Source of the DNA: Nageia nagi
Taxonomy: Eukaryota; Plantae; Pinophyta
Direction of reading: 5' to 3'
NCBI GenBank assembly: GCA_050084985.1
Contig: JBITNC010000001.1
Coordinates: 207,328,001 to 207,392,000, forward strand
DNA: 64,000 nucleotides
Shown here: piece by piece, positions 1 through 64,000 of the stretch
Numbering within the stretch: position 1 is the stretch's first letter
How the letters are laid out: every line of letters begins with the position of its first letter
Position numbers and translations under genes: made by a program
Notes under the pieces: generated by a model
Databases searched by the model: none
Seen by the model: the letters and a program-made list of their open reading frames with translations, nothing else
Told to the model about the DNA's origin: nothing

Positions 1-408
1 CATGTTAAAATATTTTTAGTACTTCTAGTTAGCTTTTTGTATTGGATTATAATAAGTTATAAAATTTTCTAAATCAAGTATATTTTTTAGTTTTTTCTAT
101 ATTTAGGATTTTTCAAATCCTATAAATGTATGTAAAGATTTCATTTTTAATCAATGAAAGTACTATTCTACTTTTTAACAATTTCATGGATTGTAATGAT
201 TAGATAATATGTAATCTATGATTATAGCAATGATGCCCTTTAATTCTGATTTGATATCAAAACTATGATATCAAGAATCTCCTTTGGTTGAATTATGGTC
301 TAATTGTACAAGAATGAAAAAGGTAGTTTATCACTTTTTGATAGGTTTGTTACAATAGTCACTACATCAACTTTTGGGACTATTTTTAGAATTAAAGATT
401 ATTCAATC

Positions 409-1307
409 TATAGACACCCAAAAGTGACCATTTTTTCAAAATTAAAAAGAGGGATAAAAAATTAAAGTATTATTATTAAATTTATAATAAATAAAAAGGT
501 TAATGCTTGACCTCTAAACATCAACAACCTAAGCCAAGTGCTAGCATTCGCTCCTAGGATACCGATGACTTTATAATTAGCAAAATTAAAATAAAATGGT
601 GAGTTATTGAGTGATTCATCCTTTAAATATTTGGATTAGGGGTTATTAATGGTTAATGATATAGCTTTATGTGCAAGACCATGGTAATTTTAGATATAAA
701 TGAGCTCTTGTACTAGGTTTTTGACTCTAAAATATGAGATGTAACTAATTTTCAAATCTATAGATACAATCTTTAGGAATGAAGAAAGAGAACCAAATTT
801 GAAGCAAGATTACTTTGCAAAAATTCATTTAGGAATTATGGAGAGTTAATTATTTTAATTACATGATTATTTATTCATTTCATTTTAGTATTTTCATGTT
901 TTTATATTAAGTATGTTTGATAATCTATTTTGGCATGCATGTAGTATCCATAGGTGTTAAAGTACAAAGCATTGAAAGTTCATCAAGGTGATAGTAACCA
1001 AGGAATAAAGCTAAGGGATAATAAGGAAGGAACAACAAAATCACACTTAAGTTGTGGAAATACCAATGACTACATATCAAACATTCATGATTGGACATGA
1101 CTACCATTGACTTCATCCAAAACATCAATAATCTGTTAAAGCCCAAGAGGATACAAAAAAATAAAAAATTAAGCCCTTCACATAAGGCACAAAATCTATT
1201 GATTTATTTATATGACTATTTTAGTCACTTAAAAAAATTAATAAAATTACATTATTATGTAAAATGATTTACCTTGTTTGCTAATAGGTTACCTTTTTGG
1301 ATCAACA
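409..1307 (+). repeat. 5' LTR of the Tat/Ogre element
   Basis: Imperfect terminal inverted ends (tatagacacccaaaagtgacc ... ggttacctttttggatcaaca), followed by a PBS-like motif. The last ~175 bp are repeated at 15493-15670. Confidence 0.7.
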
Positions 1308-1309
1308 TC

Positions 1310-1324
1310 TAGTGCTAGAAGTAG
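1310..1324 (+). promoter_or_regulatory. Degenerate primer-binding site
   Basis: tagtgctagaagtag lies 2 nt after the LTR end and resembles the TGGCGCTAGAAGGAG-type PBS of Tat/Ogre elements after decay. Confidence 0.5.
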
Positions 1325-1471
1325 ATCCCCTCACATGAAAACATCATCAATGATAAAACATAGGGGATTTATTATATTTTTATGATTTTGATTATTTATT
1401 TTACATATTATGGTTCTCAAGCTAGTTGTAATTTTTTTATTTTGTATTTTTCTAGGTACTATAGAAGAGTT

Positions 1472-1592
1472 GTTAGCAATTGGATATCAAATGCCAATGA
1501 TTGGATAAGGATGCCAACAATTGGGTTGGAATGCTAGCATTTTAAGTAGACTAAAATATGCTAGCATTTTGGGTTGGAATGCTAGCATTTCT
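1472..1592. repeat. ~19-bp degenerate tandem repeats in the 5' UTR
   Basis: Recurring tgc(t/c)a(g/a)ca(a/t)tt(g)gg units; gggttggaatgctagcattt occurs twice. Confidence 0.6.
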
Positions 1593-2152
1593 AATTATTA
1601 CTAATATAAAAAGTATAATGTAGACTAAAATATGGTAAATATAAATGAATCGCTTATTTTTTATCCATTTTCTTAGAGTGAATATAGGAAAGGGTAGTTA
1701 ATGGCAATGGTAGAAATTGATTAGTTAAATGTTGTTACTAGTTTTCAAGTTCAAGTTATTTATTTATTAGGTAATGGATCATGCAAGGCACCTCAATGAA
1801 TAAAATTTTCTATCTTATCCACTTATGCTCTTCCTATACAGTGAAAAGTGATATTAGTTGACTAGAATGGATTTGATAGAAAGAGAGTAAATGAATATTT
1901 ATTTGTTGTACTATCATGTAATTTGGTAAATGAATTTACATTAAGTTACTTCCACACTTGAAAGGATTAATTAAAATTCATTAATCTAGAATGAATATAA
2001 AGTAAATGAATTTAATTCAAGGTAGAATAGTATACTAAAATTTACCAACAAATATGGTGGTTGCATTTACATTAAATAACTTTTACTTAACAAAGTATGC
2101 TCTCACTTTTGTACCTATGGTGATATAAAGTGATAAAAAAAGTTAAGTAAAA

Positions 2153-2390
2153 GGGGAAATGAACCCACACATGGTTTTAAAATATTACATTCACATTAAA
2201 GGCTTCTTAATGATCTTCCCTTACCATACCAAAAGGTGATTGAAGGTTGATGTGACTCATAAAGAGGGGAAAACAACTTACATTTAAATAATTTACACAC
2301 ATTGAAGGCTTCCTAATTATTTTCCCTTACCATGCCAAAAGGGAATCAAAGATTTATGTGACTCATAAGAAGAGGTAATGAACCACACTT
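2153..2390. repeat. ~115-bp tandem duplication (2 copies plus a partial) in the 5' UTR
   Basis: The unit cacatt.aaggcttc.taat.at.ttcccttaccat.ccaaaagg...tgtgactcataa is seen twice. Confidence 0.7.
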
Positions 2391-3161
2391 TATCTCTTTC
2401 ACACTTGGAAGAGTAAATGAATCTCATTTAAAGTTAGTAATGAATCTCATTAATTTAGTAATGAATTTTTTGGGTTGATTAGATCAAGTTATACACTAAT
2501 TAAAATATTATAAGGATCACATTAAAGAATTTTTAATGAATCAAAATGTATGATTGGGAGTTTTAGAGACTACATTCATACATACTTAATTTTATTAATT
2601 ACATAATCATAAGATCTTATAAAATAAACATCAATGACTTGGATTGATTCTTATTCTCATATGTATTCACTAAAAATATGCAATGAGCCTTAGAGCCAAA
2701 ACATAGAGATAAATAGTGGCTTCATAGGTTATAATTTTTTTATTTCCATAAAATGAGTATAAAAAAGGGGACTATACTTGGATTTAATCATTAAGATAGT
2801 TTTTAATGGTATCCCTTGAACCCCATTGCACTAAGGGGACCATTTTAAGTACCAAGTTGTTACTTAGCCATAGATAGCCTCTTAAGATTACCACTCTAAC
2901 TTGATTAAATACTTGACTAAACAAAATAAGTTAAGAAGACTAAAAGATTAAAATAAAAAATTCACATAATTCATATATAAATATTAATCAAATTGGTCAA
3001 AAAAGATAATTGTACTGAAAAGGTAAATACTCATGTAAGATGTTCATGCATTCAATTATTTTTTCATAAATATAAAATAAAAATATAAAGAACTAATTTC
3101 TATGTTATATGTTTATATTTTTTTATGGTTTGATAGAAAATAAAAATAAATAAAAAAAGGA

Positions 3162-5750
3162 ATGATATAAAGTCATTTTCAAAGAGCTCTTCTAGAGCAA
3201 GAACCTAATGATGAGGATGATCTAGAAGAAAGAATTCATAGGTATAATAGGAATCAATAAAGAAGAGAAAAACCTTGAGATGTAAATCTTGGGGCATATC
3301 AATATTATTTTGATAATGAATTGAATTATGTTAAATACCATCTAACATAATTGATAATTCCTCCATATTTTCCTCATAATCATATTTTTCCCCCAAATTT
3401 TGGATATTTAAGGAAGATGAATAACAAGTAATAAAACAAAAATAAATAAGAAGATAATGATGATGGGAATATTCCTCCTTCAAGAATACAATCAAATGAT
3501 ATAGTAATGTAAAGAGGACCTTTTAGGCCTAAATATAATCATTCTACATGACATTTACTAGATGGAAATTTAGTACAATCATATTTAAGTGAAGAGGATT
3601 ATTCACCTTCTACAATATCAACATAAATGAAGTAATTTGATGATTGAATCTCTATACATATAGGAATTCCTATACCTAAAATAAGAAATGTGTTCAAGGC
3701 GTATGATAATATTTTTCATGTATTAAAATCAAACACACCATATCCTTTGATATTACATAGAAGAGGTAATCAAGAACAATAATCTTAACAAAATTTATCA
3801 AAATTTAAGTTGCAAGAGATACCCTCTTATCCTCATAAGAAAGAGCATGTAGCTCAAATAAATATACAATAAAAATAATAAATATTGGCCCAATATGATT
3901 AGTATAATAAGAAGTTAATTAAGTTTACTAGATAGCATTAAATATGAACTCAACATATTTCAAATGTATACTAAAGTAGCTATTCTATAAACAAGCAAAA
4001 TATTCAAAATTGATATCAAGGTGGTTTTGATGAAAGGTTGAATAGAGATAATAAAGGGTAACCTAGGTCATGATCATTATATCCATAAGGCCATGTGGTG
4101 TATAGATATCAAGATCATTATTTTACTAATAAAAAGGAAACTTCACTAAGAAATAAACAAAATGAACTTCAAAGATATTATTTATCTCCATTTTAAGATA
4201 AAGTACAAGTATATCAACCTCCTTGACCATCTTGTTGACATCTACCTCTAAACCACCATATGATGAGGCTTATTATGATGTAAGGAACCTTCAAAGCATA
4301 GCTATAGACCTTTTCAAGGATATGAAGAAGAAACATATCCAAGAAATGAGGAATACCCTCTGTACTTGCAAAATCAACCATAAGAAATGGAAATGAGAGA
4401 GGATGATGATCTATATAAAAGAGTAAAAGAAATAGATTATGTCTTATGAAATAATTTGCAATGAAATAATTCATCCTAGTGCTCCAAAAAATAGAATTCC
4501 TTTTAAGTTTGAAATTCTAAAAATTGGACCATTTCAAGGAAAGGAAGATCCTAAAGAATATTTAAATATTAAAGTTATTTACTTGATAATGATGATGCAT
4601 TAATGCTACATATCTTTCCCATGATGCTTATTGGACAAGAATTGGATTGGTATAATAATATACTAGAATATAGCATTAGCTCATATTCTCAATTAGAAAA
4701 TTTATTTCTAGAACATTTTAAAATCAACATTAAAGATAAGACTTTCGTCACTAATCTCATAAGGTTACAACAATTTCCTTATGAATCAGATACTAATTTT
4801 ATCTCATGATAGAGGGTGATATTAAAAAGTATGCCTTATACTTTTCCTCAAGAGAAATTGGTCAAATTATTTAGTCAAAGTTATTTGATACCTATTGCTA
4901 ATGCATTATTGATCCAACAACATAAAACCTTTGAAGAACCTATCTCTCAAATAGTAATAATTGAAAAAGTTAAATTCAAGATGGAGAGGTAAAAATTAAA
5001 AAATGAGAAGGTTATGCTAAAAATAAAAATCAAATAGAAAAAATAAGTAAACAAATACCAGCTAATAGAGTCTTAATCGTAAAAGAAATGGAACCAACTC
5101 CACCTCAAAATATAGAAAGAGATTTTAGACTTAAAAGAAAATTTACACCTTCATCAAAATCTGTTTATGATATTTTGAGAAAGTTATGTGACCATAAAAT
5201 AATTAATTTTGTTAATATAAGGCCAAAAAATCCCAAAACTAAATAAATTAGATGGTATAATGAAAATGAATTTTTTCATTACCATCATCAAAAGGGGTAT
5301 GATACAGAGAAATGCAGAATAATAAAAAATGTAGTTCAAGACTTGATTGGTAATGAAAAGTTAGAATTTGATAATCTCATCATAATTCCTAATCAAAATT
5401 TATGGATTTATCAAAATTCACTTTCACAACATCTAGATAATAATATCTCATTTCATCCACATGAAAATCAAGCAACATAAAAATGGATTCATGATAATTC
5501 ATTTTCCATAGGCTTGATAAGTGTTGCTACAAGATCCCAAAAGATACATGAGAGGAAAAATGGTATACCAAATAATTAATAAGATAAGGTTTACATATAA
5601 CCTCACATACCTAAATCCCAACTTCCCAAAGTTTCTATAAAAGGATCTATACATCAGCGACTAAAAAATTCATAATTAAAAATATCTTTGTTCAAATTAT
5701 TATAACAATCCAAATATCATAGAGATGTAATGAATCAATTATTACAAACA
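3162..5750 (+). pseudogene. gag of the Tat/Ogre element (many stops and frameshifts)
   Basis: KFEILKIGPFQGKEDPKEYL and LHIFPMMLIGQELDWYNN (retrotrans_gag-like); decayed knuckle FFHYHHQKGYDTEKCRIIKNVVQDLI at ~5270-5350; pre-protease helix ISLFKLL*QSKYHRDVMNQLL. Confidence 0.8.
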
Positions 5751-7215
5751 ATTGAAACATATTTAAGTGATGATCCTAATAATCAAAAGATTTTGCAACT
5801 AGGTAAATATTTAAGTGAAAAAGAGAAGTAGAAATTAATATCCATTCTTAAGGAAAAATAAAAGGTATTTACATGGTCATACGTAGACATGCTTAGATTG
5901 GATTTGAACTTAGTAGTACATAATTGAGGTCTTAGGGAAGATTCTAAGTCAATAAAGCAAAATTTATAAAAAATGCATCCCATAATAGTATTAAAGGTAA
6001 AATAAGAATTACAAAATATATTAGAAGTGAAGTTTATACAATCAATTGATTATTCTGATTGGATCTCTAACATGATTCTAGTTAAGAAACCTGATGGCAA
6101 AATATGCATGTGCACATATTTCATGGATCTAAATAAAGCATGTAAAAAAGATGATTTTTTGCTTCCAAATACTGATAATTTGGTCAATGCTACTATTGGA
6201 TATGAAATGATTTCACTCATGGATGGATTTTTTTAGTTATAATTAGATAAAAGTATCTATAGAAGATCAACATAAACTACATTTACAACACCTTGAGAAA
6301 ATTTCTATTACAAAGTAATACCCTTTGATTTCAAAAATGTTGGTGCTACATATCAAAGAGTAATGACATATATCTTTCATGACTACATGCATGATATTGT
6401 GGAAGATTATGTAGATGATCTATTAGCTAAATATAAAACTAGAGAAGAACATCCAAAGGTACTTATAAAAATGTTTGATAGGGTATTGGAACATAATGTT
6501 AGGTTAAATTTGAAGAAATATATTTTTGGATTCACTTTAAAAAAATTATTAAGATTTACCATGTCAATATGATGAATTGAAGTATATCTTAACAAAAAAA
6601 AAAAGCAATAGTAAATATGCCTCCTTCTTACAATATAAAATAACTATAAAGTTTCCAAGGAAAGCTACAAGTGATAAGGTGCTTCATATCACAATTATTT
6701 GATAAATGTAAACATTTTAATAAATTATTAAAAAATGGAATAATGTTTTATTAGGGAAAGGAATAATAAGAAGTATTTGAATAAATAAAATTTTGTCTTT
6801 TATCACCTCCATTCTTGATCCCTCCAAGAGAAGGGGAACCATTTTTACTTTATTCATTAGCTACAAAGGTTTCTTTAGGAACAATGCTTGTTAAAAAGAA
6901 TGAAGATAACAAAGAACAAGTCATATACTATCTTAATCAAACCCTAGTTAATTACAAGATAAGATATGTATGCATGGAAAAGTTATATTTAATAGTAGTT
7001 TTTGCAATGAAGAAACTTAGATATTACATGCTAAATCATACAACTTATATCATTGTTAAAGCAAATCCATTAAAATATATGATGAATAAAACCTATCAAA
7101 ATACGAGAACATCTAAGTGGATTATGCATTTAACATAATTTGATTTATAATTAATAAGTCAAAAATCTATTAAAGGTCAAGTTATAGCTGATTATCTTAT
7201 AGAAGCACCTTTACA
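5751..7215 (+). pseudogene. Reverse transcriptase and RNase H, Tat/Ogre type
   Basis: VFTWSYVDM, WISNMILVKKPDGKICMC...DLNKACKKDDF, SLMDGF, GATYQRVM, DYVDDLL, then LLYSLA...SLGTML...VIYYL...KKLRYYML. Confidence 0.92.
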
Positions 7216-7299
7216 AGATGATAACTTTCTCATAATTGAATTTCTAGATGAACATGTTTTCCCATTAGATGAAATGGAAACTCTTGTTGATCCTAAATA

Positions 7300-7700
7300 A
7301 GAATGGGATGTGGTAATATATTTTGATGGTTATTGATGTGAACAAAGTGGAGGTACTAGTGTTGTATTTACTACACTATAAGGAGTACTAATACCATATT
7401 CTTTGAAACTTATTTTTTCAAGGACAAATAATAATATTGAATATGAATCTTTAATATTAGCTATGAAGATTACCACAAAATTGAAAATAAAAAAAAAAAA
7501 TTTATTAGTGATTCATTATTAATAATAAATCAAGTTAAAGGAATTTTTCAATGTAAAGAAAATTGCTTCTAAAATATAATAAATTGATAGATACTCTATT
7601 ACAATCATTTGAAAAATATGAGATGGATGAAGCACCTAGATCAATTAATAGGTTTTTTGATGCTATAGTATCAAATGGATCTTTGATACAATAAGATACT
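7300..7700 (+). pseudogene. Second (archaeal-type) RNase H domain
   Basis: WDVVIYFDG...GGTSVVF...TNNNIEYESLILAM...SDSLLIINQVKGIFQCK, lying between RH and INT. This domain is diagnostic of the Tat/Ogre lineage. Confidence 0.85.
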
Positions 7701-7789
7701 CATAGATGAGCTATTCACATTGAAATAATTAAAATCACATAATCTTCATTAGAAATGGATAATGAAGTTCTAGAAATTACAATATAAGA

Positions 7790-9045
7790 TAAAAATTTAT
7801 AGCATATTCAATTAGTTAAATTCTTGAGGGATGGATTTTTACCTTTAGATTTAACAAAATTAGCTAAAAAGGCATTAAAACTAAGAGCTTCTCTCTATTG
7901 TATATTATGATATATTTTGTATTGTAGAGGTTTTGATGGAATATTACTTAGATGTTTAAAGTGGGTAGACTCACTAATTGCAATCTCACATGCACATAAT
8001 GTAATATGTAAAAGCCACTTTAATGGTCCAGCCATCAAGAAATAATAATGTACATGGGATATTATTGGCCTACAATGCAATGTGGTTATGTTGAATTCAT
8101 TAAGAAATATTACAAACTCAAACAATATGCAAATTTATTCATTCAACCATCACAAGCTTTACAACCCATGCAATTATTATGGCCATTTTCAAGATGGGTA
8201 CTAAACCTTATAGGTCAACTACCTCCTACATCCTCAAGTGGTCATAAATTTATAAAAAGCTACAAAATATTTCATGAAATGGGTAGAAGTTATTCCTATG
8301 ATTTCCACCAAAGGTCCAAAAATAGAAAACTTTATAGAACATCATATCATATATCATTTTGAAATTCCTTCTCAAATCATGATAGATGATGAAAATAATT
8401 TCAAAAATAATGAGGTATTGGCTTTATATAAAGGATATCATATTAGCATTAGCTTCTCAACACTATATCATCCTCAAGGAAATAAACAAATTGAAGCTAT
8501 GAATAAAACTATTCAAAGTATTTTTCTAAAAATAGTTAATAATTCCCATAAATATTAGCATGCAAGGATTTTAAATGCTTTATGGGAATATCACACTAGC
8601 ATCTAGGGCAACTTAATTATCTTTAGTCTATGGGGTAGAAGCAATATTGCCTTTAGAAATTGAAATCCCTTCTCTATGAATTGCTTTGCAAGATTATATA
8701 GTAGAAAAACCATCTCATCAAGCTTTATTAGATAAATTGTTATTATTAGATGAGATGCAAGTTCATGCACTAGAACATATGCAAACTTATCAAAATTACA
8801 TTAGGAAAGTTTTGAAAAGAAAATAAAAATTCATAAATTTGATTTAGGATATTTATAAATTAAATAAAATCAACAAATTTCATGAATGGAATGACAATTT
8901 CATGATAAGTTTGCTCCTAATTGATTAGGATCATACATTATTAAGAAACAATTTGGCTTAGAAGCTTATCATTTAGCTAACATGGAAGGAAATGGAGACC
9001 ATGAACCCATAAACATCACACATCTTCATCATTTATATATTTTAA
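7790..9045 (+). pseudogene. Integrase, Tat/Ogre type
   Basis: LYCRGFDGILLRCL, GYYWPTM, WPFSRWVLNLIG, KWVEVIP, IPSQIMIDDENNF, STLYHPQGNKQIEAMNKTI, LVYGVEAILPLEIEIPSL, KFAPN*LGSY. Confidence 0.9.
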
Positions 9046-12000
9046 AATATCTTATATCATGTTGTACATATTATAAATATAGTTAAAATAGAAGAAATAC
9101 TACACAATGAACTTCTAAACATAAATTAAATAGACATATGGCAACAAAAAGGAGAACAAATGTTCAATTATCATTAGGGTGAAGAGGGACACAAAAAATA
9201 CTATAGTTTGAAAAACTATTGTATTTAGGAGATAAAGCCATATCTAAATTGACATAATTCACTTTTCAAGGGTCTCAAAACTTTCTTTGATTACCCATCA
9301 ACATACAAAGGAATTTGGCTTTGAAACATTGTACAGGTAAATATGATGGATGGAAAATATGTGTAAAGGGAGACAATCTTGATATATACATAGATAAGGA
9401 TATGTATTTCTTAGGATTTTGGCATTACCATGAGCAAGTGCATAAAATAAACTTGTTATGCTTATATTAGCGTATTGTAGCACCTAGGATCATACTAGAT
9501 TATACTTTCAATGATTAAATTTTAGACATTGCATCTCATAATCTAAAAAACTTAGATCCAATTTTAAGTTGGATGAATCATCTTGCATGAGATCTATGTC
9601 ATTAAAAATTAATATATAACTTTTCTACCATGTTTGTGTCCAAACCTAAAAATTACAAAAAAAAATCTTAATCAACAATTTTCTCATTTAAATTCAAGGT
9701 TTCTTCATCCTTGTTTTAACAATAATCAAATAAAATATCTAATACCAAAAGGACTAGAAGTCTCAAAATAAGCATAATTTTAGTTTGATTACACTAATCA
9801 AGATTTCATGGATAGATATATAGGATATGTATACATGAAACTACTATGAAAACATCCTTCTATACTTATTTCCAATTTTCGTACTTTACCAAGAGAAATG
9901 TAAAAGGTGGTAACCATGAAATATTATGAGAATTGTACATTAGAGTATTAAAAATAAAAATGAATGATTAACAAGTCATCATTGAGGTAGAAGCATAAAA
10001 AATATGGATAGAACAAGAATATGAAATTAGTTCACTCTACTTGTTTCATTCATGTTAGCCTTATGAAAAGGCTAAAATATTTTTGAATAATGTTAAATAT
10101 GTTAACTTTAAGTTTATGGGATATTCAATCTCTCAAATTGAATTTATTTACAAATAATTCAAAACCTATATCATCCCATCCATCTTTAATGATGAAATTA
10201 TATATGATTTTAGTTTATTGTTTAACAAAAACTATTATATAAATAATCCCATGAATATGAAAGTACAATTTAGGTGAATCATACAATGTCTTAATTAAAG
10301 AAAATGAGTTGAAAGAGAAAGTGTGAAATAAAGTACAAAGTGTATTGAGAGTGTGGTTATCATTTTAGTTGTTCAAAATCCAATCCCATGGGTTCCATTA
10401 CCACTCTCTTAATTACCACCAATGTCACCACCTTCTATTCCATTGTATACTATGTATATACCATCTTTTTTAAAGCTCTGTAAGGTACATAATGAAGCCT
10501 ATTCTTCATATATGGAACTTAAGAGGATTATTAGAAAGTTTAAACCAAAACTAACACCATTACCTATAATAGTACCTTTACAACTTTCTTCATACCCCAT
10601 TCATTTTAAACCATCCATTCTTGGATAAGGTTCCACTCATCTTCAATTAAGACCCTTATACTATTACTTCTTGAGTCATAGATATTGGACTATTTATAAG
10701 AAATCCATTTAGATATGCTATTCAAGAATTGTCAATCACTTTGCATCATGCTAAACAAAAATGAAAAAAGTAATAAAACCAAAAATAAAGAAAAAAATAT
10801 AAAACAAAATAAAAAAATATAAAGAATTAAAAATTCTTGCAAAAAATGAAAAAGTACATAGTGTACATATATCTTGTATATATTTCTTGAGTTTTATGCA
10901 TGTTTTTTCATCAAATTCATGCAAATAAAGCTATATATATATTATTTTATATAATTTTTTGATAGCTCTTAAATTTTACAAATATAATATTATAGGTAGG
11001 CATTAATACATGACATGTATACAACATAATTCATCCTCATTATGTTTCCAAACCAATTAATCAATCTAGACTTTATCCATTCTATGTACCACCCATAAAT
11101 TGGAAATTATCTTCCCTTCATACCACATATTCACCATGTACATTTGCTAGCACACTTGTAAATATACATACTCCATCAAAAAATATGCATCTCAATCATT
11201 TTCATAATTTGCTTGATAGTATTCAACATAAAATCCTTCCCATAATAATGTTTTTGAGTGCTCTTGATAAATCTAATCAAGCATTTAGTAAGTTAGGAGG
11301 TTATTTGCATGTGGGCATTGTAATAAACCATGAATCATATTGGAGAACCTATTTCATTTATAATATACTTGATGAAGAGTTTCTTCAAAATCTTATTTAT
11401 TTACTTTCCAAACTAGATTTCATATGAAGGATTTCAATCAATGCACATGTTAACATATTTGCATGTGAAATCATTACATTTCTTGGATCCCCATTATTAC
11501 ACCCCCATAAGGTTTTTGATGCACTTGCAATCTTGGCTATTGGATGTGCTTCCATATGTATCCAAACCATATCATCATTTTTATTATATTTTGTTCATAA
11601 GTTCCCTTTTCATAAAACTATTAAGTGTCAAGCATGATGTTTTAGTAACTTACCAAGGTATATGTATGAATCCCAAATCCATCCACATATTACTCATATA
11701 TATAGTTGTACATACAAGTAAAGAAGTAGTTTATGAATATAATATTCATATTTTATTTCATAAAAATATCTTATGTGAATTTTTTGAAACTTAATATGAT
11801 AAATAAATGTAATTTTTGATACATTTTCAATATATTGTTAACTCTTACACTTTTTCATATTTCAAATCTCAAAATAATAAAAAATAAGATGTTACTTAAG
11901 CATAATTTTGAGTGAAAAGATTGATTATTCATCCTATTATTAACCTCATCTTGAACCTAATAATATTTCAAAAAAAAAGAAGAGAGGAAAAATATTCAAA

Positions 12001-13189
12001 ATATTTAAAAAGAAAAAAGAAAAAAGATACAATTACATGATTCTCAAGTGATTACTGTATTCTCTACCAAGGCTATGGATGCCTATCTAGCAGTTAAGTA
12101 TACCTTATGAGTAATGACATGTTCAGTATTTACAATGGACCTTTGTGCATTTCATAAGGATTAAATAGATTATATATTTTATTCTCATGCAACATTAAGT
12201 TTTAAAGCATTTAGAGAAGGAAATAAACATCATTGCATACACATGAGTTCATAGTAACCTTGTATGTATTATAACCTTATTTTATATCATCCCTAGTAGA
12301 TAAAACCTAAACATGGATTATTTGATGAAGTTATTTTTAATATTTCATTCATTACACTTATTTACCGTATTATACATTTATTTCATTTCACAAAATATAT
12401 ATATTATTATGATCTTGGTAGGTTAATTAGATATTATGTTTGACACTCAAATAGTTATACCATTCATTTATCCAATTTCTATGAGTTTTCATTCATACAT
12501 GCATACCATTTATACCATCCCACATATATGTCACCTTATTACTTGTGTTTATACCATGTGTGTATAAATATCCAAGAATAAAAAAAGATAATATTTGATT
12601 CTATACTCTTTTAATTAAAATCTTATCCCAATTACAATTAAATCATTATAAATATATAATGATAATATTAATACATTTTAAATTATTGAAATTTAAAATA
12701 GTATTAACATTGAATCATCATTATCACATGATATAGGATATTCTATATATAGAAATAATAAAGAAATATCATCATTCTAACATACTAGGATGATATAAAC
12801 TAGTATCCCTATCCCATCAATATAAGAAATATCATTAGAATCAAACATTAATTTATAAATATTCACATGTAAGAGATCTTAGGTTAATCATCCATTAAAC
12901 ATAACAACATGATATTATTCTAAGTAAGTTTAAAAATACAACTCAATCAACTCATCATCATGATAACATAACATGAAAATAATACAATGATATTTGTTCA
13001 AATAAATCATCATACATTAAAAAATAATCATAACATAGTCTATCACCTATCCATATAATGATCAATCACTATCATCATGAAATAAAATGAATATGATGTA
13101 TCATCCATCAACATATATAAGTCCATGATATAACATCAAAGTCTGAAAATAACATAAGTAAATGTCTAAAATACTCAAACATCAAAAGC

Positions 13190-15320
13190 ATCCTTATAAT
13201 CATTTCCCTTACCACCACCACAAATACTAGTCTCACCAATATCTTATCCCATTTTCATTGAATTCATACCCAAAATACTCTCTTACCTACCACTTGATTC
13301 TCTAAAGATGCAATTCTATGATGAGAGGATGTAGCTATAACACTCCTACTAGGAATAACTAGATTCTTGCCTTTGGATCCATTAGCATTGGTACCAACTT
13401 GAGTATCACTACTTATCACATAAGGAAGAGTACAAATATCCAAAGGAATGTAACCTAGAGGAGGTATTAGGTAATCCAAATTAGGAGCATATGTAAAAAC
13501 ACCCATAAGCTAAGTATTAGAGACATCTCAATAATAATCTCTTTTCCTGCATATATCTCTAATAAAAGAAGATTAATGTCACTTTGCTCCTCCTATGATA
13601 CCCTCAAATCCCATCTACTGATGTAAGGACTAGAATACTATCATAGGTTATATCTCTCTCATTCCTATCAACCATGTAATGGATTCCATCCTTATCTAAG
13701 TGTTTGAACTATTGTATCTAAGCTTGTAAAGTATGATTTTCCTAATAGGATTGATCAAATATAGATCAAGATTTTCCAAGTAAAATCTTGAGATCCTTAA
13801 TCTCACCTAATAAAGAATCATAACTTCACACAAGGGGTTGATCCCTCCTCCTCTAAAGCTCCCTCACCATGAGTAAAATCATCCTTAGCATAAAAATCCA
13901 TCTTAGGTACATCCTTAAGATAACCCATATCTACATTAGTTCCCTCCTCTCCAAGTGGCCCTACACCCACATCATCCACCCTCTATCATAATTGTCTACC
14001 CTAATGACCCTCTTTAAACTCCTCCATATTAGATGCCCACCATGCAACAAAGACCTCAATCACCTTGATATCATCATCATCTACATCCTCCTTTATATCC
14101 TCATCCCTAGTAGGATCTAGCTCAACATACATAAGAGGCTCAAGTCCATCCACAAAAATGATGCCCTCTATCTAATATTTATAGGCTTTGAAGGAACATA
14201 TTGGACTAAACCAAACTATCATATGATGTAATCAAATTAAAAAAACTCTAAAAAATCTATCCTAAGACCAAAAAGGACTCTGGCCTGATGGATGCCCATA
14301 AGTTCTACATCTAAGCCATCCCATATTAGATATTTCCTATAGTGATGGAACCTAACATGATTAGGTATAAGCTAGGTAAGCATCTTATGATATTACTGAA
14401 CATCTTGATGACTATAGTTAGTGGATGAATGTAATAATCCTCTCTCTATTTCAAAATCCTTATTGCATAATGAATATTAACTATAAATATTGGCATATGA
14501 ATTCCATGAGGATGTGCAATGGCTATGTACTCATATGTCCACAACTATAATATGATCATTATCATCAAAGAGATAATGTGTTCCTATGAAAAAAAGAATA
14601 AATCCATGTAATATTGAGCTAAAAAAGTAGAATCTAATGCAAATAATGTACCATGTTACATCATGTATGCAATAACTAGAATCAATGACCATGGGAATGG
14701 ACTACTCCTAATGTTAGGGAAAGCGTAATACTAAATTAAACCCATCAAATAGGATAACTTGATGCTCCCCTATTAATCATCTTGCTAATACTAGGAATAC
14801 CAAATACCACACAATTTGGTCTTGAATATGATGCTAGCAACTCTATCAATCCTATAAAAATAAGAAATGGTGGCTCAAGCATCATCTCTATCAATAATAT
14901 ACTAAATTCATTGACCATAGATGGGAAAATGGTAGATTTGATAGATATCCTTTATTGTAATCATCATATCCCATGTTAGGAGATAAAAGGTACAAGTGGT
15001 GGAATCCCACCTATCAAGAAAGGCTACCACAAAAGGGTACTCCCATTGAATTCAACCCATGAAGGGTCCAACTCTAAAACCCACACCCTAAAGAAAATTA
15101 TGAATTGCATCACTAAGGAATGGACATCCCTCATAAATAATAGTATGATAACAACCCCTAGGGTCAAAAATATCTCTCACCTAGAACACATGATAAGCTA
15201 AGTTAAAAAAAATTAACTTAAGGGTCATAAATCAATGACTTGGCAACCAAGATACAAAGTTGTTGGCATCCACTAGCTAAATATTGGTGACCCTCCCTTT
15301 AACTCTAATCAGCAATCATG
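13190..15320 (-). pseudogene. Plant Mobile Domain (PMD / aminotransferase-like) protein, antisense cargo of the retroelement
   Basis: Minus-strand translation gives DRWDSTTCTFYLLTWDMMITIKDIYQIYHFPIYG (cf. ERW..T.TFHLP.GEMTITLEDV) at ~15015-14915, and FALDSTFLAQYYMDL...IL*LWTYEYIAIAHP (cf. YAWG.A.LA.LYR.L...LLQ.WAWEHI) at ~14645-14510. ORF ends are approximate. Confidence 0.8.
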
Positions 15321-15492
15321 GTTGAAATAATAAAAAAAATGAAAATACTAAAAAATAAGCCTAAATTTAAAAATTAAATAGTTCAAAATCATCTAAGTAA
15401 CAAATTAATTAATCCTATAGTTTTAGTTTCTCTATTTTAGCTAAAAAAATGAATATTAAATAAAAAAATACCTTGTAAAATGTTGATGACTT

Positions 15493-15670
15493 TGTAAAAT
15501 CTCAAGAGGCCACAAAAAATACATTTTTTTAAAAGCCCTTCAAGAAAGATACCAAATCTATTGATTCATTTATATGACTATTTGAGTGACCACAAAAGAG
15601 TAATAAAATTTACATTGGTATTTAATGCAATTTATCTTATTTTCTAACAAGTTACATTTTTGGGTCAACA
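15493..15670 (+). repeat. Remnant (last ~180 bp) of the 3' LTR
   Basis: Aligns to 1134-1307 (aagcccttca...aatctattgatt.atttatatgactattt...tttttgg.tcaaca). The upstream ~720 bp of LTR and the PPT were not found. Confidence 0.75.
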
Positions 15671-15674
15671 TAAT

Positions 15675-15900
15675 CACTATAAGAAAATTAAGCTTTGAGG
15701 ATGGCTAATTTATGATAGTTATTTTAGGATGGTTGAAATCCTTATTAAAAAATTTCTTAAGATGGTAGTTTTATGCAATGATTTAAAATCACCCTTTAAA
15801 ATCCCTAAGAAGTTACTTTAAAATTTCCCTAAAAAACTATCTTCTAAAATCCCTTATAAGGCAATTTAATCTATCCTATAAAAAACCACCTTCAAAAAGT
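15675..15900. repeat. Left TIR and subterminal repeats of the CACTA element
   Basis: gaggatggc, taggatggtt, aaaatcaccct, aaaatttccct, aaaaccacctt read as decayed AGGGCGGTTTT/AAAACCGCCCT in both orientations. Confidence 0.7.
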
Positions 15901-16009
15901 AAACAAGAAGAAGAAAAATCATAGGTAGGAAGGATTTGTGCAAGAAAGAAGGGGAAATATAATTCCATAATGTAGGATAAAAAAAATAAATATAATTTCA
16001 TGGATTACA

Positions 16010-16302
16010 ATCATGTCATATGCATAAAATTAATTTTTTGAAGGCTTTAGAGACTTTTAAGAAGATCTAGGTATAAAGCTAAAATCTGCAACCTTTTCAC
16101 ATTCTTCTAATATGTTCCACCATGGTAACCCTAGAATAAGTTATGGACATACATTAATACAAGTATTATATGTAAAGCCATGATTATAATACAATTCTTA
16201 GATGTAAATCCAAACTCTATAACCTTTTATGACATTCTTCCAACATGTACCACCATGGGAGTTCTAGAAGAAGGTATGGACATCTATTAAAGAGTAGCTG
16301 AA
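16010..16302 (+). pseudogene. PLS-class PPR fragment (5' part, interrupted by the CRM-like element)
   Basis: ISWITIMSYA...; DVNPNSITFYDILPTCTTMGVLEEGMDIY*RVAE. Continues at 22041. Confidence 0.8.
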
Positions 16303-16891
16303 TGATGCACCTAAAAATGATCATAACTTTTGATTTGACCATAAAATCTTCTTAAAATTTTGAGAAGAGCTAGATATCAATTTTCATGATACAACTAACA
16401 CCTCCAATAGGAATGTTTTTTTATTGGCCTTAACCCATCATTTAGTGCCCCAAAATTAGCTTTTACTATCATTTTTCAAGATTTTCCAATAAGTAGACTT
16501 TAATATCTTTTGTTGTAGAATTTGTTTAGGAGAAATATCTTTTGTTGTAGAATTTTTTTAGGAGAATAAATTAGGGAGCACCTTAGTTCATGTTAATTGG
16601 GCTTGTATACCAATTTTGGCTATAATCTGAAGAAATTTTTATTTTTAGAAACTTTTTATCTTTAGAAACTTTCTATTTTTAGTAATATCTTGGTTTCTAA
16701 TTTATTCATTATTTTTTTGAATTAGAGTTTCCCTCTTTATATATTAACTATTGTAACATACATGAAAAAGTAGTATAGATTCAAAATAATAAAGAATTCT
16801 TGTTGTGAATTTTATTCTTCCATTGATTTGCTTCTTGTGTAAATAAATTTTTTTGTAGATTTATTTTGATCTCTTACAGGAATTCACACCA
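16303..16891 (+). repeat. 5' LTR (589 bp) of the CRM-like element
   Basis: Direct repeat of 21495-22035. Carries an extra ~32-bp tandem duplication (tatcttttgttgtagaattt.tttaggagaa x2) and an extra ~17-bp unit. Confidence 0.92.
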
Positions 16892-16973
16892 TTTAGTATC
16901 AGAGAGGGTGTGATATCACTAGGGGAGAAAAGATACCACCTAGGAGAGCAGCTAGAGCACCTAGAGGTGCCTA

Positions 16974-19900
16974 TGTCCAAATGAATAGATAAATCAAGGA
17001 TCTATAGGATGAAATAACATGACTAACTAGTGCAATCAAGCATATGGTAGAGAGAAATATAAATGCCCATGTAGATATAGGATTTGATGATGAAAATAAG
17101 GTCGATGAAGTTGGACATGAGGTCAAGATGGATGTAGAACTAGAAGATTCAATGGAAGATGGGAAACATTTTGAGAATTGATTGATACAGGCTCTAGAAG
17201 GGCATAAAGGAAATAGTGAAGGGATCAATTTGAGAATATTGAGTATGTTGGTGGGTTATAACAAGAGGAGTTGATTAATTGGGTAAATAGTCTAGAAAAA
17301 TATTTTGAATGGAATAACATTGCTAAAGAAAAGAAGTTAAATATTTCATGCATAAAGTTGAAGTGGCATGCATTAATCTGGTGGGATCACCTACAAAATA
17401 CATGATAGAGGAATGGAAAGGATAGAATTAGAGATTGGACCAAAATGAAGAAGTTAGAAGGAAAATTTGTACCTATGGACTATTCCTAGAACCTATTTTG
17501 CCAATTCCATAACCTATGATAAAAGGAACAAAGCATTGAGGACTACACCAACAACTTTTACAAGCTATCCATTCAAATAGAACCTAATGAAATAGAGGAC
17601 CAAAAGGTTGCAAGGTATGTAAATGTTCTAAGCTTTATTATTCAATATGAAATTAACATGCATTGTACTCCTATTGTGGAGGATCCATATCAAATAGCCC
17701 TAAAGGGTGAGGAAAAAGTTAGAAGGACTAATAGAGAAAGAAAGAAGGGATTCACACCTTCAAATTAGGGATGAGAAGGATCAAATTTCTCTAAGGGAGA
17801 ATCTTTAGTACCTACTAAATAAGAAGAGGTCAGCCAAAATTAGAGTAAGAGTTTACCCTAGAGGAAGGGGTAATGGAGGAGGTTATTCTAGTACTATCAC
17901 ATGGAAATCATTCATCTATTATAGATGTCATGAAGAAGGTCATAAGGCATATGATTGTCCCTAATATAATGTTAAAGAGAGGGGAAATGATAAGGTTATT
18001 CTAGTTGAGGAGGAGGTTGAAACATTTGTAGATATGGGTGAAAACTTAATGATAAGAAGGACTTAATTATTCCAAGGGAGGGAAACATGTGAGTTAAGGA
18101 TAGTGAAAATTATTGGTTGCATACCAATGTATTTTGTATAAGATACACAATAGGAGGAAAGGTATGTAACATAGTATTGGATGGTGGTAGTTGTAAAAAT
18201 ATGGTATCTATTATAATGGTTGATAAATTAAATCTCAAATGTAAGAAGCACCCATGTTCATATTGTGTTTCATGGATCAAGAAGGGAAATGAACTAATTA
18301 TTGATAAGAAGTGTCTAGTGAAATTTTCCATTAGAGACACTTATAAGGATGAGGTATGGTATGATGTAATTCCCATGGATGTTTGTCATATATTATTAGG
18401 GAGACCATGGCATTTTGATAGGAATACCTATCATGATGGAAGCAAGAACACTTAACATTCTACAAAATTGGTGTAAAGGTGGTTCTTTTACCCTTAAGGA
18501 AGAAGCCCAAGGATAAAGTTTTTTTACTACAAAAAGACTTATCACATAGGCATGAGAAATTAGTTGGTTTTATGCATTAACCACCCAAAATATAGAAATA
18601 TGGGAAATCCTTATACCACATGTAGTGATGAAGTTGCTAAAGGAATATGTAGATGTCATACCAGAGGAATTACCATAAGGATTACCATAAAAAAAGGATA
18701 TCCAACCCCATATTGATTTAATCCTAGGATCATCTCTTCCAAAATTAGGTAGCCTATCGATTGAGCCCAAAATAGAATGCTAAAATGAATAAAAATGTAA
18801 TAGAATTGATACAAAAGGGATTGGTTAGGGAGAGTATGAGTCCTTGTACAACTCCTACACTTTTGATTCCTAGGAAGGATGGCTCATGGTGGATGTATGT
18901 TAATAGTAGAGCTATCAACAAAATCATCATCAGATATGGATTTCTAATGCCAAGGATTGATGATATGATGGATGCATTGGTTGGGTCTAATTACTTCAAT
19001 AAGATTGATATGAGGAGTGGCTATTACCATATTCAAATTCAAGGGTGATAAATAGAAGATAGCCTTTAATACTTGAGATGGATTGTACAAATTAATGGTG
19101 ACTCCATTTGGGTTATTTAATGCACTAAGTACCTTCATGTGGTTGATGAATAGAGTGTTACGAGAATATAGTGGTAAGTTTTTAATGGTCTACTTTGATG
19201 ATATTTTAATTTTTAGTAAGACTACAAAAGAACACTTGTTTAACTTAAAGTTGGTTTTAGATTTGTTAAGGAAGGAGAAATTATATGCCAATATGAAGAA
19301 ATGTAGCTTCCTTCAAGAGAGCTTAGTATTTTTGGGGTTTGTAGTTTCAAAAGATGGTCTCAAAATGGATGAAGAAAAGGTGAATACAATTATCAAGTGG
19401 CCTATCCAAAGAAATGTAATAAAGGTATGAAATTTCCATGGATTGGAAACTTTTTATAGTAAATTTATTAGAAATTTTAGTAGCATTACTTCCACCATCA
19501 TAGAATGTATAAAGGGAAGGGAATTTCTATGGATAGAGGAAGCTACTAGGAGTTTTGAGCTTTTGAAAAAGAAGGTAACAACAACACCTATCTTAGTGTT
19601 AGTAGATTTTGACAAGCTATTTGAGGTTGATTGTGATGCCTCACATATTAGAATTGGAGCTATGTTGAGGCAAGAAGAAAGACCAGTAGCATTCTTTAGT
19701 GAGAAATTAAATGAGGTGAGGAAGAACCACTCCACTTATGATGTTGAATTATATTTTATTATATAGGAATTAAGATATTGGCATCATTACCTACTATCTA
19801 AGGAATTTGTGCTTTTTACTAAACATGAAGCATTATGGTTTATCAATTCCTAAAAGAAAGTGGATAAAAGGCATGCAATATAGGTATCCTTTTTTAAGAG

Positions 19901-21432
19901 TATGAATTTACTTTGAAGCATAAATTAAGAAAATATAATAAAGTGGTTTATGCATTGAGTAGGAGATCATTGTTGTTGACAACCATGGAAAATGTAGTAA
20001 TCAAATTTAAGGATATCAAAGATATGTATGAAGATGATGTTGATTTTGGACCTATTATGTAACAGTTTAACAATCCAACCATATGTCATATTGGTAGTAT
20101 TTTTTAGAATACATTATGTAGGATGGCTACTTGTTTAGGTGTACATAATTATGTATTTCAACTAGTTCTTTGTGAGAGAATATCTTGAGAGAGCTTCATA
20201 GTGGAGGTTTGGCATGACACTTTGGGGTAGACAAGACATTGGTGCTTGTTGCAAAAAAGTACTGCTAGCCAAAGCTAAGGAGAAATGTGACTAGATTTGT
20301 AAGTCAATGTAGAATATGCCAAATGACAAAAGACCATGCCCAAAATACCAGCTTGTATGTGCCTTTTCCTATTCCCACTAGAGCATAGAATGACTTAAGC
20401 ATGGAATTTATGTTGGGATTACCACATACTCAATGATAAGGAATCCATCTTTGTTGTTTTTAATAGGTTCACTAAGATGGCCCATTTCATTGCATGCCAA
20501 AAGATAGAGGATGCCACTAATGTTGTAGTCCTATTTTTTAATGAAATTATAAGGTTACATGGTGTTCCAAAATCCATTACCTTAGATTGAGATATCAAAT
20601 TCTTAAGCCACTTTTGGAGGACATTAAGGAAAAATTTGGATACATAATTACATTTCAACAATGCTTATCATCCATAAATTGATGGACATATAGAGGTTGT
20701 ATATTGTATCTTGGGAAATCTATTAAGGTGTATAGTTGGTATGAAACCAAAGTAATGAGATTGAGCCTTAGGAAAATCAGAATTGGCATATAATAGTTTA
20801 GTAAATAATTCAATAGGAAAATATCCTTTACAAAAATTTTATGGTCAAAATCTCAAGGGTGTCCTTGACTTAGTTGAGTTACCAATCATAGAAAATGTTA
20901 GTGATGATGTAGAGGGATTTATAGAGCACATACAACAACTATAGGAGGAGGTTCAAGCACAATTACAAAAGAATAATAATAAGTATGAAGTAGTCATAGA
21001 TGCACATAGGAGAGGAAAGATATTTTAATAAGGTAACATAGTGGTGGTCCACCTTCGTAAAGAGAGATTTCCCAAAGGCACCTAAAACAAGTTGAAGCTG
21101 AAGAAGATTGGTCCATGTTGAATTCTTGAGAAAAGAAACAACAATGCAAATAAGGTGTAATTACCAAAGGATTTAGATATTTCACCTATTTTTAATGTCT
21201 TTGATTTATATTGATTCCATGGTGATGTTGAAGATGTTGAGCTAGAAATTCCTATACAATGAAAATAACAAATTCCTAAGAAAAAAAGGAACACATTACA
21301 TAGATCCTTGATTAGAAAGTGTTTAGCACTCAGCATGGAAACTATACCAAGTACTTGGTCCAATGGGAAGGGTTATCAATATCAAATAATACATGGGTTT
21401 TAAAAGGGGAAGTAAAGAGGATTTCCAATGAT
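16974..21432 (+). pseudogene. gag-pol polyprotein (gag, zinc knuckle, PR, RT, RH, INT, chromodomain)
   Basis: HALIWWDHL; YYRCHEEGHKAYDCP; GKVCNIVLDGGSCKNMVS...DVIPMDVCHILLGRPWHFD; SPCTTPTLLIPRKDGSW; [10 protein letters not shown]; FEVDCDASHIRIGAML; [15 protein letters not shown]; ILD*KVFSTQHGNYTKYLVQWEGLSISNNTWV. Confidence 0.93.
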
Positions 21433-21494
21433 AAACTTCAATAATTTCATCAACAAAACTCATAGGAGCTAAGTTCATTTCAACTAAAGGAGAA

Positions 21495-22035
21495 TGATAC
21501 ACCTTCAAATGATCATAACTTTTGATGTGAACATTAGATTGTCTTGAAAGTTTTAGGAGAGCTAGATACAAATTCTCATGATTTGGCTAACACCTCCAAT
21601 AGGACAGTTTTTTTATTAGCCTAAATCCATCATTTAATGCCCCAAAATTAGCTTTTAATATCATTTTTCAAGATTTTTCAATAAGTAGACTTTAATATCT
21701 TTTATTGTAGAATTTGTTTAGAGAATAAATTGGGGAGCACCTTAGTCCATGTTAACTAGGCTTGTATGCCAAGTTTGGCTACAATCTGAAGAACTTTCTA
21801 TTTTTAGAAACTTTCTATTTTTAGTAATGTCTTGGTTTCTAGTCTATTTGTTATTTTTTTTGAATCAAAGTTTCATTATTTCTATATTAGCTATTGTAAT
21901 TGACCTAAAAAAGCTAGCATAAATTCATAATAATAAAGAATTTTTGTTGTGAATTTTATTCTTCCATTTATTTTCTTATTATGTAAATCAATATTTTTGG
22001 AGATTTATTTTGATCTCTTGTAGGAATATGCACCA
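21495..22035 (+). repeat. 3' LTR (541 bp) of the CRM-like element
   Basis: tgatacacc...tgcacca, preceded by the PPT. Confidence 0.92.
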
Positions 22036-22390
22036 TTTAAAATAGTTTTTCATTGAATTCTATGGCTATGAGTACTTTTCTACATATGTATAAAAATATG
22101 GAAGAATACACAAGGTTGATAATTATTAGATAAGATTCATGATGTAAACATATTTTATGGAATGCAATGATTGGTGGATATGTAATTGATGAATACACTA
22201 AGCATGCCCTATCTTTGATATGATGAAGCACTCAAAAGATAACCCTAATAGCATAACATTTGTATGTCTTCTACTTGCATTCAATTATGTAACTCTAGTG
22301 GATTAAGTTTGTAAATACCTTAATAGCATGCGTGACTGTTATTGCATTCTATCTAGAATGAATAATTATTATGCATTATTGGCCATTTCT
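22036..22390 (+). pseudogene. PLS-class PPR fragment (continuation of 16010-16302)
   Basis: NSFSLNSMAMSTFLHMY..., LWNAMIGGYVI..., NPNSITFVCLLLAFNYVTLVD*VCKYLNSMRDCYCI (with frameshifts). Confidence 0.85.
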
Positions 22391-22929
22391 ATTCAGTAAT
22401 CATTAACTTATGATTTTATTTATGTATTAAATTAGAAATAAATTATGTTATGTATATATTTCATATGAATAATAATTTCTTGTACAATTTATATAGGTGA
22501 ATAATGAAACATGTATTGCTAATGTTGTAGGTTATGTTCAAATGAGAAGGATTCATATTAGGGTTGAGAATGGACAATTACATGTTTAATGATATTAGAG
22601 TCATAGAGTTTATCAATTTATAGATTGAAACCATGCATGATTTACCTATATTAGTTACCCCATATTGGATTTCTCCCTCCTAAAAGCTTTTTCTCCTCCT
22701 TGGAAGGAATTCTCCCAATAAAAACTTCATATAGCCAAAACAAACTCCAATTCCAATATTGACCTTTATCATGTTGAGGATTTTATGTACAAATCCTTTT
22801 TCTTGACTCTAAATGAATTAGATAAATTAAATAAACATATAATGGTGGATGGATAAAAAAAAGTACACAACCTTAGAAGTATTATCAACTCATTGTGGCA
22901 TTCTCATAGTAAGGCTATGAGAATGGTAC

Positions 22930-24341
22930 CTTTGCAATCATTCTTCCAACATGTACCACCATAGGAGCTCTAGAATAAGATATGTATATCCATAATAGAT
23001 TAGTTTAAAATGATTTTTTTTATCAAATGTTATGGTTGTGAGTTCCTTGAGAGATATTTATATACAATGTGAAAGAATATATAATTATTGGGAATAATTT
23101 GACAAAATACCATATCTAAATGCAACCTCATGTACTATAATGATCATAAGATATGCACAAAATGAGTTTTTTGAAAAGGCCCTAGAGACTTATAAGAAAA
23201 TGAAATTGTCAAGAGTAAAGCTAAATTCTACAACCTGTCTTAGCATTCTTCTAACATCTGCCACTATGGGAGATTTAGAAGAATATTAGGATATCCATCA
23301 AAGAGTAGTTGAAAATGGTTTTTGATTGAATGTTGTGGTTGTGAGTTCCCTGATAAACATGTGTACAAAATATGTAAGAATATATAAGAATCAAGAACTA
23401 TTTGACAAGATTCATGATGCAAATATAATTTCATAAAATGCAATGATTAAAAGATATGTAATTCATGGTTACAACAAGGATGACTTTAAACACTTTGATT
23501 TGATGAAGTACTTGGGAATCATGATAACGTAACCTTTATATGTGTTCTACTTGCATGAAACCATGCAAGTATAGTGGATAAGGGATGTAACTACTTTAAT
23601 AATGAATGAATCTTATTACATTATTCTTGGGTTGTATCATTATACATTCATTATTGACCTTCTTGGCCATGTAGGCTATCTTGAGGAAGCTTTGAAATTT
23701 ATTGTCAAGATTCCCATAAAAATTAATTTAGGTGTGTGGATGTTTCTTCTTTGTGTTTTTAGATCACATAAAAATGTAGGAATAGGAAAATTTATAGAAA
23801 AATCATTTTTTCTAAAGCCCCAAATTGCTTCATCTTGTATTCTTATTTCAAATATTTATGCTAAATTGGGAATTTAGGATGATGTTGAATGAGTAAGGAC
23901 ATTAATAAAAAAATAGAGGAATCAATAAGACACATGGATGCAGTTGAATTGAGGTTGATAAAAGGGTACATGCTTTTCCTTTAGGAGATAAATCACACCC
24001 ACAAAAATAGGAGATATATTAAAAATTAGAGAAATTATTAAGATAGATGAAAGCAATATATTATATTCCAAACACAATACTTGTATTACATGATGTGGAG
24101 GTTGATGATAAAGAATTTCTTCTCTACCATCATAGTAGAAAGTTGGAAATTACATTCAAGTTATTGATGAATCCTTGTTAGAGTTATTATTAGAGTTGTA
24201 AAGAACCTTTGAGTATGTGATGACTACCATACTACAACTAATTTTATTTCTAAGATTATTACAAGTGATATTGTTATGAGGGATGTGAGTTGATTACATC
24301 ATTTCAAACATGGAAAATATTCTTATGGAGTTTATTAGTGA
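22930..24341 (+). pseudogene. PPR-E-DYW RNA-editing factor pseudogene (C-terminal ~470 codons)
   Basis: PLS repeats; HYTFIIDLLGHVGYLEEALKFIVKIP; ILISNIYAKLG; GCS*IEVDKRVHAFPLGDKSHPQ; HHSRKLEITF; IRVVKNL*VCDDYHTTTNFISKI; HHFKHGKYSYGVY** (decayed HHFKDGxCSCGDYW*). Confidence 0.92.
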
Positions 24342-24399
24342 TGTAGAGTAATGCAAGATATAATGAGTCTTGCATAATGACATGTTGTATGACCTTATA

Positions 24400-24985
24400 T
24401 AGAATGGAAATCATGTTTCATTTTATTTTATTTTTCAAAAAGTGTCGTTATTAAATATTTGAACAAATAGAAAATGCTATTGATTGTTGATATCATATTA
24501 TCAAGTGAATGTAACTATTTACATATATTTATGTGGCATTTGTAAAATATTTATGTTTAATATAATGGAGTCATGGTATTGAACTATTTTTCAATAATCT
24601 TGTACAATAATAATGTGAAGAGCTGGAGAAGGAGGTGAAAGAATCATAAGGAATGAAAGGAGACATATTTCAAGGAAACAAAAAATACATGATGGATAAT
24701 AAATATAAGATAAGGGATCACAAGTAACCCTATAATCTGGTAGGAAGAAAGTAGAGAAACTCTTAATTGTACTTTTCTCCTTCCTTATTATTTTATGTAG
24801 TTATTTTATTTATAATCATTATATTAACTTATGCCTATGTTTGCACTAGTCATCTAGATCCAAATTCTATATATTAATTTCTTTATAGGTTGATTCAGAT
24901 TTCACATTATCTATAGATAAAAATACCAAGAATATTTTGGGTAAAATTAGTTAACTAGTAAACATTATTGTATAGATTTTATTAT
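24400..24985 (+). repeat. Post-DYW module, copy 1 (exon-like block plus a ~240-bp unit)
   Basis: Colinear with 28704-29282 (e.g. gaagagct.gagaaggaggt; tttctttataggttgat.ca.attt). Confidence 0.75.
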
Positions 24986-25004
24986 TTAAACTCTTTAGAT
25001 ATAG

Positions 25005-25425
25005 AATTGAAAATTTTGGTCCATAATGCCTACAAAACTTAAATTTGATGTGTGGAAATGTCTAATTGATGCTTTTAGATCACATAAGAATGTAGAAATA
25101 GGGGAATTTATGGAAATAATTATTTTTTTATTTAAGCTTAAAAATTATCCATCTTGTGTTCTTATTTCAAATATCTATAGGGAAGTAGGAAACTAGGATG
25201 ATGTTTAAATAGTAAGGACATTAATCAAAGATAGAGGAACCAAGAAGATACCTAGATGTTGTTTGATTGAAGTTGACAAAAGGGTACATTATTTTCTTAT
25301 AAGAGACTAATCACACCCATAAACACATGAGATCTATTGAAAATTGGAGAAACTATGAAGTGATATGATGGAAACAACATTATTCTAAATAAAATACCAA
25401 CATTATGTGATATGGAGGCTATTGA
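25005..25425 (+). pseudogene. Second PPR E1/E2/E+ fragment
   Basis: MPTKLKFDVWKCLIDAFRSHKNVEIGEF...VLISNIYREVGN*DDV*IVRTLIKDRGTKKIPRCCLIEVDKRVHYFLIRD*SHP*THEIY; paralogous to 23700-24105. Confidence 0.88.
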
Positions 25426-27060
25426 TATATTTATAAACTATATTTATAATATTTTATATATTTTGGAACTCTATCCAATGAAAGGAAATATTTTATGTGA
25501 ATAAGAAGGATATACAATGCAAATAAGGGATTGTAATATGTTACTATAATCAAATTTATCAATTTAAATAAATGAATTAGTAGTATTATAACATAAGCAG
25601 GTATGGACAACTTAGATTACTCTTGATACTTAATATATGGTTTGTTTTGGAAGATGAAGAAGAATAATTATAGAAATATTATTTTCAAAATGGAAGATAA
25701 AATAATTTTATATCCATGCAAAATTTTCTTTTTCAAAATTTGATGATAATAATCCTTATAAGACCTTGCATAATATTGTAATCATGTCTTTACCAAAAAG
25801 AAGAAAATATGATAAATAAAGATCAATATATCTATGATTGAAATAAAATATAAGATTAGTGGGAATAATGGGTTTAGTAATTCATAATTTTTTGATGGAA
25901 TGCATGTGCATTGGTATTTTGATCTATCTTGACCTTTAGTCTTAGAAGGTGTACACAAGGATAGGCTTTTAGAAAGAAGAATTTAATATTTTATCATAAA
26001 ATTTTAAGAGTAAAGAACTAAATAGGCTATTAATATTATACTTCATCCATGAACTAAATATTGGTTTGACTTGGTTTCCCATAATATATTTAATTTGCAA
26101 CTAACTATATAAGAATGATTATGCACAATACAAAAGTTTTTTATTTAGATTAGAGGATGGATTTTTGAAAGGAATCCTAACATTTTACATAGTCAATATA
26201 TTTCAATTGAGCTTATGTAAGATGCATAAGCTAATAAGTGACCAATTATAAAATCCCAAATTCAAAATTGGTAAAAAACATATGCCACTACAACTTCAAA
26301 TTTAGAAATATTACCTAAAAATTGTGATTAATACTAACAATATAAGCTAGAGGATTCAAGATCCCCAAAATGGTTAAATTAGAAGATCATAAGATTAATT
26401 TTTTATAAAGTTAATGAATAACTTGAAAAATATATAAGAATGGGGAAAAAATGCAACCCATCATCCCAAAATTTTATCATCTTACTGGTACATGATTTCC
26501 CTTGCTATATCTCCAAATGTCCAACTCTACATTGGTTTCCCTCACTAAGGGCTTCCAAGACCAAAAATCTACATTACTTTAAGTTAACTAGCCTTGGTTT
26601 CTCTTGATATTCAATATCTTCTCAACACATCCAAAATTTAAAATTTTGTTCTAAACTCATCCATGATACTTTTGCACTATTATAAATAATACCCATACTT
26701 TGCTCAATCTCTTTGAGAATCCTTTGAGAAAGTCCTATATGAATCTCAATCATTTTAAAATAACACTAAACAACATCCATATATTATTCAATCACACTAA
26801 TATACCCCCAAACACCACCCTTACAATGTATTATGTTGGAATAAACCCAATAGGCTCAATATTATCCATTAGGAGAGGAAAAAATTACCCATATAGTCCA
26901 TTCCTTGATTGATAGATCTCCAATAGAAGAAACAAAATACTTTGATAAATAACATGCCTTTATCTAATTATCCCTCAAATCACATCATTAAAGAAAAATC
27001 TAGTCACCTCGGATACCCTATTATTAGTTTGTTCTCTATCAAGGGAAAGTCAACTTGTAT

Positions 27061-27725
27061 TGTAGTAAGCTAGGGTTTGGCTATGAACCAAAATATTAGA
27101 GAGAAAACTATATTAGAGAATAAAAGGAAGGCATAAAAACTCAATAATCTTCCCTAAATAATAATTCAAAATAACAATATGATAAACACAACCACCATAC
27201 CAAAATAGTAGTGCTTATATTGATGTTTACAAAGGGCCATCCTCATAACTACATGACCTCTAAGAGGAAACAAAATACCCCAATGATTCCCATCCATTCC
27301 CTAAGGCCTATAAACCAAAATTCATTCCTAAAAAGGTTGATTTGGGGATTAAAACTCCATGAGAAAAATATGGGAGAACCTCCCCATATGAACCATTTTT
27401 GGAGGATACTAGAATCCTCCATTGAGCAAACATGATAGTAGTTTGCAAGATCCCTAAGAATTATCATAACAACATCTAACCTCTCCTTCATCTCTTGAGC
27501 TCTCTAGGGTGGTCATGTATTTATATTCCCCATAATCATATCCATCACCTTCACCTTTGTCACCCACATCACTTTTAAACCCTATACCTCCCCTACTGCT
27601 TCCCTCCATCCTACCTAAGGACTATTTACTAATCCATGTAGATGCATAATACACAAGTTAATGATAATTATTATTGATTATTATAATATAGATCCTTAAT
27701 TATCTTCTAAATTAGGGGTGGAACA
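27061..27725 (-). mobile_element. Possible solo LTR (665 bp)
   Basis: tgtagtaagc...aggggtggaaca termini; weak TSD tgtat/tatct (3 of 5). Confidence 0.35.
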
Positions 27726-28570
27726 TATCTTTTTATAAAGGAATGAATATTTTTGTTTTCTTCATTTTTCAATTTTAATGATTGGTCCTATAAATTGGAC
27801 CTTAAATGTCAATTTTCTAAATTTTGATTAGAAGCCAACCAAAACTTTTAATCTAATAATTTGATTATGTAGAATTTAAATCTTAATTAGTATATTTAAT
27901 AATACTATAAATGCATATTTTTTATTTTTTTGAGTCTTATCAAAGAAAGGTTTTGGAAATATATCTCATTGGATAAACCATTTTATAGTATCCCTTATAT
28001 ATGATAATTGTAAAATATTTTCATGATAGGTAGACAATAAAATGAATTATTTGTTAAAAAAATTCTTCCCTTTTTGCAAATATAATTTAAAAATATATAT
28101 AGAAACCATAATTATCTTATATGTATTGGGATAATATCATATGTTATTCAAGATTTGCATCCTATCTCATCTTCATATTGGAATTGATAAGAAGGATAAT
28201 GTCATGACTTGAAGAATCTATATGAAATGAATGACATTAGTTAAACTTTAGAAAAACATAGCCAATTTTTTGACTTCACATATGTTGCTTTTCATATTTC
28301 AAATAGTGCTAATTTTGTGATCTTTTTTTAATATTATATCATAATTATAGGTGGGACAAGATATAAATGTAGGAGGTTTAATGAGACTTGATATGAATCA
28401 AGATTTTATAGAGATCATGCATCTAACTATTTGGGATTCAATTCATCTATCTCTTAATTTGGGTAAAGTGGACAATGTAAATGAGATAAGGAAAAATATT
28501 TTAGAACCAAGTTGTAGGTACATACTAAAAATTTGCTTCTCTACTAACATAGACAAAAAGGATAATAGCT

Positions 28571-28692
28571 TTTGGGTTATTAAATACTAGCCCTATAATT
28601 ATTACTAGAGTTATGAAGAACCTTTAAGTATGTGATTAATGCCATACTACAACCAAGTTTATCTCCAAAATTGTTATAAGGAACATTTTTCA
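28571..28692 (+). pseudogene. Isolated DYW deaminase-domain fragment
   Basis: FGLLNTSPIIITRVMKNL*VCD*CHTTTKFISKIVIRNI retains the CxxCH zinc-binding motif. Confidence 0.85.
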
Positions 28693-28703
28693 TGGTTTTA
28701 GGT

Positions 28704-29530
28704 AGAAAGAAAACTATGTTTCATTTCATTTTTTCAAAATAATTGTTATTAAATATTTGTACAAATAGATAATATTATTGATTGCTAACATTATATTATC
28801 AATTGAACATAATTGCCTAAGTATATTGATGTGGTCTTTGTGAAGGCCTTATTTTTAATTCTACAATCATGGTATTGAAATATTTTTTTAGGAATACTAC
28901 ATATAATTATTGAATGAAGAGCTAGAGAAGGAGGTGTAAGAATTGAAAATATAGAACAAGAAATACTTGAAGGAAATATGAAATACTTGATGAACAATAA
29001 ATGTTAGATAAGGGCCTACAAGTATCCCAATACTTTGGTATGAAGAGAGTAGAGTAACTCTTAATTATTCTTTTCTATTGCCTTTATTATTTTATGTATT
29101 AATTTTGTGTATAATCATTATATTATCTTGTGCCTATTTTTTCATCAATCATCTTGGCCCAAATTCTATGTAGTAATTTCTTTATAGGTTGATGCAAATT
29201 TTGCATTGTCTATGGATAAAAATACCAAAAAACTTTTTGGGTTGAATTAGATCATGTTTTGTATGTTTAACTATTAAAAATTAGAGTAGAATAACTCTTA
29301 ATTTTACTTATCTCTTACCTTTATCATTTTATATAATCATTTTATTTAGAATCATTCTATTATATTATGCCTATTTTTACATTGACCATTTACTCCCAAA
29401 TTCTATCTAGTAATTCATTTATAGGTTGATGTAGATTTTGCACTATTACTAGATCAAAATAATAAGATTTTTTAGGTGTAATTAGAATAATTTTTGTATA
29501 TTTAGCTATTAAAAATTATTATTTATATTT
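28704..29530 (+). repeat. Post-DYW module, copy 2, with the ~240-bp unit tandemly doubled
   Basis: Units at ~29048-29282 and ~29283-29530, each agagta...ctcttaatt...caaattctat.tagtaatt...ttataggttgatg.a.attttgca. Confidence 0.75.
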
Positions 29531-29949
29531 TATTATTGAATAATAACAAAAATGAAGTAGTCAAATGTAACACAACCAACTTTAACCTCAAAAATTTAGA
29601 CCATTTTTTTTTTTTTGAAAATAATCTTTATGGGTAAACTATTACTTGTAAGTGTTTTATCCCACTTGGATCATATGATAATTCTCTTCATACTTTATCT
29701 AGATATCACCTCCCTAAGGTAAGTACTAGGGCACATTCACCATGTAATCTTATCTCTCTTGCAAGCAGATCCCCATGATGATCGTGCTCTAGTTTTATTT
29801 GATTAAGGGTTTTAATACAATGGCATAAGATCAATTTTTAAGAAAATTTTTCAATATAACCTAGTGAGTAGCTTTGACATTAGGTTGAATACTCAATATA
29901 AGTTTTTTCCTTTCTTAATTATCTCCTAAAATGTGTATTTTTGAATCCT

Positions 29950-30240
29950 ATGTTTCAAGAGATGTTTATTGGTACTACTTCCCATGGTGGGATATTAGAC
30001 CATACCATATTGTTATTTAATTTTGAGACATACCAATTCCATCAATTCATCAATATTGGAATACCTACATAATTATGTAAATCATTATGAGAGAGATAGA
30101 TCTAGCATATCCTCTTTCTAAATATTATTAATTACTAACTTTGGTTTATATGAAAGTCATGAAATTCTACTAAACTTTTAGAATCATTCGTTATGTTGAA
30201 GCAAGAACTACTTTTTGTGTTGACCATTCTTGTCTTCCTA
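29950..30240 (+). pseudogene. Possible Ty1/copia INT/RT relic
   Basis: YVSRDV and DLAY...ESH...RIIRYVEARTTF resemble copia motifs (PDLAYAV...AAKRILRYVKGT); heavily decayed. Confidence 0.3.
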
Positions 30241-31059
30241 AGGGTGAGTTTAAAAATACTTTCCAAGAATAAAACCAAATAGACTTATTGATTATTATTG
30301 ATCTATAATCTCAAATATATAATGAATATGTACATGTTATGTAAGATCATGGATTACCACTATGACACTTGATTACATTGCAATTACAAACATCATAAAT
30401 ATAATAATTTAAATACATCATTTGTACAAATTTTCATCTAATAAGCTCCATGGTAAGGAGGGGCCTTCATAATTTCTCATACTTCCTCCCTTTTTTAACC
30501 TTTCCAAGGTTCAAAGAATGAGTGGTCATGGGTATTAAGAATGGATCATGAACATATGAGGATAAGGACAACTCATCTCTTTTTGGACCCCAAAGCATTA
30601 TGTACACCAATTAATTAATAAAATTTTACAAACTCATTTAACACATCATCTATTTAGAATTTATCCTATTTGTGGTCTCATGAGGTTTTATACCTTTGAT
30701 GATGTTATCTCTCTTCCTCGACCATAGAGTGGTGGATCTCAATAAACATTGTCATAAACCTTATAGCATAAATATTCCAAGTAAAATCTATTATTTATAG
30801 ATTTCCATAGTTCTAATTAATTTTAAAATTTCATATTCAAATATATGATTCACTATCTCTAAATTTTTATTATTTATATATAGGGTAGAGATATATATTT
30901 ATTACAAGATAAATCTCATCAAGTTCAAATTTAAGCTTCATTAAACCTCTTGAAAAAGTATTTATAATTTCCATAAAAATTTATTAGTATTTTCATTTAA
31001 CTAACACTAATTCAAATCAAATACTTTGTAGGATAGATATCTATATCAATCATTTATAT

Positions 31060-32390
31060 TGGAAAGGATTTTTAGTTAATTAAAATGGTTTTGTTTGACA
31101 TAATTATTCAATCAAACATAGTTTCATGGATCCATAGTTGGCCAAATGCAATGAATTTATATTATTGTATTATATTATTTTGTACCTCTAAAATTACTCA
31201 TAATATACATTATAAAATGAAAATAAAAAAGTTTATAAATATGTTGAAATTGCTTGTTAGTATCATGAGTAGAGCATTCCTTTAGAAAGTATTATGATGG
31301 AAAGTTTAAAAGAAATTATGACCCAAAATGATACCAAAACTAAAACTAAACTCTTCATACTTTTTCATCAATCTCTTAGCAAGCATCATGATGGGACTCT
31401 AGAAAGTAGAGGGCATGAACATTTATGATGAAGTATTGTAAGGATGAGAGCTCAAAATAATATAAATAAAATCCCACTAAACTTTTCCATAACAGGGGCA
31501 TCAGGAAGATATAAAATGGATTTGTATGAAGTTTTAAGAGTTTGTTAACATCATTCCTCATAGAAGCATTGTATTATGGATGATAAGGATTATAGTGTAT
31601 TCCCAAAATCAATTTTCTAAAAGAATATTTGAAATACCTTATGAGATATTTGAAAATATGATCCCTTGCTAAGTTTATAAGTTATGTATCAAAATATCTC
31701 GTATAATTTGAGTTAAAATAGACTTATTTGAATGTAGCTCATTTTACTTATGAGTATTTTAGGAGATCAAGGTGTTGCTAGTAAATTTGAAATGCATGGA
31801 TGTGATTGCGCTAGTAGACATGTATGCAAAATGTAGATGCATAGAGAAGGCATGTAAGTGTTTGGTAATATGTCTAATGCAAATGTAGTTTTATATAATG
31901 AAAAAGTATCAAGATATTCATAAGATGGATAAAATGAAAGTGCCCATGAAATGCAGTCTCTACAACCTTTGTTAGCATTCTTTCAACATGTACCACCATG
32001 GGAGTTCCAAAACAAGGTATCGGAATACATAAAGAGTAGTTATAAATGGTTTATCCTTGAATATTGAGAGCATGCATGCCTCGATAGTCATGTATGAAAA
32101 AGGTGAAAGAATACTCAAGGTACAAGAATTGTTTAATAATATACATGATGTAGACAAAATTTCATGGACTACTATATTTGTTGGATATGCACAAAGGGGG
32201 TTTTTCTAAGAAGGTATTTAAACCTTGAGGAGTAAAAACAAATGTTGTACTTTTTTCCATCATTCTATTAGCATGTGCCACCATCAAAGATTTGGAAGAA
32301 TATTTGGATATCCATCATAGAGTATTATTGAGGTCATGGATTCTTTATAGCCATGTAAGAAAAATGCAATATAATACACAAGGCTTGAGG
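31060..32390 (+). pseudogene. Cluster of shuffled PLS-PPR motif fragments
   Basis: LFDIIIQSNIVSW (~31090); IIPHRSIVLWMIRIIVYSQN (~31550); ALVDMYAKCRCIEKAC (31809); STTFVSILSTCTTMG; QELFNNIHDVDKISWTTIFVGYAQRG; IILLACATIKDLEEYLDIHHRV. Confidence 0.8.
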
Positions 32391-33809
32391 ATTATTCTTA
32401 TGGATCACAACTCAATGAGTACCTTTCATAACTAAGATATCATCTCAAAAGGGTACCATTGTGACTTCCATCAAGATAAAAAATAATTAAATTAAGGATT
32501 TTCCTTATAACCTAGGGCCAAGATATCTATTTTTTTATCATGAGTAAGAGTCAATAAGAACAAAGACTATATAAAATCAAGATTTAAACAATAAAAATAA
32601 TAATTATTCCACTAAATACTTATATCAATAAGAATACATTCTTAAATATTCTAAGAACATATAGCCAAATTCATACAAACATATCATATGCTCCCTTTCC
32701 ATAATATTTAAATATTATTCTTCAAGGACTAGAGCTCAAAAAGGTGCCAAGGGATGGAGTGAGAGAAATATGTGAGAGTGGTGAAAAAAAAGGCAAGGAA
32801 AATCCATGCCCACATGCAACATCAAATAAAGTTTCCAAATTTATGACAAGGGTCCCATTTCATTTCTAGAAGAGGATATAAGTAGGAGAAATAAGATTTG
32901 AATTAGTAAAATTTCTTGCCAAAAAATTGATCCATGGTACAGTGTATATATAGGGAATTCAAGGCCTATGAGTGAGGAAAAAGTAGTGGATAAAATCTTT
33001 CTCCTTAAAACTATAGTTCTTTTGAGATTTTATTTGGCTTGACTAGTCACTTCCCACTATTGTTAAATTAGTAAGTCACATAAGGATTGGCCATGACCTT
33101 TCATACCATCCAATCAAATAAAGATAAAATTATGATTTTATCTCTTTTCATTTATAATTAGATAAGAGTACAAAATTCACATGTAGAACATCAAATAACT
33201 CCAAAGAGATCTCTTCTCTAGTAATATTGTCATAAATATTTAAATGAACCAAACTATAATAAATGCAAATAAACTCACAACATAAAGCATTTTTTCCAAA
33301 ACTTCACATGTAAGGATTTGAAATAACTACAAAGGGGTCCTTTCAATCAAATAGACTAATGTACATCATACAAATATGAAACTTAAATAAATCTTATCTA
33401 TCACATTTGAAATATTAAATAGTAAATTATTTGCCTTTTGAAGATAATAACTTGCATTATTTCATTTTTAATAACATTTGAAATATAATAACTAGTACCA
33501 AACATATTCACTTATATTTAATTAAATCCCTTTATAGTACATAGAACTTAATTTAAATATGCCTAACATACATGTTGCACATATGCCAATCCAAGACTGT
33601 AGTAACAATTTTTACAATTTTTTATTTAAGTGAAATAAATCATCTCATTATGCATCCAATTACAATGAATCTATTGTTATTGTTATTCTTTATCTTTCAC
33701 AATAGTAGCATGGAGGTTAGATACTAGTTACAACCATAAATAAGGTGCTTTAGTTGTCCTAGTTCTACATTTCTACCTTTTCTAGTTTACTTTGAGTAGG
33801 ATACTATTT

Positions 33810-34135
33810 ATCTTGGTTTTTTTTGTTATTATTTTGGGTGGAACTAGACCATATTTTGTGTGTTTAACTATTAAAAATTAGAGTAAAGAAAATCTTAATT
33901 GTAATTTGATCTTGCCTTTATCATTTTGTGAGGTCATTTTTGTTTGAAATCATTCTATTATCTTGTGCTTATTTTTGCATCGATCATCTAGGCATAAATT
34001 CTATGTAGTAATTTCTTTATAGGCTAATGTAGATTTTGCACAATCCATGAATACAAACACCAAGAATTTTTTTGGTGGAATTATACCATGTTTTACATAT
34101 TTAACTATTAAATATTATTGTCAAGATTTGAACAT
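33810..34135 (+). repeat. Another copy of the ~240-bp unit near the CACTA right end
   Basis: aactattaaaaattagagta...cttaattgta...aaattctatgtagtaatttctttataggctaatgtagattttgcac...accaagaattttt. Confidence 0.75.
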
Positions 34136-34919
34136 TGGAATTCTTTAATGATAGATTTAATTTTTCTTAATCCAAATTCATCTAGGTATTTTTAAGATAC
34201 CTTTATATTTCATCATTTTTTATATATATTTTATTTTATTCAACTTACTAGGAATAGCATAAATGTTTGAGAGAAATATATAAGATACAAAATTTTAGGT
34301 ATCTAACTCTAAAAACATGTTTTACTACAAATTTTGATAACTCTAGATTGTTTTTAATTATATAGGCAATAAGCAAAAAACTACACAAAAAAACATTATG
34401 TTTTATTAGGATATTATCTATAAAGTATTTTTCTTAATACAAATTTATCCAAGTAGTTTTTAGATCCCTCTCTTTCATTATTTTTTGTATGTTTTAAATT
34501 TTATTCCACCTACCAAATATAGCATAAATTTTTGAGAGAAGAATAAATTATTTATCTATTATGAATCTTGTCAAACAAACTATTTTCCTTCTTAATGCTA
34601 CCATATTTTGAATACATGTCTATCAAGGCTATTATCAAAATTGCATGTGAGAGAAACCCACATCTAATTATTTTTCCATCATCCATTTTAAAGTTGTAAA
34701 GTTGCTTATACAACAAGAATACTTTTAAAGGTTATTGAATCCATAATGTTATAATCTTACCAAGCATATTTTTAATATTATTATTTGTTCTTATCATGAT
34801 GTTTTATTACACAATGAAAAGAGAAAATAATAGGATTAAAAATATGTTTGGTAAGATATAATAACTACTAACCTATGGAATGTTAAAACTAAATCATCCA
34901 CTTAAAACTAATGCAATTT

Positions 34920-35186
34920 CAAGGGTCTTTTAGGAAGGCTTTAAAATACCCTAAAAAAGATGTTTTAGGGTGATTTTAAACAATCATAAAAAAGATCTTT
35001 TGGGGTAGTTTTAAAATTCCCTAAAATATCCTATTTAAGTGGTTATACATTTGTGAGGATGGTTTATTATAACACTTTTAAATTTTTATCTTTTCTTCTA
35101 AATTTTTTATGACACATGAAAAACTATCATTAAAGGCCTATCAGGGTGGTTTAGAACCACACTTGAATCCCTAATTTGGTGTAGTA
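34920..35186. repeat. Right subterminal repeats and TIR of the CACTA element
   Basis: aaaataccct, agggtgatttt, ggggtagtttt, aaaattccct, gaggatggttt, agggtggttt.gaaccac, then ...tgtagta followed by aat. Confidence 0.7.
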
Positions 35187-35997
35187 AATGTAGATAGAAT
35201 ATGAACACAAATATAAGCATAATAAGATTCAAATATTCTCTACATATTTATGCTCAGATGATTCAAATATTCTTGATAAAATCAATTATGCTACAATGAT
35301 TCAAATATGCTCTAGAATACCACTACAACATATCATAATTTATTTGTAAATAAGTTTAATTATATTTTAGAAATTTAATAATCTCACAATATTTTCCATT
35401 ATTTTAGAATAACCTTCACCCAAATGTTCATGATATATCTTTTCATTAAGGTTGTCATCAACACTATGTTTTTAGCTAGTATAGTCCTTAGTCAAGAAGC
35501 ATGCTATTCTATTAAATTTATACTTTGTTATCCTTTTCAATACCTACATGGAAAATTAAAATCCTAAATAAATTCATTATATATAATATAATACAATATA
35601 AATTCATTATTTTGAATTTGAAATAATAGTTGTACCATATTTGATGACTCTAGGTTAGCCTTCTATTTACTCACTTAAAAGCTTGAAACAAGAAATGATT
35701 ATGCCAATGAAGCTTAAGATGTTAAGGAGATGAAATTTACCTTATAAAAGGTAAGAAATTACCTCTTAATCTAAGAAATATCCAATGGTAATAAGAATTA
35801 TTATTTCCCACAATGGAACATTATAGATGTATTATTGACCTTAGCTAGTACAAATATGATGGAAATTGAATGTAATATAAACAAATAACCAATAAATAAA
35901 TAATATATTAATATTGTATATTTTAAATTTAGATTAAATCAAAATATACCTTATATATGGCAGAAAAGAATACTTATTTCACTTATGCCTTTGCTTT

Positions 35998-36182
35998 CTT
36001 GTATGTAAAATGTGGAAGATTATACAAGGCCCAAGAATTATTTGACAAGATGCAAGATGTAAATATAGTTTTATGGAATGCAATGATTTGAGGCTATGAA
36101 ATTCATGGCTATATTAAATATTCCCTTAAACTCTTTAATTTTATTAAGTACTTGGGAACTAACCCTAACAACATAATCTTTA
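35998..36182 (+). pseudogene. PPR fragment (5' part, interrupted by an LTR element)
   Basis: LYVKCGRLYKAQELFDKMQDVNIVLWNAMI*GYEIHGYIKYSLKLFNFIKYLGTNPNNIIF. Confidence 0.88.
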
Positions 36183-37211
36183 TGCAATCCTCAAAAGTAT
36201 ATATACATCATGGTTATATGTAATTAAATATACAAGACACTATATCAAATCACAATAGATATAAATGAAAAGTATGCACCTAATATGAAGTGTGTGTCAA
36301 ATAATCAAAATAATATAGCAATTAATCTTTAGATTATTTGGATCAAACTCATGGTTATCTCACAACTAATGTTCATATGCATGAACTAATGACTTAATCA
36401 TTCAAGCCTCGAACCCTTGATCTAGAAGATGCACACCATTGATGACCTAAGAGAAGCACATTGTTACTAACATAGGATAAGCACACTACTAACTATGTGC
36501 AATGTGTTGAATTATGATGTGTGCCAAAGATATAAAGTTTATAACTAAGAGTATAACAAATTATCAAGATAGGTGGCATCCTAAGACACCATTATAGTTG
36601 ATAACCACCTATCAAAATTCTTCATCAATAGCAAAAGAGTTATGATATTTGAAGATCAACATATCCATCCATTTATATAACTTGCAAAATATATAAAAAC
36701 AAGTGAAGGTTGACCTTGTACAATATTTTAATCAAGTTTATTCTTAAGGATCGATCCCAAATTTTTTTTAAAAAAAATAAGATAAATCAGTTTCAAATTT
36801 TGGATGAAAATATAGCCTTTAAAATAAAAGGTATAAGTTGATACATACCATATACATACTATATGTTGATGTTTTGGTGATTAGATTCATAAAATTAATA
36901 TTTTCTTGTAATTTTAGGGCAAATGGACATCCTTTTAGGGCTCCAAACATTAGCCAATTTGAAAATCTTAAAATCCTAATTTTTGCTTATAAGTGATGAT
37001 TAGCCACTAAGAATACATTGATTTTAATCACTGTTATATTCAATATACTTTAAAATAAAACCCATGATATATGATATAACATTTAATATAACACATGGCA
37101 TTGCATTATAAACATCCTTTTATCTTTATATATGTAATATTGTATTAAATCATTTAAGAAGTCTAAATATGATTTATTAAATAAATAATAAATTATTTTT
37201 AGGCATCTATA
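36183..37211 (-). repeat. 3' LTR of the gag-only element
   Basis: Matches 40965-41721 apart from an extra ~296-bp segment; abuts the PPT. Confidence 0.8.
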
Positions 37212-39199
37212 TTTTTCCTCTCTTTGGATATAAAATGAAAAGCATTGAAATCACATAATTCGAATAAGTTTAGAGAAGAGAAGAAAATTTTCAATAAGAA
37301 AGTAAACTTCCCTATTTTGATCAATATGTTGAGTATGGTATGTTGTATTCCCCCTTTTACTCTTGGTTTTTCCTTGTTCATGTTACATCAGGTAAGAAAG
37401 ATGAAATTGTAGTCCATATATGAGGTCTATGATCTATTCCAATCCTACTCACTCAAAAAATACATGTAGAACAAAGTAACATAATACCCACATAGATCAC
37501 ATCAAATTAAAGAATAAGTAATGGAAAGAGTAAGGATGAAATTAATATGATATCTATTATGTCACTATAATGGATGCAACTCATAGTGTTATAAAATATG
37601 ATATATAAACTATTGTGATAGATAACTCATAATATATGAATACCAAGCTGATGAAAACCTTTAATGACTCAATTTTGGAATAAATCTACAATTGATAAGA
37701 GATTCTACTCATGGAGTGACCATGGCTTTGAAAATATTTATAGTAGAATAATGAACAATAGCATCCAATTTTTATAAATGTAGCAAATATTTAAACATTC
37801 AGTAGCCTTGCATTTCAATATTTCAAATTGCCTAATTTTTCAAAGTAAACCCATGCTATTGACAACATGTTTTGCATAGATTTTATCAATCATGTCTTTT
37901 GCAATGTTAATCATCAATTCCATAGCATTGCATATTCAAAGAAATAATGGCATTTTCACATATATATTCAAAGATTTTATAACATTCTCTATTTATAATG
38001 AATTTATCATGAACATACACCATTAGTATCATGGAAATAATGATATTAGATATGCAAACTTGAATCATTTTATAGCAGAATATTTTCAACTTTTTCAATG
38101 TTTTGACCTTATATATTTTTTTATCTATGCATAAGCCATATCATGATATTCTTAACCATTTTCAACATTTAAAAGCATGATATCAATACAAAGAAAGAAA
38201 TAATTCAATTGGCATTGAAAATAACCATTTAGATATTCAATATTTCATATACAATACAACACTGCTATACTATACCAAATTTTAGAGATACAATAATCTT
38301 AAATTTTCATATTTTATTAGTAAAACATGCATTCTATTTGAAATAGTAATCATAAGAATAGCATATGTAATGTTCAATTTTCATACCAAATATTCAAAGA
38401 AGATATAGTGGTCTTAATTCATCAATGGAAATAAATATCATAAATATGACTAATATTAAAAATGTTTGAGATGGTATACTTTACCCATACTTACCTTCAT
38501 GTCCTAAGAATGGGCAATTTTTGCACTTTTTGATTCTAAATTCTAAATTTTTTCCTTTTGATTTTTAATATCTAATTTCTATCATGCCCCCAAATAAAAT
38601 TGAAATTGCTCCCAAGTGAGACTATATCAATTTTTTCCTAATGTCTCTTATTTATTTTTATTTTTATTTCTTATTTTCAATGAAATGCAACTACTATGAA
38701 ATGCAATGACTAGATATGAGACTATCCTATACATGATACATTTGATTAGCATGGCAAATTTAAGAACCCTAATGAGAGATAAAGACAAGAAAATATTTGA
38801 TGAAAGAAGAAGACTTGATGAAATGATAATGATGGAAATATGAAAAGAGAAAATAAAAACCTAAAATAACATGATATAAAAGATGAAGATGCAAAAATAA
38901 CATGATTAAAAACTTGATAAAATTTGCCATGGCAATCAAATGCATGTAACGGACTAACTCATGATATGTAAAACTTAGAAATTATAGTACACTAGAGGGT
39001 GGTGGAACCACCACCATTTTTAGTATATTTTTCTTTGAGAAATTGACCACCTATTTTTTAAATTAATTAGTGCATTTTATATACCTTGGGATGATACTTT
39101 ATCAAGAAGATCAATAAATTCAAGTTCAAACTCTCTCAAGAAGATCAATAAATTCAAGTTCAATTGATGAACACTCTATGTTGAACATTTCTATTTGCA

Positions 39200-40420
39200 A
39201 ATACCCATTAAGAAGTGTAATCTTAAATTGATATTTTTCAAAAGACCAATTTTTTTGCAATTTATATTATTTTAACTAAATCTTAACTACATTTTACTAA
39301 ACTAAAATTTTTATTATGCTTTTCTAACTAGTTGGATTTACAAAGAAAGAACCATCATTTCCATTACTATTTTCATGCTATTGGTAGCCTTCATATAGTA
39401 TGGCATGCTTTCAATGGTGTGATTCCTCATCATATTTATCCTAAAATTTTATAATTCCATCCATAATCTCTATATATGAAGCATGCTGGTGAATCTCATA
39501 TTTTCCTTATGCAATAAGGTCCAAAATTATAACTTTCAAAGCATTACAAGAATTTGTAGCATGACCCTCTCTTTGATGATAAGTACAATAAGTGTCATCC
39601 ATTGGAATATGATCATATTCTATACTTTTTTCTAATAGTTGCAATAAACCTCTTTTCATTAGATCTCTCATTATAATCCTTGTTGATGTCCACTAAGTAT
39701 CTCAAATTTGGGAGCCTCTTGATCAAGTGATGAGGAATAATTATGGGCATCTTGTGTTTTCAATATTTCTTGATATGTTACTTTTTGCCAACATTATTTT
39801 GGTTTTTATTCTTGAGATGGATTTTGAATTTGAGGTTTATGTTGTAGTTTAGGTTTTGGTTTCAATTGAGATTTAGGTTGAGTTGTTAATTAAGATGTTT
39901 GATTATGTTGTTGCTTTTGTATGTTTTCTTTCTCAAACTTTTGCATACAATATTGTCTTGCATATGGATCTTTTAAAAATGTATCTAATTATTTTCTTAA
40001 AAATGCATGCTATATTTATTTTAGGTTAAGATCATTATAAATGCCAAACATCAAATAAGAATTGGCTAACATATGCTCTTTAATTTTTTTAAGTTGATCT
40101 TGAGGTGCAAAATTTTCAAATGCGATATCATACATTTCATAGTTATCCTTATCTTCAAGGTTTAAATATGCAACATAATCAAATTCAGCCATATAATGAT
40201 CATCATCACTAACATTATCATGTACTTGATTTTCTATTATTATTATATCATTTTGCACATCATCATTAGTAGTCAAGCATGAATTTGGTAAACTCATTTC
40301 ATCAAAAGATTTACTATTATTATTTTGCATAATATGCATACCCTTAGATATTTCTTATGTAGGAGAATATGCAAATAAATAATTTATCACATTCAAATGT
40401 TCAAGTAAACCACTTTTATA
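39200..40420 (-). pseudogene. gag remnant with a Tat/Ogre-type zinc knuckle
   Basis: Minus strand YCTYHQREGHATNSCNALKVIILDLIA*GKYEI (~39590-39495); the acidic ORF 40016-40339 lies upstream. Confidence 0.65.
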
Positions 40421-40964
40421 TGTAGTATCCATGATAAAATGCAAAGAATATTTTTATATGAAAACCTCAAGAAATATTGATAAAAAGGCATGCAAGAAGC
40501 TCAAATTAATCTCAAAAAGTTGCCTACTATGATTATCTATGGTTTTGGAAATTTTTTATCATGAAACAAGTCACCAAATAATTGTAAAATATTTTTAAAT
40601 TTTATGATTTTTAATGTGACATTTCTTGCAAAAATATTTTCAGAATCACTCAAAATATGCAAATCTAGACCTAGAAAAGTAAAAAAAATTCCCCAATTAT
40701 ATTTATCTATGGCTTGGATAAATTTTTTTAATCTATATCCCACCAAATTGAAGAAAATGATCTCCAAAAATTAGGTTTTTATATAGTGATATTTTTTAGG
40801 AAAATAATTTTTTTCAAAGTAATAAAATTTTCTATATTTGGAGAAAATTAAATCAACCAAAAAAGAAAATAAAACCAAGGGTTTCTAATGCAAGATTCCT
40901 TAGAAAAATGATGCCCTAAAATGAAAAATTTTAGGATTTATAGGATATGTTGGGTTCACCAAAA

Positions 40965-41721
40965 TGTAGACTCTAAATTGTGTAAAATACAAAGAAACAT
41001 AATTAAATAAATAGTTTACAATATATAATTAAATATACAATAAATACTATATCATATCATAAAAGATATACATGAAAAGCATGCACCTAATATGAAGTGT
41101 GTGTACAATCCTTGAAATTAGATAGTAATGAATCTTTAAATGATTGGGATCAGATTTATGGTGAGGTCATAACTAATATTCATGTGCATGAACCAATAGC
41201 TCAACCATCTAAGCCTAGCACCCTCGATCTAGAAGATGCATGCCATTAATGGCTTGAGAGAAGCATGCCACTACTGGTGTAGGAGAAGCATGCTATTAAC
41301 TAAGTGTAATGTGTCAAATTATGATGTGTACTAAAGATAGAAAGTCTATAACTTAGAGTATAATGCATTCTCAAGATAGGTGACAACCAAAGACATCGTT
41401 ACAGTTGACAACCATCTATGAAAGTTCTTTATCAATATCAAAAGAGTTTTGATATCTAGATATCAACCTATTTATCCATTTATATAGCCTATAAAAGACA
41501 TAGAAATAAGTGAAGGTTGATTTCATGAAATAATATAATCATTTTTATATTTAATATACTTTAAAATAAAACCTATGATATATGATATAACATTTAATAT
41601 AACACATGGCATTGCATTATAACATCATTTTATCTTGATATATGTAATATTGAATTAAATCATTTAAGAAGTATAAATATTATTTATTCAAAAAATAATA
41701 AATCATTTTTAGGCATATATA
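40965..41721 (-). repeat. 5' LTR of the gag-only element
   Basis: tgtagac...aggcatatata on the + strand; adjacent PBS. Confidence 0.8.
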
Positions 41722-42235
41722 TTTCTACTTAAATGCAATCATGTAATTCTAGTGGATAATGTTGTAAATATTTTAATAGCATGACTGACTCTTATTGCAT
41801 CAATTTTACAATGAATCATTATACATGGATTTATGACCTTCTTGGTTGTGTAGTTTATCTTGAGGAGGATTTGAAATTAATTATCAAAACACCTATAAAA
41901 TATAAATTAGGTATGTGTCCTTATCTATTGGATGCTTGTAACTAAAATAAGAATCTAAAAAATAGGGGAATTTATGTATATACATAAAATGGGTTTCTTG
42001 AAAAGACTCCCCTTGAAACCATTGTTATATTTTTGAATAACCTATGAGTATGAAATGAATACCATATTATAACATAATTTATCTCCATGATTATTACAAT
42101 GGGTATTATTGTGAGGGATGCAGATCAATTCTAGCATGTTCAACCATAGGTTTTCTAAAAAGGCCTTAGAGAATGTAGGAATAGAGGAATTTATGCATAT
42201 GTAAAAAATGGATTTTTTTGACAAGAATGTATATA
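41722..42235 (+). pseudogene. PPR fragment (continuation of 35998-36182) plus short shuffled PPR pieces
   Basis: LLKCNHVILVDN.CKYFNSMTDSYCINFTMNHYTWIYDLLGCVVYLEEDLKLIIKTPIK...DACN*NKNLKIGEF; then NGFLEK-type and GFLKKALE-type pieces. Confidence 0.8.
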
Positions 42236-43429
42236 CTTGGACCTATTATGATTTTTTTAATTAAATTTTAACTTTATCTATTCAAATAGATTTGATTTAA
42301 ATAGAGCCTTATTCTATTTGAGCTAATATCTTGTCTTTTAGAACTATTGAGTGACATTATTCCTAGTAAAACTAAAAGAGTTCATACTTTATACTTAATT
42401 GAAACTGAAACTACAACTAAAATCTATAGGCAAGATTCAAGAGTAAAAAATAAAAAATAAATATTAAACTAATAATATTGCTATCTAACTAACTTATTGT
42501 AAAAAAAATTATAAGGACTATCCACCCTTGATGGGCCCTTATCAAGTCTAGAATAGGATACCAACCTCTTACCTAACTTATTCTATCTCAATAGATTAAT
42601 TTATTAATATGAATCAAGCCACAATATTATAATTTAAATATGAATAATTTCTTATTGTATTAATATTATTGTATCATTTCTATTAAACATGATGCCCATA
42701 GTAAAGACTATACATTTATTTTATTAATCTTGTTGTATCATTGCTATAAGACATGGTGTCCATCATAAACACTATACTTAAACAAATACAAACTCAATTC
42801 ATAAAAATTAAATTCTCATACTCATTCTACCTTGGATTAATGTTATTTTTTAGGATTATGCCCAAATCATTCATGTTTTACAACTAAAACCTAAACTAAG
42901 AAAAAACTAACCAGAATAGTAGTTGTTACAATTGCCCAAAATTTGTAGATACATGTGTATCCTTAAAGAGGAGAGATCAAGGTCCATTTTAATCAATAAT
43001 ATTCACTTATAATTGAATATTAATATTTCATAAATTTATTTTCGTAAATTTGGATGTTATAACAATTTACTAAGTCATTGTAAATTTATAAAAAATATAC
43101 TTTTTTAGGTTAGTTTATCTTAATTATAGAAATAAATAAAAAAATGAAATATAATTCATATTTTATATGAAAGAAAAAATGATGAAATTCACTAAAATAT
43201 TATCATGAAACATTTCAAAGTGAATATGATAGATAAAATATTATAAATATTTAATTCTATTAATAATCACTTAAAAGTTATAAGAATATGAAAATCATTT
43301 AGAAAACCTAAAAGCTAAACTAAATCCTTGTATTACCCTTGAAACCCTAAATGGTAAATTGAATCCCTAATTTAATAAGAAAGAGGAGAGGATAACTCTT
43401 AAAAATGGATTTAAAAGGGTTTATAGGGG

Positions 43430-44635
43430 TAGTATTTGTAAGTTATATCTTGCAGCCTATATATTAGATTATGCAACCTTGAAACTTGAAGATTCTAAGA
43501 GATTATATCTATAACATGCTAGTTGGATGGTTATACAATGCAATTTTATCTTAATGATGCAAAATCAACTACATCATAGAACCACCTAGCAATATGATGT
43601 AGTTGAAAGCATGCACCATGTAGTTGACTACACCATACTACTAATTGACTAGACCATACTACTGCATTACAATATTACAACTACCATCATATGGTATAAT
43701 TGGTGGCTATACCATACTATTGGTGAATAGTATTACAACTATTTGATTACATAATTTCATTAATTTATTACATGTTACAATCAAATAAAAATATTATATT
43801 CATTCAACTACACCATACCATTGGATGATATTATGGTGTAGTTGACCGATGGTATTATAACTATTTGAATACATCATGCAATCAATTGATGATATTGTAT
43901 TCATTTAATTGTACCATATCATTGATCAATATCAAGGTAAAATTGGTTAGAAATATTAGAGCCATTTGGATGAATGATATAATTGACTAAAAACATAGTG
44001 TAGTCATTTGATGTCATTATAGCCATACAACTATGCTATGTCATCAATTGATTGGATGATGTATCCAATCAATAATATTCTATTGATCTAGCTATATCAT
44101 GCTTCCAATCAATTATATGTAGCTAGCTAATGATATTTCATCCATTTAGATAGATCATATCATTGATTGATGATATTGTAGAAGTCCAATTACACCATGC
44201 TACTAGCTAATAGCATGATGCAACTGATTGAGAGCTTTGAATTCATTCAACTACATCATACCATTGGCTAATGATATTGTAGTCATCTAATTACATCATA
44301 CCATTGATTGATGACATAGTGCAACTAACTAACTACACTTTTTGATAGTTTATTTTATTTTAATTTTTTGAAATTTTAGTTAATTTTCTATTTAGATTTA
44401 ATTTATTTTATAATGATAAATTTATAAGGTTAAATATAAAATTTTATTTTTATTATGCATTTTTAATATTATAATATTTTATAATAATTTAATATGTAAA
44501 TTATTTTAGAATATTACAATTTAATAAATTAAAAAAGGTATCTAATAACATATGCAACCATCCAATTTCACATGGAACCATTCAATTGCATATGACCACA
44601 TGGTTATGCTTGCAATCGTTTGGTTGTCAAAACTA
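43430..44635. mobile_element. Putative non-autonomous TIR element containing a palindromic repeat array
   Basis: Ends tagtatttg / caaaacta; internal array at 43560-44340. An inverted relative of its right end recurs at 47534-47605. TSD not resolved. Confidence 0.4.
43560..44340. repeat. Degenerate array of caactaca(c/t)catacc-type units in both orientations
   Basis: Perfect 14-bp stems with 14-nt loops at 43565-43606 and 43804-43845, plus many decayed copies. Confidence 0.75.
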
Positions 44636-44899
44636 ATATAGACTAGGGTTATCAAAATTAATTCACCTTTGAATGAATTTTTATATAATACAAATGTTTT
44701 ATTTTTCCTTTTAATTTAATTTATTTTATTTTTATTTTAAATTTTCATTCTTTTGATATTTATTTCTCTCAAAATTTCCATTATTGTGAAATCAATTCAC
44801 CTTTATTTCGATAAGTAAAATCCAAGAATGGTGTATTAAATGAACCTTAAGGGAGGTTGTGGAAAAAGAACAACTGACCAACCTTATGAAAATGTTTTC

Positions 44900-47521
44900 C
44901 CAAATTGTAACAATTATATTCTCCTATGCCTTAGGAAATATTCTTTAATTCTTCTTTGATTGCAACTTCTCCTAGTATAGTACTTCCACTTACCTAGGAA
45001 TAGGTTGGTTGCAAAATCATTCCTAATAAATTTTGTAGCTTTAGGAGGTTCTCAACCTAAGTTACACTCAAAGGAACCAAAATATCAAGATATATGTAAA
45101 TAACAACTAATACACATATTTTATACCAAATATTATCTATATATATTCATTATCATTAATAAGAATAAGTCATTCAAAATAGAAAAATTCACCATATTAT
45201 CTATAAGAATTATCCAAAATATTATATAGCTTAAGGGTTCAAAAATTAGGAAAATAAATTAAAATGTATCATATATTATAAACCTATCATTCCCCCAACA
45301 ATAATTATTGCATGTCCTTATGTAAATACTACTTTCCCTTTTAATACTAAGCTAAGGAGGAGTTTGGTATTTTGTATCTCTAGCCTCCATCCTTACTTCT
45401 CTAATGGCTTAAGGTGATGTAGTATTTCCTACAATGGAAGTAGGAGATACTTTTAGCATAACACAAAACTAAATATCTAGTGATTTCTACTTGTTTTATT
45501 CTTTATATTTTTCCTATCCTAATTTAATGTCCTTTTTCCATTTATTCTTCAACTCCTTCTGGTGTACCATAAGTAGATTGATATCTAGATGTGTGATATG
45601 AATATGTAGCTTTTGATGAATTGTATTAAAAATGCTTATATCCTTTTATAGTTTGAGATATATGTTCATGTTATTGATAAGGAGTAACAACTTCCTCTTA
45701 TAATTTTAAATATTATTCTTCCCAATGACCAATACTTTCACTTTATTTTGGGGGGTTAGGAATGAATCAACCATGCCTATCTTATAATTGAATCATTTAT
45801 CATTTTCTTCCACTATCAGATTATGCAAAAACTAACTATTAAAATACCTTACAAATTTTTTAAACAACATAAGAACTCAAATCGAATTTGTAAAAAAAAT
45901 ATCAAATACTCACAACTATATTCCTTGATAATTTAATTCTCATTTGAGAGTTGCATGGTGCTACATTAGACTAAGAATGCTTTCATATACTTCAACATCT
46001 AAGAGTCCTCAATGCATTCTAGATTTTGATACTATTTTTTCAAACATCCTTGGTAATGATACAAAACATTAATGAGTTTTTGAATTAACTTGTGATGGAT
46101 TATCAATCTACCATTTAATTTATGTAAATTTGGGATTGTATCATATGGCTATTTGCAATAAAACACTACTCCATTTTATGCTTATCTATTGGAAATTACT
46201 TGAAAGAAAAATAAATCTTAAACAAATTATAAGAAAGAAATTTTTTTTAAAAGGAAATAACATTAAGTAAATTCCAAGAAATAAAATCTAAACCTAATAG
46301 CTATAATAAAGCCTTAATACAACATAACATTAATGGAAACAATGGTGAATGAATTATACAAAGATAGATGTTGATGTATTGGTGGTGATAATAGATGAGA
46401 CATAATAAACATAGAATATTCACATATATATAAACTAAATAAATAATAAAGAAATCTAAAGGCAAGCCTATCTATTTGAAAGGGGTTTGACTTCACCTAG
46501 CAAAGTGCCCAAAAGGAAACTTAGTAGATAGAAATCAATATTTACTCTTTATTTATCATTCATACAAATATTCTATTGATAAAATATCACTTTTATATAT
46601 CTCTATATCTCTCAAATCATTACATAATATATCATCCTCCTCTCTTAAGGATTACAATTCTTATATAGCCATGAAGAGGAATCTCTAAAAAACTACTTTT
46701 ACTCCAATTCTATTTCATAGAATTATCTTCATACAAACACATATTTATCTTTATTACAATTGGTATTCATATGTGTCACTAGTTTTTCTTTATGTTCAAT
46801 GAGATGGTATGACACCAAATGCTTGATTCCATTCTTCCTTAATTATTGATTCATTCATTATTGATGAAAAATAAAATTGGTCACATATGCAATTATTCTA
46901 CTAAATATTGTATTTTGGTCAAATTTACACAAACTAACTTTTTCCATCCATTATAAATTTTTATGTACTAATCCATTTCTTTCACTTGATGCACATTTGG
47001 AAATGTTATTTTACCACCTTTCCAATGGTATATTAGATTCCTACCTTTGAAAAATGCAAGTGTCCTATTTTAGCTCTGGAAAAATATATTTTGTTAGTTT
47101 TTGCTAATTGAAAATAGTCCTTACTAGTTTTATCAAAAAGCTTGAGTAGCCTACTTTGAGAGATTGCAACTTTTATTATACAACTCCATTTTTATTCCTT
47201 TTCAAATATTTAGATATATATTTTTAATCTCTCTATACAATGTATAACTTCCATATTTTAAAGTGGTATAAGTATCTCATTTTTCTTCTACAAAATTACA
47301 TTTTATCATTTTTTGGAAAATTATCAACACAAATTATCAAACTACATATAACTAGTAAAAATTACCAACTTTCAAGAGATATAATTTTCTCAATAGCTTA
47401 TTTCCTCATGATTGATACACCATTATGAATTACCTTTGAAAACTTACCAATGATATACTACTTGCACTCTTATAATAAGTATAACCCATTTTTCTATCCT
47501 TCATAAAAATATAGTTTATCA
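44900..47521 (-). mobile_element. Athila-like LTR relic with a short internal region
   Basis: Minus strand PBS-like tttgggcactttgctaggtgaa (46492-46513; cf. tRNA-Asp type TGGCGCCGTTGCCGGGGA) and PPT/LTR junction aggacatgcaataattatgttgggggaa|TGATAGG (45289). LTR pair not confirmed; outer boundaries are guesses. Confidence 0.4.
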
Positions 47522-50500
47522 CCTTTTTGTAGCTAGTGTTGCAAGCGATTACAAGTAGTTGGCTGAGCATGAATAACTAATTGGGTGGATTGCACATTGT
47601 AGGTGGTTGCAAGCAAAGGCTATAGATATCTAATTATGATATTTATTAAAATATAAATCATATTTTATGTATCAAATATGTAAAAATATAAGTGTTGAAA
47701 ATATAAAAAAGAATATCATAATCAATGTAATTAGTGCAAGTGCCAAGAAAAGAACCACAAGTTATGTAATACATGTAGATCTCAAGAAGAGAAAAGATCC
47801 AAGATGTTGCATTATAAAAAAGATCCAAAGAAAAGAATTCCCTATGAGATAATTAGATATTAGATAGGTCAACTCATGACCATCACATCATTTGAACATT
47901 AATAATGTTTTGTAATACCACATATATGAGAATATATTATCTACTTTTCATAATAATTTACATTTCTTGATTTAATTATTATTGTTAAATACATCCATAA
48001 CATCAATTTTATGCAAAGGTAGAATTAACATAGCATGCATGTTATGAATTTAGGATTGCACAACCTCATATCTAGGTAATGAAGTTGTTTCAGGCCTAAC
48101 ATCCTAGATCTAGCTAAAAGAAGAGTTTGATCATATTAGTGAATTATCAATTCTTTACATTCATATTTCAATTAGTATTTATAGAATAATAGTATTTTAT
48201 TTATTATAATTCATTATTTCTTATCTACATTTTGGTGAACCAACTATTATTGTAATGTTACAATAAAATATCAATTGTATAAATATAATAAAATCAATAA
48301 AGCTAGTATCAACAATGCTAATCACACAAACATTTAGATAACATAAAATTTGAGCTAGTAGTGGGAATATCATTTAAGGGTTTAGGATAAGAGGCAACAC
48401 ACATGGTGTATAGGCTACTAATCCTAAATTAATATATATTGTAAAGCTAAAGCTCTTGCCATAGTACTATTACATTTTTTTGAAAGCCTTATAATACATG
48501 TTATTTCCTCAATCTTTCTCCTTTAAGGCTTAATCAATCTTCTTATTGATGAAATCCATTTTATTTTAGCAACGCATGCAATTTAAGTCATAACAAATAA
48601 TATGTACTTCATATATGATGCTTTAAGAAATAATTAACTGATTATTTCTTAATTCATGATCTATTTAGTTTAATTGCTTGTATATTTTATCTATCTAATA
48701 AATACAACTCTTATTATAACTTCATATGTAATTATTTGTAACATTACAATGCACTTATGAGAGAGTTAAAATAATATACCATGTTATTTTCAAATCCATT
48801 AAATTTACACATTTGCATAAACTAAGTAATGTATAGAAATGATAATTTTCTTGTTAAATATTTCAACTTTCAACCAAAATAATATGACTACAAGAATGCA
48901 TTTTAATCCATGGATCTATTTGTCCTAGGCCATGCATTTAATAAATATCTAAATTTACAATGTAACTAAAATATGCAAGCTTTATAACAATTTATTTAAT
49001 ATAATTTTATTTAAATACTTTTACAACATTAAAAAAATTATGATGTTTACATATTGAGAGAAAGCTTTTGCAATAATAACAAAAAATTTCATTACCATAT
49101 TTTCACAAAATTTGAAAGAAGAGATTTGGAGATTTTCTTAGTCAGATTATCCTATTCTTGGATATGTACTTTAATTAGCTAAACTTACCTCTAATACCAC
49201 TTTAAGGTACAAAATAGAACATAATAATATTATATAATCTATAATTTACATACTACCTTTGACATACCTCCATATAATTAAAAAAAATATCAAGAGATAT
49301 CATTCCTTACACATCTATCTCATTTATTGATATTTCTTGGTTTTTATTTTAATGTTAATTTATTAATTTATTTATGTTATATATTAATTTATTTTATTTA
49401 ATGTTATATATTATTATTTTATATGTTATTATAATCTTATAATTATATTATTGAAGTTGAGTTTATTTTTTAAATAATAAAGTGGATTATTTTTTTAAAA
49501 AATATATTAAAATTGATGTTTAATGGATGGAATCACATGCAACATTTGGCTCATTTATCCACCCCCATGCTACATCTGGAGAATGCCTCTGAATGTTAAC
49601 TAATAGTAAAATTTAATATGAAACTATAGATTTAAGAAAATTTCATAATAACATTAAACCATAATTTGACACAAATATAAAGTGCAAACCCCAAGGGGGG
49701 ATAATTGTAGGCAACAAGAGATCATCCACTCTTTAATTATATTCACTAATATTAAAACATAATACTAGTATATTTCTTGGAATCCAATCTCTATCACATA
49801 TGCTTTAAGTACCCAAGTTGCATAACCAAAAAAACAATATGTAACCATAATCCAAAAACTAAGTAACATTTAAGTGGATGAAATTCTATGTTTTAATTTA
49901 CTTGTAAATTAATTCATTTGAATTATAAACCATAATTGGAGTGCATGTGATACTTTTATTATGCACATCTAGTTAACAATACCCTACTATTCCATGCCAC
50001 ATGCTATCATGAGAATTTGACACTTATACAATATTCTACCATAAGGGTACCACACTCTACCATATGCTATAACAAGGAGTTCATACTACATCACTTAGTT
50101 GAATCAACTTGAATAAGTTAGCTCATATAATTATTTAGAAGTAAATAATAAATCAATCTACATATTAGATACATATAATAAAATAAAGATAGATATGTTT
50201 ATTGTATTATACCTTTTTTTATCAAGACCAAAAAAGACCATTGTAAATTTAAGGGGTTTCTTTTATTCAAGAACCCAAAACCTATATTTGACCTATATTA
50301 TTTATTTAATGTAAGCTAAAGTATTTAATATATTCTAAGGTATATGTATTGTATGTAACATATTATATAAATACCTATTATTTATTTATCTTAGTTACTT
50401 AAGGACTAATACAATAATGTTCACCTATTATTAGGTGAATTGTTAGAATTATAATCCTAAGTTGGATTATATTTTCCAACAAAAATAATCTATCCTTGAT

Positions 50501-52804
50501 TTAAAAAGCTTCATCCAAAACTTTTTGAGCAATAAGGTTACATTGGTATTTTTTTTATAATAATTCAATGAGGTAAAATGTGGGATTGAAGATAGGTTTA
50601 TGGAGGAAGACATTTTTTTCTACTATTATTGTTTTCTTATTGTAAAGTTTTTAGTATGAGCCAATTATAGGTGCTTACAAATAGAAGATAAACTATATAA
50701 TATCTCCATTTATGATGAATTAATTAACTATATATATTTATTAAAAAATAGAGTTCTTATCAAATATTTTAATGAACATCAGTTCTCCTTAAAAGATACA
50801 AATATTTGGGTATACAAAATTTATATTTCTTTATCCATATTATGAGATCACTCTTTAGACCAAAATTATTTCCTAAAAGTGTGTCTTTAATGGATTTAAG
50901 AGAAAAGGCATTTTTTTATGGGTCATAGGCCTTAGAGAATGAGTTATGTTCCTTATGTGCTTGGTATATTAGTTTTTTTTACAAATGAGAAAATCCAAAT
51001 CAATGAAAATTAGGATCTATCTTGAAGGAGAACCAAAATTTTGGATTTATAGATTCTTAGGGAGATAAGTAATTTTCTAATTTATTCAATAAAGACCCTA
51101 GATAAGATTTATAGGGCCTATATCATATTTATATTAAGATGAAATTGTATATTACTCTTTTAAAGTACTTTGAATTTAAATATAATAAAATAAGATGGAG
51201 ATCATTGATAAATTATAAAAAATATTTCTTTTAGTTATAGGTTTATCCACATAGTTGGTCATGATGGCAAGGATTTTATAAAATATGAGTATATTATGTA
51301 CCAAATTAAAGAGTCTAGAAAAGATTCTCAATCCTAACATCTTACTTAATATAAGAAAAAATATTTTTAAAAATATAGCTCCTCTATAAACTCATCATGA
51401 AATATATACTAAATAATTATATTTTTAAGAGGTGGGTGCATTTTTGGAGGGTGATCATCAACAATAATCAAACTATATTTCTTATCAAATAAATGTTTAT
51501 AAGCAAGTGGTTTCCCTTAAGAAGATAATTGTTGAATATCAAACATATATTGCATAATAATTAATTGAGGATAATAAGAACATTGATAATCTACAAGATT
51601 AATATATGCATTATTTTAAAAAAATAGATCTTAAGAAAATGATTAAGCACATTTGTAATGAGGGTATTATTGGAATTTTCAAATTTCAATTGAAAATTCC
51701 TATATATACATTTTTATAAATTATTTGTATACTTAAATCACCCTTGTAATTAAAATTGGTAAATTTTATATAGGTTGGTTACCTAAGTTTGCTTACTATT
51801 GTGATGGATCACTCCCCTAAGGTTGCAGCCTTGTGAGATATCATGTTTACATTCATGTATGGTTTGTAATTTTATTATTATAATTATTAATTAATGGCTC
51901 CTTAGTATGTGTTGTGATCCTAATTTATTGTGACTTACATGTTTTATCATCATCTTGTATAGGAGCTGAGGAATCTTCATTATGCATACTTAAGGTTGAA
52001 CTTATTTTGGATCTAGGATTATGAGTTTGGGCCAAGCCCAAACTTGTAATCCATTTATACCTTTAATTAATTACATATTAGCCCCCAGATTATTATTTTT
52101 ATGTGATCATTTCTACCTATGCAATTTAATATTTATCTAAGGTTAGTAGCCTAACCTAATGGGTTAGTGGTTAAGTTAGGTGTTTATTTTATCCTAATTT
52201 CTAAAATAATATAATATTAGCAATGTTAGCATTTTATTTAGTTAAAAAATGTTATATTAGTAATTTATATAACTAAACCTAAGCTTATCAACTATTACTT
52301 AAAATCTGTCACCCAACCCTAATACCTAACATTCCCTCTCCATTACCCAATGAATGCCTTTGCATACTAAACATTCTAATTCATGAATATTCCATTTAGA
52401 ACATTCCTAAAGCCTAGCCTATTTCACAAGCTAAGCATGGAGAATGAATAATAAAAGTTACTATACATCTTATTGATGGAATATTAGCATGAATTAGGAG
52501 TTATTACACTCATTTCATAAGGTGGAATCATAATGAGAACTTCTCCTCATAGCTTTATTTTTGGTATTCAATTTGCCAGATGAGATGTAGAAATATCTAG
52601 AAAAAAACCCTAAGATTTTAGCTTTGTAGTATTATTCTTCCAATCCTCATTATGGTGGCTAGTAATGGAGGGTTTGATTCAAAGAATCATCCACTATCTT
52701 TAACTTTGGGAAGCATGCAAATGGGTTGGTAAATAGGTTCCTACTCACCATATCGAGAGGAATAGTTAGAGCACACTAGAAGATCTCTATTCATTGGTAT
52801 ATTA

Positions 52805-55800
52805 TATCATGGACCACTTCCTTTTACTCTCTTTGATTTTGTTATATCCTTTAATCATTAAGTTTCTAACTCATTTTATGATTATTACAAAGCTTATTTC
52901 CATGGTCTAGCTTTGATTCAAGTTTATTGGAAGGATTGTAGAGGTAAGGTATATAAATTATATTGATTAAATTTTAAACTTGTAATCAAAATAGTAATTT
53001 TTAGGAAATAAAAACTACACAAAGCTACCTAACCTAAGGGCTAATCCTTTTAACTAATTATTATTTCCTTCCCCTCCCTTCACATTAGCTAGGAATCTAT
53101 GTTGGGTAGTATGATTATTAAAATATTCTCCTTACAAAACTAAGGTTTCCTTACTAAAATTTTAGGCAAATATTTCAAAGAATATTAGTAGTTATGTGGA
53201 AATCATTGGGTTATTTTGAATGCTAGATGTTGTTTTGTCCATCATTTGATGGCAAAGGAGGGAGCTAAATCCTAAAAGACTTCTTTCCATTAGCATTTTT
53301 GATGGTTGAATTTCTAAAATGTTCTTAGAGAAATGTTGAGGTTTAAATTCCATGTTATTTCCTAAGAAGTACTCGACCATCAATTTGGAAAGTGGAGTTG
53401 AATTTCTAGGGAAACATGATATTTTTTACACCTCTTATTCATTATCATTATATTTAGTGGATATGAAGGGTTTGGAGAGGGTACTCCATCTTGTGTGGTT
53501 CTAATATCTCTCTTTGTTATATTTTTTCTAGAAATTTAAATGGGAGCCATGGCACTTCCTCCATCCATGGCATATTTTGGGAAACCATTGATGGAATCTT
53601 TTCTATTTCAATCCACCTCAATGGAAATATTGTACCATTATTTGAGGAAGTGATCTTGATTTCAATGGAAGCAACTTTGAAGTTGGGTACTTGGGTTTTT
53701 ATAGGAATATTCACCTTACTATGTCTACTTGATCAAGGAGTGTTACCTATAAGCTAACAATTCAATTAGTTTTGGCTTAATCTACTAGTAAGGGAAGTAA
53801 AACCTTGTATTTTATGCTAGATCAAATATAGAGTATCATTTGGTATCTAGGTATTTAAAAGTTTTACTTCATTTTACATTATGAGTTAACAATAATATTA
53901 TAAGGAATATATTGCATGCATTTACTAATTATTGCATCACATTTTATAATAATGGCATAAATATTTATAGACTTTATGGTATACTAGTTTTGACATTTCT
54001 AGGTATGTAAAACATTGCATTGCATCTACCTTTGCAAATAAAAAATTTAACTTGAATGTTTAAAAACCTAAGAAAAAAATAGGAATAAAATCTTAACAAT
54101 AGAAAATAAAACCCCACCCCTTATGTTTTAAACTTGAAGTATGGAGTCTTAAGGGGTGGATCTGGGAACTTATGAACCTAGTTGAGGAGTGAGATAGAGA
54201 TTTTAAACTTTAAAACCTTTTCCTCTTTAAGAAAATTTTAATTTTGTACTATGTTTTAATTTGAGATGTTAGTATACAATACTTTGATATGAAATTTATT
54301 GCATTCCATTTATTACTTACAATGATATCTTACAAATATGTTCAAAGTTCTCTCTTATTAAGATTTTATAAAAATCTCACCACTTATATTTTTTAGTTGT
54401 GGGTGGACCTTTAGGAGCTAGAGGAAAACTAAACTAATCAAGAATATCATAATGTTTTTTTCACTAAGTTTATTGTATATATATATAACTTATTATATCA
54501 AAAATATACATGATCATTTGGATATAGGGCTAGTTTTTAGGATTACTTTTTTGAAATAGTTGTATTTTGAAACTACCCAAATAGTCAAGTTTAAATTGTA
54601 ATTGATTATGTTATTGGGAAACTTGATAGAAGTCTAGAAAAGCATGTTGTATATGTAAAAGTTAAATTAGAAATTATGGAATGTTAATATTATGATTTTA
54701 GTTCCCAATATTTAAATCATATTACTTTAGAAATTTACATAGAGTTTGAATGGTTAACTGTTGATGTGATAAAGTGTGATGATTTGGTTAATTTTTGATG
54801 CATTTGAAACTTAGAACTAATATACTAGTGGTCATAAGCTGTCAAACATAGTTCTAAGTATTGAAAGGTTTAGAAGTTAACATGTTCCTACTTTCTTAGA
54901 CTATTTTTGTTACATTAAAACTATTATGAATCTCTTTGAGCCTTTTTGTACAAAGTAAATGGTGAAATATGTTATATTGCAATTTAACGTACTTAAACAT
55001 ATTATAATGGACTAGAATTGAGTTTGTAGATTAATTTTGTATTCTCACAATATACTTACTTTCATAAGCCAAATATTCATGATCAAATCCTTATGTTGAG
55101 AAAATAAGGCTTATGCAGATATTTAGAAGATTATTTGGTATAATAAAATGTTAAGGGGGTTTAAAATGTCTTATGAATGATAAATTAGCCATATGTGAAG
55201 GATATAAACCTAATGAAAATAAATCTAAGGTTATATAGATAAGAGGAACCTTATATGATGTTATTACTTATACAAAAATGTTATCCCTTATGTGGAAATG
55301 TTATCCCTTATGCAAAAAATATAATCCTTATGTAGAAAACATGATAAATATATCGAAAAAAACCCTTTTATAACCCTATTATCAATATCAATCATAAGAA
55401 TGAGTATGTACCTTGAGTACAATAGATATAACTATTATTAGAGGATTAATTAGCTATTGAAAGTATAAATATTAGTCCATATTTGAAAATGGAGATTAAT
55501 GCCTTGAATCTACAAATTTGTTCTAGTCGTAAACTCATAGGAAATAAAAAGACTTTCAAAAACTCTTGATAAAGATTAAATGCTTGTATAGAGGAATAAT
55601 AATAAATGGAAATAAGCAATTAATATTTTAATGAAAAAATTATGGGATGTGTACTATGGTTCCTTGTAGAGGAATATTGTCGAAATCCATATATGGAATG
55701 TGATATGAAATGAGAACATAGAAGGGTCTCTTTCATAACTTATTCATTAAAAGAATGATTTACATTGTAATAATTCCATATATTAAAATGGTAATGATTC

Positions 55801-55969
55801 CATAAAAGAGTACTATGGTTGTAGCATTATCTTAAATGACAAACTACATCTTAGTCCTCACATGTTGAAAACACAATTGTATGCATAAACATGTATGTTT
55901 TATGATGTCATTATTATGTGTTATGATGGATGTAAAAACAAAATTGTACTTAAATATTAGTATGTAACA
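52805..55969 (+). repeat. 5' LTR (3165 bp)
   Basis: tatcatggaccacttcc...tatgtaaca, colinear with 60561-63730. Confidence 0.92.
55190..55345. repeat. ~21-bp tandem array inside the 5' LTR
   Basis: ccttatgtggaaatgttatc-type units. Confidence 0.7.
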
Positions 55970-56051
55970 TTTGGTATCAAATCCCATGATTTTGTAAAAT
56001 TCCTACTTGTCTGTATGAGTATGTTAATAGCTATTTTTATTGCAAAAAGGA

Positions 56052-59000
56052 ATGGTTGAGATTCAAAGGGGCAGAGGTAGGATTAAAAGCTATGGAAGAG
56101 GAAGGGGAAGAGGTATAATCAATTAACCTCAACTAAATACTTCTAATATAGAGAATTCTCAATCCAATCATATTACAATTAATAACCAATATGAGCATGT
56201 CAAATAGCATGAAAATTCTAGTAATAATAGAGTTTTAAATGATACAACTATGGAAGAAATGCAAAAGCAACTTCAGGAGAGTCAAGAATTGATTGCATAG
56301 CTCCTTAACTCTCAACCTAAAGTGAATAGGGAAATACCTGATGATCTCTTGTAGTATAAAATGACTCAATTTATGACAAAATTAACCAGAGATATGAGAT
56401 ATTTCTAATTATAAAAATTTAGTGGCAAAAATATTGAAGAATTTAAAGGGTGGCATATAGAACTAGAATACAATTTTTCCATAAAAGGATATGGGTCAAA
56501 AATAAAAATAATAGTAGCTTGCTTTCACCTATTTGAGTTAGCATCTAAATGGTGGAAAACTTACCTCAAATTATATCAAGTTGATCATTGATATAGATTG
56601 GTATAACTTTGTTAGTCTCTTCAAGGATATATACTTGACTAACCAATACTTTGTGGAGAAGAAAAATGAATTTTTTAAGTTAGAATAAAAATACCTTAAT
56701 ATGAAATCATATTACCAATAGTATATTAAGCTTCTCAAGTACATGTATACTATTGAGAAGGATGAAAAATTAAAAAAATAAAGGTTTATTATATGATTAG
56801 AGATTAGAATTGGAATAACCATCAACCTTCATGAACTTGATTCAATTTAGAAGGCTTTTAATCTTAGCAAAAGAGAGGAACTAAACTTAGATACTATGAA
56901 AGTGGTATCTGAACAATTTAGGATAGCTAGGGCTAATCAAAAAAAGAGTCAAGGATAAATGATATGGAATGAATATCAAAAAAGAAGGCAAGATAATGAT
57001 GGGAAGAAATTTGACAAGAAGGAAGAAGGTCATCCCAACCAAAAGAACAAGTCTAGTAAAAAGAAAAATCAAGAGTATGATCCTCAAAGAGATGTAAAAA
57101 GAAACAAACCATGGGGCCTAAGAATGGGTGTTATCACTATGAGGGATCACACCTTCTAGCTCAATTTCTAAATAAGGGACAAAGAGTTGGTGACAAATCC
57201 TCTTTCAAGGAAAATCATCTCATTTATTCTATCATAAATAAATAAAATATGGACAACCAAGCATCCACCATCATGTTGGAAGGTATTTTGAGTAGTAAGT
57301 TTCCATTTTGATAGATTATGTAGCTATAAAAAGCTTTGTTTCTTTTTATATTATTGAGAAATTACTTGGAAAACCTAAAGTGGTATATGAACCCTAGAAT
57401 GTATAATTTGCATCTAGTCAAATTTGTAAAGTTAGAATATTTATACCTAATGATTCAATAACCCTACAAGAATTTGAATCCAAAATTCATTTACATGTAG
57501 TCCCTCTACCTTCTTATGAAATTATTTTGGGTTTGGATTGGTTAAATCTTATTAAATCTAAGGTAAATATACCTAATGAGTCTTTGAAAGTTATCAAATT
57601 TAATGGGGAAAAAGTAATTCTATATAGAATAAATAAAAATATATGCATTCATCCCTTGTCAACCTTGCAAATTGCTAAATCTATCAAAAAAGGATGTGAA
57701 CTCTTTATTTTTTATGTTCAATAAAATGACTAAAATAATAATATAGATCCATTTCATATGTATCCAATCCTTAATGAGTTTAGGGATATTTTTCCCTATG
57801 AACTTCCTATTATGCCACAAGTAAGGGAGTTCAATTTCTCTATTGAATTGATACCTAAGGTTGAACCTATAAATAGAGTTCCTTATCATATGACTACTTT
57901 GGAAATGTATGAACTTAAAATGCAATTATAGGAACTTCTTGATAAAGGGTTAATTAAGCCTAGTGTGTTTCCTTGGGGTGCTTTAGTGCTTTTTGTTAAG
58001 AAAAAGGATGGAACCATGAGAATCTGTATTGATTATAGGATGCTAAATAAACTTACCATAAAAATATGTACCCTATTCCTAGAATATATGATTTATTTGA
58101 TCAACTTTAGGGTACATGTGTATTCTCTAAATTATATCTCATATTTGGATACCACTAACTTAGGATCAAATCTGAAGCTACTTTCAAAATAACCTTCAAA
58201 ATACATTATGGATATTATGAGTTTACTATTTTCCCATTTGGTTTTAAAAATGCTCCTACAACCTTTATGAATTTAATGAATAGTATCTTTATGAATTACC
58301 TAGATAAATTTATTTTAGTGTTCCTAGATGATATTGTAATATATTCCAAGAGTTAAGAGGAACACATTTTGCATTAGAAGCTTACCCTAGAAATTTTGAG
58401 AAGAAATTAGCTATATGAAAAAGTGTCCAAGTGTGAATTATTTGCTCTATAGGTTCATTATCTTGGGCATATCATTTCAAATAATGGATTGGTTATGGAT
58501 CCTTAGAAGATTGAGGTAGTAATGGATTGTCCTACCATAACTAATGTAGTTGAAACTCATAACTTCATGGTATTTGTTGGTTATTTTAAGAAATTTGTAA
58601 AGGATTTCTCAAAAATAGTATACCCCATAACCCAACTTCAATAAAAGGATAAAAAGTTTATTTCAAATGAGAACTGTGAATCAACCTTCTCTACTATCAA
58701 ACAAAGTTTGACTATAGCCCCAATTTTGAAATTACCAGATCCCTAAAAGGACTTTACTATGTGCACTAATGCTTGCATTAAAGGTTTTGTTGGCATGCAT
58801 ATGTAGGAGGGAACTATAGTATCTTATAAATATTGTAAACTTAAAGTTCATGAGATAAATTATCCTACACATGATCTAAAACTAGTTACAGTTATGTATG
58901 CACTCGAAATATGGTAACATTATCTTTTGGGATGACCCTTTTATATTAAAATGCATCATCATAGTTTGCAATATCCATTTACCCAACCCTTTTTGAATGC

Positions 59001-60520
59001 TAGGAAAAGGTATTTGATGGAGTTTTTGGTAAAATATGATTTACTAGTAGTTAATGCACTTAGTATTAAAATACATACCTTGATATTAATTTAAACCTAC
59101 AAATATGATCTTAGGGATAAAGTTTTACACTATAAAACTAAATATATTTTTTACATTTATTAAAATTCAAAATTTAATAATGATTTCAAGAGGTTTCTCA
59201 ATGAATAATGATGGTTTATTATACTTTGGTGACATATTAGTCATGCCTATAGAAGGAAACCTAAGGAAGAAAATCATGTATGAGTTTCACCACACTCCCT
59301 TTTCTACTCATCCTATAATTAATAAAATGAAAGAAAATAACAAGAAGAAATATTATTAACATGAGATGAAAAATGATATTATGGAGTATATGGTAAGTAT
59401 CTTGAGTGTTAGTAAGTTAATATTGAAAGGATCAAACTTATTGGTAGCTTACAACCACTTGAAATTCCATCCCAAAAATGGTATTCAATAAGCATGGATT
59501 TCATAATAGGTTTTCCAAAAATAACATTTTAATATGATTCCATTTTTGTTGTCATTGATAGACTCACAAAGGAGTATAATTTTATTCTTGGGAATGTTTT
59601 AGATGATGCCATTATTGTTGCATGAAAATTTATGAAAGACATATTTAGGTTGCATGGTTTTCCTAAGAATATAGTAACTAATTGTGATGGTAAGTTCACC
59701 TCAAAAAAAAGGCAAAATCTTCATAAAGGATTAGGAACTAAGTTAAACATTAATATAACTTATCATCCTAAGTCTAATGGTGAATTGAGTGGATTAATCA
59801 AATTTTAGAAGATATGCTTTGAATGTACTATATAAATAATCTCAACAAATGGAAATAATATTTGTATTTAATGGAGTTTGCATATAATAATGAATTCCAT
59901 AAATCTTCAAGAATGGGCCCCTTTAGAACTCTTTAGGGTGAAGATGTAGGACCCCTATTTCTTGGAGCAACTTAGATGATATAATTATCATTGGATGAAA
60001 GTTACTACTATAAATGGAAGATCAACTCAAGAGTATTTAGAGTAAACTCAAGGAAGCCTCTAATAGGAGTAAAAGTTGTATCAATATCAAGTGAACCTGA
60101 TGAGAATTCTAGGTTGGTGATAAGGTGTTTGTTAAGGTCAAGTTCATAAAAGTTTGATCAAAACTTCCAAATTAGTAGCTAGGTTTATTGGGCCATTTCC
60201 AATTTTGAATAAGGTTAATTTACTATCCTACATATTGGATCTTCTAGTAAATATATCTAAAATTATAATGTATTCCATGTATCCTTACTAAATACTTATG
60301 TTCTTGATCCAACACATGTCTAGGATGTGGACAAATTATAGATGATAGACTCTCTTTCCATTAAAGTTAAACCTATCAAAATTCTAGAATATCCTTGTAA
60401 AAGGATCAAGAATCATGAAATTGATGAATGCCTAATGCAATGGGATTTAGAACATAATTGACTTGGGAGAATGTAACAAATATGAAATTTTAGTTTCCTG
60501 ATTTACGGGTTCTAGAATAG
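56052..60520 (+). pseudogene. gag-pol polyprotein (gag, PR, RT, RH, INT, chromodomain-like tail)
   Basis: ASKWWKTY; EIILGLDWL; [29 protein letters not shown]; YGYYEFTIFPFGFKNAPTTFMNLMN...VFLDDIVIYS; NYPTHDLKLV; SISMDFIIGFPK; RLHGFPKNIVT; RFIGPFPIL; NVFHVSLL; PIKILE...ECLMQW...TWE. Confidence 0.92.
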
Positions 60521-60560
60521 TCAAACTAATGAGACTAAGTTTAATCAAAGAGGAAGAGTA

Positions 60561-63500
60561 TATCATGGACCACTTCCTTTTACTATCTTTGATTTTGTTA
60601 TCTCCTCTAATTATTAAGTTTCTAACTCATTTCCATGGTCTAGCTCTTATTTAAGTTTATTGGAAAGATTTTGAAGGTGAGTATCAAAATTTTCTTAATT
60701 AAAGTTTAAACATGCAATCAAAATAATAAGTGTTAGGAAATAAAAACTACCCTAAGCTACCTAACCTAAGGACTATTCCTACTAGCTAATTGTTATTCCC
60801 TTCCCCTCCCTTCACATTAGCTAGGACTCTATATTGGGAAAAAAAGTGATTAAATTATTCTCCAATTATACTAAGGTTTCCTTCCTAAAATTTAATCCAA
60901 ACATTCCAAAGAATATTGGCATCTACATGGAAATCATTAGGGTTATTATTTATGCTATATGGTGTGTTATCCACAATTTGATGGAAAAAGAGGGAGTTAA
61001 AACCTAAAAGACTTCTCCTCATTTGCATTTATAATAATCAACTATCTAGAATGTTCTCAAAGGAATGTTTAAGGTTTTATTACCATGTTGTTGTCTAAGA
61101 AATACTAAACCTTCATTTTGAAAAGTGGAGTTGAAATTTTAAGGAAATATGATATTTTTTACACCTCATGTTCATTATCATTTTGTTTAATGGCTATGAA
61201 GGGTTTAGAGAGGGTACTTTATCTTGTGTGGTGATAATAGCTCTTGTTGCTACATTTTTATAGACCTTTAAATGGGATCCATAGATTTTCCTTTGGCCAT
61301 TACAAGTTTTGGTCAACCATGGATGGAATATTTTCTATTTTAGTCCATGTGATGGTAGGAATGCACCACTATTTAAAGAAGTGATCTTTATTTCACTAGA
61401 AGCAACTTTTAACTTGGGTCATTAGAGTTTTGAAGTAATATTCACCCTACTATGGCTACTTGGTCAAGGAGTGTTACCTACAAGTTAGGGATTTAATTGG
61501 TTTTGGCTTAATCTAATAGTAAGTGGAGTAAAATCTTATCTTTTGTATTAGGTAAACTATAAAGTATAATTTGGCATTTGGGTATTTGAAATTTTTTACT
61601 TCTTTTTAAATTCTAAGATGAAAATAATATTATAAGGAATATTTTACATGCATTTTTTGATTATTACATCATATTTTATGATAATGGTATACATTTTTAT
61701 ATGATTTATGGTATACTACTTTTGGTATTTTTGGGTATCTAAAGCATTGCATTGCATCTACCTTTGGAAGTAAAAAATTTGACTCAAATGTTTACAACCC
61801 TAAGAAAAAAATGGAATAATATTGTGATAAGAGAAAATAAAACCCCACCCCTTGTGAGTGAAACCTAAAGAAAGGAGTCTTAAGGGGTCAATTTGGGAAC
61901 TTATGAACCTGCTTAAGGAGTGAGATAGAGAGTTTAAACTTTTAAACCCTTTCCCTTTTAAGAAAATTTTAATTATGTATTATGATGTTGATTGAGACAT
62001 TAGTATACAAAAATTTGAATTGAAATTTATTACATGATCATTTTATTACTTATAGTGACATCTTGCAAAGATGTTCAAGGTTCTCCCTTACTAAGATTTT
62101 GTAGAAATCTCATCACTTATATTTATTACTTGTAGGTGAACCTCCATGAGAAATAGGAAGACTAAACTAATCAATAATATTATATTAATATTATCACTAA
62201 GTTTATTATATATATTTAGAATTTAGAACTTATGTTAGTAATCTATATTGGCATTTTGATATAGATGGCCTAGTTTTTAGAATTACTTTGATGAAATAGT
62301 TGTATTTTGAAACTACCCAAATAGTCAAGTTTAATCTATAATTGATTATGTTATTGAGAAACTTGATAAAAGTATAGAAAATCACATTGTATATGGAAAT
62401 GTTATATCAAACATAATGGAATGTTAATATTATGACTTCATTTACCAATATTTAAATCATATTAATTTAAAAATTTACATCAAGTTTGAATGGTTAACTC
62501 TTGATGTGATAAAGTGTGATGGTTTGGTTAATTTTTGATGCACTTGAATATTAGAACTAATGGATTGGTGGTTGTAAAATATGAAAATTAGTGCTAAGTA
62601 TTTAAAGGTTTAGAAGTTAACTTGTTCCTACATTCTTGGACTATATTTGTTACATTGAAATTGTTGTGAATCTCTTTGAGCATTTCTGTATGGAGTAAAT
62701 GGTGAAATATGTTATATTGCAACTCAATCTAGTTAACCAAATTAGAATGGAATGAAATTAAGTTTATAGATTAATTTTGTATCCTCATAATTTACTTACT
62801 TTATAAGCTAAAGATTCATGATCAAATCCTTATGATGAGAAAATAAGGCTTATACAAACATTTAGAAGATAATAAGGTATAATAAAATGTTAAGGGGGTT
62901 TAAAATGTCATATGCAAGAAATGTTAGCCCTATGTGAAGGATATAAACCTAAAGCAAATAGAGCTAAGGTTATGCAGATAAGAGGATCCTTACATGAAAA
63001 TATTATTCCTTATGCAAAAATCTTATCCCTTATGTGGAAATGTTACCCCTTATGAGAAAGAAGGATCCTTATGTGAAACACATAATCATTATGTAGAAAA
63101 TATTATCATTATGTTGAAAATAAACCCTTTGATAGCCTTGTTATCAATATCAATTATAAAAATGAGTATGTACCTAGATTCCAACATATCTAACTATGAT
63201 TAGAGGATTGATTAGTTGCTAAAAGTCTAAATACTTGTCTAAATTTAAAAATGGAGATTAATACCTTTAATCTACAAATTTGGTCTAGTCATAAACTCAT
63301 AGGAAATAAAAATACTTTCAACAAATCTTGATAAATATTAAATGATTGCATAGAGAAATAATAATAAATGGGAATAATCCATTGATATTTTAATGAAAAC
63401 AATTATGGTATGTGTCTTATGTTCCTTGTAAAGGAATATTGTCTAAATTTATAGATGGATTGTGCTATGAAATGAGAATATAGAAGGGTATATTTCATAA

Positions 63501-63730
63501 CTTATTTGAAAAAATAATGAATTATATGATAATGATTCCATATATTAAAATGATAAATATTCCATAAAAGAGTAGTGTGACTACAACACTATCTTAAATA
63601 ATGAAGTACATCTTAATCCTCACATGTTGAAAACACAATTGTATACATAAACATATATGTTTTACGATATCATTATTATGTGTTATGGTGGATGTAAAAA
63701 AATATTGTACCTAAAAATTGGTATATAACA
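60561..63730 (+). repeat. 3' LTR (3170 bp)
   Basis: tatcatggaccacttcc...ggtatataaca, following the PPT. Confidence 0.92.
62925..63125. repeat. ~21-bp tandem array inside the 3' LTR
   Basis: ccttatg(t/c/a)...aa.t.ttatc units; more units than in the 5' LTR. Confidence 0.7.
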
Positions 63731-64000
63731 TATAAGTTTAGAGCATCCATAGACTAAATACTTTTGGCTATTCATAGATTATCAAGTCCATGAGCATTAT
63801 TTCATGATACTGATCAACATGGTAGGGTCTACACCTTTGCTTAAGTGGATTATTGGTTAAGTGAATTATTTGTTAGTAGAATAAGCATTTGAATATGTTT
63901 CTTAGGTATGAATATGCTTTTATGGTTATTTATTAACATGACTATGTTTGGAGAAAGTGTGTATCTTTGAAAATGGTTAAGAATGATAATTTGGGTTCTA

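What the first reader, a model, noticed from the sequence alone, without database searches (positions are those of the whole stretch)
15675..35186. Pack-CACTA candidate carrying PPR-E-DYW (RNA-editing factor) cargo
Seen: CACTA-type ends (cactataagaaaattaag / reverse complement tactacaccaaattag), a matching 3-bp AAT TSD, and decayed AGGGCGGTTTT-type subterminal repeats at both ends. No transposase was recognised between them. PPR sequence begins ~110 bp inside the left subterminal block, and at least five same-strand PLS/E/DYW pieces follow, including a ~1.4-kb PLS-E-DYW tail. Established: CACTA elements make 3-bp TSDs and capture gene fragments; DYW-PPRs are C-to-U organellar editing factors, and their expansion is usually attributed to retroposition. 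Inference: a CACTA family may have mobilised and amplified editing-type PPR genes in this lineage. I am not aware of this route having been described.
Basis: partly seen in the sequence, partly recalled or inferred. Interest (0 to 1): 0.8.

Follow-up and report, generated by a model that had tools for sequence, protein, structure and literature searches.

The report
Dead conifer Pack-CACTA carrying PPR-DYW fragments
A very old, broken CACTA-type DNA transposon in a conifer-like genome encloses five decayed pieces of RNA-editing-factor (PPR-DYW) genes, which it likely carried as captured cargo, but the pieces are dead, similar pieces lie outside it, and CACTA capture of a PPR gene fragment has been reported before in grapevine.

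Summary
The ends are real. CACTA-type termini at 15675 and 35186 face each other, share a subterminal motif (each is the other's best match among 630 segments), and are flanked by AAT/AAT (chance about 3-5%). Pfam finds no transposase between them.

The interior holds five decayed PPR copies from a conifer PLS-E-DYW clade (Cryptomeria, Taxus, Araucaria relatives). One copy is on the minus strand. All are pseudogene fragments, and the best-preserved one has lost the DYW catalytic residues. Equally diverged fragments of the same clade lie outside the ends (36.0-42.1 kb; weakly at 0.2 kb).

Best reading: an ancient non-autonomous Pack-CACTA-like element that likely moved once with PPR-cluster DNA, then duplicated internally and decayed. 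That a CACTA family amplified editing genes could not be tested: no genome, reads or second copy were available. CACTA transduplication of a PPR fragment is already published for grapevine. Interest is modest.

The parts
15672..15674 (+). left 3-bp target site duplication (AAT)
15675..15692 (+). left CACTA terminal inverted repeat
15693..15898 (.). left subterminal repeat block: decayed AAAAC-C-rich motif in both orientations
15963..16302 (+). PPR copy A, 5' part (P/L motifs), pseudogene
16303..22035 (+). nested Ty3/Gypsy chromovirus-type LTR retrotransposon (LTRs 16303-16891 and 21495-22035; gag, RT, RNase H, integrase zinc finger, SH3, chromo; 5-bp flanks CTGAA/TTTAA); splits PPR copy A; broken
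   Evidence: LTR K2P 0.146
22036..22447 (+). PPR copy A, 3' part (S-P2-L2-S2), ends before E
22847..24335 (+). PPR copy B: 5'-truncated PLS-E1-E2-E+-DYW pseudogene; HxE glutamate and second Cys of CxxC lost
24340..25005 (+). 3' flank of copy B, shared with copy C; holds one ~237-bp repeat unit (from 24748)
25006..25427 (+). PPR copy C, E1-E2-E+ and start of DYW
25428..28512 (.). unassigned 3.1-kb insertion splitting the DYW domain of copy C
   Evidence: no Pfam hit
28513..29518 (+). PPR copy C, rest of DYW (to ~28690), shared 3' flank and two tandem ~237-bp units
31544..32397 (+). PPR copy D, PLS motifs only
33825..34140 (+). further ~237-bp unit (one full and one partial copy)
34148..34674 (-). 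PPR copy E, inverted and non-collinear (S, E2, then S2-E1-E2)
34926..35169 (.). right subterminal repeat block, same motif as on the left
35170..35186 (-). right terminal inverted repeat; terminal C read as T (TACTA)
35187..35189 (+). right 3-bp target site duplication (AAT)
35981..42143 (+). PPR copy F, OUTSIDE the element: 35981-36220 and 41706-42143, split by a ~5.5-kb insertion; same clade

Best explanation
This is a long-dead, non-autonomous CACTA transposon whose two ends enclose five decayed PPR-DYW gene fragments, and it likely inserted here as one unit carrying that PPR DNA as captured cargo (a Pack-CACTA-like element). Shown: paired ends, shared subterminal motif, 3-bp TSD, no detectable transposase, pseudogenic cargo and nested insertions. 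Inferred from known CACTA biology: a transposase supplied in trans would have bound the subterminal repeats and cut at the TIRs. The PPR DNA would have been picked up from a PPR gene or pseudogene cluster, either by two neighbouring CACTA ends closing around it (the hybrid-end model of PMC6379663) or by copying during gap repair. A short-range hop would explain why fragments of the same clade lie just outside. Copies B and C, with their shared 3' flank and 237-bp unit, come from a DNA-level duplication. A Ty3 element and a 3.1-kb insertion later split copies A and C, and methylation-driven C-to-T decay likely destroyed every reading frame. It encodes no editing factor today.
For: Ends are reciprocal best matches in inverted orientation, and no other end of this family scores above the shuffled range in the window. 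The TSD matches, with a chance of 0.03-0.05. PPR sequence begins ~70-100 bp after the left block and ends ~250 bp before the right block; 19 of the 22 clade-HMM segments in the window lie inside the 19.5 kb, while the reversed-window control scored at most 1.1 bits. No transposase Pfam hit was found, although the same scan detected RT, RNase H, integrase, PPR, E and DYW remnants. The cargo is a mosaic of truncated pieces in both orientations. B and C share ~570 bp of non-coding 3' flank at 77% identity. CpG o/e is 0.04 and CHG 0.12 inside the element, with 1 CpG in the 1417 bp of copy B. 5' and 3' subterminal sequences are known to differ in Pack-CACTA (PMC6379663, passage).
Against: No second copy and no empty site was found, so movement with cargo rests on one 3-bp match. 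The TIRs differ at 5 of 16 positions, including two transversions and a gap, which also fits two related families. Outside copy F is as close to B (K2P 0.29) as A is to B (0.32), and transversion quartets are unresolved (5:5:3 for A, B, D, F), so the inside copies are not a distinct set. Pfam missed PPR copies A and D that the clade HMM found, so a strongly decayed transposase remnant in the unassigned interior could also be missed. Decay by CpG/CHG loss is window-wide, not specific to the element.
Confidence: 0.6

Rival explanations
1. One CACTA element inserted here, but the PPR pieces entered it afterwards (repair of an aborted excision using the neighbouring cluster as template, or ectopic insertion), so it never moved with this cargo.
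For: Same ends and TSD. Equally related PPR fragments lie 0.8 kb outside. Copy E is inverted and scrambled, as template switching would give.
Against: It needs several independent entries and loss of all recognisable CACTA internal sequence. Copy F shares no flank with the inside copies (score 36), so it is not their direct template.
Confidence: 0.2
2. The two ends are remnants of two separate insertions of related CACTA elements into an old tandem PPR pseudogene cluster; the AAT match is chance and nothing was mobilised.
For: TIRs only 11 of 16 identical. PPR fragments occur on both sides of the right end. Tandem duplication is a major duplication mode in some conifers (PMC13477047 section 10). 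A second right-type TIR-like 15-mer lies at 38268, though within chance expectation.
Against: It requires a 3-5% TSD coincidence, and loss of both inner ends: no further subterminal block scores above the shuffled range. No PPR segment was detected between 260 and 15960.
Confidence: 0.15
3. The ends are not CACTA termini but chance low-complexity matches in AT-rich DNA.
For: Right end reads TACTA; the window is 73% AT; TIR-like 15-mers with one mismatch occur 5 times against 2.15 expected.
Against: Independent TRF arrays, cross-validated motif, reciprocal best alignment (0 of 2000 shuffles) and TSD all coincide at the same two places.
Confidence: 0.03

Closest known systems
Pack-CACTA elements of Arabidopsis (Catoni et al., PMC6379663; Gisby and Catoni, PMC8903248)
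   Same: CACTA-starting TIRs, 3-bp TSD, no transposase, interior of chromosomal or gene-derived DNA, 5' and 3' subterminal sequences that differ (passages).
   Different: Those are small multi-copy families, some still mobile. This is one very old copy of 19.5 kb (10.7 kb without the two large insertions) with decayed TIRs; no family was shown.
Cactavine-5 CACTA elements of grapevine (Benjak et al. 2008, PMC2528002)
   Same: CACTA element carrying part of a PPR gene's coding sequence and 3' UTR, in two copies (passage).
   Different: There the fragment lies downstream of a transposase ORF, in opposite orientation, and no DYW domain is mentioned (the term has 0 occurrences). Here there is no transposase and five fragments including E-DYW.
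Conifer PLS-E-DYW PPR clade of Cryptomeria japonica, Taxus chinensis and Araucaria cunninghamii (P0042, P0010, P0172 and others)
   Same: All four window copies tested fall in this clade; B and C each group with the single Araucaria protein (FastTree support 0.81 and 0.88 singly, 0.96 with all four).
   Different: The database proteins have intact HxE/CxxC motifs and long PLS arrays; the window copies are truncated, frameshifted and full of stops.
TE-mediated gene-fragment capture in gymnosperm genomes (PMC13477047)
   Same: Reports ~480,000 TEs per conifer genome holding captured exon fragments, in all major superfamilies (section 12).
   Different: PPR, DYW and RNA editing are not mentioned in its main text or in the one supplementary file that could be searched.

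Membership tests
CACTA (En/Spm) superfamily | TIRs beginning CACTA at both ends | tested here: inconclusive
   Left end intact; right end reads TACTA (one C-to-T change, the dominant decay in this DNA); 11 of 16 positions identical.
CACTA (En/Spm) superfamily | 3-bp target site duplication | tested here: met
   AAT/AAT directly outside both TIRs; chance 0.03-0.05.
CACTA (En/Spm) superfamily | Subterminal arrays of 10-20-bp motifs in direct and inverted orientation at both ends (PMC8978399, passage) | tested here: met
CACTA (En/Spm) superfamily | Transposase (Transposase_21 and associated domains) in the element or in a related autonomous partner | tested here: inconclusive
   None inside, as expected of a non-autonomous copy; the partner cannot be sought without the genome.
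Pack-CACTA (Pack-TYPE) | No transposase; interior holds host-gene fragments | tested here: met
Pack-CACTA (Pack-TYPE) | Several copies with the same termini at different sites (singletons are removed as possible false positives in packFinder, PMC8903248) | not testable with these tools
   No genome and no runs listed; scans of viral and metagenome contigs gave no conifer-clade locus.
Pack-CACTA (Pack-TYPE) | Identifiable donor gene elsewhere in the genome | not testable with these tools
   Only cross-species protein relatives were available.
PLS-class E/DYW PPR editing factors | P-L-S array followed by P2-L2-S2-E1-E2-E+-DYW | tested here: met
   Copy B is collinear with the clade HMM to position 419 of 420; Pfam PPR, E_motif, Eplus_motif and DYW_deaminase.
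PLS-class E/DYW PPR editing factors | Intact reading frame with HxE and CxxC zinc/catalytic motifs (motif definition recalled; present in the reference rows) | tested here: not met
   B: HHSRK in place of HHSEK, and CDDY in place of CxDC; 19 stops over its three printed frame segments. C: CD*C.

The most novel reading that the evidence does not exclude
A CACTA family in this conifer lineage repeatedly carried whole or near-whole PLS-E-DYW genes, and is the engine behind the expansion and PLS-motif shuffling of the large conifer DYW clade seen in Cryptomeria, Taxus and Araucaria, with some younger copies still intact and expressed. This would be a DNA-transposon route to new editing factors beside the retroposition route in print.
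Probability: 0.1. Interest if true: 0.7.

Novelty: new member of a known kind. Interest (0 to 1): 0.3.

Why it matters
As it stands it is a fossil: one more gene-capturing DNA transposon in a genome type where capture is reported to be massive, with a published CACTA-PPR precedent. It matters as a lead. PPR expansions are currently attributed mainly to retroposition (PMC13386178, passages), and conifers hold a large, dispersed PLS-E-DYW clade. If these ends prove to flank many members of that clade, cut-and-paste transposons would be a second route for copying and reshuffling RNA-editing factors. The two end sequences and the 237-bp unit make that a one-day test on any related assembly.

Tried and rejected
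Whole genome: none held. Sequencing runs for 15400-16400: none was listed, so no reads were laid.

Left-TIR pattern in viral contigs: 4 loci, none followed by the subterminal block. A Taxus PPR against viral contigs: no relative. Clade alignment against metagenome contigs: 80 loci kept of 581 confirmed in a scan that covered 9 of 64 parts; the best identity to the clade tail was 60%, against 69-80% within the clade, and none carried these ends. They are non-conifer-clade loci and do not test the family claim.

Three Ginkgo PPR proteins listed with the CACTA 'Transpos_assoc' domain looked like a transposase-PPR fusion. Rejected: the matches are below the curated cut-off and lie inside PPR motifs.

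Empty-site test with the paralogous repeat at 1119-1326: it matches the left flank up to the TSD, but the right flank matches for about 10 bp at most, so the test is inconclusive. The idea that the 237-bp unit is an inverted E motif was rejected (alignment score 55-56 in either orientation, against 289-375 between units). The motif-rich spot at 13831 is C-rich sequence with no TIR seen in 13500-14300.

A homologue search with the S2-E segment alone found nothing. Unassigned interior blocks gave no tblastx hit to the fetched loci or the rest of the window. The IQ-TREE run timed out, so FastTree was used. Five look-ups of earlier findings gave nothing on this genome or this arrangement.
Full report
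SETTING. The window is 27% GC with CpG o/e 0.044 and CHG about 0.13 throughout, the pattern expected of long-methylated plant repeat DNA (inference). No whole genome is held and no sequencing run was listed, so all copy-number questions stayed open. The closest proteins to the PPR pieces come from Cryptomeria japonica and Taxus chinensis. On a FastTree of 43 references plus the four window copies, all four lie in the Cryptomeria-Taxus-Araucaria clade. B and C, placed singly, each pair with the one Araucaria protein (support 0.81 and 0.88); A and F placed singly fall elsewhere in the clade with weak support. Long decayed branches can attract each other, so the joint grouping (0.96) is weaker than it looks. 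The source is a conifer of that broad lineage; I go no further.

THE ENDS. The left TIR starts at 15675 and the right ends at 35186, with AAT directly outside each. The right end reads TACTA, one C-to-T change. Eleven of the first 16 aligned TIR positions agree. The TIR pattern alone is not significant (5 matches against 2.15 expected), so the case rests on the subterminal blocks. TRF, unsupervised, reports arrays at 15785-15898 and 34926-35026 among 42 rows for the window. A motif scan designed from both ends gave 7 and 8 hits per 250 bp against shuffled maxima of 4-6 in 12 shuffles, but that is circular. A matrix from six left-end copies only ranked the right end top or equal top among non-self windows (7 vs mean 0.66; 12 vs 1.95), with a C-rich spot at 13831 close behind (6 and 9). 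Local alignment makes each end the other's best match among 630 segments (76 vs 35+/-6, inverted better than direct). None of 2000 shuffles reached 76, and 40 shuffled queries gave window-wide maxima of 51-68. The TSD match has a chance of 0.028-0.048. Together these favour one insertion.

THE INTERIOR. Pfam on six frames of 15600-36700 with stops read as X found a Ty3 retrotransposon (gag, RT, RNase H, integrase zinc finger, SH3, chromo), PPR, E, E+ and DYW, and no transposase (selected frames of the unassigned blocks again at E<=1). An HMM from 39 clade proteins gave 22 segments: 19 inside and 3 outside, with a reversed-window control at most 1.1 bits. They resolve into copies. A (15963-16302 + 22036-22447) is split by the 5733-bp Ty3 element, whose LTRs differ by K2P 0.146. 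B (22847-24335) is a 5'-truncated PLS-E-E+-DYW. C (25006-25427 + 28513-28690) is split by an unassigned 3085-bp insertion. D (31544-32397) is PLS only. E (34148-34674) is on the minus strand with motifs out of order. B and C share their non-coding 3' flank (77% over 563 sites), and a ~237-bp unit recurs five times, which points to DNA-level duplication rather than separate retrocopies. All copies are dead: B has 19 stops over its three printed frame segments (some in overlapping ends, one probably the true terminator), reads HHSRK for HHSEK and CDDY for CxDC. With a conifer rate of about 2e-9 per site per year (recalled, not from a call) the LTR pair would be some 30 million years old; methylation decay inflates this, and the Ty3 insertion could predate capture.

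AGAINST A SIMPLE CARGO STORY. Copy F (35981-36220 + 41706-42143) starts 0.8 kb outside the right TIR, and a weak fragment lies at 180-255. F is as close to B (K2P 0.29) and A (0.335) as A is to B (0.32); B-C is 0.27-0.31. Transversion quartets are unresolved (5:5:3 for A, B, D, F), although F is somewhat more often the odd one out against B and C (14 vs 10 and 10; 16 vs 8 and 6). So PPR debris of this clade is not confined to the element. Either the element hopped near its donor cluster, or this clade is an abundant repeat in the genome, or the ends sit in a cluster by chance. The empty-site test with a paralogue of the left flank was inconclusive.

FAMILY LEVEL. Not testable. The 80 PPR-DYW loci kept from the metagenome scan reach at most 60% identity to the clade tail and carry no such ends. 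None of the 240 proteins listed shows a CACTA transposase family in its precomputed domains, apart from three Ginkgo Transpos_assoc entries that proved spurious. The clade is large: 35 listed Cryptomeria proteins are 69-80% identical to the Taxus tail and sit on contigs of nine different lengths (read). It is therefore dispersed, but by what route is not shown.

MECHANISM. Most likely (0.6): a non-autonomous CACTA element moved as a unit with PPR-cluster DNA, captured by hybrid ends or gap repair, and then decayed. Only the anatomy is shown; capture, movement with cargo and the order of events are inferred. Rivals: PPR entered after insertion (0.2); two separate ends in a cluster (0.15); chance (0.03).

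LITERATURE (what I saw). PMC2528002, passages: two Cactavine-5 CACTA copies carry part of a PPR gene. PMC6379663, passages: Pack-CACTA structure and the hybrid-end model. PMC8903248, passages: Pack-TYPE annotation. PMC8978399, passages: CACTA end definition and captured fragments. PMC13477047: abstract, sections 10 and 12, term search, and supplementary file 2; file 1 could not be searched and may bear on PPR capture. [quoted passage not shown] PMC10473749 and PMC2996948, passages: nothing on PPR capture. Ten full-text searches listed no paper reporting DYW-type PPR cargo in CACTA elements or in conifers; the library lacks most subscription journals.

VERDICT. A real, ancient Pack-CACTA-like fossil with dead PPR-DYW fragments; a new member of a known kind. 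Interest 0.3. The bold reading, CACTA as the amplifier of conifer DYW genes, is not excluded (about 0.1) and would merit 0.7.

Noticed in passing
window 13870-15040 (minus strand): Decayed Plant mobile domain (PMD, PF10536, E 1.3e-9) just left of the element; coordinates estimated from the matched residues.
   Followed up: no
window 1119-1326 and 15477-15671: Two copies of a repeat (76% identity); the first ends in a short inverted repeat followed by CTAG-T, resembling a Helitron 3' end (resemblance recalled). The CACTA element sits at the end of the second copy.
   Followed up: partly
window 36216-41729: Insertion splitting PPR copy F, bounded by ~530-bp direct repeats (36216-36747 / 41021-41554, 79%) plus a younger 195-bp duplication (37025-37219 / 41536-41729, 92%); no Pfam hit in 36700-41100.
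   Followed up: partly
window 38268-38282: A second 15-mer like the right TIR (plus strand), without a subterminal block; within chance expectation.
   Followed up: partly
window 52796-63731: Pair of ~3.2-kb direct repeats (K2P 0.188) around Ty3-like pol sequence: an LTR element with long LTRs.
   Followed up: no
window 4500-8600: Decayed Ty3-like gag-pol reading frames on the plus strand, judged by eye from ORF translations.
   Followed up: no
window 24748, 29046, 29283, 33825-33880, 34062: A ~237-bp non-coding unit found only inside the element, five times (K2P 0.19-0.29 among the four full copies); a useful probe for other family members.
   Followed up: partly
window 43503-44792: Degenerate tandem array of roughly 97-bp period with AT-rich similarity to 49200-49550.
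   Followed up: no
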